IMG/VR virus record: IMGVR_UViG_3300012920_000028
Location: 8,805 to 72,804 of that record
Origin: a virus
Reading direction: 5' to 3' (one strand)
DNA length: 64,000 bases
Shown: one piece after another, positions 1 through 64,000 of the stretch
Position numbering within the stretch: the first letter of the stretch is position 1
How the letters are laid out: each line of letters opens with the position of its first letter
Notes under the pieces: model-generated
Databases searched by the model: none
What the model was told of the DNA's origin: nothing
The model's input: the letters and a program-made list of their open reading frames with translations, nothing else
Program-made: the position numbers and the translations under genes

Positions 1-91
1 GAACTCATCGGTATAAGCCTGACGAGCCTTCAGGAATCCTGCATCGAGGATTTTAAGACCACGACGTAAAACCGGAAGTCAGGGAAGCACC

Positions 92-553
92 ATGGAAACC
101 TTCACCTATTACCTGAGCATTGAAATCGAAGCCATGAACGAAGACTCCGCCGAGAACAAGTTGGAGGGTTTTCTCAAGGGTTTGGACCTGAAGAAAAATC
201 AGCACCTCACCCTTATGTCCCTCGAAGTCGGTGACGGAGAGGAGAACACCGAAGCCCCCGGAGACGACCAAGAGGAACCCGCGAAGAAATCCAAGAGCCG
301 ACCAACAATTTCTCTCCCAAAGGGGAAGGGTTCGGCCAAGTGGGAAGACGACTTCGATGACGCAGATTGGGACGAACTGGATGAAGAGCCCAAGCCAAAG
401 AAGGTCAAGGCGGAGTCCCTCGCTCTTGAAGACGACGATGAAGATTGGTGGGCTGACGACGAGGACGACGAGGACGACGACGACGACGACGGCCTACATC
501 AACCCGAAGACGACGAGGACGACGACATCGCCTCCATCATGAAGGGCTACTGA
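92..553 (+). CDS. Highly acidic protein with Asp/Glu-rich C-terminal half
   Basis: 153-aa ORF with long D/E tracts (DDEDDEDDDDDD). TTTTAAG box at about 51-57. Confidence 0.7.
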   Translation: METFTYYLSIEIEAMNEDSAENKLEGFLKGLDLKKNQHLTLMSLEVGDGEENTEAPGDDQEEPAKKSKSRPTISLPKGKGSAKWEDDFDDADWDELDEEPKPKKVKAESLALEDDDEDWWADDEDDEDDDDDDGLHQPEDDEDDDIASIMKGY

Positions 554-774
554 TGCGGCGCTCAATCCCTCTTCGAGTCATTGGCTACCTGATGTTGCTC
601 CAAGGAGTCCTTGAGTTCTATGTGGACGGTTCATCCCCCCGCTCCGTTCTCATTTTCGCCGTAGGCCTGTGGCTTCTTTCCCGGGCGTCGGTGCCCTTAA
701 CCGGCGAGGACCCTTCCCCGGTTCATGGACCGGCACTACCTGCAGGCGTCTCACCGCGTAATGGATGGAGATGA
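553..774 (+). CDS. Small putative membrane protein
   Basis: TGATG coupling to the upstream gene and two hydrophobic segments. The 3' end overlaps the next gene by 50 nt. Confidence 0.4.
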   Translation: MRRSIPLRVIGYLMLLQGVLEFYVDGSSPRSVLIFAVGLWLLSRASVPLTGEDPSPVHGPALPAGVSPRNGWR

Positions 775-961
775 AGTCGCTTCGCTTCTTGCCTCGCAAG
801 GCATCGAGATGAACCAGTTGCCTGCAATCTTCCTCGGCGACCCGGGTCTTCGAAACGAAGGAATCGTCGTCGCTGAAGGCGATGTTCTCGAAATCACTCG
901 CTACGCGACGGAAAAGTTCCCGGGCGGAACCCTTTATCGCCGTGTCGTCAAGGGTTGGTGA
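725..961 (+). CDS. rpo5: RNA polymerase subunit Rpo5 (RpoH / Rpb5 C-terminal domain)
   Basis: HYLQASHRVM...QLPAIFLGDP...EGDVLEITR...LYRRVV matches the Rpo5 pattern HxLvPkH...LPkI...DP...GDvikItR...YRxV. Length (78 aa) is typical. Confidence 0.88.
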   Translation: MDRHYLQASHRVMDGDEVASLLASQGIEMNQLPAIFLGDPGLRNEGIVVAEGDVLEITRYATEKFPGGTLYRRVVKGW

Positions 962-962
962 T

Positions 963-1406
963 GTGAAGTTGGAACTATGGACGGATGGCTCCTGCTTCAA
1001 GGACGACCCGACTGACTCCATCGGTCCCGCGGGCTCTGGAATCGTGTGCGTTGACGTCGATAGCGGCAAGATTCAGTTTCTCCTTGGAGAATACATCGGC
1101 ATTGAATCCAACAACTACGCGGAGTTCCGCGCAATCGAAATCGGGCTTGACGAAGTGTCTCGGCGCTATGAAGTGGACGAATCTTTCGACATTGAGGTCG
1201 TTTCGGATTCGAAAATGGCCGTGAACGTCCTTTCCGGCAACTGGAGCACGAACCTCCCTGAGTACCGAGAAATCACTGCCCGGATTCAGGAACTTGAGGA
1301 AGAACTTGGCGTCGTCATACAGTATTCGTGGGTCAAGGCACATGTAGGCGTTCACTTCAATGAACTGGCGGACTACCTCGCCTACAATTCGGCACGGGGG
1401 GACTGA
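963..1406 (+). CDS. rnhA: Ribonuclease HI
   Basis: WTDGSC, SNNYAEFRAI, VVSDSK and WVKAHVG..FNELADYLA give the catalytic D/E/D/H/D set. GTG start at 963 chosen. Confidence 0.92.
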   Translation: MKLELWTDGSCFKDDPTDSIGPAGSGIVCVDVDSGKIQFLLGEYIGIESNNYAEFRAIEIGLDEVSRRYEVDESFDIEVVSDSKMAVNVLSGNWSTNLPEYREITARIQELEEELGVVIQYSWVKAHVGVHFNELADYLAYNSARGD

Positions 1407-1407
1407 C

Positions 1408-4400
1408 GTGGTTATCGGAGAACCGGAAGAAGTCTTGGAGGAGGAAGACCTTTCCGTCACAGGCTTCTTTTGGTTTGTTCCCTACGATGAAATCCGGCAT
1501 ATGGAGCGTGGTGAGGTCACCTACGACTTCGACTTCCCCTCGCCGCGATTCGTCCCTTCAACGATGCAATCAGCACGCCGTTGGTTCACAACCTCTCCTG
1601 AAGCGGCAGGTCTCCGGACACGTGCCGACCACATGGTCGTGGTCAAGGTGTCGAACATCCCGTTCGACCCGGAGAGGTTCGATGAAGAGAAGGCGGAGGA
1701 TTGGCTTTCAGCAGACATCCGACATACGGGCGAAGAGACAGAACTGGCTGGCTACGTCGTCGAACCATTCCAAGCCACGCTCAAAGTCACGATGAAGAAC
1801 CTCTCATTCTTCAAAGAGACGAAGGAATGGGCGGCTGTTGAGGTGGGAATCCTTTCCCCGGAAGAAATCCGTAGCATGGCGAAGGTCAAGGTCACTGAAG
1901 AGCAAATCTACGCGAGCGACGAGATGTCCTCTCCTGTCGTTGGTGGCGTCGAAGACCTTCGAATGGGAACCTATGCAAAGGACACCCCTTGTGGAACGTG
2001 TGGCCTCACTTGGAACGAGGACTTCTTGAAATCGTGCCCCGGGCACTTCGGCTACATTTCTCTTGAGGTTCCGGTCCCGAATTGGTTCTATCTTGGTGGC
2101 TCGAAGAATCCTTCTCAGCAATCTCCGCTCCTTTACGCTCTCAACCACACTTGCATGCACTGCCAGCGAATCCTGCTGCCTGACTCCAAGGTTGAATTGT
2201 TGGAGCGATATGTGTTCAACGTGCGTAGCATGAACCTTCTGAATACGGCAGGTTATGACCTCGTTCGCGCCGAGGTTCGAACCTTGATGGACGAGCACCA
2301 CGGGGTCAAGAGCAGTGATTCCCGACCGAAGGAGTACGTCTGCCCCCACTGTGAGAAAGTCTCGCCGCAGGTGTCGTTCGCCCTCTCCGCTTTCAGTCGC
2401 TACAAGCACGTGTTCTACCCAACGAACCGTGAATACGACGACGAGAGCGATGATGTCGTCACCTACCCCTACGAGGACGTATTCCGCAGGCTCGAAGACA
2501 TCCCCGAAAGGGATTCGGCCGCACTCGGGTTCAGCGAGGGCTCGGTTCCTTCTCACATGTTCTTCACGGACTTGCCCGTTGCACCCGTGGTCACCCGTCC
2601 GCCTGCAACGACCCCTTCAGGTGCGTATGCTCCGAGTGACCTATCCGAGTTGTATGTGGCGGTCTTGCAGGTCAACAACAACATTCGTCGCCGTCGAACT
2701 GAACTCCGCGAGGACAAGGCGAAGAGGAATGCGATGTCACGTAGCCTGTTCAAAGCAGTGGCTCAGTTGATGACGGGTCAATCAAGTGGAATTGGCTCCG
2801 GAGGGATGAAAATAGGCATGGCCGCCAATGGGGCCATGACTCCTCGCAATCTTCGCGGGGTGTACGACCGCATCAAAGGTGTGGGCAAACAGAAGAACGA
2901 GATGAGGAGGAACGTGCAATCGAAAGTCGACGAGCACGTGGCTTATTCGGTAATCACCCCCGACCCCGCGCTTCAGATTGACGAAATCGGTGTTCCATAC
3001 CCTGTGTGCTTCGAATTGACGCGCCGCATCGAAGTCACCGAAGAGAACTATGACGAGATGCTCTCCTACGTGATGAACGGGGACCAAGAAGCGATTCCGA
3101 AGGGGAAGAAAACGAAGGACTTCGACTTAAGCCGCTACCCCGGTGCGAAGCGTGTGATTCGCGGCAACGGAACGGTGTCTTCACTACTGGAGCCAGCACG
3201 AGATTTCGGAGAGTCAGAACTCGATTTCGCCCTACGCCAAGCGAACTTCTTGGACCGGAAGTCAAACCTTCTGGTTGGGGACATCGTGGAGCGTCACCTT
3301 ATCCCCGGCGACGTTGTTCTCTTCACACGTGCACCTGCCCTTCACCGTCAGAACCTCATGGCTTTCCGTGTCGTCCCGGTCAAGACCCGGAGCCTTTCAT
3401 TCAACCCCTCAGTCTGCATTCCGTTCAATGCGGACTTTGACGGGGACGCCATGAGGATGTACGTTCTCCAGTCTGAGGAAGCAATCGAAGAGGCGCTCGA
3501 AACGATGCGCGTCGAGACACAGATGCTTCACTCTCGCTACGGCCGAACCTTCCTCACGTTCGACCAAGATGAAATCAGCGGCGGCTACCTCTTGACGTTC
3601 AAGAACGAGCCCGAAGCCGGGACACATCCGGAGAAACGGAGCGGATGGGGCTTTGACGACGACGGCTACCCGATTCTCAGTAAGGCACGTGTCCTGAACA
3701 TCCTTCAGGCCGCCTTCTCTCGTGACGAAGAAGGTTCACTCACCTACAGAACACGTTTCCCTCCGCCCATCACCAGCGGCCGATTCAAGGGGTGCTACCG
3801 TGGCCGTGACATCATCTCGATGTTCCTTCCACCGGGAATCAACGCACGCTATGAGAACCGAACCGGACAAGAAATCGTCATTCGGAATAGCGTCATTGGA
3901 CCGGGTGCCCTTGACGACAGGTTCTTCGGAACTAAGGCTGGTCTTCTTGCACCTGCTTTCATCTATCGCTACGGGTGGGAGGAAGGTCACCGCCTTCTTG
4001 CCGAGGTCACGAATGAAATGTCTCGTGTCGTCTTCTCAGCACACGTTGAGTACGGCTTCTCCCTCGGAATCGCTGACATCTCCTTCATTCGACCCGAGTC
4101 AAAGTCGGACAAGGAATACTTCGACTTGGCGGAGAAGGGCTTCAAGAATCAAGTGGACGAGAACGGACGGCCTATTCGGAGTCTGAGCCCTTACGTCTTC
4201 ATTGACGACGCTATGGATATGGTGGAGAGCATCATTCACGACATTGACCTGAAGTTCGAGGCGCGCAACATCGAGGCAATCAAGGACATCGACATTTCTT
4301 TCCTGAACTACGTGAACGAAAAGGGAGAGGAAAAGACCTTTGAGACGTTGAGCATCAACATGAAGGAGTTCGTTAAGGACCCAATTTTCGCGAAAGAAAA

Positions 4401-6186
4401 CGTAGTCCGTGCAATCACCAATGCGTTCAATGATTGGGTCATCGCCTTCATCAAAGCGAACCAAAAACCGACGGACGCTATGAACATCACATTGAACTCC
4501 GGTGGTCGCGGGAACCCGCTCCAACTCCGGCAGATGATTGGCTCGCTCGGGCAGCATCAATTGAACGGGCCGGGTCGTCCGAAGCACGGTTATAGCGCGA
4601 GGAAGGTCCTTTCCTGTTCACGGGACGACATGAACCCACGCGACCGTGGCTTCATCCGCACCTCCTACGCGAGAGGTCACGACCCCGATGGGTATTGGTT
4701 CGCCTCCACGGCCGGTATTCGTTCAACGATGGAATCTTCTCAGGGCGGAATCGCAAAGTCCGGCTACATGGAGCACAAGATGAAGCGGAACCTTGAGCAC
4801 CTCATGGTGGACGACAAGCGTCGGGTCATTGACCTTCGGTCAGGGACAATCGTTTCTCTTTCAGTCGGAGGAGACAATCTGCATGCGTTCCACCCACGCG
4901 GACCCGACAACAGCGACGGCCTCGATTTCGAAATCCAACCACTTCTCCTTGATTTTGAATGCAAACACGGGTTGAGCCTCTATGACTCGTGTGCCGAGTG
5001 CAGCAGCGGCACCCCTAACCTCCTCCCACGTGCCATCCTACCGGACAACATCAAGGCTCAAGTCGAAAAGGCAGTTGAGGGGAGAGAACTTGACGAAGAA
5101 TCGAAGAAGGGCTTCCGTGATTCGTTGCGTTCCTATTACAACACGTGTCTGATTCAAATTGGCGAAATGATTGGTTCCACAGGTGCGGCAAACCTCGGCG
5201 AACCGGCTACTCAGGCGGGACTTCGTGCGTTCCACGGTGGCGGTCAAGGAACGGTTCCGACCGTGGACAGGCTTGTGCAGGTGTTAGAACTCGTGAAAAA
5301 GAAGCAAGAGCAACCGCAAACGACGCTTCTCCTCAAAGATGACTACAACACCCGAGAGAACGCCGAGCGGCTTGCTTCTTTCTGCACGACCGTGAACTTC
5401 GAAGAGGTCATGGAGAAGGTCGAATACAACCCCGAGGAGTTCGAAATCGAAATCACCCTGAACATCGAAAGGCTGGAACTCTTCGAAATTGATGACGAAT
5501 GGGCGCGTCATACGCTCAAGAAGGTGTTCGAATCCGACGGCACTCGGAAGGTGACCTTCTTTGAAAGCCCAATCGCGAAGGTCCGATGCCGAGAAGACGC
5601 ACGTGACCTCCTCATCGCCCGACATATGCTCGGGAACATCCCGCTTTCGGGAATCAATGACTCCCAACTTGCCTTCGTTTATGACGACGGAGAGGGGCAA
5701 TACGGAGTGAGCATTCGTGGACCAATCAAAGGCAGCGATGCGGTGAATATCCCGAAGTTCTGGCAAGACATCGTGGACTTCATGAGTGAATACGTGGACC
5801 TCTCCAAGACCAAGTTCACCGACTCATGGATGGTTTACAACATTTACGGACTCGAAGCATCCCTCAACCATCTGTGCGAATCCATTTACGAGCAAATGAA
5901 CGGAATGGAAGGTGAGAAGGGGATTGGGGAACTGGATTATCGCTACATCCGGGTCATGGCTGACTACATGGGGATTTACGGCGAACCTATCGGACTCAAG
6001 AAATCCGGACATATGGTGAAGTTCAACAAGAGCCTTCTCGCTGCCCTCGGTGGTGAAGACCCGATGCTCGCCCTGCACGGTGCAACGGTCATGGGGAACT
6101 ATGATACGCTCAAGGGTCCGGTTGAGGCTATCGCCGCAGGCAAGCAACTCAACATTGGGGCACACTACCGTCGAAAGACGACATGA
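1408..6186 (+). CDS. rpo1: DNA-directed RNA polymerase largest subunit (Rpo1 A' and A'' in one chain, Rpb1/beta'-like) with N-terminal extension
   Basis: Clamp Zn motifs CGTCG...CPGHFG, CMHC, CPHC. Also VITPDP, RAPALHR, catalytic FNADFDGDAM, bridge helix KSGYMEHKM and trigger loop GEPATQAGLRAFH. GTG start at 1408 chosen. Confidence 0.95.
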   Translation: MVIGEPEEVLEEEDLSVTGFFWFVPYDEIRHMERGEVTYDFDFPSPRFVPSTMQSARRWFTTSPEAAGLRTRADHMVVVKVSNIPFDPERFDEEKAEDWLSADIRHTGEETELAGYVVEPFQATLKVTMKNLSFFKETKEWAAVEVGILSPEEIRSMAKVKVTEEQIYASDEMSSPVVGGVEDLRMGTYAKDTPCGTCGLTWNEDFLKSCPGHFGYISLEVPVPNWFYLGGSKNPSQQSPLLYALNHTCMHCQRILLPDSKVELLERYVFNVRSMNLLNTAGYDLVRAEVRTLMDEHHGVKSSDSRPKEYVCPHCEKVSPQVSFALSAFSRYKHVFYPTNREYDDESDDVVTYPYEDVFRRLEDIPERDSAALGFSEGSVPSHMFFTDLPVAPVVTRPPATTPSGAYAPSDLSELYVAVLQVNNNIRRRRTELREDKAKRNAMSRSLFKAVAQLMTGQSSGIGSGGMKIGMAANGAMTPRNLRGVYDRIKGVGKQKNEMRRNVQSKVDEHVAYSVITPDPALQIDEIGVPYPVCFELTRRIEVTEENYDEMLSYVMNGDQEAIPKGKKTKDFDLSRYPGAKRVIRGNGTVSSLLEPARDFGESELDFALRQANFLDRKSNLLVGDIVERHLIPGDVVLFTRAPALHRQNLMAFRVVPVKTRSLSFNPSVCIPFNADFDGDAMRMYVLQSEEAIEEALETMRVETQMLHSRYGRTFLTFDQDEISGGYLLTFKNEPEAGTHPEKRSGWGFDDDGYPILSKARVLNILQAAFSRDEEGSLTYRTRFPPPITSGRFKGCYRGRDIISMFLPPGINARYENRTGQEIVIRNSVIGPGALDDRFFGTKAGLLAPAFIYRYGWEEGHRLLAEVTNEMSRVVFSAHVEYGFSLGIADISFIRPESKSDKEYFDLAEKGFKNQVDENGRPIRSLSPYVFIDDAMDMVESIIHDIDLKFEARNIEAIKDIDISFLNYVNEKGEEKTFETLSINMKEFVKDPIFAKENVVRAITNAFNDWVIAFIKANQKPTDAMNITLNSGGRGNPLQLRQMIGSLGQHQLNGPGRPKHGYSARKVLSCSRDDMNPRDRGFIRTSYARGHDPDGYWFASTAGIRSTMESSQGGIAKSGYMEHKMKRNLEHLMVDDKRRVIDLRSGTIVSLSVGGDNLHAFHPRGPDNSDGLDFEIQPLLLDFECKHGLSLYDSCAECSSGTPNLLPRAILPDNIKAQVEKAVEGRELDEESKKGFRDSLRSYYNTCLIQIGEMIGSTGAANLGEPATQAGLRAFHGGGQGTVPTVDRLVQVLELVKKKQEQPQTTLLLKDDYNTRENAERLASFCTTVNFEEVMEKVEYNPEEFEIEITLNIERLELFEIDDEWARHTLKKVFESDGTRKVTFFESPIAKVRCREDARDLLIARHMLGNIPLSGINDSQLAFVYDDGEGQYGVSIRGPIKGSDAVNIPKFWQDIVDFMSEYVDLSKTKFTDSWMVYNIYGLEASLNHLCESIYEQMNGMEGEKGIGELDYRYIRVMADYMGIYGEPIGLKKSGHMVKFNKSLLAALGGEDPMLALHGATVMGNYDTLKGPVEAIAAGKQLNIGAHYRRKTT

Positions 6187-8875
6187 GGTAGTGTCGGAAA
6201 CCGGGAGTCAGGAGACGCTGGTCCCACCCGAGAGCATCATAGATGCCCTTTAGCGTCCCGTGAATGTGCGTCTTCGCGAGGGACTCCCAATCAATCGTGT
6301 ACTCCGCAAGTTCCTCTTCACGGCGGAATGCGATACGCCCGTTGCCCGGGATGACCGTCGGCCCGTCCTTGACGATGACCCACTTCACCTTGTCTCGCTT
6401 CGCGTATTCGTCCTCTTCGCTCTTCGCGAGGTACATGTTGTACCATAGCGCCCCCGACGAAAGCCAATAGTGCCCGTAGCACTTGTCGTCTTCGTTGAGG
6501 GTGTCTTGCTTCGGGCACGCGCCACAGTCGCAGACAATAGGCATTCCCCGCCAATCAACATGGTGCGGTAGGTGCTTCCTGAGCGTTTGTGCGGCGGTCA
6601 GTTCCTCAAGGTCAACCTCGCCGTCAAGGACGGCTTTCAGTCGCTTCTTGACCTTCTTCTGCACGACCTTTTCGGGGACCTTGTCGAAGAGGTCCATGAG
6701 AAGTCCGAGTTGTATGTCCGTTCCGAGAGAGGAAGTCGTCGTTCGCTTGGCCTGCATCCCTGACATCTTGAGACGAGCCCACGGTTCTTCTCGCATGTCG
6801 ATGTCGGCGACCTTGAATCCCTTCTTGTCGTCCCACACTTTCCGACCGGCATACATGCCCTTCACGTTGGCGAGGTAAAACCGGTCCATGATGACCTCAA
6901 GGTCAAGCGACATGGCGGTGGAATTGGTCCTCCCCTGCATTTCCTTTGTGATGTCCTTTCCGAGAGCCACCGCTTCGTCATGGACACGCTCGGCTTCCCA
7001 TTCGGAAGGGAAGACCACGAAGATTGAGTCCGTGTGTCCGTAAATGACGCGGAAACCGGCCTTCTCAGCCAACGCCTTCGCCGTGAGAAGGGCTTCACGC
7101 CCCCCAGCGGTGATTGAGGCAGCGACATCGCGGTCGAACCACGCGAACTTGTCGAAGGCCATGATACCGTACATGGACGCGCGCAGCCTCTTCACGCCGA
7201 GTTGCATAGCGTTCCACTTCGTAGCCGCCTCCTTGTCGTTCTTCGCTTCTGCTTCCTTGAGCAATGCCTTGTACTCGTCACGTTGTGTGTTCAAGCGGCG
7301 AACGATGGTAGGCAGGACACCTGTCGTGTCGGTTCGGAAGCGAACGCCACCATGCCCGACGCTATCGGTGGACAGGTGTTCCTGTCCTTCCCTGACTTTC
7401 GTTTCGGGACTGATGTTCTTTGCTTCCATGACGCTTGGGTATAGGCCCGCGTAATCGAGCATCCCGACGTTATCGTGCATACCAGCCGCATTGGTGTAGA
7501 CGTTGTCGTCTTCGGGGTCGCGTTCTTCGGGCTCCTCACCGGGGTGGAGGATGATTGCACCTTGAAGGTCGTCTTCAGCGTCACTCTCCTCACTGTAGGG
7601 GCGATACTTGGGGCGCCACCATGCTTCGCGATAGAACATGACGTTTCCGACACGGGATGCCTTCATGGTCGAGGGAAGTTGGCTACCGATGAGCGTCTGT
7701 TGAACCTTGTAGCCCTTGACGATGTTCCACTTCTCATCGAGCATGACGAGCAGTTCAACGTCGCGGATGTTGTAGCGGAGGAATTCGTCCCACGTGGCAT
7801 CGTAGTCCTTGTCGTACCATCCCGGGCTTGGGTTCTTCCCTTCCTTGAAATTGTCCCACGCTACCGCCTGAAGGCTCAATCCACCGGGCGGGTCTTGGTT
7901 CGTGGAGTCCTTGTACACGCGCTCATAGCACAACATGAGGTCGAGGGTATCAACACCCCGAATGGGGGCGTCAGTCACCTTGTAGCGGTGCCTGTTGCGA
8001 GGGTCCGGGTCAATCATGATTCCATAGGGTGAGAGGGAACCAGCGCCATAAACAGGCCTCGGGAACAGACCGTTCTCGCACTCCCCCGCCATGTCGTTCA
8101 TCAAATGGGGAATCCCGAGGCTTTCCATGCGATGATAAAGCGTCGGAAGGTCATACCCGGCACTGTTCCAGCCGGTCATGACGTCGAAGTCCATGGCGAA
8201 GAACCAATCACCGAATGCCTTCAGCATGTCGTACTCCGTGGTGAAGCGGTGTTCCGTACCCCATTCATGTCTGATGGAAGCCCTCGTCCAATTCGGGTGA
8301 CATCCAAAGGCGGTGTATTCCTTCGTGAAATTGGAGTACGCCGCGATGGAGTTGACCATCTGTGTGTCGTACCAAAGTCCCTCGTGAGTCACGCTCTTCA
8401 GCCACTTCATGCGCTCGGGGTCCGTGTCGCGGAACTGCAAGGCTTCGATGTCGAAATAGCAGACGTGATAGTCGAAGTCTTCGACCTCGATGTCGTTATG
8501 AATGAGGACGGCGTCTTCTTGAGGGAGAGAACCGCCCCACGTTGGCCCATAGTTGCGAAGGAAGAAGGACATGGCTCCACGAGTCACGCACTCGACCTTG
8601 TACAGGGGTTGCTTTTCGATGGACAACCCTTCGGGGGCCACGGAATGAACAAGGTCACTATCGAGGAGGAAGTCAATGGCTTCGCTCGCGTAGTCGAAGT
8701 CAGGCACATTCTTGCCCGGAAGAGCACGGAATGAAGAGGGCTGGATGTAAAACGTGGGGTATTCGTCATAGAAGTCCACAACGCGCACACCGTCCTTACG
8801 GTAGCGAACTGCTACGCGAGAACCGTCTTCCATTCGCCACTTCCCTTGTACCTGCTCGCACACGCTGATGTTCAT
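6149..8875 (-). CDS. polB: Family B DNA polymerase with 3'-5' exonuclease
   Basis: Exo motifs FDIE, GWNSAGYD, YNIRD. Polymerase motifs DYAGLYPS, KRLRASMYG, YGHTDS. ATG at 8875 overlaps the upstream stop. Confidence 0.95.
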   Translation of the reverse strand: MNISVCEQVQGKWRMEDGSRVAVRYRKDGVRVVDFYDEYPTFYIQPSSFRALPGKNVPDFDYASEAIDFLLDSDLVHSVAPEGLSIEKQPLYKVECVTRGAMSFFLRNYGPTWGGSLPQEDAVLIHNDIEVEDFDYHVCYFDIEALQFRDTDPERMKWLKSVTHEGLWYDTQMVNSIAAYSNFTKEYTAFGCHPNWTRASIRHEWGTEHRFTTEYDMLKAFGDWFFAMDFDVMTGWNSAGYDLPTLYHRMESLGIPHLMNDMAGECENGLFPRPVYGAGSLSPYGIMIDPDPRNRHRYKVTDAPIRGVDTLDLMLCYERVYKDSTNQDPPGGLSLQAVAWDNFKEGKNPSPGWYDKDYDATWDEFLRYNIRDVELLVMLDEKWNIVKGYKVQQTLIGSQLPSTMKASRVGNVMFYREAWWRPKYRPYSEESDAEDDLQGAIILHPGEEPEERDPEDDNVYTNAAGMHDNVGMLDYAGLYPSVMEAKNISPETKVREGQEHLSTDSVGHGGVRFRTDTTGVLPTIVRRLNTQRDEYKALLKEAEAKNDKEAATKWNAMQLGVKRLRASMYGIMAFDKFAWFDRDVAASITAGGREALLTAKALAEKAGFRVIYGHTDSIFVVFPSEWEAERVHDEAVALGKDITKEMQGRTNSTAMSLDLEVIMDRFYLANVKGMYAGRKVWDDKKGFKVADIDMREEPWARLKMSGMQAKRTTTSSLGTDIQLGLLMDLFDKVPEKVVQKKVKKRLKAVLDGEVDLEELTAAQTLRKHLPHHVDWRGMPIVCDCGACPKQDTLNEDDKCYGHYWLSSGALWYNMYLAKSEEDEYAKRDKVKWVIVKDGPTVIPGNGRIAFRREEELAEYTIDWESLAKTHIHGTLKGIYDALGWDQRLLTPGFRHYLMSSFDGSVPQC

Positions 8876-9837
8876 AGTACCAACCTCTCTTCCAGCCGGA
8901 CCACGGACCCATTCGCCCGATAGTCGATAACACGGTGATATTGGAGCCACAAGAGCGGTGTGTTGTGGTTCTCAAGGTAAATACGACGAGCCTTCCCATA
9001 TGCGCCCCATTCTTCGACCGACATGCGGTGCTTTTCCGCAAGGAAAGACCGGATTTCTAACGGCGGGATGGTTTCACCAACCGGATAGCGGGAGATGAAG
9101 ACCCATAGTGTCCGGCAAGCCTTGAGGTTCACTACGGAGGTGCTTTCGGACCGTTCTGCGCTATCAAGGGACTTTCTCCACACCGTCAAACGGACTTCCC
9201 CGTCCATCTCAGTGACGTGAAGGTAGCGTTCCTTCTTCTCGCCCCTATGGACAAGACGCGCTCGGTCAAACGGCGTTTCCTCACGCACCTCCGGCTCCGG
9301 TTCGGGGAGCACGACAGGTGTCGGCTTTGGTTCCGCTTTTGGTTTCGGCGCATTGCCGAAAGAGGACAAGACGGATTGTCCGGGCGCGATTTCAGGAACC
9401 TTCTCTTTGGGCGGAGCCAATTCCTTGAGCGCGTCGAGAATGTCCTTCCGCTTGCACTTCCTTACGCACCCGAAGCCACCATCCTCTTTCACTTGTAGGT
9501 GATTCTTTCCGTTTCCGTCAGCCCCTTGCTTCGCACAAGAGGGACATTGCGCGGAATACCAGCCATTCCCTGACTTCCGGAGATTGACGAGGCTCTCCCT
9601 TGCTTCCCATACAGGGTTCCCACCGTCCGCCATGAGGAAAGGGAGAGGTTCACCGGAGTTGTGGGCGTGAAGGAGGACTTCGAGCCTCCCCATTTCCTTC
9701 TCGGTCTCGAACAACACGTGTCCATCTTCGATGCGCTGGTGCCTGAGCGCGTAGTCGGAGCGAACCTTCGAACCAATCAGTTCGAGGTACAGTGAAACGG
9801 GGACTCTCATGGAACCGGAAAGCGAATCATCCGGCAC
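8872..9837 (-). CDS. Protein with primase-type Zn-binding domain, Pro-rich linker and possible C-terminal winged helix
   Basis: AQCPSC...NHLQV...FGCVRKC pattern. Translationally coupled to polB. Confidence 0.55.
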   Translation of the reverse strand: MPDDSLSGSMRVPVSLYLELIGSKVRSDYALRHQRIEDGHVLFETEKEMGRLEVLLHAHNSGEPLPFLMADGGNPVWEARESLVNLRKSGNGWYSAQCPSCAKQGADGNGKNHLQVKEDGGFGCVRKCKRKDILDALKELAPPKEKVPEIAPGQSVLSSFGNAPKPKAEPKPTPVVLPEPEPEVREETPFDRARLVHRGEKKERYLHVTEMDGEVRLTVWRKSLDSAERSESTSVVNLKACRTLWVFISRYPVGETIPPLEIRSFLAEKHRMSVEEWGAYGKARRIYLENHNTPLLWLQYHRVIDYRANGSVVRLEERLVL

Positions 9838-10254
9838 TTAAGGGTTGACGTCCTCTTCCTCAGATGGGGTTTCCTCTTTCCTCTTCGGAACAGCCTCGAC
9901 GAACGCCTTGACCGCCGCACCAACCGTGGCATCAATGGCGGTTGCTGCAGAGCCAGCAACGTATTTCGCTGGGTTCACCTTCTCGTCGGCATCTTCGTCC
10001 CGAAGGGCATGCGGGACACCTTGGTTGGTGAGATGGTGCAGCATGAGCCAAGCCTGAGCGTCGGTCATCTCATGGCCTTCGTTCTCGCGAACCCAATGCT
10101 TCACGGTCTTCAAAATGTACTTGTAGCCTTGCTCCGCGAGTTTCGCGTTCACGGTCTGAACCCAAGATTCCTGAATCACGACCACTTGCTTGAATGCTTT
10201 AGCCAAAGCGCCGACTTCTTTTCCGTCATAGTTGTAGCGAACCTCAGTTCCCAT
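9838..10254 (-). CDS. Hypothetical protein
   Basis: Operon-packed ORF. ATG at 10254 chosen. Confidence 0.6.
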   Translation of the reverse strand: MGTEVRYNYDGKEVGALAKAFKQVVVIQESWVQTVNAKLAEQGYKYILKTVKHWVRENEGHEMTDAQAWLMLHHLTNQGVPHALRDEDADEKVNPAKYVAGSAATAIDATVGAAVKAFVEAVPKRKEETPSEEEDVNP

Positions 10255-10519
10255 GCCCTTCTTTCTGAGCGTCGCGGCCATAAAGGAATCCCTCAATTCG
10301 ACCGAGATTGTCCTCCACCACGGTTTCGTGGATTGACCGCTTTTCTTCTCCGCGGGGCTCGCTTACGTGCTTTTCCATCATACGGCGGAAGAAAAGGTTC
10401 CTTGATTCGGCGGAGTGGTAGGGGCTGCGGTATTCTGGATATTCTACAGCACCCCACGGCTCATTCCAAAATGAGTCGCGGCTGTTGTACATGTTCCTGT
10501 TTTTCTTTGTTAGGCTCAA
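10244..10519 (-). CDS. Hypothetical protein
   Basis: Overlaps both neighbours in operon fashion. Confidence 0.45.
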   Translation of the reverse strand: MSLTKKNRNMYNSRDSFWNEPWGAVEYPEYRSPYHSAESRNLFFRRMMEKHVSEPRGEEKRSIHETVVEDNLGRIEGFLYGRDAQKEGHGN

Positions 10520-10905
10520 AAAATCATCTCCTCGCGATAGGGTTTCTTGGCATCAACGAAAATCCATGAGCGTTGGAGAGAGTCCGGAAGTTTCCCTGCT
10601 TTCTTGGCGAAGAAGTCGTCCTTGGTTTCGGAGAAGAGGACCTCGATGTAGGGTAGGACATGTGTTGGTGCGACAATATCCGGACGTGTTCCACACTTGA
10701 GACGGGCTTCCGTGCAGAAAGGGACGTCATGCTCAAGAAGAGTGAGGGCGACCTCGCAGACGCGGAGATTGTGCTCATACGTGTTCCCCTTGCTCAATTT
10801 GATGACCCCCCAATGAGGTTTGAACATAGGGTCGAGATGTTCACGCGACCAATCGTTCAGTTCTTTCTGCATTTTCGAGGAGTACCTCAAAGAATACCCT
10901 CCCAC
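10516..10905 (-). CDS. Putative PD-(D/E)XK-fold nuclease-like protein
   Basis: TEARL..GTRPDIV....YIEVLFSE. Confidence 0.55.
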   Translation of the reverse strand: MGGYSLRYSSKMQKELNDWSREHLDPMFKPHWGVIKLSKGNTYEHNLRVCEVALTLLEHDVPFCTEARLKCGTRPDIVAPTHVLPYIEVLFSETKDDFFAKKAGKLPDSLQRSWIFVDAKKPYREEMIF

Positions 10906-11765
10906 TCAAGGTCGTGAAGGTTTCCGTCTTGGTCGTAGTACTTCCCCTCATAGAAGAGCCGCTTCGAGACGATGTTCCCTACTACCGAAGCGGTCCAGCC
11001 GCTCGTTTCATTGCGAGCCGAAACGCCTTCCGCATTGAGAGTCTTCGCGATTGAGGCACGCGACATGCCGTCTTCGTGCATCGCGAACACACGTCGGACG
11101 GAATCCGCTTCCCGCGGCTCTATTTCGAGGACTCCCTTCAGTTCGGGGTCCCCTCTCCCGTCGGCTTCGTCAGCACTTCGTTTGTAGGCCGAGCGATACC
11201 CCATAGGAGGCCGACCGACGTGGCGCCCCGCGTTCTTCTTCCCCTTCAACCCCGAGGCGGTCCTCTCGCTGATGATGTCCGCTTCCATCTGAGCGACAGA
11301 AATCATGATTCGGAAGATGAGCATTCCCATGGCGGTCGTCGTGTCGATTTGTAGGTCACGGAAAACGAAGTCCTTCTCGGCTCGCTGAAGGGTCTCCGCC
11401 CATTCACCAGCATTTCGGACGTTTCGATGGAATCGGTCCATTTTTGCCGCGATAACGACGTCCCAGTTCTCCATTTCGCTCATCATGCGCTGGTATTCGG
11501 GGCGTTGGGTGTTCGTCCCGCTGAACCCTTCATCTCGGTATTCCTCGACGACCTCCCACCCCTGAGCGGCGCAATAGGCACGGCATTCGCGAAGTTGCTG
11601 CTCAATGGAGGTCTCGGACTGGGTTCCTCCGTCTTTGTCGCTTGTGGAGATGCGAGCGTAGATTCCAGCCTTCCTTGCAGAAGGGGCCGTTGTGAAAAAG
11701 GGGGAAAGTGAAAGAAGCAAGGTCAATGAGGCATACCCAAAGAGGGCGAATAGGGATTCAATCAT
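10887..11765 (-). CDS. Serine recombinase (resolvase catalytic domain plus recombinase DNA-binding domain)
   Basis: IYARIST (catalytic Ser), SIEQQ, DEGFSG..RPEYQRM, KMDRFHRN, ISERT..GL, GRPPMGY. Confidence 0.92.
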   Translation of the reverse strand: MIESLFALFGYASLTLLLSLSPFFTTAPSARKAGIYARISTSDKDGGTQSETSIEQQLRECRAYCAAQGWEVVEEYRDEGFSGTNTQRPEYQRMMSEMENWDVVIAAKMDRFHRNVRNAGEWAETLQRAEKDFVFRDLQIDTTTAMGMLIFRIMISVAQMEADIISERTASGLKGKKNAGRHVGRPPMGYRSAYKRSADEADGRGDPELKGVLEIEPREADSVRRVFAMHEDGMSRASIAKTLNAEGVSARNETSGWTASVVGNIVSKRLFYEGKYYDQDGNLHDLEWEGIL

Positions 11766-12246
11766 GGCTTGATTCCTCACCCTTTGTCCCTAAAGGGACG
11801 ACCATAAAGGTGCCGAGAGGTAAAGGGTCCGGTTTAGGTTAGGAATCGGGGCATGGTCCTTTGTGGTTGAACCGTTTAAGTCTCAAGAATCCACAGATTT
11901 CGACGCAAAGGAGGGGTTCTAAGGACCGGCTTTTCTGAACCCCTACATTTCCCCATTTTTCCAAGCAAACCGCCCTCGGTGGCCGCGATTCTCCCTCCCA
12001 AACATATGTTGCAGAAGGGGCCTTTCTCACAACGGGGGTTAGGAACCGTTAAGAGCCGGCCATCTCACACGAGCGAGTATGGAACCTTGGGGATGGCTCT
12101 TCATCATCATCATGCTCGGACTCGGCGCGTGGTTTTATGCCATCTCGTCGATGAACGCCTATGACCCACACAGGCCCATTGTGCCTGAACCGTGGAACCT
12201 CGGGGATGAAGAGGAATGACCGAAGAAACGAATGAGGTGAAGAAGA

Positions 12247-12570
12247 ATGGCTAAGTGCGTTGAATGTGGTGAAGGGAGGGCTAACGTCCGTTGCTGCAAC
12301 TGTAATGCGTGGCTCCACGGGGCCGAGCCCGACACCCGATACTGCTACCTCACACCCGAGGACCACATGGGGGAAATGGTGTGGTGTAGCCCCTGCGCGT
12401 TGGCGCAAGACCGCGGCGAATTGCTCGTGGGAGTCCGCCCAGACACCTCCGATGGACATTACTTCGCTCGTTGTAAGAAGTGCAACAAGCGGCTGACCGA
12501 TGACGTGAGCATTTCAAGAGGATTCGGTCCAGAATGCTGGGACCGCATGACCGAGGAGGCTTCACAATGA
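12247..12570 (+). CDS. Multi-Zn-finger protein with DUF6011-like C-terminus
   Basis: CxxC pairs and CKKCNKRLTDDVSISRGFGPEC. GAGGTGA RBS. Confidence 0.75.
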   Translation: MAKCVECGEGRANVRCCNCNAWLHGAEPDTRYCYLTPEDHMGEMVWCSPCALAQDRGELLVGVRPDTSDGHYFARCKKCNKRLTDDVSISRGFGPECWDRMTEEASQ

Positions 12571-12854
12571 AGAGAATAGGTAAGATGAGCGAACACCAAG
12601 CAAAGAGTATCTTACTAACGCTTTCCACATACCATGGAATGAAGGAGACTATTCAGAAGATATGGGAGGAAAAGTTTGAGCCGACTCCCCATGAATGCGA
12701 ATTCATATTCTCAGAAGCATACGAACAGTATTGCCCGGACGATACTCTTTACTACGGCTTGAGGTTCAAGTGCAAACACCCATGGTGTAAGATGACTAAA
12801 GAAAGAGCAGGTCGTCTTGAGGACGAAGTAAAGTTGGAGGCTTCACAATGAAGA
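12555..12854. repeat. 19-bp direct repeat GGAGGCTTCACAATGAAGA at 12555-12573 and 12836-12854
   Basis: Exact copies. Each contains an RBS, an overlapping stop/start and the codons for EASQ*. Confidence 0.9.
12567..12851 (+). CDS. Hypothetical protein in an AT-richer cassette
   Basis: ATG lies in the repeat. CKHPWC motif. Confidence 0.65.
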   Translation: MKRIGKMSEHQAKSILLTLSTYHGMKETIQKIWEEKFEPTPHECEFIFSEAYEQYCPDDTLYYGLRFKCKHPWCKMTKERAGRLEDEVKLEASQ

Positions 12855-13018
12855 AGTACCACATCGAAGGAAGCCGCGACAATCAGGCTTGGCTCCTTTA
12901 CGCCAAGGCTTCCACGCTGGAAGAGGCCCGTGAAATCGCAAGCAAGTGTATTCGGGTCACGACCTACACCGCCGTAAGAATCGTGGAAAGTCACCGCACA
13001 CAGGCGGTGTTCGCCTGA
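12848..13018 (+). CDS. Small hypothetical protein (56 aa)
   Basis: Read manually: MKKYHIEGSRDNQAWLLY... RBS lies in the repeat. Confidence 0.55.
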   Translation: MKKYHIEGSRDNQAWLLYAKASTLEEAREIASKCIRVTTYTAVRIVESHRTQAVFA

Positions 13019-13281
13019 AGCCCGTCCTTCGATGGTGTCGAAATTGCGGCGAGGCGAAGCCCCTCAAGGACTTCGATGCGGTCGAAGATTCACTACGAAG
13101 GTTCTGCTCCGAGGCCTGCAGGAAGGAATGGTACGAGAAGGGTCCGAGGCAAAGCAAGTCGGGTGCGTGGTGGTGATTTCATGTCCGAACGACGAAAGAG
13201 CATCCTGTTCTTCACCCGAGTCTGCTTCTATTGCACGGGGAGCCTTGCGTTCCTCGTCAACATCGGTATGGAGGTGGTCTG

Positions 13282-13506
13282 ATGCCGCGAGAACCTTGCG
13301 CTACCTGTGGAGTACGCATCCACGTCAAGCCGACGCGCATTCGACCCCACCGGGGAAACAAGTGCTACAAGTGCTTCCGGAAGGACCTTGAGAAAGGCAT
13401 TGACCGCTGCGAGGCTTCGACCCTTCGGGGAACACGGTGCAGGCACCAGCGGGCTCCCGATAGTCAATTCTGTGTCGCTCATCAGAAAAAGGAAGTGAAG
13501 ACATGA
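13282..13506 (+). CDS. Small double Zn-finger protein
   Basis: CATC...CYKC and C-x2-T-x2-G-x2-C...FCVAH. GGAGGTGG RBS. Confidence 0.65.
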   Translation: MPREPCATCGVRIHVKPTRIRPHRGNKCYKCFRKDLEKGIDRCEASTLRGTRCRHQRAPDSQFCVAHQKKEVKT

Positions 13507-13667
13507 ACTTAGCAAACGTGGAATGCACATGCGGAGCGAAAATGATTTGGGGCGGAAGCCACGAGTCAGAAGAAGAAGAGGGGTTCGTGGGCACGGTCCA
13601 CAACCTCAGTTGTAGCCGTATCGGGTGTTGGAACCACATGCTGTTCTATGAGGTGATGAAGGAATGA
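13503..13667 (+). CDS. Zn-ribbon microprotein
   Basis: Read manually: ECTCGAKMIWGG...NLSCSRIGC. ATGA coupling. Confidence 0.55.
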   Translation: MNLANVECTCGAKMIWGGSHESEEEEGFVGTVHNLSCSRIGCWNHMLFYEVMKE

Positions 13668-13818
13668 AGCCATCCAAACACGAGCGAGAGCGTGCATTGG
13701 AGAGGTTCCGTCAGCGCATCGGTCAGGACGGAATCCGCTTTCAGGCTCGCAGCAAGGAACACCTGCTCCGACAAATCAGCCAGATTGTGTCTGATGCTCT
13801 CGAAGGGGGCGAGGAAGA

Positions 13819-14130
13819 ATGAGCAAACTCAAGCAAAACAAGCCCTTGTGGCTCCAGTATCGTGCAGCCAGCCGCGTCAAGTCTTACATGCTCAAAAAAG
13901 CGAAGGCGAAGGTTGAGGAGTCCGAGGGACTCTCAATGAGCGAGGAATGGGCAGCAATAAACAAAATTGCTGACATGATGAACGAAGGACACCCCGAGTT
14001 GCTCACCGCAGGTATGGAAGAGCGGGCGGAACGAATGGTCGCTGCACTTGAGCGGGCTGCTGACGCGGGCCTGACCTCGGTCACTGCGGCCGTTGAGCGA
14101 ATCGAGGAAGATTGGGGGAAGGAGTTTTGA
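13819..14130 (+). CDS. Hypothetical helical protein
   Basis: 103-aa ORF with RBS and coupling. Confidence 0.6.
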   Translation: MSKLKQNKPLWLQYRAASRVKSYMLKKAKAKVEESEGLSMSEEWAAINKIADMMNEGHPELLTAGMEERAERMVAALERAADAGLTSVTAAVERIEEDWGKEF

Positions 14131-14291
14131 CGATTCAAGACGTCTTCATTGATTGGGCCGCTTCTCACCCCTTTGAGCATCGGTTGTACACGGCGGAGTA
14201 CGAGAAATACGGAAGCAAGGCCCTCATTCGCTGGCTTCCCCTTATCGCGAGGTGGATGGAATGACGTTCTCTCGACACTCGTTCTGAGGGA

Positions 14292-15209
14292 TTGACCGTG
14301 TTCTGTCAACCGTCGTTCGACCTTTCGTCCTTGGAGGATTGTAGCGTTGATTCGGTCGTCACCGACCCGTGCTACGCCGCACCACCGATTGAGGCATGGA
14401 AAGAGGTGTTCAGGGTCATAAAACCCGGAGGTCATGTCCTCGTTTTCGCGGAGCCCTCAACGTACCATCGCATGGCGGTGAATATCGAGGACGCGGGGTT
14501 TGAAATCCGTGACCAAATCATGTGGATTTACGGTGACGGCTCATTGAAGGACTTCGAAGTCACGTCTTTCCATGAATCGGTCGTGGTGGCGAGGAAGCCC
14601 CTTGAAGGAACGGTCGTTGGGAATGTTCTCCGGCACGGAACCGGGGGAATCAACGTCGACGGATGTCGGGTGGAACACGCCAATGAGGCGGACCTCGCCG
14701 CGAGTCTTGCGAAGAACCCCGGTCGGACCGATACCGTGACCAGCGGCGTGTATGGTGCCGACAGACCACAACAGCGTGTGAATCTCGACGGCCGCTGGCC
14801 AGCGAACGTCATTTTCGACAGGTACGCTGGAACAGAATTGGACTGGCAGACCGGACATCTCGCTGCAGGGAACCGTCCTGCGAAGCGAAATTACGCGAGT
14901 GCGTTCGCGCAGAATAAAAACCAGCAGGGAGCCGAAAACCCGGGACGTGTGGACGAAGGCGGTGGTGGCTCTCGGTATTTCTTCCGCGCCGAGCACACGG
15001 GGGAAGAGCGAAAGCATGGCCTCAAGCCCCTTTCCCTATGGTGCTACCTTCTTCGACTCGTCACTCCCGCTGGTGGGGTCGTGCTTGACCCATTCAATCA
15101 CTCACGACACGTGTTCAAAGCAGCCTCTCAGGAAGGATTTTCAGTTGTCGCTACCAGCAATCTTCCGGCGAACCCTCATATACCGGTCATCGTCGAACAG
15201 CAAGAATAG
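14292..15209 (+). CDS. Degenerate N6A/N4C DNA methyltransferase paralogue
   Basis: Clearly homologous to the next gene (YHRMAVNIEDAGFEIRDQIMWIYG), but DPPY is DPCY and DPFxGSG is DPFNHSR. Confidence 0.75.
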   Translation: MTVFCQPSFDLSSLEDCSVDSVVTDPCYAAPPIEAWKEVFRVIKPGGHVLVFAEPSTYHRMAVNIEDAGFEIRDQIMWIYGDGSLKDFEVTSFHESVVVARKPLEGTVVGNVLRHGTGGINVDGCRVEHANEADLAASLAKNPGRTDTVTSGVYGADRPQQRVNLDGRWPANVIFDRYAGTELDWQTGHLAAGNRPAKRNYASAFAQNKNQQGAENPGRVDEGGGGSRYFFRAEHTGEERKHGLKPLSLWCYLLRLVTPAGGVVLDPFNHSRHVFKAASQEGFSVVATSNLPANPHIPVIVEQQE

Positions 15210-16619
15210 GTGAATGAAATGGACATCAGGAATGGCGATTGCCTCGAAGTGTTGAGAACCGTTGAGTCAAACAGCATTGACTCTATCGTGACTGACCCGC
15301 CCTACGGGCTCTCCTTCATGGGAAAGAAGTGGGACTACGACGTCCCTTCGGTGGACATCTGGCGAGAATGCTTCCGTGTCCTCAAGCCCGGTGGGCACCT
15401 CCTCGCGTTCGCCGGTTCTCGCACCTATCACCGCATGGCGGTGAACGTCGAAGACGCGGGATTCGAAATTCGCGACCAAGTCATGTGGCTTTACGGAAGC
15501 GGATTCCCGAAGAGCCTCAACGTGAGCAAGGCCATCGACAAGGCGCTCGGCGCCAAGCGTGAGAGGGTCCGCATCTCGGCTGACGAAATCCGGAACCCCA
15601 AGAGCATTGGGAGCGGCCACGGCATCGAGGGTGGCGACCGACCGTGGATGCAGGAAGCCCTTGAACGGGGCTATCACGAAGTGGACGGCGAAGACCCCGT
15701 GACGGAGGAAGCGAAGAAGTGGGACGGGTGGGGAACACAACTGAAGCCCGCGCACGAACCATGTGTCCTCGCCCGCAAGCCCGTGGACGCAAGCATCACG
15801 CAGAATATCCTTGAGAACGGGGTCGGCGGAATCAACATTGACGGATGTCGCGTAGGCACCGAGGAAATGAAGGTCACCGCGTCGGACGGCGTCATCATCT
15901 CCGGCAACAACTCCATGTCCGGAGGGAACACCGGACGCATCGACATGGGGACGAAGACCGGGCGTTTCCCGTCCAACATCATTCACGACGGCTCCGAAGA
16001 AGTGCTTGACATCTTCCCTGAAACCGCCGGAGCGAAGCCTCACGGTGGGGACGGTGGAAAACTCGACACGCAGGGAATGGGCTGGGGCTTCAAGCGCATG
16101 GCCTCCGACCTCTCGGACCTCCCGGGTTCCGCCGCACGGTACTTCTATTGCGCGAAAGCGAGCCGTGCGGAGCGGGACGAGGGGCTTTCCCATCTCCCTG
16201 ACCATACCGGTGACGCCGCTCTCGCAAATGCGGTGTGTCAGAAGTGCCTCAAGCACCGACTCCAATCAAACCTCGCTCGCCGCTGCACATGTGCCGAACC
16301 GGAGTGGGGAGAGTCGCGCCTCGAGGCCATCAAGAACAACCACCCGACGGTCAAGCCCGTGGCCCTCATGCGCTATCTGTGCCGCCTCGTGACGCCTCCC
16401 GGTGGTGTCGTCCTTGACCCCTTCATGGGAAGCGGCACGACCGGCGTAGCGGCCTACAAGGAGGGCTTCAATTTTTATGGCATCGAGCGCGACCCGGACT
16501 ACTACGTCATCGCGAAGAGTCGTGTGGACTACGTTTCGCACGGTGAAGTGCGCGAGAACGCCGGAGAAGAGACGCCACGGCCACGGCCGTCGTCAATTTT
16601 CCACTGGGTTGATGCCTGA
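15210..16619 (+). CDS. Beta-class N6A/N4C DNA methyltransferase
   Basis: GDCLE, TDPPYG, HPTVKP, LDPFMGSGTT, GIE. Confidence 0.93.
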   Translation: MNEMDIRNGDCLEVLRTVESNSIDSIVTDPPYGLSFMGKKWDYDVPSVDIWRECFRVLKPGGHLLAFAGSRTYHRMAVNVEDAGFEIRDQVMWLYGSGFPKSLNVSKAIDKALGAKRERVRISADEIRNPKSIGSGHGIEGGDRPWMQEALERGYHEVDGEDPVTEEAKKWDGWGTQLKPAHEPCVLARKPVDASITQNILENGVGGINIDGCRVGTEEMKVTASDGVIISGNNSMSGGNTGRIDMGTKTGRFPSNIIHDGSEEVLDIFPETAGAKPHGGDGGKLDTQGMGWGFKRMASDLSDLPGSAARYFYCAKASRAERDEGLSHLPDHTGDAALANAVCQKCLKHRLQSNLARRCTCAEPEWGESRLEAIKNNHPTVKPVALMRYLCRLVTPPGGVVLDPFMGSGTTGVAAYKEGFNFYGIERDPDYYVIAKSRVDYVSHGEVRENAGEETPRPRPSSIFHWVDA

Positions 16620-16861
16620 TGCGGATTCGACGAACCCGTGTTGAAGAGGCGGCGTTAGTGGTTCTGAACAAGAATCGCGGGAAATGGATGAATGCTCGAC
16701 AAGTTCACGACAACATCTCCTCGTTCACGGACTTCTCCTTTCATTGGAACACACGTTCGGTCTATACTTACCTCGGTGGGATGTATCGCAAGGGGATGGT
16801 CGAACGTCGAAGGATTGGGAACAAGTTCGAGTACCGAATATCCGAAACGGAGGAAGAGTGA
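16619..16861 (+). CDS. Small winged-helix-like protein
   Basis: 80 aa. YLGGMYRKGMVERRRIGNKFEYRI resembles a recognition helix plus wing. Confidence 0.6.
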   Translation: MRIRRTRVEEAALVVLNKNRGKWMNARQVHDNISSFTDFSFHWNTRSVYTYLGGMYRKGMVERRRIGNKFEYRISETEEE

Positions 16862-17487
16862 TGGGGCTTTACATCTTCCAATCGAAACACGCTCCATACA
16901 TCAAGGTTGGACACACTACCCATGAGAACCCGTGGCATCGTCTCGACGGTTCATGTGGGGTCCCCGAGGGCTTCAATTCCGTGCGGCATCCTTCCTCCCT
17001 CGAAGGGAAGGTGAACATGGAAGACCTCAGCCTCGAAGGCTGGTGGCCTGAAGTCACCATTGAGGAAGAAAGGTCGCTCCACCTTCTTTGCAAGCGTTTG
17101 TCAGTCGTGGGCGAATGGTACCCCGACGATTCAAAGGAAATGTTCTATGTCTTGCTCCGCACTACCTTTGGTTCCACGAAGCACGAGGCGGTTTCTGTCC
17201 CTAAAAGCCCAATGATGCGGGAACCTGTCATCACGAAGGATAGCGGACGCCCTGAGAGACACGGAGAGCCGTGGACAGAACGAGAGGACCAACAACTCCG
17301 AAGCCGAGCCGGACAATGGTGGGACAAGAAGGACGTCAAGGATTTCGTGACCGAAGACGCATTGTGGCGGCGTCGGACGGAAACATCTGTTCGTGCAAGG
17401 ATGAAGAAATTGGGAATCATCCGATGGAAAAATGGGAACTTCCATTGGACGCGAGCGTCCGAACCCCCCGAAGAGGAAATATCATAA
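16861..17487 (+). CDS. T5orf172/GIY-YIG-like domain fused to a Myb-like repeat
   Basis: GLYIF...IKVGHT...EERSLH...GEWY, then PWTEREDQQL...RTETSVRARMKKLG. Confidence 0.7.
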   Translation: MGLYIFQSKHAPYIKVGHTTHENPWHRLDGSCGVPEGFNSVRHPSSLEGKVNMEDLSLEGWWPEVTIEEERSLHLLCKRLSVVGEWYPDDSKEMFYVLLRTTFGSTKHEAVSVPKSPMMREPVITKDSGRPERHGEPWTEREDQQLRSRAGQWWDKKDVKDFVTEDALWRRRTETSVRARMKKLGIIRWKNGNFHWTRASEPPEEEIS

Positions 17488-17511
17488 CCGCGCTTGTCCC
17501 GGGTTCCGGAC

Positions 17512-17649
17512 ATGAAGTGCCCGGAGTGTGGAGCCTCCGGTTCTTTGAAGATGACTGAATACCGGAAAACGGCTGAAACGCTCTCGCCACTTATGGAACG
17601 AGCGATTCTCACCTGCGCCTTGTGTGGGCATGAGGAGAGGTTCGCTTGA
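17512..17649 (+). CDS. Zn-ribbon microprotein
   Basis: MKCPECG...TCALCG. TCATAA box about 25 nt upstream. Confidence 0.65.
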   Translation: MKCPECGASGSLKMTEYRKTAETLSPLMERAILTCALCGHEERFA

Positions 17650-17781
17650 ACCTCACTTTCGTCGCCTACAGCATCTTCTTTCTCGCACTTCTTGTTTTCG
17701 TCATGCTTGCTTGGAGCGTTGGACAGGTGTTCCTTCTTCTCCTCGGGAATCGTGATAAGCAGAACCTTCCAGCCATGAGTG

Positions 17782-17913
17782 ATGACGCGAACCGGAGCGA
17801 CCTGTGACCGTTGCGGAGAGTACAACCTCCTCCCTACCGTGCCGGGTTTTGAATGCACGTGCAAGGACTGTGGAGGCAACCTCATAAGTCGTGGTGACGG
17901 GTCACTGCTATGA
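17782..17913 (+). CDS. Zn-ribbon microprotein
   Basis: CDRCG...CKDCGG. Confidence 0.55.
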   Translation: MTRTGATCDRCGEYNLLPTVPGFECTCKDCGGNLISRGDGSLL

Positions 17914-17998
17914 ATCCGAAGTGCCCCGAGTGCGGCTGGAACTATGTCCAAGAAGACTCACACGGCGACCCCGTTCTTGAGGGGCCGTGCATCTGTGC

Positions 17999-18616
17999 TT
18001 ACGGCGAACCGCCGGAGAACTGACCTTCCCAAGCACGGATGATTGAGCGGACCTTCGTCTGCTTCAGGCCCATGGTCTTCGCGATTTCAGGGACCGGGAC
18101 GCCACGTTGTCGCATCCCCATGACGCGCTCCACAATCGGCCAGTTCTCGTCCTTGACCGGTTTCCCGTCCTCTCCTCTCGTGAGCCCGAACGGGAGGCGC
18201 CCACCGCGCTTGTGACGCATTCCTTCCCGGGTCTTGAGGGACATGACGTCTTGGAAGTATTCCCACGAAGCCACCATGGACATGAGAGTGAGCATTTGGA
18301 CTTCCGTCTTCACTTCCTTGACGATTCCTTGAACGGAATGGATGATGACCCCCTTCTTGTGAAGGTCGCGCAGTTCCCCGAACAGATGTGGCTTCCCGTG
18401 CCATCGCCCGAAGTTCAAGAACAGGACATCTGTCAGGCGGTTCGTTCGATGGTCAACGTATTCGAGCATCATGTTCCAATCCTCGGGCTCATCCCAGCCG
18501 TCAGAGAACACCGTGTACTTCTCCCACCCGAGGCTACGGGCTTTCTCCTCCACCAGCGGTAGGAAAAACGAAAGTGGTGTCGAAGACTTGTCGGACCATA
18601 GGTAAATCGCTCGCAT
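17999..18616 (-). CDS. Divergent, probably inactive serine-recombinase-family protein
   Basis: Helix E region SLKTREGM...GGRLPFG and a C-terminal HTH are present, but YxRxS reads YLWSD. Confidence 0.65.
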   Translation of the reverse strand: MRAIYLWSDKSSTPLSFFLPLVEEKARSLGWEKYTVFSDGWDEPEDWNMMLEYVDHRTNRLTDVLFLNFGRWHGKPHLFGELRDLHKKGVIIHSVQGIVKEVKTEVQMLTLMSMVASWEYFQDVMSLKTREGMRHKRGGRLPFGLTRGEDGKPVKDENWPIVERVMGMRQRGVPVPEIAKTMGLKQTKVRSIIRAWEGQFSGGSP

Positions 18617-18852
18617 TAAACCACCTTGAATCTCCAATACCAGAACGCGGCGCTAAGGACGAGCATCGAAAGGATGAGCGTCTGAGCCGCATGGTCGGAA
18701 AAGAAGCCAAGAATGGCGGCGTAGGGGGCATACCACGTGTAGCCTTCAGTCATGGCGACGAGGGAAATGAGCACCCCGAGGGAAAACAGGCCAAACGCCG
18801 CTTGACGCATAGCGTAGAAGTCCCACCCGAAGTACTCGTCCCAGAAAAGCAT
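18616..18852 (-). CDS. Small membrane protein
   Basis: Two or three hydrophobic helices. TAATG coupling. Confidence 0.6.
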   Translation of the reverse strand: MLFWDEYFGWDFYAMRQAAFGLFSLGVLISLVAMTEGYTWYAPYAAILGFFSDHAAQTLILSMLVLSAAFWYWRFKVV

Positions 18853-18856
18853 GTTC

Positions 18857-19768
18857 TCACTGTCCGAAGAAATCCCTGCCGCACTGCTCCTTGAAGTCGC
18901 ACAACTTGGAGCAGTGGGTGTATTTTGACGGGTCGTTCGCCGCATACGGAACGAAACCAGCATGATTGTTCAGGACATCTGTTTGACGAAGGAAATTGTA
19001 GATGATGTCTTCGAAACGGAGGTAGTGCCTCTCGTTGCGGGTGGTCTTGTAGTGCTCCACATTCGCATCGTGCGCCTCATGGGCCTTGACCTTCGGAATG
19101 ATGACGTAGGAGAAGTCGAGAGGCTTCCCGGTGATGTAGCCGTATGCCGTAGCCTGAAGTTGTCCATGCGCCTTCGGTTTAGCCCACTGCCCCATCCAAT
19201 GCGTGCTGGCGGTCTTGAGGTCGCCAAGCCGAGCGGTTTCTCCACTGAGGTCCATGAGCCAATCAATCCGCCCGCGTACCGCCACTCCGAGGGGACCATG
19301 CTCACGGTGAATCACTTCACGCATGGCGTCAACCTCAGTCTCCTTGACGTCGAGAGGGTCAAAGTCAGGAATGCGGTGACCGAGGAGGTTTCGCTCGTAG
19401 ACGCCATACCAGCGTTCGCATTCCGCGTAAGCGGTTTCGAGTTGAAACGGGCTGAGTCGGTTCCCCTTGCTGTCATAGACCCCGCTTTGGGCCTTCTCCA
19501 CTTCGTCAAGCCAGCACTGCTCCATCTTCATCTTGATGATGTCGGCGTCCGGGGTGTCCCCCGCGGCAAGAGCATTGTGGAGCAGTTCAACACCAAGGTG
19601 AACAGCCGTCCCCTGTGGGAAGTACACCTTCGATTGGCGAGGTAGCCGCTGGACGTACTGGTACCAGTAAGAGGCCGGGCACTTCATCCAAACGCCAAGT
19701 CTGCTCGGGGAAATGTGAGAGCGGTCCCAGCGGACGTTTTCACCGCGCAGCATCTTACTGGTCATCAT
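18857..19768 (-). CDS. PD-(D/E)XK nuclease (RecB/AddB/Cas4-like)
   Basis: SPSRL...KCP, GTAVH, RGRID, DLKT, QATAY and C-terminal C..LCDFKEQC. Confidence 0.88.
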   Translation of the reverse strand: MMTSKMLRGENVRWDRSHISPSRLGVWMKCPASYWYQYVQRLPRQSKVYFPQGTAVHLGVELLHNALAAGDTPDADIIKMKMEQCWLDEVEKAQSGVYDSKGNRLSPFQLETAYAECERWYGVYERNLLGHRIPDFDPLDVKETEVDAMREVIHREHGPLGVAVRGRIDWLMDLSGETARLGDLKTASTHWMGQWAKPKAHGQLQATAYGYITGKPLDFSYVIIPKVKAHEAHDANVEHYKTTRNERHYLRFEDIIYNFLRQTDVLNNHAGFVPYAANDPSKYTHCSKLCDFKEQCGRDFFGQ

Positions 19769-19928
19769 AGGGGACCACCAAAAGACTGGTTGGGTTCCAA
19801 GTACCCGTCCTCTTGGCGAACTTCTTCATCACGCTCAGGTAGTTCTGCACTTCGGCTTCAGTTTCTCCGATGAAGAGCACGGTGATTCCGGGCTCCTCGC
19901 TTGTCTTTTCCAAAAGGACGTATTTCAT
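19755..19928 (-). CDS. Small hypothetical protein
   Basis: ATG lies about 25 nt downstream of a TTAATA box. Confidence 0.5.
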   Translation of the reverse strand: MKYVLLEKTSEEPGITVLFIGETEAEVQNYLSVMKKFAKRTGTWNPTSLLVVPYDDQ

Positions 19929-19944
19929 CGAAGGGTCCCTTCGG

Positions 19945-19962
19945 CGAGACGGTATTAAGGGT
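19945..19962 (-). promoter_or_regulatory. Archaeal TATA-like box (representative example)
   Basis: CCTTAATACC lies about 25 nt before an ATG. Similar CTT(A/T/C)A(T/A) boxes precede starts at about 11805(-), 17482(+), 20530(-), 30300(-), 37473(-), 39268(-), 42862(-) and 42953(+). Confidence 0.5.
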
Positions 19963-20302
19963 GTCGAATTTTCATCACTACGGTCGGATTTAAGCACCCG
20001 CCGAATATGGACAGGGCATGGAACCTTTGGACCTTGCAATCATGAACATGACCCAAGCATTCACTCAAACCGTGGTCGCCCTTCAAGGTGGAGCGTCGTG
20101 CATCCCTCCGGAAGCGGTTGTGGACCTTTACCGGAAAATCGAAACGCTCGTCACCGTTGCTTGAGTTCTTCCTTGAAGTACGGAAGCACTTTCTCAAGGA
20201 GCGGCAAGACCTCATCTTCCCCTGCAATCACCTGCTCAAGCCTCATGATGAGGTAGCGTGTGTTCTCCTTCCAATGGGCTGCCCACCATGCTTCGTCAGA
20301 CA

Positions 20303-20503
20303 TCAGTAGCCCTCCTGTTCTCTCAGTAGTTGTCGCACTTCCTTGTGCTCTTCTATGAGTTCACGCAATTCGCCCTTGGCGTCCGACATCTGTTCACGGA
20401 GGTCAGCGTAGCGTGCGGCAAGGTCTTCAACAAGCCTTCGCTTGGTCTTGACTTTCATCGAGAGGGCGTACTCTTGCGTACGCAGGTCACCTTTCTTTCC
20501 CAT
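20303..20503 (-). CDS. Small coiled-coil protein
   Basis: Heptad-like, charged. CTTAAG box about 25 nt upstream. Confidence 0.55.
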   Translation of the reverse strand: MGKKGDLRTQEYALSMKVKTKRRLVEDLAARYADLREQMSDAKGELRELIEEHKEVRQLLREQEGY

Positions 20504-20925
20504 ACCCGAGGGTATGTTTCCATTCGACCTTAAGATGCTCGGTTGTACTCCGAAAGCCGCTTCTGCCCCTCGGGAATCAGACCCCAAGAGATGAGGTCAG
20601 TCTGCTTCGTCCCTTCGAGGGTCTTATCGAAAACCTCCAAAATGGAAAGGGACGTGTTGTTTTCAGCGAGGTATTCCGTGATGCCAGACATGTTGATTCA
20701 CCGGGATTCTCACCATGAGCGTCGGGCACATAACGGTTGCCTTGGTGGATGAAGGGCAAGGTCCAACGAGACATGTGTCCTGAAGGCAAAATCGGCAAAA
20801 CGGCGACACCCTACGGTAGTGATGTAGATGACAAAACACCTGTGCAGGAAAAAGCGTGTCCGCTGCGACACGTTTTCTCTCCGAAAAGAGAAGTGAAGAT
20901 GAAACGAAGACTGAATAATCGTCAA

Positions 20926-21258
20926 TCAGTCGGTGCATACCAGAAAATCAGGGGCCGGAAGGAATACCTGCACCCCTGAGTACGTTTCGTGCACAATGGA
21001 AATCGTGTCCAGTTGGCCTTTCATGTAAATCATTTTCAGCAAGACTTCAGGGTGACCCATGACGCTAAGGTACTCGAAGCGGAACTTGTCCTCTTCCACT
21101 ATGCGAAGTTCCTTCGCCACGAACGACGCCTCTTTCCTACCGGCAAGAGCAAGAGCGAGGTCACTTACCTCTCTGATTGCTTTTGCGATTGAAGACTCCT
21201 CATCATCCTCAATGTCCCAAGAGGGAACGGAGTCGTCCCAATCTTCCAAGTCTTCCAT
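20926..21258 (-). CDS. Hypothetical protein with acidic N-terminus
   Basis: 110-aa ORF with GGTGA RBS. Confidence 0.55.
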   Translation of the reverse strand: MEDLEDWDDSVPSWDIEDDEESSIAKAIREVSDLALALAGRKEASFVAKELRIVEEDKFRFEYLSVMGHPEVLLKMIYMKGQLDTISIVHETYSGVQVFLPAPDFLVCTD

Positions 21259-21292
21259 GATGACTCTTCACCACCACGGCTCATAAATTGCG

Positions 21293-22291
21293 TCACGCCG
21301 AGAAGATGTCGATAGGGTCACGTGAGCGACGGCGGTTGCCCGGGAGGCGCTTACGCGAGTTCCAGATGAGGTAGCCGAGAATAGCCGCCCCGGCCACCAT
21401 TCCTCCTCCTCCGATAGCCGCGCCACGCGCATAGCCCCTCCAGTTTGGTTCTCCTGCTTCTTGGATGAAGGAGTCCATGTTGGACGTGAGGTAGCCGCGC
21501 TGCCGACGGAGGGCGCTGATAGCCTCCCTGACCTGCATAGCGCGTCCACGGAGGCCGGGAGTGCTGTTCGTCCCATAGAGGAAGCCCCTGAGCGTCTCAC
21601 GGTCCTGCGCGGTCGTGTCGCCGCTCAACTGTGCTTCAACCTCCGCGATTTGCTGGTTGTAGGCGTAAAGGGTCTTTTCGAGGGTCTCCAACGCTTCGGT
21701 GATTTCGGCGAGTTGTCGGAGGTCCTCCTTGTATTTCACCCCGAGAGCATCTTCGGAGAGCGACAGTTGTCCGGTTGATTCCCTAAAGGGCGGGACACGT
21801 GGACCGTGCTTGTTGAGGAAGCGGCGCTTGTATTCCTCGGCGTTGCCTCCTTTCTCAATGACTTCGATGTAGAGGTCCTTGTCGGTAGCATTCTCAGCCC
21901 CACCAGACCAAAGGTCAGACGTGTCGTTGAGTGGTGCTGCGTCCGTGGGCCACTTCAGCGAGGCTGGGACGTTGGTGATGTCGATGTTGCGCGACGCTTC
22001 AACACCTGTCTGGTAGGCTTGCATATCAACGGTCGAGTCAAACGAAATCGCACCGAAGCCAAAGAAGGGGTCTCGGCGACCCATCTTGTGCCTGAGCCAT
22101 TCCAACTTGCGGGTAGCGTTCCCCATTTCTTCGAATCGTGCCTTCTGAAGCGACTCCGCCCTCATGTGCCGGAGGTAGGTAGGGGCACCATTGAGTGCGC
22201 CAATGTTGTTGCGAAGGTGAATCTGCTTTGCACGAGCCGCGTGAATGCGACCGATTTCGGCATTGAACTGTGCTGGCTTCATCACTTCCAC
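21293..22291 (-). CDS. Coiled-coil protein with C-terminal membrane anchor (putative virion protein)
   Basis: Coiled coil followed by GAAIGGGGMVAGAAILGYLIW and a basic tail. Confidence 0.7.
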   Translation of the reverse strand: MEVMKPAQFNAEIGRIHAARAKQIHLRNNIGALNGAPTYLRHMRAESLQKARFEEMGNATRKLEWLRHKMGRRDPFFGFGAISFDSTVDMQAYQTGVEASRNIDITNVPASLKWPTDAAPLNDTSDLWSGGAENATDKDLYIEVIEKGGNAEEYKRRFLNKHGPRVPPFRESTGQLSLSEDALGVKYKEDLRQLAEITEALETLEKTLYAYNQQIAEVEAQLSGDTTAQDRETLRGFLYGTNSTPGLRGRAMQVREAISALRRQRGYLTSNMDSFIQEAGEPNWRGYARGAAIGGGGMVAGAAILGYLIWNSRKRLPGNRRRSRDPIDIFSA

Positions 22292-22292
22292 C

Positions 22293-22640
22293 TCACATCA
22301 TGTTTGCTCGCGCGTTCTTGTTTCGAGTCATGTATGAAATCAGGAACATGAGAGCCACGGCGCCGACAGTGCCGCCTTGTTTGAGGATTTCTTTTCTGCC
22401 CGTTGCGACGTTGAAAACGAAGTAGGAAGAAAGACCCACTCCGCCGGCGAAGGTGCCGTAGTGAACATACGTCCCCAATTTCCGAAGTTGCGGGGAAAGG
22501 TTGCTCGCGAGGTTCACGGCCGCGGCGATGTTTTGTGCTTGTCCGAGTACCACCGGGTCTTCCTCCTGTTCTTCTTGGGCTGGTCCGTATGTGGTCTTCG
22601 TCACCTTTCGTTCTTTCAAGAGCCGTCCCTGCATTCCCAT
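22293..22640 (-). CDS. Membrane protein
   Basis: Two hydrophobic helices. TGATG coupling. Confidence 0.6.
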   Translation of the reverse strand: MGMQGRLLKERKVTKTTYGPAQEEQEEDPVVLGQAQNIAAAVNLASNLSPQLRKLGTYVHYGTFAGGVGLSSYFVFNVATGRKEILKQGGTVGAVALMFLISYMTRNKNARANMM

Positions 22641-22894
22641 CACTTCTTCGTGAGCAGGTACACGGTCAGGCCGAATGCTGCCCACTGGCTCGCGTCCTTG
22701 AAGTCAAGGCTCAAAACACGCTTGAAGCCCTTCACGATTTGGTCTGAACCGGGCATGCCCATGGCGTAATAGGCTGCCAAGGCCGCCAGAAAGTTCTCTC
22801 CCGGCGTATTCGTGGTCAGGCCACCGAGGGGCTTTGATTGAAGCGAGCCGAGAGCGCGTGCGTGCTCGAAATGGACGTTCCGAACCCCGCTCAT
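22640..22894 (-). CDS. Small membrane protein
   Basis: Hydrophobic helices ending YLLTKK. Confidence 0.6.
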   Translation of the reverse strand: MSGVRNVHFEHARALGSLQSKPLGGLTTNTPGENFLAALAAYYAMGMPGSDQIVKGFKRVLSLDFKDASQWAAFGLTVYLLTKK

Positions 22895-22926
22895 GTTGTT
22901 CCCCCACGTGTTCGCTCGGATTAAGC

Positions 22927-25209
22927 CTACCGCTTCAACACCCAGTAAAGCATGGAACCGACGGCAAGCGTAGCCCCTGTTGCTTGGGGTAGCGTCATGA
23001 GGCTATCTCCGGTCACCGGCTTGTAGGCCGAGGGGACCGGCCTGTAGTTCTCAATTGCTACCGATTGAGCCGAGAACAAGGGGCCTTTGCGTCCGTACTT
23101 TCGACCTGAAACACCAACGGCTGCACGGGGTGAACGAATGACCTGTCGGGAAACCCACCGTTGGTGGCGCACAGGGTTTCCTTGGTCGTTGGTGCGAATA
23201 TCGTGTCCAACGTCCATGCTCTTTGAGATGAACACTTGTGGGGGCATGTTCACGTAAGGACTCAGGAATCTTTGGTAGTACTGCCCGAGTTCTCCGCTTG
23301 CATTCGGGACTGTCCTCACCGGGTGAGCGACATACATGAACTGAGGGTAGCCTTCAGTCGGAGGGTGTTCCCTGAAAGGACTGTTCTTCGCCTTGCCTGT
23401 TTCGTCAAACGCTTGGAGGCCGAACTGTGGAATATCCAATACCGGTGCTTCGTCCCCAAGGTAGTTCATTGACTTCAGATAGCCAATGATTGAATCCACG
23501 TGGGCGAGTGTCTCGACGGATTCCTCATGGATGACGACCTTCGATACCTTCGGAGCACGATTGGCGAGCGTGAGAAGCGAGGTGTCCGCCATGCTCGTCC
23601 AGTTGCTACCGCTCACGAAGTCCGTGTAGGAACTACCCTCAACCCATCGCTCAGACATAAGGTAGGCCGCTTCAACGATGAGGGTCGCGTGGCGCCTTGC
23701 GAGTCCCCTGTCTCCGAGAAGGAAGCCGCTGAGATTGTTGTTGGCGTAGTGAGACAACTCTCCCGTCCTTGAGCGAGCGAGGAATGCCGTTTGAGGCCAC
23801 GACCTGTAGGCACCTGAAGAAACAAGCCCGCTATCACTTGCTGCGACACCTGTCCAAATGTCCGCCAATCGCTCAGGCATTTCCTTGAGGAACTTTGCGG
23901 CGGCGTCATAGAACGACTTGTCGATACCCACCACCTGAACACGATGCAACTTCGTTCCGCCCATGTCGGGGTCATACGCTTGAGGTGGGTAGTCCCCCCT
24001 GAAGTCCATGTCGCCTTCCCAATCCCATTCCGTGCTGACGCGAACGGTGTAGTAGTACTGCGTCGGAGGGGCGTAGACCGGCTCCGGGGCGTCGGGGGTC
24101 ACGGTGGCTCTTGCGGCTACGGGAGCACGAGGTGCAGGGGCGGGGGGAGGGGGCACGAAGGGGCGCTCACCTCCACGAAGGATGAGGGCAGGGAAGAGGT
24201 CTTGGAGAACAACTTGAGCGGTGAGCGGCTCGCTCTCCTTGCCCGAAGCAAGGAACGGCTGCCCGATGCTCGTCATGGCCGAGTTGGCGAGGTTCGCTTG
24301 AGCGAGGTAAAACGTGTGGTAGGCATCGGTAGGGCGGTAGTGGTAGCAGAACGCCTTGTTCATGGCGTCAAAGGTGGTTGGGGTTCCGTCCCAGTAGCAC
24401 GCGAGATGGTAATTGAACCAAGCGTCCATGGAAACATAGACGGTGATTCCTGAACGCTCAACGTACACAGCATTCCCGAGCATTCGCCTAAGCGTGTTCA
24501 TGTTTTGGGGGACGATGTTCGACGGGACCAAGTTCTCCCCTGACTTCTGGATAACGAATGCCGAGTTCTTGAGGTACTCCAGTTCTGTGTCCTTGGAGAT
24601 TTCCTCGTACATCTTCTCGACTTCTCGCGTAATGGTGTCGAAACGCTCCCCGAGGGGGACCATTTCACTCGTTCCCCAGTTGCGAGGGTCGGGGTGAGGT
24701 GCGTTGATTTTCAGTCTCGCTTCAGGGTGAAGGACGTTCACGATGTCAATTTCCTTTCGCATGTTGGAAATCTGCGTGTCCATGGGAACCTCAAGTCGAA
24801 GGAGGGAATACAGATTGTACCACAGGCGGGTGAACATGGATTGCATGAACGCCGTCTTCTTGGGCTTGTACTCGGAGAGGAGTTCGATGAACGCCCCCTT
24901 GAGTTCTTCGGGCCATTCGAGCACCGTTCCTGTAGCGGCGGTAAGCGCCGTGAGGTTGTCGGTGGCGGAGGGGCTCTCCACTTGGAGCCTCTCACACAAT
25001 GCTTCGACGAAGTTTTCCTTCCCGACGTGAGAAAGGAAAGCGGGGAGGAAGTTTGGACCGACTTCTTGTCCATTGAAGGTTCCTTGGAGGGCGAGAACGA
25101 CGTTGTCCTTCGCCCTTTCCAAGTCCGCAAGTGCGCTCTTTGATTTCTCAAATGCCTTCGTGTACTCACGCTGAGACGCCGTAGGGTTCCGCTTGGGGAA
25201 TCCCTGCAT
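22927..25209 (-). CDS. Large hypothetical protein with Pro-rich hinge and C-terminal membrane anchor
   Basis: 760 aa. Starts MQGFPKRNP and ends LAVGSMLYWVLKR. Confidence 0.75.
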   Translation of the reverse strand: MQGFPKRNPTASQREYTKAFEKSKSALADLERAKDNVVLALQGTFNGQEVGPNFLPAFLSHVGKENFVEALCERLQVESPSATDNLTALTAATGTVLEWPEELKGAFIELLSEYKPKKTAFMQSMFTRLWYNLYSLLRLEVPMDTQISNMRKEIDIVNVLHPEARLKINAPHPDPRNWGTSEMVPLGERFDTITREVEKMYEEISKDTELEYLKNSAFVIQKSGENLVPSNIVPQNMNTLRRMLGNAVYVERSGITVYVSMDAWFNYHLACYWDGTPTTFDAMNKAFCYHYRPTDAYHTFYLAQANLANSAMTSIGQPFLASGKESEPLTAQVVLQDLFPALILRGGERPFVPPPPAPAPRAPVAARATVTPDAPEPVYAPPTQYYYTVRVSTEWDWEGDMDFRGDYPPQAYDPDMGGTKLHRVQVVGIDKSFYDAAAKFLKEMPERLADIWTGVAASDSGLVSSGAYRSWPQTAFLARSRTGELSHYANNNLSGFLLGDRGLARRHATLIVEAAYLMSERWVEGSSYTDFVSGSNWTSMADTSLLTLANRAPKVSKVVIHEESVETLAHVDSIIGYLKSMNYLGDEAPVLDIPQFGLQAFDETGKAKNSPFREHPPTEGYPQFMYVAHPVRTVPNASGELGQYYQRFLSPYVNMPPQVFISKSMDVGHDIRTNDQGNPVRHQRWVSRQVIRSPRAAVGVSGRKYGRKGPLFSAQSVAIENYRPVPSAYKPVTGDSLMTLPQATGATLAVGSMLYWVLKR

Positions 25210-25218
25210 CTAATCCCC

Positions 25219-25947
25219 TCAGAAGCCACCTTGCATGCCGGGTTGCGTCATCCCTTGCTGCATGGGTGCTTGCTGGGCAGGTGGAAGTCCGAGAGAACCA
25301 CGGATGAGGGAGGCGCCGAAGCCGCCAAGGGTCGCGCCCATTCCGGGTCGCTGAGGCTGGCCCATCATCTGCTGCTGCATCATCTGCTGCTGCATCATCT
25401 GTTGCTGCTGCATTTGGTTCATCATCATGTTCTGCTGGTGACCACCCATCATTTGCATTGCGTTCATGTCGGCCTGAGAGACCTGCATCTGCATTTGCTG
25501 AAGGGGAATGACCTTCGAAATCTGCATGTCGATGTTCTCCTGCGTAATTGAAGCGTAATCCCCGGCTTCCGCATTGACCGAGTATGCTCCACCACGCTCC
25601 GTAGCGGAAACAAGGGCTCCGCTCTTGAAGAAGGCATACAACTCCTTCTTCACGATGAGAGAGAGCAGGTTCGCGAACTCGGTCATGAACTGAGGGTATG
25701 AGAGCATGAAGAGCGCGACCTGATTCGGATGCGCGGCCATGAGCCTGTAAAGGAGCGCGACTTGGTCCTCGTTGTTCATGCCGTTCGTCATGGCGTCAAT
25801 CTGTCCCATGGCGGCTTGACCTGCCATAGCCGAAAGACCGGAGGTCTGTGCGGCGTTCGCTACATTTCCGAGCATCTGCTGTTGCCCGTTGGAGAGCCCA
25901 TTCGGCATGAGCGACTGTTGACTTTGATTGTTCCCGAAAAGACCCAT
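25219..25947 (-). CDS. Gln/Met/Gly-rich low-complexity protein
   Basis: QQQMM repeats (15-bp units at about 25365-25425) and a central helical domain. Confidence 0.75.
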   Translation of the reverse strand: MGLFGNNQSQQSLMPNGLSNGQQQMLGNVANAAQTSGLSAMAGQAAMGQIDAMTNGMNNEDQVALLYRLMAAHPNQVALFMLSYPQFMTEFANLLSLIVKKELYAFFKSGALVSATERGGAYSVNAEAGDYASITQENIDMQISKVIPLQQMQMQVSQADMNAMQMMGGHQQNMMMNQMQQQQMMQQQMMQQQMMGQPQRPGMGATLGGFGASLIRGSLGLPPAQQAPMQQGMTQPGMQGGF

Positions 25948-25996
25948 CTTCAGAACCCCCTATTCGACCCACGTTCACCTTCGTCTTGAACATTCC

Positions 25997-26779
25997 TCAT
26001 TGGTACGCCTCCTTCATCGCGTCGCTAAAGGCTTCATCAAACATCTTCTCCTCAACTTGTTCTCGGGCATAGAACTCAGCGATTGTTTCCGGATGACCGT
26101 AAGGCGTGCCGTCGGTCGCCATGCCCTTGATGTAGTCGTCATAGAAGGTGATTTGTGTTCCACGGTTGCGCCCGAAGGAATCAACGAGCCGGGTCACGGG
26201 GATTCCATCCTTGATGGCCTCAAGTACTGCCTCTTCGTACTTCGCCTCAAGCGGAGTCTTCGGCTTGGCGGGTGGCTTCTTGATGGGAATGAACGAAACA
26301 CCTTTCTTCTTCATCTGCCGGAAGAAGCCACGTTCGTTCTCACGCTCCTCTTGCTCCATCCACTCCATGAGCAACTTGTAGAGTTGCAAGGCTTGAGGGC
26401 AGTAGGTTCCAGTCATCATGCGTCCCTTCCCGGGGAGAACACCTGTCCAAGGGGTGAAATGAATGCGTTGCTTGGTGACGGGGTCAATGAGGAACTCTTG
26501 GCGTAGGTCGCCATAGTCCTGATTCGTGCAATCCACGCCCGTCACGACACACTGTTGAGGGCGGCTGTTGAACTTGTAGCCAAAGACCCCAGTCCACCTC
26601 TTAACGGGCTTCAGCGTCTTTCGCGCAAGACGGATGTTCTCCCTGCGCGCACGCACGGGGTCAGGATGCCTGCTGAAATGGAAATCAATGACCGGAGTCA
26701 CCGCATCCCAATCCATGCCTCTATTTTGCGGCATGTTGCCGACCAGTTGCTTCATTCGTTCTTCTTGGTAGTTGCTCAT
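25997..26779 (-). CDS. Hypothetical protein in the GTPase operon
   Basis: 260 aa with ATGA coupling. CVVTG..C and YCP may bind Zn. Confidence 0.7.
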   Translation of the reverse strand: MSNYQEERMKQLVGNMPQNRGMDWDAVTPVIDFHFSRHPDPVRARRENIRLARKTLKPVKRWTGVFGYKFNSRPQQCVVTGVDCTNQDYGDLRQEFLIDPVTKQRIHFTPWTGVLPGKGRMMTGTYCPQALQLYKLLMEWMEQEERENERGFFRQMKKKGVSFIPIKKPPAKPKTPLEAKYEEAVLEAIKDGIPVTRLVDSFGRNRGTQITFYDDYIKGMATDGTPYGHPETIAEFYAREQVEEKMFDEAFSDAMKEAYQ

Positions 26780-27510
26780 AGGTCACTCATCCCTTTCATG
26801 ATGGCTTCTTCCACGTTCCAACCGACCGTCGCCGACACCGCGTCCACACGTGTTGGAATTCGCATTTCCTGCAACTGGTAAAGGTGTTCCCGAAAAGGAA
26901 GGAAGATTGGATGTTCGGAAATGAGGCCGCGCTCCCATTGAGAATAGCCCTCCTCGTCAAGCCAAGTATCAGCCTTGTTCGCAAGGACGATGATTCGATT
27001 TGGGCGCCACTTCCTTGCCTTGAAACGGTTGATGAGACCGAGACCTCGCGGCCGCTTCCCCGACGCCAGTGATTCGACGATGTAGCCGAAAGCCAATTGG
27101 TTCGACGTATCGTTGGGGTCGAGGAGGTGGCGATGGTCTATCATCACAATGAGGGTCCTAATCCGACGCTGGTACATGTCCCTCAACCACATGGGAAAGT
27201 ACTCTTGGTGACCGCCGATGTCGCGAGAAATGACCGTCTTCTGAAGACCGTCCGAGCGCACGCGGTGAATGTGCCGCTCCGGCATTTGGTGGTGCTTTGA
27301 GAGGAACTTCTTCTTGTGGTGGGTTCGCTCGTTTTCGCCAAGAGGGCGAATCTTCCCCTCGGTCATCAATTGACGGTCAAGGGTTGACTTCCCGGTTTCG
27401 CTGAATCCATACACCCCAACATTGTGCGTCACGTACGCCCCAGCGGCGTCGAAGAATCGCCAAAAGCCGTGTGCGACGACAATGGCAGTCGTGGCGAGAG
27501 GGTCAACCAT
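26776..27510 (-). CDS. Small Ras/Arf-like GTPase with hydrophobic N-terminus
   Basis: G1 GFSETGKST, G3 DIGG, G4 NKAD, G5 SAT. Confidence 0.88.
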   Translation of the reverse strand: MVDPLATTAIVVAHGFWRFFDAAGAYVTHNVGVYGFSETGKSTLDRQLMTEGKIRPLGENERTHHKKKFLSKHHQMPERHIHRVRSDGLQKTVISRDIGGHQEYFPMWLRDMYQRRIRTLIVMIDHRHLLDPNDTSNQLAFGYIVESLASGKRPRGLGLINRFKARKWRPNRIIVLANKADTWLDEEGYSQWERGLISEHPIFLPFREHLYQLQEMRIPTRVDAVSATVGWNVEEAIMKGMSDL

Positions 27511-27514
27511 TACA

Positions 27515-27733
27515 TCACCCGAGAATCCAACCGATGATACCTGCGCTATCGGTGGTCTTCATGATGACGTAGTCGGTCACGGCCGTGACCAAGACTCCGA
27601 CACCTGTCGAAATGGCTCCCCAAAACATGTATTTGATTCGGATATACCGCATCGCCCAAGTCTGACCAAGGTGGGTCGTTTTCATCAACGATTCCATTTG
27701 AGCGTCTTGCTCGTCATTGAAGATGATGCCCAT
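27515..27733 (-). CDS. Small membrane protein
   Basis: One transmembrane helix. GGTGAG RBS. Confidence 0.65.
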   Translation of the reverse strand: MGIIFNDEQDAQMESLMKTTHLGQTWAMRYIRIKYMFWGAISTGVGVLVTAVTDYVIMKTTDSAGIIGWILG

Positions 27734-27817
27734 TCTCTCACCTATGTTGGAAGCAAGCCTCACCTTCGGTCGTCTTCCTCTTGCATGGTTCGCCCTTGGC
27801 CGTCATGGCCCCACATC

Positions 27818-28549
27818 TCACGCTTCGGTTTCGACTCCTTCCGGGGTCAAATCGAGCGAGTTCCTCTCGGATGAGTTGTCGGATTGAGGCTTCGTTGGGA
27901 TGGGCTGGTTGAGGGTCAACTTCGGACCCACGGGGATGCCCATGACGCGGTGTCGGTCGATTCCGAAGGCCTCGGGAGTCAGGGCTTTCGTTCCCGAGGG
28001 TTGTAGTCCCTGTTGAGGCATCACTTGCTGCGCTCCCTGAAGAGCCGTCAATTGGCTCAAGGCTGCTTGGATGCCCTGCAGGTTTCCCGCAAGTGCCTGA
28101 GACTCATCGGGGCTGATGACCCCGTCCGCCATCGCCGCTCCAAGGTTGCTCTTGTAAAGCATCATTTGCTGCTGAAGAACCGCTTCCAATTGAGACTTTT
28201 CTTGTTCAAACTTGAGCGCGGCCATCCTCCGCCTGTTTGCGTTTCGCATCCGCTTCAGTTGACGACGGTGCTGGTTCGAATCCTCGAAGGCCGCCCGATA
28301 GATGAAATAGAACGCCGCCTGCACCGAAAAGCCCGCGAAGCCATAGAAAATGGCGCTCTCATAGGCCGTGTTGAAGTGGCTCCACGTCCAATTCACATAG
28401 AGCAGAATACAGAAGGCGAGCAAGACGGACTGAAACAGCATCGTGCCCAGCAGACGCAGTTCGCTTTCGCGCAACTGGTCCCTGTATTCCTGTTCTTCTT
28501 CGTTCGTTTCACCCATCAGGGTATTCAGCAGGGGATTGCTCCCAATCAT
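27818..28549 (-). CDS. Two-TM membrane protein with coiled coil and EF-hand-like DGVISPDE loop
   Basis: Two hydrophobic helices, then a charged/Gln-rich helix. ATG at 28549 chosen. Confidence 0.7.
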   Translation of the reverse strand: MIGSNPLLNTLMGETNEEEQEYRDQLRESELRLLGTMLFQSVLLAFCILLYVNWTWSHFNTAYESAIFYGFAGFSVQAAFYFIYRAAFEDSNQHRRQLKRMRNANRRRMAALKFEQEKSQLEAVLQQQMMLYKSNLGAAMADGVISPDESQALAGNLQGIQAALSQLTALQGAQQVMPQQGLQPSGTKALTPEAFGIDRHRVMGIPVGPKLTLNQPIPTKPQSDNSSERNSLDLTPEGVETEA

Positions 28550-28550
28550 T

Positions 28551-28721
28551 TCAGGTCCGACAACCAATTTTCGCCACCTCCAGTAGTCCAAGTATTTCGA
28601 CGCGGTCGGCGGGTTCCTTCGTGAAAAGTTCCACGCCTTCCGGGCCTTCGACAATGAGCAAGAACCTCACCCCTGCTTCACGCAGGGCGATGATTCCTTC
28701 TTGAGCCTTCTCGATGTCCAT
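28551..28721 (-). CDS. Small hypothetical protein
   Basis: 56 aa, packed behind the thermosome gene. Confidence 0.5.
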   Translation of the reverse strand: MDIEKAQEGIIALREAGVRFLLIVEGPEGVELFTKEPADRVEILGLLEVAKIGCRT

Positions 28722-28725
28722 TTCA

Positions 28726-30264
28726 TCACTCCCCGAACTCGTCAGGCTCCTTCGCAATGATGATGTTGTCGATGCGCAGGAGGAGCGAAGCCGTCGCTGT
28801 TGCGCTCTCAAGCGCGCTCTTCACCACCTTGAGGGGTTCAACCACGTTCTCTTCCGCCATATCCACCACGCCGCCGGTATAGACGTTCAAACCGGCATTC
28901 TTTGCGCCTTCCGCGTGAGCCTTCCTCAGTTCACGGAGCGTCGCAATTGGCTGAAGTTGTCCACTGTTCTCAGCGAGGGTGAGCGGAATGATTTCGAGAG
29001 CGTCAGCAAAAGCCTCGACCGCGAGGGATTCAAGGCCGCCCACGCTCGCGGCGTAGGTCCGGAGGTGTTGAGCCATTTCGACTTGAGAAGCACCGCCCCC
29101 GGCGAGAACCTTCCCCTCCTTTCGAGCGACGTGCACCACGCCGATAGCGTCGTCCATGGCGCGGCTGATTTCCTCGGCAGTCTGCTGGGTAGGGGCACTG
29201 ACGACGAGAGAAACCGCATTGGCGTTAGGGGTGTCCTTGAGAATGAAGAAGCCACGCTGACCTGCGCTGGCACTCACTTCCTCAATGCTTCCACACGTGC
29301 CGAGGTCTTCGACCTCAAGGTCTTCGAGACCGGAAACGATGAGAGCACCCGTAGCGTCGGCCACAGCCTCAAGATTGGAAGCAGCGCAGCGACGGCACGC
29401 AATGATGCCGTGGCGCGCGAACAGTTCCGCAAGGGCTGGGTTGATGTCCTTTGACGCAAGAACCACGCTTGCTCCGAGGCCGAGAATGTGGTCGGCCATT
29501 CCCTGCAAGAGATTGCGCTGGTTCGCACGGAAGGCCTCAGCGTCCTGCGCCGTGTTGAATTGAAGGTTCGTTCCCTTCGCCATTGCCGGAAGGTCGAGAG
29601 CACCGTCCACGAGCGCGATGGAGGCATTCTCAATGTCCGAAGGCATGGCGTTGTGCATCTTCACCTGACCGATGACAATTCCGTTCGGAGCGTAAGAGTC
29701 CGTGACGGGTGAACCGTAGCGAGGAATGATGTTGATTGAGCCCGGGGAAGCATTCTCCGTCGCCTCCACGCACAGGACTGCGAGATGGTCTTTCGACTCC
29801 TCAGCAGACTTCCCCGTCATGGCGGTCTTCGCCACTTCGAGAAGGTAGTCTTCCGCAGGAAGGGTGAGCGTTTCGGCAACCTCCTGACACTTCTTCAAGG
29901 CCAGATGGTAGCCGCGAACAATGGTCGTCGGGTGGACCTTCTTCGCGATGAGGTCCTCCGCTTGCTTCAGGAGTTCACCTGTGATGACGATTGCTGACGT
30001 CGTTCCGTCGTAGCACTCCTCTTCCTGCGTGCGCGCGACCTCGACCATCATGTGTGCCGTGGCGTGGGTGAAATTGGTTTCCTTGAGAATGGTGGCCCCG
30101 TCGTTCGTCACTACCGTACGACCGCTCCGGTCAACGAGCATCTTGTCCATTCCCATAGGGCCGAGGGTCGAACGGACCAATTCGGCGACAAACTTGCCGA
30201 TTCCGATGTTGACCTCTTGGGCCGTCTGCGTCTTCTGCTGCTTGGCGTCTGTGGCTTGACTCAT
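28726..30264 (-). CDS. Group II chaperonin (thermosome subunit)
   Basis: STLGPMGMDKML, TNDGATIL, YDGTTS, VHPTTI, AGGGA, VVEPLKV, LLRID. Confidence 0.96.
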   Translation of the reverse strand: MSQATDAKQQKTQTAQEVNIGIGKFVAELVRSTLGPMGMDKMLVDRSGRTVVTNDGATILKETNFTHATAHMMVEVARTQEEECYDGTTSAIVITGELLKQAEDLIAKKVHPTTIVRGYHLALKKCQEVAETLTLPAEDYLLEVAKTAMTGKSAEESKDHLAVLCVEATENASPGSINIIPRYGSPVTDSYAPNGIVIGQVKMHNAMPSDIENASIALVDGALDLPAMAKGTNLQFNTAQDAEAFRANQRNLLQGMADHILGLGASVVLASKDINPALAELFARHGIIACRRCAASNLEAVADATGALIVSGLEDLEVEDLGTCGSIEEVSASAGQRGFFILKDTPNANAVSLVVSAPTQQTAEEISRAMDDAIGVVHVARKEGKVLAGGGASQVEMAQHLRTYAASVGGLESLAVEAFADALEIIPLTLAENSGQLQPIATLRELRKAHAEGAKNAGLNVYTGGVVDMAEENVVEPLKVVKSALESATATASLLLRIDNIIIAKEPDEFGE

Positions 30265-30310
30265 GTCTCTCAGAAGGGTCCCCTATGCGAAGTGGGGATA
30301 AAAGGCACGG

Positions 30311-30766
30311 TCAAACGGCAATCCAATGAACCGTCAAAGAACCGGAAGCAGCGCACAAGAAAATACTGGAGCCGCGAGTGATTTCGAGGGTGAGGGAACT
30401 GCCAGCAACGAGGGGGAAACCTACGGTCGTGCTCGTCTGAGCATTCCCTACACGGACGGCGGCACCGTTGCCCGAGTCAGCAAAAAGGGTGATGCTACGC
30501 TGGGCCACGATGGGGACGATTGGATTATTGGTGCCGCCGGCGAATGCGTCGGAATAGAGGTCGTCAAGGTTCTTCGTCGAGGTGCCTACGGTCAATGAGA
30601 CGAAGCCGTATTCGGTGGTTCCCACCCTAAAGGTCGGGAAGGACTCCACCCCGGAGTCGACAGTTTGCATCTTCGCGAGGTTGGTGTCGGAATCAACAAT
30701 GCCCTTGACGGGGAAAGTCGGGGCGCCGATACCGGGAGCCCGAATGTTCAATGAGTCATCGGCCAT
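30311..30766 (-). CDS. Small beta-rich putative virion protein
   Basis: C-terminal GFPLVAGSSLTLEI pattern is typical of small viral beta-sandwich proteins. Confidence 0.55.
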   Translation of the reverse strand: MADDSLNIRAPGIGAPTFPVKGIVDSDTNLAKMQTVDSGVESFPTFRVGTTEYGFVSLTVGTSTKNLDDLYSDAFAGGTNNPIVPIVAQRSITLFADSGNGAAVRVGNAQTSTTVGFPLVAGSSLTLEITRGSSIFLCAASGSLTVHWIAV

Positions 30767-31068
30767 GTCGTATGCACGCTCCTCATTGACTTGAATGTTG
30801 CTGGGGCCATTCTCTTCGTGAACCGTACCCTAACGGGCAAGGTCGAGAACGTAATTGCGAAACAAGCCCGCCGCAGCGAGCCACATGTTGCTCAAGCGGG
30901 GTCGACGAGTCCGCCCTGCGTAGCACTCAGGGACTTCACGATGTCGGCGAGGATGTCGAGGCGCTCCTCGAGTTCGTAGTTGCTGACCTGCTGACTGAGC
31001 GTGAAGTTCAGATTCTTGTACTGCAGTCCCACGCTGATTGTCGTTTCCTTGATTTCTTTTGCCATCCG

Positions 31069-31671
31069 TCATTCCTCCGGTTTGTTTTCGTTTTTCTTGA
31101 ACCGTGGGAGGCGTTCTTCTTCTTTGGTGGGCACATAGGTGAACGTGCTTTCCTCGGATTGGGATTCCTCACTACCCGGTTCAGGTTGATGCACACGCCT
31201 CTTGGATTTATACCTTTTGTCTTGAAGACGGGATTCCTTCGTGTACTTTTCGTCATGCGCGCGAAGCCCGACGGCTTGCTCGTTGGAGAAGCGAACCTTC
31301 CTTTTGGTCTCCTTGGTTTGGTCCATTGGGCGGTCGAAGCCCATAACCTCGTCCCAAGGGTTGCCGAGACACGGGTTCGTCGCGGCGGTGTGACTCCATT
31401 CACAGGACATACACTTGACGACTACGACGTGCGTCCACGGCTGCGTGTCCCCACGCTGAGAAGTGCGAGCGATTTCGACTGCTCCTACTTCGTGAAACAT
31501 GCGAATGTCGACGTGGCCGCACTTGGGGCAAAACATCGGCTGCTTTCGGGCAGCATCGTCGAACAGTTGCTCGCCTTCCGGGTTGATTTTCTTTGCAGCG
31601 ATGTCGGCGCAAATGGGGCACCGCTTCTTCACTTCCCATTCATTTGCTCGGATTCTTTCGTCTTGCGCCAT
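31069..31671 (-). CDS. Zn-finger protein with charged tail
   Basis: CPIC, CPKC, CMSC. Confidence 0.65.
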   Translation of the reverse strand: MAQDERIRANEWEVKKRCPICADIAAKKINPEGEQLFDDAARKQPMFCPKCGHVDIRMFHEVGAVEIARTSQRGDTQPWTHVVVVKCMSCEWSHTAATNPCLGNPWDEVMGFDRPMDQTKETKRKVRFSNEQAVGLRAHDEKYTKESRLQDKRYKSKRRVHQPEPGSEESQSEESTFTYVPTKEEERLPRFKKNENKPEE

Positions 31672-31697
31672 TCATTCACCCCACAAGGTCTTCGCCA

Positions 31698-31928
31698 TCA
31701 GGCATCATCACTCAAGGCGCCGGAGTCAACGTATGCGTCCGCCATCGAACTCATCATGACCTCAAGCCATGCCGACATTGCGAGGTAGGCGAGCGTCTTC
31801 GTGTTCCCACTGAACGAGAATGCGACTCCCCCTTCACCACCCATCGCGATGAGCACGTCTTCGACGCCTTCGGCTTGGAGCCGTGCTCGGCAATCGTCAA
31901 TGATAGCCATAGCCTGCTCATTCGACAT
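31698..31928 (-). CDS. Small hypothetical protein
   Basis: GGAGG RBS, coupled to the upstream gene. Confidence 0.55.
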   Translation of the reverse strand: MSNEQAMAIIDDCRARLQAEGVEDVLIAMGGEGGVAFSFSGNTKTLAYLAMSAWLEVMMSSMADAYVDSGALSDDA

Positions 31929-32361
31929 TCGTCATGGCCTCCTTGAGCGCGGTGCGGACAGACCTCACGGACGACACGTGTTCGGCGTCGCATTCCCGGC
32001 TGAAGTCATGGTACTTCCACCTACGCAAGAAGACCTTGATGTTCGGCACGTGTTCCAATGGGTTCGCCACCCATTCCTCGACGTTCTTCTTGAGGTGCTC
32101 CACTTGGCTTTCCCTGAAGGAACACCAACACCGATGACACATCACCGTAGGACGCTCAAGAAGCGCGTAGCGCAGTTCGATTTCCTCCTCACCGGTCTCT
32201 TCCTCGAACTCCTCGATGTATTCCTCGACCTCGTGCTCCTCGACGATTTCGTACTCTTCATACTTCGCCGGTTCAAGCACGTGAGAGCGTGTTCCAACGC
32301 CACATCCTTTGCAGTTGCCGTATGGGCCACGGATATGCTCACGGGTGACGACCTTCATCAC
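31918..32361 (-). CDS. Zn-finger protein with Glu-rich insert
   Basis: CKGC...CHRC flank an E-rich tract. Confidence 0.65.
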   Translation of the reverse strand: MMKVVTREHIRGPYGNCKGCGVGTRSHVLEPAKYEEYEIVEEHEVEEYIEEFEEETGEEEIELRYALLERPTVMCHRCWCSFRESQVEHLKKNVEEWVANPLEHVPNIKVFLRRWKYHDFSRECDAEHVSSVRSVRTALKEAMTNVE

Positions 32362-32384
32362 CCACTCCCCTCGGCGGAGCGGAC

Positions 32385-32762
32385 TTAAATGCTCTTCATC
32401 CCAATGTAGGCGATTGCGAATCCACCGGGAGTCGCGACTTTCGGGTCAAGGTTCAACAGTTCAACACCTATCCAACTCATCGCCGACCCTACGCCAACGA
32501 GCGCGATAGCGCCAACCGCTTGCTGCATCCACCAATCGGAGTCCCGCCCTGCGAGGCCCGAAAGTCCGTAAAACGACCCTGCGCTCTTGTCCACGCCCAT
32601 ATAGAGCCCATTCCTTCGCTTCGATAGCGGGGCGGCGCTCTTCTCATACGCGGGGTTGAGGGCGAGGTTTGTGAAGTCGTTGGCCCACGTCCTCGCCATG
32701 GGGTCGTGCGCGTGCGGGTGATAGCGCGTCGTCTTGCGGTGCATGTCGTCGTGTCCCATCAT
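32385..32762 (-). CDS. Membrane protein (putative virion)
   Basis: YGLSGLAG followed by two hydrophobic helices. Confidence 0.6.
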   Translation of the reverse strand: MMGHDDMHRKTTRYHPHAHDPMARTWANDFTNLALNPAYEKSAAPLSKRRNGLYMGVDKSAGSFYGLSGLAGRDSDWWMQQAVGAIALVGVGSAMSWIGVELLNLDPKVATPGGFAIAYIGMKSI

Positions 32763-32763
32763 T

Positions 32764-33603
32764 TCACACCCGTTTGTATCGCCCGTCAATGAACGGCCTC
32801 TCTTCGATGGGGACTCCTTCGAAGGGGAACGAATCATAGTTCGGGTCCAGCAAGAATGTCGTCATAATGGTCGTTTTCCCCGATTTCACCCGCTTCTGAA
32901 GCGAGCGCATGGTGGAAATGAGAGAACGGTAGGTTTTGAGAGGCGGTGCGCTCCCGCTCTTCATCTTGACGCCGTCTACTTTCAAGTCCTGACAGGAAAG
33001 GGAGAAGAAACGAGAATGAGAAAAGTCGTCCGCATTCAGGTAGTCAAACTTTTTTGACTTGTAAGCCCCGCTCAACGGGGACCATCCCTTCGGCACGCGA
33101 AGGAGGGAAGTTCGAGGCTTGTCGAGTTCTTTCATGACCTTGACGGAGGGGGTCCCAAGCGCCAAGAGGGCGAATGCCTCAATCGAACGAAGCACTTTGG
33201 CTCCTTCCACGTCATCCCAAATCCCACCAGCAACCCTGCTGCTTTCCATGAACTCGATGTACCTGCACGGATGGTAAAGGTAAGCAGATACGCCGACAGG
33301 GTAGAAGTCCGGGGTAGGAGCAACGTCCCACCAAGGGCCATCAGTCAGCGCTTGGTTGACGACAAGGGGTGGATGGTGGTTGTCTCCCAAGTCTACATCA
33401 ATTTGGCGAAACATGACGGCTTTCGGGAAAGTGTTGCCAGCCCCAAGAAGACGTGTCTTTTCATCGTCAAACTTGAATTCCAATAATGGTTTTTCCCCGC
33501 TGAGTGTTTTTATCGCTCTCTCGTGGTCGGGAAAAACCCTCGAAGATGGGGCCTCGTGAATCGAAATGGTGAGCCCCGTGTCCATGCCCATCGAATCACT
33601 CAC
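32764..33603 (-). CDS. Hypothetical protein
   Basis: 279-aa ORF in the operon. Confidence 0.65.
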   Translation of the reverse strand: MSDSMGMDTGLTISIHEAPSSRVFPDHERAIKTLSGEKPLLEFKFDDEKTRLLGAGNTFPKAVMFRQIDVDLGDNHHPPLVVNQALTDGPWWDVAPTPDFYPVGVSAYLYHPCRYIEFMESSRVAGGIWDDVEGAKVLRSIEAFALLALGTPSVKVMKELDKPRTSLLRVPKGWSPLSGAYKSKKFDYLNADDFSHSRFFSLSCQDLKVDGVKMKSGSAPPLKTYRSLISTMRSLQKRVKSGKTTIMTTFLLDPNYDSFPFEGVPIEERPFIDGRYKRV

Positions 33604-33764
33604 CGGGTTTGGCTCTCAGCCCAAATCATTCCGGTGTTTGCGACGGTGTAGCCGAGGAAGGCGGTCCCAAGTCCCTTCCGGTTCTCACGGAAATGGAACA
33701 TGGCGATACCGAGGTAAGCCACCGTCACGCCGAGCGTGAGCCATTGAGACTTGCTCATCGCCAT
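33600..33764 (-). CDS. Small two-TM protein
   Basis: Read manually: MAMSKSQWLTLGVTVAYLGIAMF... (54 aa). Fills the gap exactly. Confidence 0.55.
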   Translation of the reverse strand: MAMSKSQWLTLGVTVAYLGIAMFHFRENRKGLGTAFLGYTVANTGMIWAESQTR

Positions 33765-34340
33765 TCAAGACACCACCATGTCGTCGGCCATTTCGGGAAT
33801 GAGGCCCGAGGTCATGTAGAAGTCGTGCACGTCCTTACTTGGAGCGGCTTCACGCTTCGCACCGAAGGTCTGCTTTCCGTTGAAGTTGGTTGGTGCGCTA
33901 CCGAGCCCGACGCCTTGAGAAAGACGGCGGCGGAGAGAAGGTGGGGTCTGCTTCACCCTTCCGAACATCTTCGGCTGCCCACCGTGTTCCTCCATATACG
34001 TCGGCGCGGTCATCCTCGGCATCATACCGTGAGAGGCGGACGTTGAGGTCGTGGTGGACGTGGAAGCACCAAGTTGTGTCAGGCGCTCGGCCTGACTGGC
34101 GTGCATTTTCGAAGCGGCCTTCAGTTCAGTCTGGATTTTCTCCAATTTCTCTTGTTGTTCATCCGTGATGTGACCGAGGCCTTCCCAAGTGGACGCATAG
34201 GGAGAACTTCCCTCGGGGGAGGTGAACGCTTGATACAGACGGTTGAACGAATACGCCATGCTCAGGGCGCCGAATGCACTCACAATGGGGTGCAGGTCAA
34301 TGAACTTCGAAACTTCGGCTCTCGACGGTAGTACTCCCAT
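33765..34340 (-). CDS. Putative virion membrane protein
   Basis: N-terminal hydrophobic helix (HPIVSAFGAL), ELKAASKMHASQA helix and LG/FG linkers. Confidence 0.65.
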   Translation of the reverse strand: MGVLPSRAEVSKFIDLHPIVSAFGALSMAYSFNRLYQAFTSPEGSSPYASTWEGLGHITDEQQEKLEKIQTELKAASKMHASQAERLTQLGASTSTTTSTSASHGMMPRMTAPTYMEEHGGQPKMFGRVKQTPPSLRRRLSQGVGLGSAPTNFNGKQTFGAKREAAPSKDVHDFYMTSGLIPEMADDMVVS

Positions 34341-34344
34341 TTTT

Positions 34345-34752
34345 TCACGCTCGCTGGTAATGATACAGGCCCGTTCCGGCGCCTCCGATGACGACTCCCC
34401 CTACCGCTCCTGCGATAGCAGCCTTCCCGATGTTGCTTCGGTTCACTTTGTACTTCAAGGTGTCCGCGAAGGCGAAATAGAGCACGGCCGTAGCAGCGCC
34501 CCCGATAAGAGCCGTGGACATGACGTGCTTCTTCGTGATAGGCTCAAGGACCGCACCGAGGTCGCGGTAGGCCATGTAGTCGTGAACCGCATTGAGGCGG
34601 TCGTCTGCCGTCGCCATGTAGGTTCGTGCCCACTCGTCCACATTCGTTTGAGGGCCAATCATCTTCTGCAATTCAGAAGCATTGGCGTCAAGCGAACGAA
34701 GGTGAGAACGAACCATGTAGTTCGAATGACGACTCACCGTCGCTCCCCCCAC
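34345..34752 (-). CDS. Putative virion membrane protein
   Basis: Helical N-terminal domain plus two Gly/Ala-rich TM helices. Confidence 0.6.
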   Translation of the reverse strand: MGGATVSRHSNYMVRSHLRSLDANASELQKMIGPQTNVDEWARTYMATADDRLNAVHDYMAYRDLGAVLEPITKKHVMSTALIGGAATAVLYFAFADTLKYKVNRSNIGKAAIAGAVGGVVIGGAGTGLYHYQRA

Positions 34753-35210
34753 AACTTCTGAACACCTGACAGACCGGCGAAGACCGAGTTGCCCGTGTGA
34801 AGGTCCACGAGGGACTGTGAGGCGTTCTGTCCGATAGGTGCTTGGTGTGGGGCGAAACGGTGTGTCGACGCGCTGGCTTCAGGCGAAGGGAGAGAAGGCG
34901 TCAAATGACGAGTGTCCCGATACAACGGGTCGCCAGCCTGAACGCCCACGGAACGGCCACCGGGGCCGTGAGAACCCTGACCGTTCATGTGGTTCGTGTC
35001 CCGGTAGAGGTCGCCCTTGTAGATGCCTTGGTCAGGACCCGGAGCATAGGGGCGAACGCTACCGAGGCGATAGTCGCCATATCGAGTCTGACGGTAGGTC
35101 TTTCCGATGACGGAAGAAGGGAGTTCGAAAAGCACCGCCCAGCCGAAAAGAGCAAACAGGATAGGATGTCGGTCAGCCACACTCAGAATAGGATGCTTGA
35201 ACTTCGCCAT
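34734..35210 (-). CDS. Putative virion membrane protein
   Basis: HPILFALFGW hydrophobic N-terminus, LYRDT repeated twice, ends FAGLSGV. Confidence 0.6.
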   Translation of the reverse strand: MAKFKHPILSVADRHPILFALFGWAVLFELPSSVIGKTYRQTRYGDYRLGSVRPYAPGPDQGIYKGDLYRDTNHMNGQGSHGPGGRSVGVQAGDPLYRDTRHLTPSLPSPEASASTHRFAPHQAPIGQNASQSLVDLHTGNSVFAGLSGVQKLWGERR

Positions 35211-35214
35211 TGTA

Positions 35215-36441
35215 TCACCCGTCGTAGGAAACGCGCTTCAAGCGCCGGACTTCTGCTGAATGAACGAGAACGTGAGGGTTGGTGTCAGCCTGAGAGGTGA
35301 CGACGCCGAAAGCACCGTTTTGACTCGCCCCGCTGCCGGGGCCAGAGGGGTCATAGGTGCGGACGCGGATAGGAGGGGGTGCATACTGAAGACCGGGGGA
35401 AACCTCCACCCGAAGACAGTTCGCGTAAGCGGAGCCACCATTTGTCGCGAACTTGGTCGGTAGGTTCACACTGTCAGTGACGCCTTGAATGGCGCCCGGG
35501 AAATACAGGTTCCTTCCGTCCTTGAGCCACATGCGCGCACCCGAGACGTATGTCCCAGCCGAAAGCGTAGCGCCTGCAAAGTCGGCGAAATAGATGTATT
35601 GGGACGTCCGAGAGGGCCACGTCCTTGCGTCGTCGTCGTTTCCTTGGACTCGAAGGACCGGGTCCACAAAAACGTGCATGGTGTTCGTCATGGCGGTCGT
35701 CGGGGCGGCGGCAACAGGGACGGGTTCTCCGAAAGAAAAGGTCGGCTTCCCGGCAATCCCCACATAGGGATGATATGCGCCGGGCGCAAGAGTAAGGCCG
35801 TTAGGCGTCATGAACGTCTTGTTCGGGACACCGGGCGTGTTATAGAAGTCAGGGGAATGGACGATACCGTAGGCGTTGTTCAGGAGGCTCGTTTCGGAGC
35901 CAAAAACATCATTGTGTGGAATCACGGCACCGCCGCTGAATCCAAGATTCTTTGGAGTGGCGAGGCCAGAACGTGAGGTGTACCCTCCAGCGCGGTCGGC
36001 ATCGAGGGGTTGACCGAAAACTTCCGTGGAGGGACGAATCCTGTTCCGGAGCACTACGCGAACGCGGCCGTCGAAATCTTCGGGGAGGTCAGGGTTGTAC
36101 AGCAAAGTGTAGCCGGCACCGGGGGAACCACCGTCAATCGCTTGGAAATTCGAAAGCAGGCGCCCCGTTTCGGGTTGGGAGAGCAGTTCAGCCGCGCTCG
36201 TGTTTTCATTCCGCCAGTCGTCGAGTTCCACATAGACCTCAAGGTAGGGGTTATCCGAAACCACACGGATTTCGTACAGGTCGCCGCGCTCCTTCGAATC
36301 GAGGAGGACGTATTCTCCACCCGAGTCAAGAATGAGGTTCCGGATTGACTCCCGAACCATTCGACGGTCAACGCGGCCTTTCTGCGTGACGTAAGGGGCA
36401 TTATCCGCGACATTCGCGGCGATGATGCTTTCTTCAGACAC
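35215..36441 (-). CDS. Putative structural (vertex/penton-like) beta protein
   Basis: 408 aa, beta-strand rich, in the capsid cluster. Inference only. Confidence 0.5.
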   Translation of the reverse strand: MSEESIIAANVADNAPYVTQKGRVDRRMVRESIRNLILDSGGEYVLLDSKERGDLYEIRVVSDNPYLEVYVELDDWRNENTSAAELLSQPETGRLLSNFQAIDGGSPGAGYTLLYNPDLPEDFDGRVRVVLRNRIRPSTEVFGQPLDADRAGGYTSRSGLATPKNLGFSGGAVIPHNDVFGSETSLLNNAYGIVHSPDFYNTPGVPNKTFMTPNGLTLAPGAYHPYVGIAGKPTFSFGEPVPVAAAPTTAMTNTMHVFVDPVLRVQGNDDDARTWPSRTSQYIYFADFAGATLSAGTYVSGARMWLKDGRNLYFPGAIQGVTDSVNLPTKFATNGGSAYANCLRVEVSPGLQYAPPPIRVRTYDPSGPGSGASQNGAFGVVTSQADTNPHVLVHSAEVRRLKRVSYDG

Positions 36442-36456
36442 GCTGAATCACCCCCC

Positions 36457-37401
36457 TCACTTCGGGAAGTACTCAGCGAGCAGACTCCCCGTAGTCGGAA
36501 TACCGGCCGGATTGATGATTTTGAACGTGAGGCGTCCACCCGTGCGGGCTTTGATTTCAGCGAGTTGGTTCATGCTGAGTTCCACCACGCGGTATTTCCA
36601 GCCGATGAGGCGAAGGCGACCGTCCACGATGTATTCTTCCGAGTCGTTGACCATCCTGAACGTAGGCAGGTTGTTCTCGCCGTGCTCAATCCAGATGGAG
36701 TATTCCCAGTTCGGGTCGTCACAGGAGGAAATCTGCCCGTCAATGAATCCAGAGAGGCCGAAGAGAGAGGACGTTCCGACCGAACCTGATTCCGTCTCAG
36801 GCGCTTCGTCGAGCACGAACTTGGGTACCCCCGACGGATGGCGCAGGTACATTTTGGGAGAGACGAGACCGGTGGCGGTCCCGCGGAAGCCGAGGGGGAT
36901 AGACTGGTCCGCGTCTTCGTCGGAAGGGGGGAGGCCGGGGTCGGTGGCCGAACTCGCGACGAGGTATTCGCCGTTCGTGGTGTCCACGAACTTTGGCTGC
37001 TGAGGGATGGTCGGGCACAATTGGTAGAGGTGACCGAAGTAGGGTTCGAGGTCGTCGAACTTGATATGGCCCGAGTCGTAGTTGGGGGAAAGCACCGTCG
37101 AGGTGACGCTACCCGTAGATGGGGAACCGTTGGGGAACATTGCCGCCGTAATCGAATTCTGTCCGTAGCGAATAAGCGCCGCGTCGGTGATTTGGTTTGA
37201 CCCCACCGTCACACTGTGCGTGTCCGTGAAGAAGAGGTCCACCGTAAGTGCCTCCACGCTCTCAACGAGAACGAAGCGGTCTCGAATCTTGCACAGGAAA
37301 CCGGGTTTCAGTGCAATTCCTTCGCCGCTGCTGCCATGTCCTTGTCCAAACGGGGCGCCGAAGACGCTGCCCGCGCGGATTCCTTGATTTCCATTCGCCA
37401 T
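36457..37401 (-). CDS. Candidate jelly-roll capsid protein
   Basis: Beta-rich 314 aa ending RLRLIGWKYRVVEL, reminiscent of the last strand of vertical jelly rolls. Position fits. Confidence 0.45.
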   Translation of the reverse strand: MANGNQGIRAGSVFGAPFGQGHGSSGEGIALKPGFLCKIRDRFVLVESVEALTVDLFFTDTHSVTVGSNQITDAALIRYGQNSITAAMFPNGSPSTGSVTSTVLSPNYDSGHIKFDDLEPYFGHLYQLCPTIPQQPKFVDTTNGEYLVASSATDPGLPPSDEDADQSIPLGFRGTATGLVSPKMYLRHPSGVPKFVLDEAPETESGSVGTSSLFGLSGFIDGQISSCDDPNWEYSIWIEHGENNLPTFRMVNDSEEYIVDGRLRLIGWKYRVVELSMNQLAEIKARTGGRLTFKIINPAGIPTTGSLLAEYFPK

Positions 37402-37512
37402 GTTCTATTCCACCATTTTCTTTCTGTGAGGTGCGGCCGTCAGGCCTTGTGTTGGGGCACGTGCCTCGCCGGTATAAGCCTACCGAGCGACGAATGCCGA
37501 GGTTTCAACGTA

Positions 37513-37632
37513 CAAAAAAGTGCCCCCGCCCGGAGCGGTTCCGGACGAGGGCGGTTCCCATCCCCCGGGCGTCCCCGGGGGTGGGGTCTGACTACCCACG
37601 TCACCGTGGGTGACTACTCAGTCAGACTGAGC
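37513..37632 (-). terminator. Three stem-loops followed by a T-tract
   Basis: Minus strand: GTCTGACT...AGTCAGAC enclosing ACCCACG/CGTGGGT, then CCCACCCCCGGG/CCCGGGGGATGGG, then GCCC.CG.CCGGA/TCCGG.CG.GGGC, then TTTTTT. Confidence 0.7.
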
Positions 37633-37662
37633 AGGTTCTTTGAGCGGTGTGCGTTGCACGCT

Positions 37663-38547
37663 TCAAGCGACGCGGCAGAGCGACACGACGCTGATGATAC
37701 CGGCGTTGTTCGCCAGTTCGTCGTCGATGTCGTCCCAAGCGTAGTTGGTCGAAGCGCCCGCGGTTCCGTCGTTGAGTTGACCGATGGTGATGTCACCACT
37801 GTTCAACGTGTTGAGGTCACCCGCAGCGAAGTTGACGCCCGTGCCGGCGAAGCCGGCGGTGAGGGCCTCGCCCACTCCGGACAGGTCGAGCACACCGACG
37901 CCGCCGCCGGGGGCACCGGCGGTTGCCATCGTTGCGTTGACCTGCGAGTTCTCAAACGACATCTCCATTGCGCGCGAGTACACGTTGTTCCCATCTGGAC
38001 CTTGCACGACGCCGGCGTTGGGGCCGACGGCGAAGGTGTTGGGCGCGGCTTCTGCCAGCACATACGGGGCCAGCAGCGTGGCTGCGGGGCTCGCACCGTC
38101 CATGGTGGTCATTTCAATTGCGCCGACGCTCAAGATGGCTTCGACGTTGAACTTCCCGCCCGCGAAGCCGACCACGGTCCCGAGGGCCGTGGACGCCTGC
38201 TGGGGCAGGACGCTGCCGGACGCGACAGGCACCTCGCGGATGTCACGGACGAGTCCGTGGTTGTCCGCTGCGGTGAAGGTCGTGCTCGTGCCGCTCACGT
38301 CGCGTGCACCTTGGAAGATGCTCGCGGCGCTCCACGCCACGTCTTCAATGTCCGCGTCTGTGTCGTCTGTGCAGTAGATGAGGTCGGGCTTCAGCATGGC
38401 TGGCAGGCCTTGTCGGGCCAGTTCCAGCACGTTCTTCGCACCGTTCTCAGTCACGTTGTTGGTTGTCGCTTCGATGACCAGCAGGTTGGTTCGCACCACC
38501 TGCAATTGGGCACCGTAAGCGACGTCAAGTCCTCCGATTGCTCCCAT
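37663..38547 (-). CDS. Abundant structural protein (Ala/Gly/Thr/Asn-rich)
   Basis: 294 aa with strong C/G-ending codon bias and a strong GGAGG RBS. Confidence 0.65.
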   Translation of the reverse strand: MGAIGGLDVAYGAQLQVVRTNLLVIEATTNNVTENGAKNVLELARQGLPAMLKPDLIYCTDDTDADIEDVAWSAASIFQGARDVSGTSTTFTAADNHGLVRDIREVPVASGSVLPQQASTALGTVVGFAGGKFNVEAILSVGAIEMTTMDGASPAATLLAPYVLAEAAPNTFAVGPNAGVVQGPDGNNVYSRAMEMSFENSQVNATMATAGAPGGGVGVLDLSGVGEALTAGFAGTGVNFAAGDLNTLNSGDITIGQLNDGTAGASTNYAWDDIDDELANNAGIISVVSLCRVA

Positions 38548-38580
38548 GTTCTTGTCCTCCTTGTTCCTCCGAAGACAGCC

Positions 38581-39195
38581 TCACGAGAGTTCGCCAATGG
38601 ACTGGCGCTGCTGAATCAATTCATGATGTTGACCGACAACGCATCCGATGACGCGCCACTTCTCGGCACCCGCGATGGTGGAGTTGCCGTAGGTGGCGGC
38701 GCCGCCGACGACGCGGTGGGCGCACACGATGGTCTTCTCGGGCTCGACGACGATGGGCTCTTCATACCAGACGAAGGGCTCTTCGAGGACCTCGAAAATC
38801 TGCTGGTCGACCACGGGGGTCTCGATACCGGAGATGCGCCACTGGTGCTCGGTCACAAGCAGGGGGGTCACGGGGTACTGGATGCCCATGAGGACGTAGT
38901 AGAACTCTTCCAGAGTTTTGAAGTCGAGAACGCGCTGCGCCCAGCCGAAGCCGTCGACGGTCACGCTGTTGGGGGCACCGGTGCTGCCCGAAGAGGGCAC
39001 CAACCACTGGCCGAAGGTCCCAAGCACGGAAAATTGGTCTGCGCGGAGCACACCCTTTCCGTATTCGCCCTTGGGCCAAACGCCCTTGTTCTCAAAGCCC
39101 CAGTGGGGGTAGTTCGCCTTGACCTTCTGGTCGATTCGTGCAAGGTAGTCGCTGATGACGGCCGTGGGGCGGTCATAGTACGGTCGTAGTTCCAT
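38581..39195 (-). CDS. Candidate single jelly-roll major capsid protein
   Basis: 204 aa with strong codon bias and its own TATA-like box. FVWYEEPIVVEPEKTI and WRVIGCVV resemble jelly-roll strands. Confidence 0.55.
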   Translation of the reverse strand: MELRPYYDRPTAVISDYLARIDQKVKANYPHWGFENKGVWPKGEYGKGVLRADQFSVLGTFGQWLVPSSGSTGAPNSVTVDGFGWAQRVLDFKTLEEFYYVLMGIQYPVTPLLVTEHQWRISGIETPVVDQQIFEVLEEPFVWYEEPIVVEPEKTIVCAHRVVGGAATYGNSTIAGAEKWRVIGCVVGQHHELIQQRQSIGELS

Positions 39196-39347
39196 TCAAT
39201 TCACTTCCTGTTTTGTTTTTTTAGTGCCCATTGTGTTGCGGGCATTTCGCGGTAGCGACACACCCTATATGAAGAGCCGCAGGAATTCGTTAAACATCTG
39301 TTCACGGGTGCGAACGTCTATATTCACGATGAAGCGTCCGCGCTTCA

Positions 39348-39539
39348 ATGGGAGAGGATTCCGAGCCGCGAAAGACCCGAACAATCGGGGTCCGCGTGGA
39401 CGAACACCTGTTCCAACTTCTCCTACGGGAAGCAAGCGCCCGGGGGGAAACCGTAGCCAACTACGTTCGCTCTTCAGCGAAAATGCGCGCTACCGGTCGC
39501 CTTATCGAAACCGAGCGAAAGAAATTCAACGAGTATTGA
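39348..39539 (+). CDS. Ribbon-helix-helix transcription regulator
   Basis: TIGVRVDEHLFQLL...ARGETVANYVR. Divergent from the capsid gene. Confidence 0.75.
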   Translation: MGEDSEPRKTRTIGVRVDEHLFQLLLREASARGETVANYVRSSAKMRATGRLIETERKKFNEY

Positions 39540-39561
39540 CCTTTGTGGGAGGAAGGTCTCG

Positions 39562-39909
39562 ATGCAGCACACCCCCGTACATATGGTTCTCCTTCGTGGC
39601 GGCGTTCACACTGAAGTCACGTTCACCACAAGAGAGGGCTGGCCCGTCACCGTGGAAGCATTGTGCGACACGGGTGCTTCTTCTTCGTCAATTGATTCCC
39701 GTCTTGCAGATTTCATCGGAGTGGAGTACACAGGCACCGTCGTCAACGTCCGCAACGCAAACGGAAAGAAGAAGCGAAAGGTCTGCCTTGCGACCTTTGA
39801 TTGCGAAGCCGGAGTGTTCGAAGGGCGATTCACCGTCAGCGACAGGAGCAAACTGAGTAATCCGGTCATCATCGGGAGAGACATCTTGTTCTACAAGGAA
39901 GAACGGTAG
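39562..39909 (+). CDS. Retropepsin-like aspartic protease (RimK-associated type)
   Basis: ALCDTGASSSSID and DRS....PVIIGRDIL. Confidence 0.85.
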   Translation: MQHTPVHMVLLRGGVHTEVTFTTREGWPVTVEALCDTGASSSSIDSRLADFIGVEYTGTVVNVRNANGKKKRKVCLATFDCEAGVFEGRFTVSDRSKLSNPVIIGRDILFYKEER

Positions 39910-39911
39910 CC

Positions 39912-40901
39912 TCAGTAGGTCAGCGAGAAAATCGGGAACGTGTTGGGGGTTGGGGCCGGGGCGTCCCTACCTTCCAATACAACAGGTGGTGAAGGCGAAC
40001 CCGAGATGCCCTGTGTCCCGCCGAAGACCGTAGTGACGTAAATGGTGCGCCCATCGGCGGACCAATCGAAGCCACCAATGCTCTCAGCCACACCTGCGGG
40101 AGAGTACACCGGGCCGAGAATCCTTTCCCCGATGTAGGTGCTGAGGTCGAGCGTGTAGGTTGGGCTTGCCCCCATAGTGCTAACGTCGTAGGGAGTGGAG
40201 AGGGCGTACTCTCGAATGGCTTTGTTCTGTGAGACGAAAATCTTGGTGCCGTCGTCATTGAATTTCACGCCCGTGATGTTCCCGTTCGTGTTGGCATCGC
40301 TGATGTTCTTTGTAGCAATTGAGGTCACGGAAGACAGGCTGTGCGCAGTGTTGCAGGTGTAGGAACGAATCCGATTGTTCGTGGAAGAGGTAGCCGTCGC
40401 CATCACGGCCTTCGTTCCGTCACTATTCCAAGCCACGGCCTGAATACCTGCCCCAAGTGGGCTGGAGATGTTCCCCCGAGAGGTGAGCGTGCTGGTGATG
40501 TCTTCAGCGGTCGCATAGCCACCCGCGCGGGCACGCTGGTCAACCCAACCACCACCGATGATGTACTCTCCGGTCTTGTCGATGTGAATGTCGCGAATCT
40601 GATTGAAACCGAGGCCGGAAATGTCGTCCACTTGAAGAACTACGCCGTCGTTGTTGTTGATTGCGAGTTTCCGAATCTGTTCGGTCCCCGAATCGTACGT
40701 TCCACCACTACCTGTGTTGGAAATGTAAAAGTTCGCGGCGGTGACGCCAATACCCGTAATGATGTTCGTTCCGCCCGGAGCGTCCTGCGTCATGTTGTAA
40801 TTGATGCCCACAGGGGAAACACCGTCGAACTGGGAGAGGTCGAATGGTGAAGCCGAGTTCGCCTTCTGTTCAGCACACGAACCGGCAATCGCGTTGTACA
40901 T
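39912..40901 (-). CDS. Beta-propeller-like putative receptor-binding/spike protein
   Basis: Repeated blades AWNSDGTK, KFNDDGTKIFV, DWSADGRTIYV and YALSTPYDVST. Confidence 0.7.
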   Translation of the reverse strand: MYNAIAGSCAEQKANSASPFDLSQFDGVSPVGINYNMTQDAPGGTNIITGIGVTAANFYISNTGSGGTYDSGTEQIRKLAINNNDGVVLQVDDISGLGFNQIRDIHIDKTGEYIIGGGWVDQRARAGGYATAEDITSTLTSRGNISSPLGAGIQAVAWNSDGTKAVMATATSSTNNRIRSYTCNTAHSLSSVTSIATKNISDANTNGNITGVKFNDDGTKIFVSQNKAIREYALSTPYDVSTMGASPTYTLDLSTYIGERILGPVYSPAGVAESIGGFDWSADGRTIYVTTVFGGTQGISGSPSPPVVLEGRDAPAPTPNTFPIFSLTY

Positions 40902-40907
40902 CAGTCA

Positions 40908-41411
40908 TCACCCGAGGACGACCCAGTTGTTGGAACCAATGGCGATAGCAGTTGCCCCGTTGTAGGTGCCGAGGGTGAAATCCGAGGCCGCCCCGTTGAT
41001 GTTGTTTCCGTTGCGCCCAATGGTGATGTCGCCGCTGGTGACGTTCAACACAGTGTAGTGCTCCCCCGCGGTTGAAGTGGAAGGAAGATTCACAGTCCCC
41101 GAGGACCCCGAATAGATGAGGTATCTTCCCGCGTGAGTTGCTTCAACCAAGGCGAGTGGGTCCGTCGAAGAGGAAACCGTAGGGAGGCGACGCGCGACGA
41201 AGGATTTCCCAGCGGCAACAGTGACGTCACCCGTAAGGTCAAGCGTGGATTCATCTTGAACAGCCGTCACGATGTCTGCGTTCTCAAGGTTGAGAAGCGT
41301 CTTGACCTCGGCTTCTGTGATTCCGCTTTGGAGGGCAGGCGTACCACTGCTGTCGACCAGCGCTGGTGTATCGCCGCTGCCGCTACCTGAAGGCGGATTG
41401 AACCGAGGCAT
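40908..41411 (-). CDS. Putative spike/fibre protein
   Basis: C-terminal TVNLP...GEHYTV.N...GNNING...NNWVVLG, as in phage fibre domains. Confidence 0.65.
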   Translation of the reverse strand: MPRFNPPSGSGSGDTPALVDSSGTPALQSGITEAEVKTLLNLENADIVTAVQDESTLDLTGDVTVAAGKSFVARRLPTVSSSTDPLALVEATHAGRYLIYSGSSGTVNLPSTSTAGEHYTVLNVTSGDITIGRNGNNINGAASDFTLGTYNGATAIAIGSNNWVVLG

Positions 41412-41436
41412 GTCATCACCATGGAACTTGTCGTCA

Positions 41437-41528
41437 TAAGGCCTCCGCCGAGGCCCCGCGGTAGCGGACGTAGCATGACGCCACCGAGGGGTCCGGGGTC
41501 AGCCCCGCCGAGGCGGGGTGAGGCCTTG
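41437..41528 (-). other. GC-rich multibranch RNA structure in an intergenic region
   Basis: AAGGCCTC/GAGGCCTT outer stem enclosing CCCCGC/GCGGGG, CCCCG/CGGGG and CGGTGGCG/CGCTACCG. Confidence 0.6.
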
Positions 41529-41535
41529 GTCGGAC

Positions 41536-41772
41536 TCAGAATCGCTTGCTGGCACCGACGCCGAGCGTCGCCGCTGCTCCGAGGAGGAGGGCGAGGTGAC
41601 CGACGTCAAGACCGGCGACGACCTGCGTGTTCAAGGTCTTGGCCAGCGGGTTGCCCCGAGCGGGGAAACCGATAGCACCCGACAAACCGAGCAGCAAGAG
41701 TGCATGCCCGTAGTCGAAACCGAACGCGAAGTCCTTGTTGAGGCTCTTCATGAGATTGCCGTATGCGCCCAA
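41536..41772 (-). CDS. Small abundant membrane protein
   Basis: Two GHxxLLLG hydrophobic helices and strong codon bias. Confidence 0.7.
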   Translation of the reverse strand: MGAYGNLMKSLNKDFAFGFDYGHALLLLGLSGAIGFPARGNPLAKTLNTQVVAGLDVGHLALLLGAAATLGVGASKRF

Positions 41773-41781
41773 GAAACCACC

Positions 41782-42825
41782 TCAGAAGAGGTTGATGTCC
41801 TTGCCGCCGAGACCGAACATCTCGCCGTGGGCACCTGCGTGCATTCCTGCGTGCATTCCAGCGTGCATACCGTCGTGGTAGCCGTGGGTCATGCCGAACA
41901 TTGGCTCATCAATCACCGAAGGCGAGTTGCCGAGGAGACCGAAGCCAGCGATGCCGTTGACCGCGGTGAGACCGCCGCCCGAGACCGAGATGCTCGGGAG
42001 GAAGTTCAGACCGGCCGCACGGCCGAGTTGGAGAGCCGCGGGGAGCATGGCCGCGATGGTGAAGGCACCAGCGGTGGCGTTGCTCACGTTGAGGAACTGC
42101 TTCAGCGCGTAGCCAGCGAAGCCGGCCACGGCGATGCTGCTGACCGCACTGCGCATTGGGGTCGCGGTGAGTCCGATGTCCAAACCGACCTTGCTCAGGG
42201 CGGCTTCGACGTAGGCGGGCAGCGACGCGGAGAGGTAGAGACCGGAGCCGAGGGCGACCATGGTCTCGAACTTCATGATGTGCGAGCGGGTCCAGTTCAG
42301 GCCCTTGCTGAAGAAGCCAGTCATCTTCGAGCGCGTGGTGCGGCGGCGAGAGACGGTGCGGCGCGAAGCGGTGCGGCGGCGAGCAGGGGACTTGCGGCGG
42401 CGGCGCGTAGTCTTGCGGCGAGCAGGGGACTTGCGGCGGCGCGTGGTCTTCTTGCGGCGCGTCGTCTTGCGGCGAGCAGGAGACTTGCGGCGGCGCGTCG
42501 TCTTGCGACGAGCAGGTGCCTTGCGGCGACGGGTCGTCGTCTTGCGACGGGTCGTCTTGCGACGAGCGGGCGCCTTGCGGCGACGGGTCGTCGTCTTGCG
42601 ACGCTTAGAGGTCGCCTTGCGCTTCGTCGTCTTGCGACGGGCGGGCGCCTTGCGGCGTCGGGTGGTCGTTTTGCGCCGCGTGGTGCGGCGCGCCGGCGCC
42701 TTGCGGCGCGCGGTCGTGCTACGTCGGGAGACCTTTCGTCGGGCCATGTTCTTCACTTTCCTTTTTGTTGTAGTACGCCTCTTCGAGCCCACGGGGTTCA
42801 CGATTACGAGTTCCTCGAGAGCCAT
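41782..42825 (-). CDS. Protamine-like Arg/Lys/Thr-rich DNA-condensing protein fused to membrane helices
   Basis: About 140 aa of RRKAPARRKTT-type repeats, about three hydrophobic helices and a tail with GMHA repeats. Confidence 0.8.
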   Translation of the reverse strand: MALEELVIVNPVGSKRRTTTKRKVKNMARRKVSRRSTTARRKAPARRTTRRKTTTRRRKAPARRKTTKRKATSKRRKTTTRRRKAPARRKTTRRKTTTRRRKAPARRKTTRRRKSPARRKTTRRKKTTRRRKSPARRKTTRRRRKSPARRRTASRRTVSRRRTTRSKMTGFFSKGLNWTRSHIMKFETMVALGSGLYLSASLPAYVEAALSKVGLDIGLTATPMRSAVSSIAVAGFAGYALKQFLNVSNATAGAFTIAAMLPAALQLGRAAGLNFLPSISVSGGGLTAVNGIAGFGLLGNSPSVIDEPMFGMTHGYHDGMHAGMHAGMHAGAHGEMFGLGGKDINLF

Positions 42826-42983
42826 CAGAGACGCCTGAATGCCCTTCACCGACTTCCCGTATATGAAGAAAATGAGGTCCTATGTTGCGCTATATGATAC
42901 GCATACCTCAAATCAAGGGTCCGGTATTCGGAAATCGAGACTGAAGGAACCTTCATACCCGCGTCGTCCGTGCCTTCGGACGG

Positions 42984-43244
42984 ATGTCCAATCGTCACGC
43001 CGTCCGGGCTCGTAAAATCCCGGTCAGTGTGACTCTTTCACCCGACGACTATGACTTTCTCGAAATGCTCGTCAACACGAGGCGTGTAGCAACAAGAACT
43101 CACGCTATCGAGCGTGCTGTTCAGTTGCTCAGGGAAGAGTTCCAGATGATGCAGTCATTGATGGCCCAACAGAGAGGAATGACCGGAGTCCCTCCACAAG
43201 CGCAGCAGCAACCGCCGAATACGCATCGTCGTCCTCCTCATTGA
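42984..43244 (+). CDS. RHH/CopG-like regulator
   Basis: PVSVTLSPDDYDFLEMLV.....TRTHAIERAV. TATA-like box about 26 nt upstream. Confidence 0.7.
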   Translation: MSNRHAVRARKIPVSVTLSPDDYDFLEMLVNTRRVATRTHAIERAVQLLREEFQMMQSLMAQQRGMTGVPPQAQQQPPNTHRRPPH

Positions 43245-43710
43245 CCTCGATGAGAAGTGAGGGCGTATCGAAAAGGATGCTCGCCACGTTCGTCAGGTAG
43301 TTCTCAAACCCCGCGGCTTCGGTGAAATTGGAAATGCCGTCTTCTTCGAACTGCTCCGTCATAGAAGCGAGCAGTTGTGGCTCCGTCACGGCGGGAATCG
43401 CGAACATCACGACCGTTGATTGCCCCCATTCTTCGAGGTTATACCCATGCACAGTTTCTCCTTCCACGAATGGGAAGGAATGAATGTCCAAGTGCACGTT
43501 TGCTTTGGGGAGCAATTCGAAGAACTTCTTTGTGAAGGTAGTGTCGTTCGGGCGGTTAAGGTCGATGACCTCGCGGGGGATTTCCCCGACGAGACTTTCG
43601 AACTCAAGACCTTCTTCCGTGAGCGCCCTCTCAAGAATCGGGCGGATGATGGTTGAGCCGAAGTCATACTGTCCGCTTGGCGCGGCGTGGGGGAAGGTCA
43701 GGAGAATCAT
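43129..43710 (-). CDS. Zn-dependent hydrolase, N-formylglutamate amidohydrolase / M14 peptidase-like fold
   Basis: TFPHA...D, R..IDLNR, LDIHSF, LLIEV. Confidence 0.7.
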   Translation of the reverse strand: MILLTFPHAAPSGQYDFGSTIIRPILERALTEEGLEFESLVGEIPREVIDLNRPNDTTFTKKFFELLPKANVHLDIHSFPFVEGETVHGYNLEEWGQSTVVMFAIPAVTEPQLLASMTEQFEEDGISNFTEAAGFENYLTNVASILFDTPSLLIEVNEEDDDAYSAVAAALVEGLRSFLSVGPSMTASSGTLP

Positions 43711-44426
43711 CTGTTCAGCCGCAGACGCTTGACCGATTTTACGCTACCGCCAGCGTTCCTTGGTTTCTCGTCACCAATCGGCCGACACTTGTTCCATGTT
43801 CCTGTCCCGTGCGTACTGTAGTACCAGTACTTGTATTCGGGGCTCGCGAAGAAGGGAACGTGTTCAACGTAGTGTTCGAGGTTGCGGCTCTTGAGGTAGT
43901 CGGGGCGGTCGTCAATCCTGAACACTACCTTGTTCTCGGATTGGCTCCATACCGTTTCCGACATCAACTGAAGACGTTGAGTCATTCCGATACCGACGAT
44001 TCCCTTTCCGGCGCCGACGAGCCACAGTTGCTCGATGCCGTCGTTGGTCCCCTTTCGGACGAAGGTCTGGATTTCGTCAATGGCGATGATTCGACGAATC
44101 CGCTTGAAACCCGGCTTATTGGAAACCATGAACACACGTTCGATGACCTTATTCAGCGCCGCTACTCTCTCTTCCTTTCCTACGGGTGGGTGGAAGACAA
44201 TGGAAGGTGTCTTGGAAAGGAGAGCGGCATAGACCTCCATTGGAGTCTTGCACACACGTCCGAGGTCCGTGATTTCTGCCTTGGGGTCCACAAAGATTGT
44301 GTGAAGGCCGTCCTTCTGAAAACGCTTGAACATCTCGGAGACGAAATACGTCTTGCCGCTGCGGGTCATTCCGAGAACTGCGGTATGTCGCTTCTTCATG
44401 TTCTCATAGAGCGCGTTTGAGACCAT
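43707..44426 (-). CDS. FtsK/HerA-superfamily genome packaging ATPase (A32/P9-like)
   Basis: Walker A GMTRSGKT, FVDPK, Walker B IAIDEIQ, MTQR and SQS..KVVF in a stand-alone ~240-aa protein. Confidence 0.85.
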   Translation of the reverse strand: MVSNALYENMKKRHTAVLGMTRSGKTYFVSEMFKRFQKDGLHTIFVDPKAEITDLGRVCKTPMEVYAALLSKTPSIVFHPPVGKEERVAALNKVIERVFMVSNKPGFKRIRRIIAIDEIQTFVRKGTNDGIEQLWLVGAGKGIVGIGMTQRLQLMSETVWSQSENKVVFRIDDRPDYLKSRNLEHYVEHVPFFASPEYKYWYYSTHGTGTWNKCRPIGDEKPRNAGGSVKSVKRLRLNR

Positions 44427-44893
44427 GCTACAACACCAGCACCAACGGCGAGAAGACCAAAGAGACGGCTCGGAGGGACGGCCATAAAGGACTCGGCGTA
44501 GGCCGGGAAGTTCTCCTTGAACCGTTGGCGAAGGTTGTTGTTGTCGGTCACCCGAAGCCATGCTACCGGGTTCATGACGTCGGGGTTCACGCCGCCGGTG
44601 TGCTTCAAGCCGAGAGCGTGACCGTATTCATGGGCGAGCAGGTCGAGGTTCCCCTTCGCACCGCTTCGCACCGTAATGGTGTTTCCAATGGTGACCCCTT
44701 GAGGGAAGTAGCCACGGTTCAAGATGTTGTAAGAGGCACGCGCCATGTCCCCTGCGTACCATTCCTGAATCTCTCCACTCGCGTGAATCGCGTTCACGTA
44801 TTGCGACCAATGTGCTTCGCTGAGGGTAGCAATCCGGACACCATCCTCGCCTACCGCGATAACGCGGAAAGAAGAGAACGATTCCGGCGTCAT
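44396..44893 (-). CDS. Metzincin-type Zn metalloprotease with C-terminal membrane anchor
   Basis: HEYGHALGLKH plus Met-turn (DVMNP). C-terminal LFGLLAVGAGVVAW. Confidence 0.85.
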   Translation of the reverse strand: MTPESFSSFRVIAVGEDGVRIATLSEAHWSQYVNAIHASGEIQEWYAGDMARASYNILNRGYFPQGVTIGNTITVRSGAKGNLDLLAHEYGHALGLKHTGGVNPDVMNPVAWLRVTDNNNLRQRFKENFPAYAESFMAVPPSRLFGLLAVGAGVVAWSQTRSMRT

Positions 44894-44897
44894 GTGT

Positions 44898-47800
44898 TCA
44901 CCACTCGAACATGTTGAGGAACTCGTCCTCGTCTTCCTCCACCCAGTCGTGCCTTGAGGAGTTTTCCTTGATGAGACCCGCTTTGACCGCAAGACTGTAG
45001 TCGCCCATTTTCTTCCCGTCTTTCATGACGGTGTTTCCGAGCGTGACGAAGGAATAGACGCGGCCGGACGCCCATTGGTGCTGCTGAACACCGGGACGGT
45101 GACCGGTGCGCCACGCCGCCAAACCCTTGTCGTACACCTTCTCAAGAATCGCCTTGTCGACACCTGTCGTCTTCGACATGCGGGTGAGGAAGGAGCCCTT
45201 CCCCTTCAAGGGACCATACAAGCGAGCGAACTTGGTTCGGTACTTGGAAGGCGTGGTTTTCATTCCCCGCGCCGTAGCCTTGATGTCCGATTTCCAGAAT
45301 TCGTACGCTTTCGGGTCGTTCACGTCGTACTTGTAGCCTTGGTCAATCTCGTACTCGGCAATCGCCTTCTCGACAGATGTCAGGCCTTTCAGGTACTTGG
45401 AAGGAATCTTCTTTCCACCGGGAGTACGGGGGTTCGGGCGAGGAAGATTCGACAGTTGCGTAATCGAAATGGTTTGGGCCGTGAGGGCTGAAGGGTAGGA
45501 AACGTCAGAAGGGAACCATGGGTTCGGGCGAGGAAGGTTCTCCTTCATCCAAGCATACGTCTTAGGTGCCTTCTCCTTGAGTTTGGCGCGGCCTTCGCCG
45601 ATACCGGGGATGAAATAGACGCGGGAATACAGGGGGGCGCGAAGCCTGATTTCATCGAGGTCCTCCTGCATTTTACGGATGTTCTCGGCGTATTCCTTGT
45701 CTGTGTAGTACGCTCCGGGCTTCGTGTGCGGCGCTTTCTTGGTTCGGAAACCAATGGTGTTCTTCTCGTCGCGGATTTTCGCTTGACCGCCCTTTCCCTC
45801 ACGCTTGTCGTTGTCGCCGAAGACGAAGAGGACCTCGGGGTGGTTCCGGACATATGTCGGAGTGATTTTCTTTGGTGGGTTGTCTTTCACTTCGCTTATG
45901 TTTTTCGCAGGTATTGTTTCTGGTGTGGTCCATTCCATACCGTTCAATGTGAGGTCAAGTGTTTCGGGAACCGATATTTCAAGTAAGGCAAAATCCTCAT
46001 GGTTGGGCATCTTGGTTTTCCAAAACAATGCTTCTTCTTTTTTTGAAGCAAGGTAAATTCTTGGTTTGAATGATTGGATGTATTCTTCAAACTTCATGTC
46101 CGGCGCTATCAAGTTTTTTTCTTTAGCAAATTCGTACAATTGGCCTTTCAATGCTCTTGTAAGTGGGCCATGTTGTGGAACAAGGCCATTTTTCTTGATG
46201 CTTGGTAGGTGTTCTTTCAATGTGAGATGGTACAGTTTTTTCGGCATCGGCAACTCTTCACCTCTTACGCTTTTGGCTGGGTTCTTCTTCGGACCCATCA
46301 ACACAGGCACTTTGCCGTACTTGCGCTTCTCCGTCATCCCAATCCACGGAACGTCGGGGCACGGAGGCATTCGGGAGATGTCGTGCTTGCGCGCCCAGCG
46401 CCACGGGTCGTGTCCCCACACCCACAGGCCGAGGAGGCGCCGTGAGACTTGGTTCTGCGTCTTCTGCTCGCGCACGAGGGGGCCTTTCTGGTCAGCGTTG
46501 TAGGGGAACGCGCCGTGGCGCTTCACGAAGCGCACCTGACGCTTGCACCAATCCCAATCGGTTTCTCCGTCGAGTGGGTCATCGGACGGGCCAGTCCATT
46601 CCTTCATGGCCTTCTCATAGTAGTTCTCGATGATGCGTGGCCCGATTTTGATGTAGTCCTTCGGGCCGGTCAGGCCGAGTTTGGCGCGCATTTTGAGGAT
46701 GCGACGGCCGCTCACACGCCCACTCTTGATGCCCTGAGCGTCTGCTTCTTCTTTGGAGAGACCGGCCTTCTTCCCGAGGGGAGAATCAAGGAACGCCTTC
46801 AGTTCCTTGTTCTTCATGTTGATGAGATGAACCCACTCCTCGAACCACTCGAAGAGTTCCTTTGGTGGGTTTTCAATTTCCCACGGCTCTTCCCCCGGTT
46901 CCCATTCCAAGTGGTTTTCCATCTGGTGTCTTGTCCATACAGGGTACTTCTTCTTTGGTTCCCACACTCGATAGGGCTTTTGAGCCGGGTCAGACCATGG
47001 CTTAAGGTTCCCACCACCTGCCGGGGAATAGAAGGAGCGACGGTACTTTTCTCGGGCCTGCTGGTCGAGGAAAAAGAACTCCACCCGTTCGACCTTCAGG
47101 TTCACGTCATCATCAGGGTTGAGTTCTGATTCTGTGGGGCCGAAGGAGAAGTTGTTCCGGAGGGTCGAAATCCAATTGATGTCTTGGAAGGGGAGGCGTG
47201 CTACGATGAGGACTTGGTTGGCGTGAGGGAAAAACTGCGCGACCGAAGTTCGTGTTTGAACGAACATGTCTGCTTTCTTCTTATCGGTGGTCCATGCACT
47301 GCCAAGTCCGTGCGTCTGCCATGACTCTTCGAGTTCTTCGCTCGAAGCGGGAGACCAAATCGCACGGTAGATGGGTATGGAGTCCCTCGAACCATACAGC
47401 GATTTCCAATGTTCAAACAAGTGTTCGAGGAACCTTTTGCCGGAAGAGCCGGTGTAGCCCCAGCGGCGGAAGTTCCTCTTCATTTCCTTTTTGTTTTCTC
47501 TTTCCACGAAACGCAGCAGACCTTCCAAACCACTTGATGTAAGGACGTCCTTCAATCGGATTCCTTCAGGTGGGTTCCCCATCGGGAGGGCAGAAGAGTC
47601 AAGCAAAGCGGAGAACCTTTCGGCTTGAGCATTTGGAACAAGGACATGTGTCCGGTTCTCAACCGGAGAGCGAATCGTCCCTTCAGGGAGGTAGGAGTCG
47701 TTGAAGTACGAAGGGATGGCGAAAGCACTGTAGTCGCCACTATCCGCCATGTTGTTGAAGGAAATGATGCGGCGGCGTAGTTCCCTGTAATCCCTTTCAG

Positions 47801-64000: not shown

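Follow-up and report, generated by a model that had tools for sequence, protein, structure and literature searches.

A probable marine archaeal-type virus carries a conserved operon for Rpo5, RNase H and an unsplit Rpo1, without a detectable Rpo2

Genes for RNA polymerase subunits in the genome of an archaeal-type virus raise the question of whether the virus brings a complete transcription enzyme of its own or remodels that of its host. Here, we examined a 64-kb window (the whole stretch of DNA that was analyzed) out of a 72.8-kb IMG/VR record, which the first-pass annotation had read as a transcriptionally autonomous virus with its own multisubunit RNA polymerase. Four related records were searched whole, namely the window's own record and G001, G002, and G003. 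The presence of genes for Rpo5, RNase H, and an unsplit Rpo1 was confirmed. The features of this locus are listed below; amino acid numbers refer to the Rpo1 ORF as listed from the ATG at 1360 (1360-6186(+), 1,608 aa, stop-free).

725..961, + strand: rpo5, homologue of the RpoH/Rpb5 C-terminal domain, 78 aa (Pfam Rpb5_C)
963..1406, + strand: RNase H (type HI), between rpo5 and rpo1 (Pfam RNase_H)
1408..6186, + strand: rpo1, unsplit diverged Rpo1 with A' and A'' in one chain (five Rpb1 domains)
1408..1827, + strand: clade-specific N-terminal domain of Rpo1, aa 17-156 (alignment, AF2 model)
2923..2946, + strand: KVDEHVAY, diverged switch-2-type motif, aa 522-529 (alignment columns)
3427..3447, + strand: NADFDGD, catalytic metal-binding motif, aa 690-696 (clade alignment)
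4960..5001, + strand: CxH...CxxC motif at the A'/A'' junction, aa 1201-1214, with CKH at aa 1201 and CAEC at aa 1211 (alignment)
5209..5223, + strand: TQAGL, start of the trigger loop, aa 1284-1288, within GEPATQAGLRAFHGGG (alignment)
6149..8950, - strand: family B DNA polymerase (PolB), convergent with rpo1 (Pfam DNA_pol_B E 3e-34, plus an exonuclease domain)

The gene order rpo5 - RNase H - rpo1 is conserved in all four records. Rpo5 had already been placed near Rpo1, which stands, and the gene between them can now be named as that of an RNase H. Its ORF is listed from an ATG at 882, but the likely start, as read from the DNA, is a GTG at 963, two bases past the Rpo5 stop at 961. For Rpo1, the DNA and the consensus start of the clade (MVIxEP) suggest a GTG at 1408 (1,592 aa), one base past the RNase H stop at 1406. 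The gaps between the genes in the window are then 1-2 bases, so that the three would be packed as one unit. The RNase H matches Pfam RNase_H at E 1e-12; the NCBIfam RNase HI models give E 5e-16 to 1e-7 without reaching their cut-offs. Its homologues occupy the same place in G001, G002, and G003 (36-77% identity).

Five Rpb1 domains are recognized in Rpo1, all over their Pfam cut-offs (Rpb1_1 E 2e-38, Rpb1_2 4e-36, Rpb1_5 6e-19, Rpb1_3 2e-12, and Rpb1_4 8e-8), and Rpb1_6 and Rpb1_7 are absent according to Pfam. The protein scores 395.7 bits (E 4e-118) against the NCBIfam A' model and 107.2 bits against A'', reaching neither equivalog cut-off (819 and 420.65, respectively). Among solved structures, archaeal Rpo1N comes closest (266 bits to 4qiw_A), and its identity to any archaeal Rpo1 is only ~25%. 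Conservation was evaluated with 20 Rpo1 sequences of the clade (31-94% identity). In the catalytic motif, N690, A691, D692, D694, G695, and D696 are invariant in 20/20 sequences, with F or Y at 693. The two zinc sites of the clamp (C211/C214/C226/H229 and C265/C268/C328/C331) are likewise invariant, as are T1284, Q1285, A1286, L1288, R1289, F1291, and H1292 of the trigger loop. At the A'/A'' junction, C1201, H1203, C1211, and C1214 are invariant in 20/20 clade sequences, at a site where the archaeal and eukaryote-like rows of the alignment have no cysteines.

Other conserved blocks differ from their cellular counterparts. Archaeal and eukaryote-like rows carry KRVDFSAR in place of the clade's KVDEHVAY, at a site we take to be the one called switch 2, and TQ(M/L)TL in place of TQAGL. 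Further changes near the nucleic acid in the alignment are DGDAMR for DGDEMN and one additional residue in the bridge helix. Given these altered nucleic-acid-touching motifs, the activity of Rpo1 might conceivably be changed or lost. As far as its sequence can tell, Rpo1 looks like a genuine and active-looking largest subunit. The unsplit chain, its strong divergence, and the NADFDGD (intact), KVDEHVAY, TQAGL, and CKH...CAEC motifs all lie where the first-pass annotation had seen them.

An N-terminal extension of ~140 aa, also described previously, is present and conserved across the clade; it is recognized as such because the first Rpb1 domain begins only at aa 157. The domain is conserved in 39 clade rows, with W38, A72, and G131 invariant, and is missing from the 12 fused archaeal Rpo1 rows of the alignment. 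Its AF2 model (pLDDT 75.1) is a compact alpha/beta domain for which Foldseek returned no match at E<=0.001. The sole structural neighbors are weak (best Z 5.3 to 2aua_B, rmsd 4.3, 90 aligned), and at least 30 of the 50 listed have, by title, the ADP-ribosyltransferase fold. An H-Y-E or R-S-E type triad was sought, and no His, Tyr, or Glu of the domain is invariant in the clade rows; the candidate catalytic Glu135 is Lys or Asp in some of them.

The small partner, Rpo5, scores 37.5 bits (E 2e-9) against Pfam Rpb5_C, whose cut-off is 23.5, reaches 37.9 bits against the NCBIfam RpoH equivalog (under the cut-off of 83), and has an Rpb5_C homologue at the same place in each of the four related records, every one above the Pfam cut-off. 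A complex predicted for viral Rpo5 and Rpo1 residues 700-1608 scored 0.77, and the best of three controls scored 0.00; that mark is attained by 58/80 solved complexes and by 2/110 mismatched pairs. Prediction runs agreed in at least 96% of contacts, with a partner pLDDT of at least 84. The model thus supports binding of viral Rpo5 to Rpo1. Rpo1-Rpo5 is a textbook pair, however, and the prediction may therefore pass merely through resemblance to solved polymerases.

In the phylogenetic tree, the 12 Rpo1 rows of the clade are monophyletic (support 100). Their long stem lies outside the 23 archaeal rows, instead of being a short branch nested in host sequences, and they are also apart from 20 eukaryote-like and IMG/VR giant-virus rows. 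Constraining the clade together with Poseidoniaceae rows was rejected (p-AU 0.0016), and with it a capture of Rpo1 from this presumed host group.

The second catalytic subunit was not detected. In six-frame Pfam searches, Rpb2_6 was found in 0/4 records and Rpb2_7 in 0/4 at E<=1; the positive controls for these searches were matched in 14/14 genomes. The same four records yielded no Rpb6, no RNA_pol_L (Rpb3/11), and no TBP (0/4 each). Of the factors sought along with Rpo2 and TBP, only TFB was encountered, in one record and not in the other three. A lineage lacking Rpo2 and the assembly-platform subunits would be unable to make a polymerase alone, and the claim of an own, autonomous enzyme is not supported, since Rpo2 is absent from all four related records, including a closed genome. 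An rpo2 gene could reside on a second, unlinked DNA molecule.

With genes for Rpo1 and Rpo5 and none for Rpo2, the element probably rebuilds a host enzyme instead of bringing a complete one. We therefore favor, at a little better than an even chance, a viral Rpo1-Rpo5 module of a marine archaeal-type virus that joins host Rpo2 and the other host subunits. After infection, the viral pair would join host Rpo2, Rpo3/10/11/12, and the rest to form a chimeric polymerase by subunit replacement. This enzyme would present viral DNA- and factor-contacting surfaces (the switch-2-type motif, the bridge helix, and the N-terminal domain), which would redirect transcription to the genes of the element. We infer the assembly with host subunits, the identity of the host, and the effect on promoter choice. 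Given the ~25% identity to archaeal Rpo1 and the origin outside Poseidoniaceae, the fit to a host Rpo2 is not self-evident. A fuller version, to which we give somewhat less than an even chance, is that the virus swaps the catalytic heart of the host polymerase, that a nucleotide, an RNA end, or a host factor may be bound or modified by the N-terminal domain, whose fold is possibly that of ADP-ribosyltransferases, and that this Rpo1 is an old viral lineage.

It is also conceivable, if unlikely, that Rpo1-Rpo5 is not a working transcriptase and serves as a decoy for host Rpo2 or initiation factors, or acts in replication (primer or R-loop) together with RNase H and PolB. The place of RNase H inside the operon in 4/4 records and of PolB as the next gene would suit such a role, as would the altered DNA-contacting motifs and the NCBIfam A', A'', and RpoH scores far under the equivalog cut-offs. 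A decoy, however, hardly explains why the catalytic and zinc-binding residues and the Q, L, and H of the trigger loop remain invariant in a clade that extends down to 31% identity. RNA synthesis by two-barrel polymerases needs the second barrel, and priming of replication would require it just as transcription does.

The window belongs to an extrachromosomal element of archaeal type, marine and uncultured, which is most likely a virus of ~110-140 kb of the magrovirus group D kind. Three more of its genes give the context:

10887..11780, - strand: serine recombinase/resolvase (Pfam Resolvase E 8e-38)
28726..30264, - strand: thermosome-type group II chaperonin (Pfam Cpn60_TCP1 E 4e-141)
43707..44561, - strand: FtsK/HerA-type P-loop ATPase, candidate genome-packaging ATPase (Pfam DUF87/HerA E 2e-6)

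The archaeal type proposed for the virus by the first-pass annotation holds up for its informational genes: the best model for Rpo1 is archaeal A', the chaperonin is a thermosome, and the best matches of PolB among isolates are tailed haloviruses (23-25% identity). The chaperonin reaches 487.9 bits against NCBIfam thermosome_alpha (cut-off 450) and 326 against the best CCT model. Over the greater part of its length, it shares no more than 44% identity with any of 80 loci in prokaryote genomes. PolB matches the NCBIfam "DNA polymerase II" type at E 2e-40, under the cut-off. Two further observations are that a small GTPase-like operon is conserved among the related records and that a large modular protein carries DUF5824 and DUF7831.

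We think it improbable that the window derives from a cellular archaeal chromosome, as a fragment or as a chimera, or that it comes from a megaplasmid instead of a virus. The extrachromosomal, virus-like nature proposed earlier agrees with a record of 72.8 kb, with the lack of any tRNA or Rfam match within the 64-kb window, and with the size of the contigs that carry this Rpo1 clade (43 marine metagenomic Rpo1 clusters), which end at ~140 kb (longest 139,454 bases). One genome is closed: G003 (140,336 bases) is classed by IMG/VR as having direct terminal repeats (CheckV 100%), its last 55 bases are identical to its first 55, and the gene order spanning its ends is the contiguous order from the ATPase to a 204-aa gene in the window. 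The direct repeat at the ends of G003 sits inside tandem repeats, and such repeats can mislead assemblers. A chimera is at odds with the identical gene order in four records and with the recurrence of the sequence in a second study, where 0.86-0.88 of sampled words are present in two runs; the window is therefore not a one-off assembly. Among the runs listed as holding the sequence, none is an RNA run.

In favor of a plasmid, Xu et al. (2023; PMC10160649) report that magrovirus group D, discussed below, is enriched in the cellular size fraction and propose a plasmid-like element. The virus may or may not be tailless, as the first-pass annotation had it: HK97 capsid, portal, and large terminase were not found in Pfam scans of the window ORFs; the FtsK/HerA-type ATPase matches phrog_2666 "terminase large subunit" (E 2.5e-18), has no solved relative better than E 0.007, and has homologues in all three relatives (48-78% identity). 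A conserved beta-rich protein of 314 aa (model pLDDT 66.9) gave no Foldseek match at E<=0.001. Its best VIA match is weak (a Sulfolobus polyhedral virus 1 chain, Z 4.9, rmsd 4.2, 141 aligned), and many of the further weak rows are single jelly-roll capsid proteins, which makes it a candidate capsid at most. Against a mere plasmid, there is suggestive evidence in a conserved block that holds the ATPase with the phage-packaging profile, beta-rich proteins, a basic repeat protein, and proteases.

A complete viral polymerase, whose second catalytic subunit is too diverged, split, or fused into a large unknown protein to be recognized, appears quite improbable. Some phages (jumbo and crAss-like phages among them) are known to have extremely diverged polymerase subunits, and there is room for such a protein: 7/10 large ORFs scanned in closed G003 have no Pfam match, nor do the window ORFs 53964-56615, 58106-61687, and 22927-25209 have a confident one. 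Rpo1, however, is just moderately diverged and readily detected (the A' match given above), so an Rpo2 of equal divergence should be visible. Beyond the missing Rpb2 domains, our own HMM of five archaeal Rpo2 sequences found nothing better than E 0.082 when run with all filters off on the 1,898 ORFs of at least 59 aa in the four records. In hhalign comparisons of 45 families of ORFs of at least 350 aa, the best probability was 27.9%, for a 39-column zinc ribbon, and the rest were at most 2.65%.

The giant-virus link drawn by the first-pass annotation fares worst: a eukaryotic large DNA virus related to giant viruses or mirusviruses would account for Rpb1, Rpb5, PolB, and an FtsK/HerA ATPase (as the A32-like one) together as the giant-virus core set, and for the DUF5824 and DUF7831 protein (counted by its presence alone) and the GTPase-like operon, but is very improbable because the Rpo1 clade fails to join the giant-virus rows, Rpb1_6 and Rpb1_7 are missing, archaeal structures are the closest solved ones, the chaperonin is of the thermosome type and not CCT, PolB is nearest to haloviruses among isolates, the domain seen in a 1,135-aa protein is that of an NHEJ-type ligase and not a recognizable capping enzyme, and Rpb2, carried by giant viruses that have Rpb1, is missing.

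Judged by gene content alone, the element fits magrovirus group D of Philosof et al. (2017; PMC5434244), marine contigs described there as encoding a DNAP, a thermosome, a resolvase, and RNA polymerase A. That such elements carry a gene for RNA polymerase A has been in print since 2017; the papers on group D (PMC5434244, PMC10160649, PMC11706807) devote one sentence to it. Xu et al. (2023; PMC10160649) rank group D with the most abundant magroviruses of some marine and brackish waters. Magrovirus PolBs, like that of the window, are described as nearest to halovirus PolBs, and group D shares with our element the marine metagenomic contigs and possibly, given the phrog_2666 match of the ATPase, the lack of a recognized caudoviral capsid, portal, or terminase. 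The Rpo1 finding touches the nature of this group, open since 2017.

To our knowledge, a virus that encodes a two-barrel RNA polymerase always has genes for both catalytic subunits, and a virus that lacks such a polymerase redirects that of its host through small factors. If our preferred reading is true, a lineage with only Rpo1 and Rpo5, and with deeply conserved catalytic residues, would follow a third strategy, that of chimeric virus-host polymerases. Literature searches returned no description of a viral replacement of the largest subunit of a host polymerase. The chimeric enzyme would be directly testable, as archaeal polymerases can be rebuilt from recombinant subunits. Because these Rpo1 proteins form a deep and monophyletic clade that did not arise from the presumed host group, they are also relevant to the debate on the part of viral lineages in the evolution of RNA polymerase.

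Compared with archaeal RpoA'/A'' and RpoH (Thermococcus, Pyrococcus, and Sulfolobus; 4qiw, 8cro, and 2pmz), the viral proteins share the domain order, catalytic motif, zinc sites, bridge helix, trigger loop, and RpoH-type partner, whereas the viral chain is fused, with a Cys/His motif at the junction, inserts of 15-31 aa, and an extra N-terminal domain of ~140 aa. The gene after rpoH in archaeal operons is rpoB; here, RNase H takes this place. Nucleocytoviricota and jumbo phages (phiKZ-like, AR9) encode both catalytic subunits and thereby an autonomous enzyme. The element resembles them in its virus-encoded two-barrel polymerase homologues, with Rpb5 adjoining Rpb1 and PolB and an FtsK/HerA ATPase in the same genome, and differs in that its lineage is without Rpo2 in 4/4 records and its Rpo1 branches apart from the giant-virus rows. 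Phages also modify host RNA polymerase, through ADP-ribosylation by T4 Alt/Mod, AsiA, or phage sigma factors. The outcome proposed here would be the same, in that the host enzyme is turned to viral genes and no complete viral polymerase is needed, but it would be reached by replacing the catalytic largest subunit itself.

We confirmed the genes and motifs on which the first-pass annotation rested when it proposed an archaeal-type virus with its own multisubunit RNA polymerase, composed of an unsplit Rpo1 and an Rpo5. The two genes enclose an RNase H gene, and the three form an operon.

Genes of the RNA polymerase operon
725-961, plus strand: rpo5, 78 aa, with a match to Pfam Rpb5_C
963-1406, plus strand: rnh, RNase H, with a Pfam RNase H match; GTG start read from the DNA
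1408-6186, plus strand: rpo1; the listed ORF (1360-6186, 1,608 aa) is stop-free and has all five Rpb1 Pfam domains

These limits were set because the stops of Rpo5 (961) and RNase H (1406) each precede a GTG in the frame of the next gene, at 963 and 1408 respectively, and the consensus start MVIxEP of the clade (the window's Rpo1 and 43 marine metagenomic Rpo1 clusters) falls at residue 17 of the Rpo1 ORF as listed. Rpb5_C scored above cut-off in all four IMG/VR records compared, always in the order rpo5, RNase H, rpo1. Upstream of rpo5, and slightly overlapping it, is a small hydrophobic ORF (553-774, plus strand, 73 aa). Its counterpart in the closed relative G003 (locus L100, 1725-1991, minus strand, 88 aa) is likewise hydrophobic and slightly overlaps rpo5, with a sequence unlike that of the window. 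A family B DNA polymerase gene adjoins rpo1 in convergent orientation. Elsewhere the window encodes a serine recombinase, two N6/N4 methylases, a PD-(D/E)XK nuclease, a thermosome, an FtsK/HerA-type ATPase and very large modular proteins.

All motifs named at first pass are present in Rpo1: NADFDGD (690-696), KVDEHVAY in place of KRVDFSAR (522-529), TQAGL (1284-1288) and the junction CKH...CAEC (1201-1214). Compared with 12 fused archaeal Rpo1 sequences, the protein has an extra N-terminal stretch (residues 1-148), and further segments of 15-31 aa are inserted at 576-590, 750-770, 912-942 and 978-999. Twenty clade members, 31-94% identical to the window's Rpo1, show no variation in the three NADFDGD aspartates, the two zinc sites of the clamp, the C/H/C/C of the junction or the trigger-loop residues T, Q, A, L, R, F and H. 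Unlike all cellular sequences aligned, the window's Rpo1 has DGDAMR in place of DGDEMN, and its bridge helix differs from theirs by one additional residue and many changes.

The N-terminal extension was modeled separately with AF2 (residues 1-166, 39 aligned sequences; pLDDT 75.1), giving a compact alpha/beta domain at about residues 30-152. Foldseek returned nothing at E<=0.001 for this model, and the best VIA-align match was 2aua_B (Z 5.3, rmsd 4.3, 90 aligned residues), with scores that the tool itself rates as uninformative. Judged by title, at least 30 of the 50 VIA-align matches listed have the ADP-ribosyltransferase fold (PARPs, Tpt1, DarT, Arr and bacterial toxins), and the weak Foldseek list is filled with the same kinds. 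The clade alignment has no invariant His/Tyr/Glu triad in this domain. An ADP-ribosyltransferase fold may thus be taken from the model as a lead only.

The phylogeny suggested at first pass was calculated from 55 Rpo1 sequences and 844 A'-region columns (IQ-TREE quick search, LG+C20 PMSF, SH-aLRT support only). Of the 44 clade sequences it samples 12, alongside 43 others: 23 archaeal sequences, named where the search result or record titles gave names, 8 unlabelled sequences with Rpb1_6 or Rpb1_7, and 12 from IMG/VR, mostly with giant-virus MAG names. One Asgard locus (L191) was excluded for lack of an Rpo1 ORF. The tree has long branches and contains neither a bacterial outgroup nor named Pol I/II/III paralogues. 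The clade is monophyletic (support 100). Its stem measures 0.93, with a further 0.47 separating it from the node that unites the other sequences, and these split into archaea (96) and eukaryote-like plus giant-virus sequences (98). In this unrooted, quick-search tree the long-stemmed clade therefore nests in neither group. Its internal depth is about that of the archaeal sequences. Capture of Rpo1 from Poseidoniaceae was rejected, as joining the clade with the three Poseidoniaceae-type sequences costs 39.4 log-likelihood units (p-AU 0.0016). Among solved structures, archaeal Rpo1N comes closest to Rpo1 at 266 bits, ahead of Pol III (236) and Pol II (211), and the NCBIfam A' model, at 395.7 bits, stays below its cut-off of 819. 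These scores agree with an archaeal-type but non-orthodox protein.

A search of 5.8 billion proteins with Rpo1 returned the 43 clusters at 638-3,529 bits and 29-94% identity, below which the score falls sharply to archaeal RpoA at no more than 311 bits, with 24-27% identity where the match is full-length. The runs containing the operon are all marine, seawater or estuary metagenomes, with no RNA runs listed among them, and two runs of a second study contain 0.86-0.88 of its words. The window covers bases 8805-72804 of its own record (G000), which is linear, with a CheckV completeness estimate of 52%. It was compared with three relatives.

Related IMG/VR records
G001: 110 kb, 79% complete; Rpo1 51% identical to that of the window
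G002: 65 kb; Rpo1 33% identical
G003: 140,336 bases, classed under direct terminal repeats and as 100% complete; Rpo1 28% identical

The first 55 bases of G003 are an exact overlap with its last 55, and both ends (L083 1-190 and L199) are made of tandem repeats. Across these ends the gene order is polyprotein, metalloprotease-like gene, ATPase and 193-aa gene on one side and 204-, 294-, 314- and 408-aa genes on the other, the order found contiguously in the window and G001. Outside the part covered by the window, G003 encodes an MCM helicase (L087, 13789-16194, minus strand) and a classical AAA ATPase (L086, 2143-4206, plus strand).

We rejected a cellular chromosome as the source, given the lack of tRNA and Rfam families in the 64-kb window, the record length of 72,804 bases, and the contigs carrying the 43 clusters, all of at most 139,454 bases (those with archaeal RpoA matches reach megabases). 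GC content is 53-60% throughout the window. A known phage or archaeal-virus relative was also rejected: among 50,697 phage records Rpo1 had no close match (best, a Mollyvirus record, 25% identity over 41% of the length) and the FtsK/HerA-type ATPase had none. Host assignment through the thermosome failed as well: none of the best 80 prokaryote-genome loci exceeds 44% identity across most of the protein, and the 80 are scattered over many archaeal phyla.

The ATPase at 43707-44561 matches HerA/DUF87 and, at E 2.5e-18, a PHROG that carries the label terminase large subunit, and is 48-78% identical in the three related records. Its upstream end is overlapped by a metalloprotease-like gene. Downstream, on the minus strand at lower coordinates, lie genes for a retropepsin-like protease, a basic-repeat protein and four beta-rich proteins, the last kept in all four records. 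The basic-repeat protein (41782-42849, minus strand) has many RRKAPARRKTT-type repeats and then a hydrophobic tail rich in Gly and Ala. Its role may be to condense DNA or to tether it to a membrane; the longer ORF opposite this gene (41518-42897) is apparently its shadow. The 314-aa protein has 51 representatives among 1.84 billion proteins, and longer proteins can end in a segment like its C-terminal part. Its model (pLDDT 66.9) gave only weak structural matches, many to single jelly-roll capsid proteins, the best being a Sulfolobus polyhedral virus 1 chain (Z 4.9). The capsid search found no Atlas family, and PHROGs were empty for nine of the ten proteins tried. On sequence and model evidence, the ATPase block and the 314-aa protein would fit a tailless particle. 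One main rival is a plasmid-like nature, which Xu et al. (2023; PMC10160649) suggest for magrovirus group D, marine contigs with PolB, thermosome, resolvase and RNA polymerase A; they report enrichment of the group in the cellular fraction and no structural genes.

In the same region, a 204-aa protein (38581-39195, minus strand) keeps 86-98% identity between records in which Rpo1 identity is just 28-51%. Neither Pfam nor PHROG has a family for it, and the Atlas gives 30 matches at ~0.97, in clusters mostly labelled viral. A 657-aa ORF (37216-39189, plus strand) overlaps this gene and two other conserved minus-strand genes (36457-37401 and 37663-38547), and is probably a shadow ORF of GC-rich DNA.

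The element remains archaeal-type and virus-like, with Rpo1 and Rpo5; the autonomous polymerase proposed at first pass does not stand, as Rpo2 was found in none of the four records. TBP, Rpb6 and RNA_pol_L (Rpb3/11) were each likewise absent from all four, and no TFIIS-type ribbon scored above cut-off. TFB cyclin repeats occur in G002 only; G000, G001 and G003, the last of them closed, have none. The G002 TFB/TFIIB gene (L193/L194, G002:C1:51846-52778) has two cyclin repeats (E 6e-26 and 9e-24) and lies directly upstream of PolB; the corresponding place in the window has no TFB.

The best-supported mechanism, we infer, is a chimeric polymerase in which viral Rpo1 and Rpo5 would join host Rpo2. 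For the viral pair, the predicted complex of Rpo5 with Rpo1 residues 700-1608 scored 0.77 (best of three controls, 0.00), a mark attained by 58 of 80 solved complexes vs 2 of 110 mismatched pairs. The runs had at least 96% contact agreement and a partner pLDDT of at least 84. The model supports binding of Rpo5 to this part of Rpo1, and such a pass may show only likeness, because Rpb1-Rpb5 complexes are already solved. One main rival to the chimeric polymerase is that the Rpo1-Rpo5 pair has a non-transcriptional or decoy role. Another, that the element encodes a cryptic Rpo2-like partner, is opposed by the domain and profile searches. Pfam Rpb2_6, and Rpb2_7 at E<=1, were absent from all four records, with controls matching in 14 of 14 known genomes for each. 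An HMM built from five archaeal Rpo2 sequences and run with all filters off reached a best E of 0.082 among the 1,898 ORFs of at least 59 aa in the four records. Profile-profile comparison of 45 families from 77 ORFs of at least 350 aa gave a best probability of 27.9%, for a 39-column zinc ribbon, and at most 2.65% for all others. The Rpo2 candidate at G003 68005-69063 was rejected as a zinc ribbon only, and in ten large G003 ORFs Pfam identified MCM, an AAA ATPase and a NUDIX-HAD protein, with no Rpb2.

Three further conserved features were recorded. A 200-aa protein (31069-31671, minus strand) has two CxxC pairs, is 58-74% identical in all four records and gives weak zinc-ribbon matches; its profile had no match at E<=10 among solved structures, and on visual inspection the second of its ribbons may resemble that of TFS/TFIIS, minus the acidic pair. 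Adjoining the thermosome gene, a block of four to five genes (25219-28654, minus strand) is kept in all four records at 38-83% identity; one of its products, of 244 aa, shows a faint GTP_EFTU-type P-loop match. A 1,135-aa protein (50560-53967, minus strand), also common to all four, carries an NHEJ-type ATP-dependent DNA ligase domain at residues 467-748 (NCBIfam E 5e-9), with a weak Pfam ligase C-terminal domain; the rest matches nothing known. A capping enzyme in this protein was rejected, as the ligase domain alone was found, without a solved relative.

Our literature searches found no published virus with Rpo1 but without Rpo2. Group D scaffolds were obtained from Tara Oceans and, in the excerpts of Philosof et al. 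(2017; PMC5434244), are described without a closed genome or morphogenetic block and with their nature left open. Excerpts of a further paper (PMC11706807) term the group MCP-lacking, and those of Kazlauskas et al. (2020; PMC7544198) are silent on its RNA polymerase gene. Compared by gene content alone, the gene set of the window fits that of magrovirus group D.

Follow-up and report, generated by a model that had tools for sequence, protein, structure and literature searches.

A candidate virion morphogenesis module in an element that looks like magrovirus group D

The window analysed here is 64 kb out of a 72.8-kb IMG/VR contig of ~52% completeness. Between 34.3 and 45.0 kb it carries the following features.

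34345-35210, minus strand: two small genes, of 158 aa (one predicted transmembrane segment) and 135 aa (two predicted segments), candidate virion membrane proteins
35215-36441, minus strand: 408-aa protein, in its predicted structure a jelly-roll base (residues ~23-132 and 376-405) with a variable, beta-rich insert (~133-375)
36457-37401, minus strand: 314-aa protein, codon-biased, second major-virion-protein candidate
37472-37477, minus strand: TTATAC box, -76 to -71 relative to the start codon (ATG) of the 314-aa gene
37663-38547, minus strand: 294-aa acidic protein, codon-biased, modelled as an orphan alpha/beta fold
38581-39195, minus strand: 204-aa protein, from the most conserved and most codon-biased gene, prime major-virion-protein candidate
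39266-39273, minus strand: TTCATATA box, archaeal-TATA-like, -78 to -71 relative to the start codon (ATG) of the 204-aa gene
39912-41411, minus strand: two genes that vary between strains (329 and 167 aa) and may act in host recognition
41536-41772, minus strand: 78-aa ORF with one predicted transmembrane segment
41782-42849, minus strand: Arg/Lys-repeat protein, 355 aa, candidate DNA-condensing core protein
43129-43710, minus strand: acidic protein, 193 aa (31 D/E, 8 K/R), whose syntenic gene comes immediately after that of the ATPase
43707-44426, minus strand: FtsK/HerA-type ATPase, 239 aa, candidate genome-packaging ATPase
44396-44992, minus strand: zinc-protease-motif protein, 198 aa, HEYGHALGLKH (HExxHxxGxxH), its 3' end overlapping the ATPase gene

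The contig also encodes PolB (Pfam DNA_pol_B, E 2.8e-34), a thermosome subunit (Cpn60_TCP1, E 3.9e-141), a serine resolvase (Resolvase, E 8.1e-38) and an RNA polymerase A-like (Rpb1-like) protein with Rpb1 domains 1-5 (Pfam) and the NADFDGD motif. Because these four co-occur, as described in the available text of PMC5434244, the contig bears the gene signature of magrovirus group D, and by gene content the element looks like a member of that informally named group (Philosof et al., 2017). The two also agree in lacking a caudoviral morphogenetic block and a closed genome (PMC5434244, available text). As far as the accessible parts of the 2017, 2023 and 2025 literature searched go, group D has no reported structural genes, and whether it is a virus or a plasmid was left undecided (PMC5434244, PMC10160649). 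IMG/VR classes these contigs as viral. We compared three related records of 72.8, 110 (G001, 79% complete) and 71 kb, which are 51-79% complete; the full genome of the element is probably ~130-140 kb. The family of the 204-aa protein has at least 410 relatives or loci in metagenome contigs, and it also occurs in sequencing runs belonging to 10 studies, whose samples were marine, estuarine or taken from salt marshes.

The gene order 204-294-314-408 is kept in the related loci L001 and L003, and the 204-aa gene is followed by the 294-aa gene in L004 as well. The 204-aa protein is full-length in all 83 loci at 77-99% identity (98.5% in L003, 87% in L001, 77% in L004), with 51 invariant columns in its alignment, while the 314-aa protein retains 88% identity in L003 and 51% in L001. 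The four lowest ENC values among 39 genes are those of the 204-aa (34.3), 355-aa (36.5, GC3 0.81), 294-aa (38.2) and 314-aa (41.0) genes; the remaining 35 lie between 43.1 and 57.6. A preliminary description of this DNA had called the genes of the block highly codon-biased, which is borne out for the 204-, 294- and 314-aa genes but not for the 408-aa gene, unbiased at 49.7. With extreme codon bias as a proxy, the former three are apparently highly expressed. The upstream boxes recur in relatives. Of 56 distinct regions upstream of homologues of the 204-aa gene, 32 contain TT[CGT]ATATA, in most cases between -85 and -62, against a mean of 0.38 and a maximum of 2 in shuffles; of 31 such regions for the 314-aa gene, 28 contain TTATA[CTA] or TTAATAC, in most cases between -79 and -60, against a mean of 2.8 and a maximum of 10.

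The same description had taken the genes to encode beta-rich proteins and proposed structure prediction and structural comparison to find jelly-rolls among them. For the 408-aa protein both expectations held: its model is beta-rich by DSSP, and the best solved neighbour of its jelly-roll is the SPV1 capsid chain 6oj0_Z, 2.8 Z units above the next, with 143 of 180 residues covered. Its base is conserved and its insert variable, as one would expect where a protein is anchored in the capsid and faces outward. Within the block it is the least conserved, and it lacks codon bias, so that it looks less like a major capsid protein (MCP) than like a minor one that sits at vertices or binds receptors; we consider it a candidate for such a role. 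The 294-aa protein did not conform. Its model is mixed alpha/beta with five helices and has no structural match in the PDB or BFVD; it matches no known fold and is neither capsid-like nor a jelly-roll. This protein is best conserved in its N-terminal ~60 aa and its C-terminal strand.

For the 204-aa protein there was no sequence match in Pfam, PHROG or the PDB. Profile comparisons tied the 204- and 314-aa proteins neither to each other nor to the 408-aa family, and no PDB chain was similar to either. In a 27-sequence alignment the 314-aa protein has a conserved core, interrupted at two sites, after residues 69 and 173, by hypervariable insertions that reach 40 columns. The block might build a virion of new architecture (spindle, ovoid, pleomorphic or other) and not a jelly-roll icosahedron, the 204-, 294- and 314-aa proteins being novel-fold major proteins and the 408-aa protein only a receptor- or glycan-binding appendage. 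We hold this to be possible but unlikely, given that a small FtsK/HerA ATPase adjoining jelly-roll proteins is typical of tailless icosahedral viruses in the available text of PMC8328091 and PMC8812541. Moreover, the 204- and 314-aa sequences appear strand-rich by eye, and the 314-aa protein seems to follow the loop-insertion pattern of jelly-roll capsid proteins.

The reading frame of the ATPase extends over 43707-44561 on the minus strand, open to an ATG at 44561; since homologues (229-282 aa) align starting at the ATG at 44426, the end coordinate in the preliminary description, we take the protein to be 239 aa long. It matches Pfam DUF87/HerA (E 2.3e-6, 28.3 bits, cut-off 23.2), its best family match is the phage packaging family phrog_2666 (label 'terminase large subunit', E 2.5e-18), and its Walker A (G[MI]TRSGKT), Walker B (AIDE) and subsequent TQR motifs are invariant in 10 of 10 aligned homologues, confirming the stand-alone FtsK/HerA ATPase noticed earlier. 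Packaging ATPases of the PRD1/STIV type, such as STIV B204 (4r2h), are likewise single domains of ~210-240 aa. The profile alignment with B204 runs end to end (residues 17-223 against 8-207 of 210) but is weak (E 0.084), and tblastn matched no phage record. Of the neighbouring products, the 198-aa protein (54% identity in L003, 36% in L001) has below-threshold Pfam matches to Matrixin (E 5.5e-4, 20.3 bits, cut-off 24) and Reprolysin families; for the 193-aa protein the fetched loci contain 34 homologues over the whole length, 22-47% identical to it, and no Pfam or PHROG family reached threshold.

A PDB profile search with the ATPase returned HerA/DUF87 chains at 1e-4 to 7e-3, and its best solved sequence matches are cellular proteins. 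This would suit a non-viral origin, in which group D is a megaplasmid-like element and the block a DNA-transfer or cell-surface apparatus of FtsK/HerA translocase, membrane proteins and adhesins; predicted transmembrane proteins and a binding-type beta-sandwich are indeed present. Published doubt points the same way (PMC5434244, PMC10160649): the accessible text of Xu et al. (2023) reports group D as enriched in the cellular, not the virion, size fraction and considers a plasmid-like nature (PMC10160649). We nevertheless judge this explanation improbable. The ATPase is a minimal single domain, whereas conjugative VirB4/TraG or HerA proteins are long, with chains of 500-700 aa, and its closest family is a phage packaging one. 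That three small soluble proteins are conserved, and their genes extremely codon-biased, suits bulk structural proteins, and IMG/VR lists the contigs as viral.

Among the genes near the block, that for the 355-aa protein contains tandem DNA repeats of period 54. The protein has seven RRK[AS]PARR repeats within its N-terminal ~170 aa, 93 K/R overall and a hydrophobic, Gly/Ala-rich C-terminal half, and its 12 full-length homologues are 34-68% identical. A Kyte-Doolittle hydropathy scan (19-residue window, threshold >= 1.6) predicted two transmembrane segments in 34345-34752 and one each in 34734-35210, 32385-32837 and the 78-aa ORF, the last with a sub-threshold match to DUF2107, 'predicted membrane protein' (E 0.013). 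The many small membrane proteins described previously therefore come down to four small ORFs near the block, from which we only infer an internal virion membrane; the 158- and 135-aa genes are syntenic in L003 and L001. Among 83 related loci, the 329-aa protein has four full-length homologues and the 167-aa protein one, and in contigs of run X2 the flanks are covered while depth is zero over 40232-42193. As to the spike-like genes also described previously, the 329-aa protein matches WD40 below threshold only (20.3 bits, cut-off 27).

No terminase, portal or tail tube was found in the scanned ORFs, so that their reported absence stands as far as Pfam and PHROGs see. A six-frame search of the whole contig likewise detected neither the HK97 MCP nor the terminase that the preliminary description had named as contrary evidence. 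PF03237, PF03354, PF05065 and PF04860 were each found in 0 of 3 records (72.8, 110 and 71 kb; 51-79% complete). TerL, portal, HK97 and NCLDV capsid genes were found in none of G000, G001 (110 kb, 79% complete) and G002, nor TerL, portal or HK97 genes among 20 ORFs scanned from the G001 flanks. These negatives cover incomplete records, and diverged HK97 proteins escape Pfam and PHROG models. Membership of Caudoviricetes or Magrovirales is not supported, an HK97-fold MCP, portal and large terminase not being found in the three records (51-79% complete). Like the present element, Magrovirales (Aoguangviridae, Apasviridae; groups A-C, E) are marine, have an archaeal-type PolB and a chaperonin, and have Poseidoniales as putative host, but in the available text of PMC5434244 groups A-C and E carry HK97 MCP, portal, protease and terminase, none of which was found here.

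The element could still be a genuine magrovirus of the head-tail kind. Its HK97 module would then have escaped detection through divergence, or because it sits in sequence that was not assembled, and the block would be accessory. The 51-79% completeness of the contigs, the 'Uroviricota' label given automatically to the atlas clusters and the tie of PolB and thermosome to magroviruses (PMC5434244, available text) would fit. We think this very improbable, as TerL, portal and HK97 genes were found neither in the three records nor among the ORFs scanned from the G001 flanks, and as literature from 2017-2025, in the parts accessible, reports group D without them (including PMC5434244, PMC10160649). 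Nor, to our knowledge, do FtsK/HerA ATPases serve as packaging motors of HK97 viruses.

Comparison with known tailless viruses yields partial likenesses. SPV1 (Portogloboviridae), which provides the nearest solved neighbour of the jelly-roll, has an internal membrane, and a basic protein helps to build its nucleoprotein core (PMC8459092); the predicted transmembrane proteins and the Arg/Lys-repeat protein offer a parallel here. In Portogloboviridae the capsid proteins are single jelly-rolls of the SPV1 type, VP4 forming hexamers and VP10 pentamers; their circular genome is ~20 kb and has no polymerases or packaging ATPase (PMC8459092; PMC8812541, available text), unlike this 72.8-kb partial contig with PolB, an RNA polymerase subunit and an ATPase. 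Halopanivirales/Helvetiavirae (SH1, HHIV-2, P23-77 type) share with the element an ATPase of the FtsK-HerA superfamily, here a candidate for packaging. They have two single-jelly-roll MCPs; in the element the 408-aa model has a jelly-roll and the 294-aa model does not. Their internal lipid membrane can be set beside predicted transmembrane segments in four small ORFs near the block. The earlier suggestion of a larger relative of Halopanivirales is not supported, no sequence link to them having been found. There is some chance, though we doubt it, that group D is not a magrovirus but a new high-rank archaeal virus lineage with ~130-140-kb genomes and its own RNA polymerase subunit, its shell made mainly of unseen folds (the 294-aa orphan alpha/beta protein, the extremely conserved 204-aa protein) and sharing only the packaging ATPase and a vertex-type jelly-roll with known tailless viruses.

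On balance, and with moderate confidence, we read 34.3-45.0 kb on the minus strand as a module for virion morphogenesis. The virus would be tailless, would have a large dsDNA genome (~130-140 kb) and marine archaea as hosts, and would be the element known informally as magrovirus group D. Of the tailless jelly-roll module first proposed, what stands is an ATPase beside conserved, apparently highly expressed genes, with HK97, terminase and portal genes found in none of the three records; a jelly-roll in the 294-aa protein does not. Several points count against a virion module: profiles of the 204- and 314-aa proteins resemble nothing compared, the probably abundant 294-aa protein does not have a capsid-like fold, the ATPase is tied to viral packaging ATPases only weakly, group D is reported as enriched in the cellular fraction (PMC10160649), and all three contigs are incomplete. 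The virion would not be HK97-based, and its major proteins may be jelly-rolls too diverged for sequence detection or something new.

In such a module, the 204/294 pair and the 314- and 355-aa genes would be strongly expressed at a late stage from archaeal-type TATA boxes, a step supported by the conserved boxes and extreme codon bias observed. The 204-, 294- and 314-aa proteins would be abundant shell proteins, with the 408-aa protein at low copy, for instance at or near vertices, presenting its predicted insert outward from its predicted base. Small transmembrane proteins would populate the virion membrane and the Arg/Lys-repeat protein would condense the genome. Packaging ATPases of the PRD1/STIV and sphaerolipovirus types pump DNA into a preformed particle, and the 239-aa ATPase may do the same.

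Magroviruses are among the most abundant marine planktonic viruses in the available text of PMC10160649, and where group D as published, in the text accessible, has no structural genes reported, we propose the ATPase, the jelly-roll protein and the high-expression block as a morphogenetic module. These genes appear to be the particle-building set so far lacking for an abundant element of marine archaea, and they point to a tailless, non-phage-like virion and not to a head-tail one; the candidate module, comprising the ATPase, the jelly-roll protein, three conserved and probably abundant proteins and a DNA-condensing candidate, makes the virion question testable. If the module is real, group D would fall outside Caudoviricetes, and tailless archaeal viruses would reach genomes several-fold above those of known single-jelly-roll viruses, with a virus-encoded RNA polymerase subunit.

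The genes considered here lie on a single IMG/VR virus record of 72,804 bases (G000), of which the window is bases 8805-72804; CheckV puts its completeness at 52%, and a search of all 72,804 bases for terminal repeats returned none. From ~22.9 kb to the window end, long open reading frames (ORFs) are almost all on the minus strand. In gene content G000 exactly fits the 'group D' magrovirus-related scaffolds as set out in the available part of Philosof et al., 2017 (PMC5434244), and on that basis it is a probable member of this informal group of marine archaeal elements. The accessible text of Xu et al., 2023 (PMC10160649) again gives no structural genes for group D; it also reports enrichment in cellular rather than virion fractions, which weighs against every viral reading, and raises a plasmid-like nature. 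In the portion at hand, Prabhu et al., 2025 (PMC11706807) still write of 'the MCP-lacking group D' (MCP, major capsid protein). In their available parts, none of the open texts searched reports structural genes for group D. The element is already known, and its structural module is undescribed in the searchable open literature.

Two other identities were considered. An NCLDV-like eukaryotic virus, suggested by the fused Rpb1 and PolB, was rejected because genes are densely packed on one strand with GTG/TTG starts, promoters resemble TATA boxes, the thermosome is of archaeal type, two N6/N4 methylases and a serine recombinase are present, and an NCLDV capsid was not found. The Poseidoniales 'Charybdis elements', as presented in the available part of bioRxiv 10.1101/2025.08.03.668216, are of a different kind, small and circular with another hallmark protein.

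The preliminary description had inferred a genome of more than 64 kb. It is indeed large, and its true extent is probably ~130-140 kb, roughly double what had been seen, because relatives' contigs reach that range and because of the completeness and collinearity of G000 and two related records, G001 (110,123 bases, 79% complete, collinear with G000 over its ~31.5-91.5 kb) and G002 (71,058 bases, 51% complete). Relatives of a 408-aa protein discussed below (38 in a large protein collection) lie on contigs of up to 130 kb, and those of a 204-aa protein (50) on contigs of up to 143 kb, its cluster members, whose names are uninformative, recurring on contigs of 130-137 kb. Searched against metagenomes, the 204-aa profile matched at least 596 stretches, at least 410 of them encoding a relative, and near-identical DNA turns up in marine, estuarine, seawater and salt-marsh runs belonging to 10 studies.

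We think that the following block of minus-strand genes is the missing group D morphogenetic module, and that it is not of HK97 type (window coordinates):

44396-44992, minus: metzincin-type protein, 198 aa
43707-44426, minus: FtsK/HerA-type ATPase, 239 aa
43129-43710, minus: 193-aa protein
41782-42849, minus: 355-aa basic protein with Arg/Lys repeats
39912-41411, minus: 329-aa and 167-aa proteins
38581-39195, minus: 204-aa protein
37663-38547, minus: 294-aa protein
36457-37401, minus: 314-aa protein
35215-36441, minus: 408-aa protein
34345-35210, minus: 158-aa and 135-aa proteins

The stand-alone FtsK/HerA ATPase noted in the preliminary description was borne out. Its product matches DUF87/HerA above the Pfam cut-off and phrog_2666 at E 2.5e-18, and across 10 aligned homologues, which place the start at ATG 44426, the Walker A (G[MI]TRSGKT), Walker B (AIDE) and TQR motifs are invariant. 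The protein is 78% and 49% identical in relatives L003 and L001; tblastn found no counterpart in 50,697 phage records. Searched against the PDB, the family profile finds HerA/DUF87 chains at E 1e-4 to 7e-3. Its link to viral packaging ATPases, an end-to-end alignment with STIV B204 at E 0.084, is weak, which counts against all viral readings. Directly upstream, and overlapping the ATPase gene, lies the gene of the metzincin-type protein, which carries the motif HEYGHALGLKH and, towards the C-terminus, a hydrophobic stretch, LFGLLAVGAGVVAW. Its Pfam matches are all below threshold; it may act as a protease in maturation or processing.

Within the block a few genes stand out in codon usage. The 204-aa gene and that of the 355-aa basic protein are the most biased (ENC, for which low values mean bias, 34.3 and 36.5; GC3 0.80 and 0.81), followed by the 294-aa gene (38.2; 0.79) and the 314-aa gene (41.0; 0.72); ENC in the remaining 35 of 39 genes is 43.1-57.6. 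The strong bias first ascribed to the block thus holds for the 204-, 294- and 314-aa genes and fails for the 408-aa gene, which is unremarkable at 49.7. Identity in L003, L001 and L004, respectively, is 98.5, 87 and 77% for the 204-aa protein and 86, 31 and 40% for the 294-aa protein; in L003 and L001 it is 88 and 51% for the 314-aa protein and 54 and 37% for the 408-aa protein. L001 and L003 also keep the gene order, running from the ATPase and 193-aa genes through to those for 204, 294, 314, 408, 158, 135 and 191 aa. A simple hydropathy scan predicts transmembrane segments in four small ORFs inside or adjoining the block.

Two of the biased genes are preceded by promoter-like boxes: TTCATATA lies 78-71 nt upstream of the 204-aa gene's ATG, and TTATAC 76-71 nt upstream of the 314-aa gene. 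TT[CGT]ATATA recurs in 32 of 56 distinct 204-aa upstream regions, mostly at -62 to -85, against a mean of 0.38 in mononucleotide shuffles, and TTATA[CTA] or TTAATAC in 28 of 31 distinct 314-aa upstream regions, mostly at -60 to -79, against a shuffled mean of 2.8; these counts partly reflect shared descent among related regions. The spacer sequence around the boxes has otherwise diverged among relatives. They resemble archaeal TATA boxes, and a GGAG/GGTG ribosome-binding site and a leader of ~45 nt would go with them.

Part of the module differs between strains. The 355-aa gene contains tandem DNA repeats (period 54, ~2-3 copies), whose number varies between strains, since other strains' metagenome contigs skip 301-505 nt inside it. 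In marine run X2 both flanks are covered at 96-100% likeness and depth is zero over 40232-42193, a gap in single-run coverage that we read as strain variability only. Few of 83 related loci carry homologues of the 329- and 167-aa genes. Window ~39900-42500 is a strain-variable island within the module. In RNA run X20, only short contigs (231-334 nt, ~90-96% alike) fall on parts of the 408-, 294-, 204-, 329- and 193-aa genes; they may reflect DNA carry-over and are not counted as proof of transcription.

Sequence comparison gave the four main block proteins (204, 294, 314 and 408 aa) no known family: Pfam and PHROG scans returned nothing, PDB sequence and profile searches with queries A1, A3, A5 and A6 gave chance-level rows only (the best a GH11 xylanase, E 0.17, for the 204-aa family), and hhalign comparisons of the 204-, 314- and 408-aa families with one another stayed at probabilities <1%. 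The 204-aa protein had no tblastn match in the 50,697 phage records. The A5 profile likewise had none in prokaryote genomes, first 3 and later 401 of them, but as a run without a positive control this carries no weight. The ESM Atlas holds the 204- and 314-aa proteins, without structures, and their feature matches are unnamed viral clusters. A complex prediction for these two proteins, run without controls, scored ipSAE 0.00 and 0.00, which speaks neither way on binding. In a 27-sequence alignment the 314-aa family combines a strongly conserved core with two hypervariable sites taking insertions of up to 40 columns, a pattern that would suit a shell protein with exposed loops.

The model of the 408-aa protein (39-sequence alignment; pLDDT 73.8, pTM 0.71), a chain of >400 residues predicted at middling confidence, places strands at residues 23-132 and 376-405; the second region, between the two, is partly helical and then beta-rich. 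Because Foldseek alignments each span ~23-405 yet cover only ~90-143 residues, the model describes a jelly-roll formed by the N-terminal part and the C-terminal strands, with ~133-375 as an insert; a second examination of the top chains agrees. The best solved match of the predicted base is SPV1-like (SPV1 chain Z; VP4 or VP10). It also resembles carbohydrate-binding beta-sandwiches, a point against all viral readings, and SPV1's own jelly-roll is reported to gravitate toward such folds (PMC8812541, available part). A double-barrel arrangement may apply, since Foldseek lists two-barrel proteins (GH172, bicupins, STIV MCP, PRD1 P3; E 5e-4 to 1e-2), though at TM ~0.1-0.2. Conservation is 60-65% in the base and 36% in the insert, where the alignment also shows insertions of up to 57 columns. 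A jelly-roll MCP had been proposed; low codon bias, the least conservation in the block and the variable insert instead make the predicted 408-aa jelly-roll look like a minor, outward-facing component, closer to a vertex or receptor-binding protein. The 294-aa model (39-sequence alignment reaching 20-35% identity; pLDDT 74.9, pTM 0.79) is mixed alpha/beta. This protein has 30 relatives in the large protein collection and 71 by profile search of 1.84 billion cluster representatives, and many distant ones share the first ~60 residues only.

In a search for head-tail genes, the ORFs scanned matched no Pfam or PHROG family for a terminase, portal, HK97 capsid or tail protein, and six-frame searches of G000, G001 and G002 with PF03237, PF03354, PF05065 and PF04860 gave no match, in agreement with the absence first remarked on. 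Among 20 ORFs from G001 beyond G000, only an AAA ATPase, a weak AEP primase, a YbjQ domain and a zinc ribbon appeared at E 1e-4 or better.

Outside the block, the window encodes a family B DNA polymerase (Pfam) and the following:

882-1406, plus: RNase H (Pfam)
1360-6186, plus: Rpb1-type RNA polymerase large subunit, 1608 aa
10887-11780, minus: serine resolvase/recombinase (Pfam)
14292-16619, plus: two adjacent N6/N4 DNA methylases (Pfam)
18857-19768, minus: PD-(D/E)XK nuclease (Pfam)
28726-30264, minus: thermosome/group II chaperonin (Pfam E 3.9e-141)
44898-50588, minus: multidomain protein, 1896 aa (Pfam guanylate kinase, DUF7831, DUF5824)

The Rpb1-type subunit is unsplit: Pfam domains 1-5 (E 2e-38 to 8e-8) all lie on a single ORF, and the catalytic motif NADFDGD is intact at residue 690. 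No Rpb2-type partner (Rpb2_6, PF00562) was found in G000, G001 (110 kb) or G002 (71 kb), all incomplete records; a lone virus-borne large subunit would be unusual. The recombinase, methylases, nuclease and RNase H form a prokaryote-virus-style accessory set adjoining the polymerase genes. Among 80 loci kept, the thermosome's cellular relatives (31-51% identity, best segment) spread over many archaeal phyla, and we therefore make no host call from it; given this low identity against 78% and 47% to copies in two viral relatives, it seems to have resided in the lineage for a long time and not to be a recent acquisition from a host. The parts of the 1896-aa protein map to separate places in G001, which would suit either a fusion or a polyprotein that is processed. 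The protein includes an HTHPS...D stretch, presumably JAB/MPN-like, and 14 NP dipeptides, 11 of them at charged or Pro-rich junctions and one of the 14 being NPGP. Very large same-strand ORFs follow at 50560-63443 (minus; 1135, 883, 1193 and 660 aa) and go on in G001 at 89-110 kb (L088, L089; 829, 492, 697, 923, 933 and 526 aa), with almost no Pfam or PHROG matches in either run. In the 8.8 kb of G000 preceding the window, a minus-strand gene (L002:6009-6425; G000 bases 6006-6425) encodes a 139-aa pentapeptide-repeat protein (Pfam E 9.6e-10).

By analogy, the closest functional counterparts of the block would be the ATPase and jelly-roll modules of tailless viruses with a membrane (Helvetiavirae, Portogloboviridae, PRD1/STIV-type). 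It shares the FtsK/HerA ATPase with Helvetiavirae; of the modelled proteins, the 408-aa one has a predicted jelly-roll and the 294-aa one a mixed alpha/beta fold. Portogloboviridae offer a predicted fold match for one block protein (408 aa) but differ in having 20-kb genomes without ATPase or polymerases (PMC8459092; PMC8812541, available part). The double jelly-roll MCP characteristic of Bamfordvirae was not found in the 294- and 408-aa models, although the 408-aa protein may have a double-barrel arrangement. Hallmark genes of Magrovirales or Caudoviricetes were not found in G000, G001 and G002. The part of the preliminary reading that is best supported is the broader one, in which a packaging ATPase serves a tailless virion and the virus is no head-tail phage. 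Kinship as a large relative of Halopanivirales with two single-jelly-roll MCPs is not established, because the 408-aa jelly-roll is minor-like and, of the likely bulk proteins (204, 294 and 314 aa), the one with a model, 294 aa, matches no known fold. That the group D shell proteins are something categorically new seems to us rather improbable. All viral readings come here from genes rather than from particles, a point against them; from these genes we infer each protein's role, that a membrane exists and that the genome is packaged into a shell formed beforehand. If the block is the morphogenetic module, it would supply the structural genes reported absent from group D.

Follow-up and report, generated by a model that had tools for sequence, protein, structure and literature searches.

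An AT-rich segment within a giant open reading frame (ORF) of an uncultured marine virus-like element probably represents a whole functional cassette of the ADP-ribosyltransferase (ART) type, laterally gained by a modular polyprotein whose modules are swapped as units at Asn-Pro (NP) motifs. The ORF encodes 1896 amino acids (P0001, Table 1) and lies in the 64,000-nucleotide stretch of viral DNA that we analyzed as a whole, hereafter the window. It contains at least five Pfam-recognisable domains and 12 modules of at least 50 aa, and its 14 NP dipeptides compare with 5.6 expected (shuffle p = 0.001). Elsewhere in the window, Pfam matches comprise Rpb1 domains 1-5, DNA_pol_B and Cpn60_TCP1, while a profile search with its 20 large ORFs returned no match to a structural protein. 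The observation made in the initial annotation, of a compositionally distinct module between two NP codon pairs, is confirmed, and the pattern reaches well past the site where it was first noted.

Composition, borders and origin of the AT-rich cassette

From about 45850 to 46250, 150-nt windows have a GC content of 0.36-0.42, while those of the flanks reach 0.53-0.67, and a two-change-point fit assigns a GC of 0.39 to positions 45852-46241 against 0.567 outside, so that the contrast originally described between an AT-rich segment and GC-rich flanks stands. A change-point fit on third codon positions gives a GC3 of 0.41 for aa ~1437-1579 and 0.73 outside; for the cassette itself the value is 0.42. 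The sequence strings cited in the initial annotation do occur in the window. The two bounding motifs, KKNP (aa 1434-1437) and KDNP (aa 1568-1571), are both in frame with the 1896-aa ORF, in keeping with the earlier statement that the reading frame is preserved. A further statement, that composition switches exactly at the NP sites, holds in part. The 2-lnL support intervals of the GC3 change points (aa 1431-1466 and aa 1566-1582) each include an NP site, but at that width composition alone fixes the switch points to only some 10-30 codons, and it is the comparative data that sharpen them. 'Exactly' is right for the downstream side; the upstream border is approximate, since the breakpoint relative to the closest alleles falls at aa 1425-1433, about 10 aa short of NP1436. 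This offset arises because the linker tail itself exists as two variants, the DUF3140-like module ending in relatives with either '...VPVLMGPKKNP' or '...VEVKMNP'.

Table 1. Coordinates of the polyprotein ORF, its modules and its junction elements in the window
Feature	Position	Strand	Remarks
Polyprotein ORF P0001, 1896 aa	44898..50588	-	14 NP dipeptides; Pfam domains
JAMM/MPN+-like module, aa 111-313	49650..50258	-	Most conserved module; motif, AF2 model, Foldseek
HD-like module, aa 336-569	48882..49583	-	Weak Pfam HD match (E 0.0017, below cut-off)
Guanylate-kinase module, aa 709-898	47895..48464	-	PF00625, E 4.9e-21; final module of the constant core
Variable module, aa 1006-1240	46869..47573	-	Missing in P0010; bridged by contigs of three runs
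11-mer TTTGGTGGGTT, copy 2	46861..46871	+	At junction NP1240
DUF3140-like module, aa 1241-1436	46281..46868	-	PF11338, E 3.9e-5, 24.4 bits vs cut-off 25; directly upstream of the AT-rich cassette
NP1436/1437 codons AAC CCA	46278..46283	-	Upstream cassette junction; DNA identity to L009 starts within ~10-25 nt
AT-rich cassette, aa P1437-N1570	45879..46280	-	GC3, L009 copy, absence from P0010/P0011, weak ART-type matches
NP1570/1571 codons AAC CCA	45876..45881	-	Downstream cassette junction; DNA identity to L009 stops at most 3 nt after the NPP codons
11-mer TTTGGTGGGTT, copy 1	45871..45881	+	Minus strand reads N-P-P-K; part of an 18/21 direct repeat (family D18)
DUF7831 module, aa 1571-1689	45522..45878	-	Pfam; absent from P0010 and P0011
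Mini-module, 30 aa (aa 1690-1719)	45432..45521	-	Between copies of a direct repeat
DUF5824 module, aa 1720-1896	44901..45431	-	Last module

The repeated 11-mer reported at the downstream border and at a second junction is present as described: TTTGGTGGGTT occurs exactly twice, against 0.05 occurrences expected by chance and with no instance of two or more matches in 100 shuffles. Both copies, however, spell N-P-P-K in one gene's preferred codons, which makes the repeat less striking than the shuffle test implies. Part of the second copy, GGTGGGTT, recurs at 47569-47576 (junction NP1005).

The proposal that the cassette is foreign is borne out by the GC3 offset together with two comparisons, one with a distant polyprotein that holds a copy and one with near-isogenic alleles that lack it. 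In the L009 polyprotein a copy lies between two NP sites and is identical at 384 of 411 nt (93.4%); in its flanks identity falls to 32/64 and 22/78 nt, the similarity stopping at the NP codons. The cassettes of P0002 and L009 share 87-92% aa identity with that of the window, against just 36-40% for the guanylate-kinase and DUF3140-like modules of the same proteins, whose module order also differs. The mismatch in GC3 between cassette and remaining sequence is large in the window (0.42 versus 0.73) and small in L009 (0.45 versus 0.49), and a dN/dS of 0.46 between the two copies indicates that each functions as coding sequence in its host. At a point corresponding to a junction of the window the L009 polyprotein stops, and the new ORF that follows has an NP junction itself. 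Judging from these sequences, the cassette appears to be a recent gain, transferred laterally into a single variable slot.

Could the low GC content result instead from the composition or function of a native, Lys/Glu-rich domain? The cassette is indeed rich in Lys, Glu and Leu, but the drop sits in synonymous third positions, and a native domain would account neither for a nearly identical DNA copy inside a distant protein, nor for alleles whose flanking blocks are 95.5-97.9% identical and lack the cassette, nor for its status as a singleton among the 1003 modules of 107 family members. We consider this explanation extremely improbable, and effectively refuted by the GC3, the L009 copy and the allele absence. 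An assembly chimera of the metagenomic contig has hardly any credibility either. Metagenome graphs do branch at every junction, and nearly all words of the stretch are found in run X1 only, possibly the source of the record; none of the window's own junctions was seen in an independent sample. Yet the insertion preserves the reading frame and extends from NP junction to NP junction, the same cassette lies in frame between NP sites in the independent contig L009 and in P0002, the junction words shared (8-11 nt) are below assembler k-mer length, and an identical 1896-aa protein (P0009) is recorded with two member sequences, on a 124-kb contig.

Module exchange at Asn-Pro junctions

The near-isogenic alleles P0010 and P0011 (93-98% identical to the window in unchanged shared blocks) both lack the cassette. 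P0010 matches the window in three blocks of 95.5%, 97.9% and 96.2% identity, broken at aa 1008|1240 and 1433|1689, with all four break ends within 3 aa of an NP. At the two joints it reads '...YGKVEVKMNP|WFPSD...' and '...ALPMGNP|PKELFEW...', that is, a single NP where the window has whole modules; these are the alleles that the initial annotation had suggested looking for, lacking the module and retaining one junction. In P0011 and P0017 another 134-aa cassette follows an identical '...KMNP'. Metagenomic contigs repeat this pattern: one from run X8 links 45867 with 46315 across 978 other letters, contigs of runs X2, X4 and X15 join 46863 to 47569 (a 705-nt presence/absence with eight bases, GGTGGGTT, common to both ends), and those of related populations end or branch at 45867-45881.

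The mosaic extends to the whole family, for which we compiled 107 members, all with the JAMM-like module by construction of the search. NP occurs 1334 times in these proteins against 399.6 expected (3.3-fold), with more than twofold enrichment in every one. Cutting them at NP yields 1003 modules in 117 module families and 93 distinct arrangements, which supports the earlier idea of the polyprotein as a cassette array. An NP is at most 5 aa away from 46 of 105 homology-block ends in seven polyproteins from loci, where 8.2 are expected and 5000 randomisations gave no more than 20, and from 996 of 3325 in the 107 proteins, where 294 are expected and 300 randomisations gave no more than 340; the sequences are non-independent in both sets. 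A constant N-terminal core, in which the order never changes, consists of an N-terminal module, the JAMM-like module, the HD-like module (PF01966 being a precomputed annotation on several relatives), a module without assigned function and the guanylate kinase. Behind it the C-terminal array is hypervariable and its modules are independent: across relatives, 35 different module families occur directly after the guanylate kinase. The window holds no spare module copies, immunity genes or silent cassettes. The DUF5824 module, terminal in the window, ends there in '...AGLIKENSS...', as opposed to '...AGLIKENP|' in relatives where a further module follows, so that NP has become NS. DUF7831 is a separate gene of about 110 aa in cultured phages. 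The 30-aa mini-module lies between the two copies of a 21-nt direct repeat (45430-45450 and 45520-45540, family D15) whose translation is NLPRPNP.

NP is conserved as a peptide and not as DNA. At 96 sites in relatives, Asn is encoded by AAC (53) or AAT (43) and Pro by CCA (48), CCC (17), CCG (17) or CCT (14), and homologous junctions of L006 and L007 differ synonymously. The next residue is most often Pro (31 of the 96), then Arg (14), Ser (8), Lys (8) and Gly (6). Among 76 non-redundant contexts, position -3 is V, P, A, I or T in 55 and position -2 is L, R, K, F or M in 55, against a background of 0.29, these classes having been chosen after seeing the data; the context extends to position +1, and Asn residues without a following Pro remain at background. 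Every module boundary thus carries approximately [V/P/A/I/T]-[L/R/K/F/M]-x-Asn-Pro-[P/R/K/S/G]. Moreover, 104-107 of the 107 proteins retain the NPs that flank core modules, despite the fixed order of the core. Taken together, the synonymous variation, the extended peptide context and the retention in the unshuffled core suggest a junction signal at the protein level, and NP looks like a selected peptide signal.

These data bear on the mechanism put forward in the initial annotation, in which foreign domains are captured through NP-encoding microhomologies. There the NP codons would act as DNA, short NP(P) microhomologies (AACCCACC and similar) capturing domains in frame, and the peptide would have no function. 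The eight bases shared at the 46863 to 47569 joint in X2, X4 and X15, the 11-mer repeated at two junctions, the codon pair AAC-CCA at six of the eight window NP sites from aa 898 on and the end of L009 identity at most 3 nt past AAC CCN CC are all as expected from such a process. But an indel between two junctions of the same peptide shows some microhomology under any mechanism, and both the variation of the codons and the conservation of positions -3, -2 and +1 as amino acids point elsewhere, as do the equal conservation of NP around core modules that are never rearranged and its loss after the terminal module. Selection for intact modules explains breakpoints at NP as well as microhomology does. 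Capture through microhomology is therefore not established as the cause, and in its strict form we regard it as quite unlikely, although microhomology may help exchange. In the reading that we prefer, whole modules would come, go or give way to others, the breakpoints falling at NP motifs, and recombinants would survive only if joined at junctions, a few shared NP(P)-codon bases possibly helping.

What the cassette encodes

From its sequence, the cassette is predicted to be an ADP-ribosyltransferase-superfamily domain of about 134 aa, every match to Tpt1/KptA, DarT and DUF7002 being below threshold. The label 'KptA-like' given initially is loosely right: no Tpt1/KptA match exceeds the threshold, and with all three families sub-threshold it can serve just as a loose label. 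PF01885 (PTS_2-RNA) reaches 12.1 bits where the gathering cut-off is 26 (E 0.21). Among nine cassette homologues, the Pfam matches, all sub-threshold, are to DUF7002 in six, PTS_2-RNA in two (best E 0.03) and DarT in one. Tpt1/KptA enzymes use an Arg-His-Arg-Arg catalytic tetrad. Like them and DarT, the cassette appears to have the N-terminal strand-helix element 'hYHxT...L..I...GL'; its 'YHxT' is kept in eight of the nine homologues aligned, and residues I29, G33 and E84 show no variation. Unlike Tpt1, which is two-lobed with about 180 aa, the cassette has 134 aa between its NP sites and aligns only to positions 97-122 of the 177 of PF01885, indicating that the N-terminal substrate-binding lobe is missing. 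A structural model of mediocre quality (pLDDT 70.9) gave 17 top listed Foldseek matches that are all Tpt1/KptA (E 0.011-0.37, TM 0.40-0.45, rmsd 6-11 Å), with DarT1 next. Look-alike clusters in the Atlas (scores 0.92-0.93) have PARP in 16% of members, Arr-ms in 65%, or the automatic name 'putative ADP-ribosyltransferase'. A stand-alone homologue of 131 aa (P0008) spans cassette residues 9-130. During infection the cassette may act as an NAD+-dependent modifying enzyme.

Possible processing and relation to known systems

Is the NP motif a cleavage site? We tentatively read it as a functional junction signal, most likely a putative proteolytic site that would free the modules, with the JAMM-like module as the obvious candidate protease, a reading that on sequence grounds falls a little short of probable. 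Canonical JAMM enzymes bind metal through E...HxHx(7)Sx(2)D. The module has an invariant Glu in GESYGW and an invariant HTHPSKDEPS..S.DD in six of six aligned relatives, with a spacing that departs from the canonical one. It has no match in Pfam or to the sequence of any solved structure; its AF2 model (pLDDT 86.9) retrieves mostly JAMM deubiquitinases as top Foldseek matches (CSN5, AMSH/STAMBPL1, Rpn11, BRCC36, Sst2), all weak (E 0.008-0.1, TM ~0.3), making it a candidate metallopeptidase. Characterized JAMM enzymes cleave after Gly-Gly tails, and we know of no protease with specificity for x-Asn-Pro-x.

A different role for NP, as a domain-capping linker or an Asn-Pro-Pro pause site for module folding within one giant uncleaved polyvalent protein, seems to us rather unlikely. 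The 31 sites with a following Pro would suit it, given that Pro-Pro bonds form slowly, as would the want of a known protease for the site. Phage and plasmid polyvalent proteins, moreover, can act or be packaged whole, according to the available text of PMC5512222. Nonetheless, the position-specific preferences at -3 and -2 resemble a recognition site more than a flexible linker, the modules work in any order and also as free-standing genes in other viruses, and every family member has a conserved peptidase-like module. Carried further, the cleavage reading would describe a widespread group of uncultured marine dsDNA virus-like elements in which a large and quickly changing repertoire of accessory enzymes is made as a single polyprotein. 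This would be cleaved at x-[L/R/K]-x-Asn-Pro, a junction signal not described before, possibly by the JAMM-like module: a protein-level integron, which we propose as a doubtful scenario. Under it, a junction that is both processing site and safe recombination point would give an integron-like gene, into which an Asn-Pro-flanked domain could be plugged, expressed and released without its own promoter or start codon.

Viral polyproteins cut by their own protease are familiar from RNA viruses and from large DNA viruses with processed precursors. Like these, the ORF is long, encodes independent proteins and has a short recurring site and an embedded protease-like domain; here, however, cleavage is putative and the content is accessory and hypervariable rather than a core replicase or structural set. 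Asn-Pro also marks the point where one polypeptide turns into two in self-cleaving proteins (NPTH in FlhB/YscU, the reovirus outer-capsid protein) and in 2A peptides ('NPGP'). None of the 14 NP sites of the window is NPTH, and the 2A/StopGo consensus D(V/I)ExNPGP does not recur at the junctions, NPGP standing at one of the 14 (aa 335), where L004, L006, L007 and L008 have NPGS. Self-cleavage at the known sites depends on a particular folded environment, in contrast to the diverse linkers found here.

Giant polyvalent viral proteins are already known, and their domain turnover and processing have been mostly conjecture. Iyer, Burroughs, Anand, de Souza and Aravind (2017, PMC5512222), in the part of their text available to us, define such proteins by 2-15 domains, a range that includes ours, and proposed autoproteolytic release of domains. 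As described there, polyvalent proteins place many unrelated enzymatic domains on one virus-encoded polypeptide, have strongly mosaic architectures (93 arrangements in 107 proteins here, with near-isogenic alleles differing by modules) and include a peptidase or JAB-type domain, although the authors argue that RadC-type JAB domains are nucleases. Polyvalent proteins are further characterized by delivery together with the DNA, packaged in the virion, and by acting early during invasion. Our family differs in its recurrent Asn-Pro between modules, the available text containing no 'linker' and describing no junction motif; in its set of guanylate kinase, HD, DUF3140, DUF7831 and DUF5824 ('guanylate kinase', 'KptA' and 'Tpt1' being absent from the same text); in the archaeal/eukaryote-type replication and transcription genes of the element; and in its layout, with a fixed core ahead of a variable array. 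Polymorphic toxin/cassette systems, also covered in that text, share the constant N-terminus, recombining C-terminal modules and one-slot population polymorphism; they differ in having a single terminal toxin where we find many modules in series, exchange at several internal junctions and a window with neither immunity genes nor silent cassettes.

In the present family, module turnover is visible at near-allelic resolution, with all these exchanges bounded by one short peptide motif. Should the motif be a cleavage site, it would define a protease specificity not described before and show polyprotein expression as the strategy of a DNA virus whose marine host is abundant and uncultured. Otherwise it still offers a simple sequence rule by which hundreds of giant ORFs that lack annotation can be divided into functional units, the 117 module families, the majority of which have no known function. 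Either way it gives a handle on the accessory enzymes deployed, among them ADP-ribosyltransferase-like, kinase, HD, GNAT, SET and glutaredoxin modules. As to the element itself, the part of Philosof et al. (2017, PMC5434244) available to us makes no mention of a polyprotein; it describes group D magrovirus-like contigs as carrying family B DNA polymerase, RNA polymerase subunit A and a thermosome subunit, of archaeal type, and as devoid of recognisable morphogenetic genes. The window shows this same set, a resemblance at the level of gene content.

Origin and nature of the AT-rich cassette

The C-terminal array of the window's polyprotein contains an AT-rich cassette that is bounded on both sides by the dipeptide Asn-Pro (NP) and has a nearly identical DNA copy in a member of a different polyprotein family. 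In 150-nt windows, GC content is 0.36-0.42 between about 45850 and 46250 versus 0.53-0.67 around it, and a change-point fit gives a third-position GC (GC3) of 0.41 for aa 1437-1579 versus 0.73 elsewhere in the ORF. The 2-lnL support intervals for the two switches (aa 1431-1466 and 1566-1582) each contain an NP (1436/1437 in KKNP, 1570/1571 in KDNP) and the reading frame is unbroken, as the initial annotation had it. The 11-mer encoding NPPK is present twice, with 0.05 expected.

An exhaustive HMMER search with the 137-aa segment over 1.84 billion representatives matched 7 proteins, one of which (P0004) we rejected as a eukaryote-like coiled-coil false positive. No homologue of near cassette length was returned by a word-indexed protein search, and no relative was found among viral contigs. 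The best match, P0002 (1512 aa), carries the segment at 92% identity; BLASTP similarity begins at '...K-N-N-P-A-R-S' and stops at '...K-D-N-P-P'. The guanylate-kinase and DUF3140-like parts of P0002 are only 36-37% identical to those of the window, and the order differs (kinase, NP, cassette, NPP, DUF3140-like). The metagenome contig L009 encodes a version of P0002 (89% identical). Between the NP codons, window and L009 agree at 384 of 411 DNA positions (93.4%); outside the cassette they are unrelated, a forced alignment giving 32/64 and 22/78. On the downstream side the break falls at most 3 nt past AAC-CCN-CC, and the upstream rise of identity is spread over about 10-25 nt ahead of AAC-CCA. 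A dN/dS of 0.46 at dS 0.12 indicates that both copies are under purifying selection. In GC3, the cassette (0.42-0.45) resembles the remainder of L009's gene (0.49) and differs widely from the window's gene (0.73), so that a lower-GC lineage like L009's is the more plausible, though putative, donor side. That the module is foreign, as first proposed, is borne out by this GC3 mismatch and by the close DNA identity to a locus whose shared parts elsewhere are far diverged.

What does the cassette encode? Pfam over 'ELPMPKKLYHLTLKEHLPSIKKNGLVP' gives DUF7002 (E 0.0095) and PTS_2-RNA (E 0.21), both under threshold, and nine aligned homologues give DUF7002 in six, PTS_2-RNA in two and DarT in one. 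AF2 modelled the cassette with moderate confidence (pLDDT 70.9). Tpt1/KptA accounts for all of the best 17 Foldseek matches listed (E 0.011-0.37, TM at most 0.45), and DarT1 comes next. Look-alike clusters in the ESM Atlas, taken as leads only (scores 0.92-0.93, 133-144 shared features), bear the label PARP on 16% of members or Arr-ms on 65%, or go by the name 'putative ADP-ribosyltransferase'. Together, these results point to an ADP-ribosyltransferase (ART)-superfamily domain near the Tpt1/DarT/Arr branches. The original label 'KptA-like' holds in this loose sense; membership of Tpt1/KptA itself was rejected because the cassette scores under threshold and lacks the N-terminal lobe.

A free-standing protein of 131 aa (P0008) covers the cassette nearly end to end. 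In P0003, P0005 and P0006, a related domain of about 120 aa occurs in two or three tandem copies (LYHxxLKExLPSIxxKGLIP...RIYFA...YEDPE...WTYTHIP), each preceded by a conserved 'GWGWY' region.

Alleles with and without the cassette

Searching for longer proteins with aa 111-313, the most conserved module, yielded 107 proteins of 357-2000 aa (the size range searched; the window's own protein is included, as P0009). One of them, P0010 (1404 aa), matches window residues 1-1008 at 95.5%, 1240-1433 at 97.9% and 1689-1896 at 96.2%. Missing from it are the aa 1006-1240 module, the AT-rich cassette and DUF7831. The junctions of P0010 (slash) read '...ALPMGNP/PKELFEW...' and '...YGKVEVKMNP/WFPSD...', and its four breakpoints all lie within 3 aa of a window NP. 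In P0011 and P0017, another cassette of 134 aa, without detectable similarity to the AT-rich module, follows the same '...KVEVKMNP', and both proteins have a diverged form of the aa 1006-1240 module. The P0011 cassette in this slot has no Pfam match; we suspected distant homology to the AT-rich module from FHGS, YIYVAD and FEYFTTEP and rejected it as unsupported (hhalign probability 0.08).

We also mapped contigs over 44900-47600 from four runs, each of a different study (X2, X4, X8, X15). In one X8 contig, 45867 connects to 46315 through 978 other letters, which replace the 447 skipped; in a second, 718 letters link 45524 to 46318. In X4, a 30-letter loose end behind 45875 reads, by hand translation, YGKVEVKMNP, with PKKITP continuing the frame; loose ends with identical letters stand before 46312 in X4, X15 and X2. 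The initial annotation had envisaged alleles lacking the module with a single NPPK junction. The module-less allele rests on the P0010 protein, with its single '...KMNP/' junction, on P0011, with another cassette in the slot, and on the X8 joint. The X4 loose end, which reads NPPK as envisaged, consists of short unitig overhangs and is weaker support than the proteins. Positions 45901-46264 are uncovered in X4 and X15, and 46902-47538 in every run mapped, and such gaps are not evidence of absence; over 45901-46264, X2 has only low-depth pieces about 90% alike.

Joints from 46863 to 47569 in X2, X4 and X15 skip 705 nt, with shorter sides of 30-32. Eight letters fit both sides: GGTGGGTT, which reads AAC-CCA-CC on the opposite strand and occurs at 46864-46871 and 47569-47576. 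Contigs of related populations stop or branch at both copies of the NLPRPNP-encoding repeat (45422-45435, 45524-45534).

Asn-Pro junctions across the family

The polyprotein ORF contains 14 NP where 5.6 are expected (p = 0.001). Over the 107 proteins the total is 1334 versus 399.6 expected, with more than two-fold enrichment in 107/107, and of all 400 dipeptides just two rare ones, WC and CC, show a higher enrichment. In seven polyproteins, from loci L002-L008 plus the window, 46 of 105 merged BLASTP homology-block ends lie at most 5 aa from an NP (random mean 8.2, maximum 20; 5000 trials); in the 107-protein set the count is 996 of 3325 (random mean 294, maximum 340; 300 trials), the sequences behind both counts being related and the events therefore non-independent. 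Cutting at NP produced 1003 pieces of at least 50 aa in 117 families (53 singletons, including the AT-rich cassette), forming 93 arrangements in the 107 proteins. The order of the N-terminal, JAMM-like, HD-like and kinase modules is fixed. After the kinase module come 35 different families, the DUF3140-like module has 23 families before and 26 after it, and DUF5824 has 24 before it. Precomputed Pfam labels of the relatives additionally include glutaredoxin, SET, GNAT, PAP2, NDK, YbjQ and AAA domains. These arrangements, and alleles differing by whole modules, agree with the original description of the polyprotein as an expandable cassette array.

Modules also match free-standing proteins: P0008, phage DUF7831 (encoded on its own, by a gene of about 110 aa, in cultured phages that include those of Rhizobium and Caulobacter) and the ORF next to L009's polyprotein. 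The latter polyprotein ends where the window has a linker and NP1436; the next ORF ('...RHADLINP/MAPGYQSYGW...') holds a module that in L003 sits within the polyprotein; in the L009 ORF, 24 residues ahead of this module match a junction of L004. This L003-type module is the one match outside polyprotein ORFs at other loci, setting aside L009's own upstream ORF matching itself; no spare copies of relatives' modules occur elsewhere in the window. Between the two L009 ORFs, and overlapping the second in another frame, lies a zinc-ribbon-like ORF (8876-9112, plus strand, 78 aa, two CxxC pairs). Among 12 short family members, one (P0075) stops just past an NP; most stop in unique tails or inside modules, and are probably frameshifts or fragments. 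The L008 polyprotein is split into two overlapping ORFs (2883-4733, 617 aa; 4702-8625, 1308 aa). The split falls within the counterpart of window aa 570-708 and may reflect a frameshift, a sequencing error or a programmed shift.

Is NP recognized as DNA or as peptide? The initial annotation proposed that modules are captured at NP-encoding microhomologies, and a role of these codons in driving exchange has some support: six of the eight window NP sites from aa 898 onward are AAC-CCA, the 705-nt indel shares 8 bases at its ends, and a 21-nt direct repeat flanks the 30-aa mini-module. However, NP codons vary synonymously at homologous junctions, as between L006 and L007, and core modules keep their flanking NP in 104-107 of 107 proteins though core order never changes. 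At 96 NP sites, Asn is AAC 53 and AAT 43 times, Pro is CCA 48, CCC 17, CCG 17 and CCT 14 times, approximately the general usage of the genes. Context is constrained in 76 non-redundant cases: V/P/A/I/T at position -3 in 55 (background 0.29), L/R/K/F/M at -2 in 55 (0.29) and P/R/S/K/G at +1 in 48 (0.33), residue classes that were picked after viewing the data, so that p-values are optimistic; the same positions around Asn without a following Pro are at background level. The window's terminal module ends in '...AGLIKENSS', where L006 and L007, with a further module, have '...AGLIKENP/'. Variable codons, context, retention in the core and NS at the terminus argue for a function of the peptide itself, and from these sequence patterns we favour a signal carried by the peptide over one carried by the DNA. 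NP-bounded insertion stands, whereas microhomology is the less likely mechanism, though it may assist exchange.

What might the peptide do? Our preferred reading, tentative and a little short of probable, is that NP is a cleavage site: the polyprotein would be cut at its junctions, with the JAMM-like module as candidate protease. The main alternative is a non-cleaved linker or pause site. The 2A-type (NPGP) and FlhB/YscU-type (NPTH) mechanisms misfit the junction sites and were rejected. The JAMM-like module is 47-60% identical among six loci, with an invariant Glu and an invariant HTHPSKDEPS..S.DD. Its AF2 model is confident (pLDDT 86.9), and JAMM/MPN+ deubiquitinases dominate its Foldseek matches, weakly (E 0.008-0.1, TM about 0.3); it has no Pfam match, and a profile search against solved-structure sequences gave chance-level matches only (E at least 0.16). 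It is a candidate for a processing protease, which might act in cis, or for an anti-defence enzyme. Known JAMM enzymes cut after Gly-Gly, which counts against a junction protease. The suggestion that RadC-type JAB domains of polyvalent proteins are nucleases (PMC5512222, in the accessible text) also counts against the protease reading.

The element and its other giant proteins

Features of the window and of its polyprotein
Feature	Nucleotides	Strand	Residues	Remark
Rpb1-like RNA polymerase subunit	1360-6186	+	1608 aa	single ORF
Family B DNA polymerase	6149-8950	-		
Thermosome-type chaperonin	28726-30264	-		
Small ORF	31069-31671			NP 3 vs 0.5 expected
Polyprotein ORF	44898-50588	-	1896 aa	
JAMM/MPN+-like module	49650-50258	-	aa 111-313	most conserved
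HD			aa 427-474	Pfam, under threshold
Guanylate kinase			aa 716-877	Pfam E 1e-19
Variable module	46869-47573	-	aa 1006-1240	
DUF3140			aa 1251-1303	Pfam, under threshold
AT-rich cassette	45879-46280	-	aa 1437-1570	
DUF7831			aa 1574-1683	Pfam E 1.5e-32
Mini-module, 30 aa			aa 1690-1719	flanked by 21-nt repeat (20/21 identical) encoding NLPRPNP, 45430-45450 and 45520-45540
DUF5824			aa 1729-1852	Pfam E 2.7e-22
Giant ORF	50560-53967	-	1135 aa	NP 5 vs 1.9 expected
Giant ORF	58106-61687	-	1193 aa	NP 9 vs 3.3 expected

The window belongs to a 72.8-kb IMG/VR virus record with a completeness estimate of 52%. We recognized no structural protein among 20 large neighbouring ORFs tested, no capsid, portal or terminase gene in the window, and no tRNA gene there; 10 large neighbouring ORFs compared with PHROG gave no structural-protein match, the sole matches being exonuclease-type families in one ORF. 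The DNA polymerase is closest to those of haloarchaeal tailed viruses (23-25% identity). Thermosome matches are mostly archaeal genomes (31-51% identity) spread over many phyla, and so indicate no specific host. In gene content the window matches the 'group D' magrovirus-like contigs, whose nature is left open in the accessible text of Philosof et al. 2017 (PMC5434244).

The nearest described concept is that of polyvalent proteins of phages and conjugative elements, which are many-domain, mosaic and possibly autoprocessed (PMC5512222). Relative to the accessible text of that description, we add a recurrent junction motif parsing the proteins, a constant core with a variable array behind it, allele-level gain, loss and replacement of cassettes at junctions, the recent movement of a cassette between two distinct polyprotein families, and an element with archaeal/eukaryote-type information-processing genes. 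The literature searched contained no account of Asn-Pro-delimited polyproteins in DNA viruses and no mention of 'DUF5824'.

The variable module has a Multiubiquitin Pfam match (E 0.035) that is of interest in a protein with a JAMM-like module, but lies far under threshold. Most other ORFs of the window have NP at expectation; the exceptions are the small ORF and the two giant ORFs neighbouring the polyprotein on the same strand. The giant ORFs have no Pfam or PHROG match except a weak ligase C-terminal match under the Pfam cut-off, and several of their NP contexts are junction-like (for example '...TRRNP/AMS' and '...LAKKNP/GG'). Both are candidates for additional NP-delimited polyproteins. 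An unrelated giant multi-domain protein, P0007 (2063 aa), has several 'LYHxT...GL' ART-like domains separated by an apparently different recurrent motif (variants of F/H-N-L/F-S-x-K-K-Y-A), which suggests that junction motifs are possibly general among such proteins.
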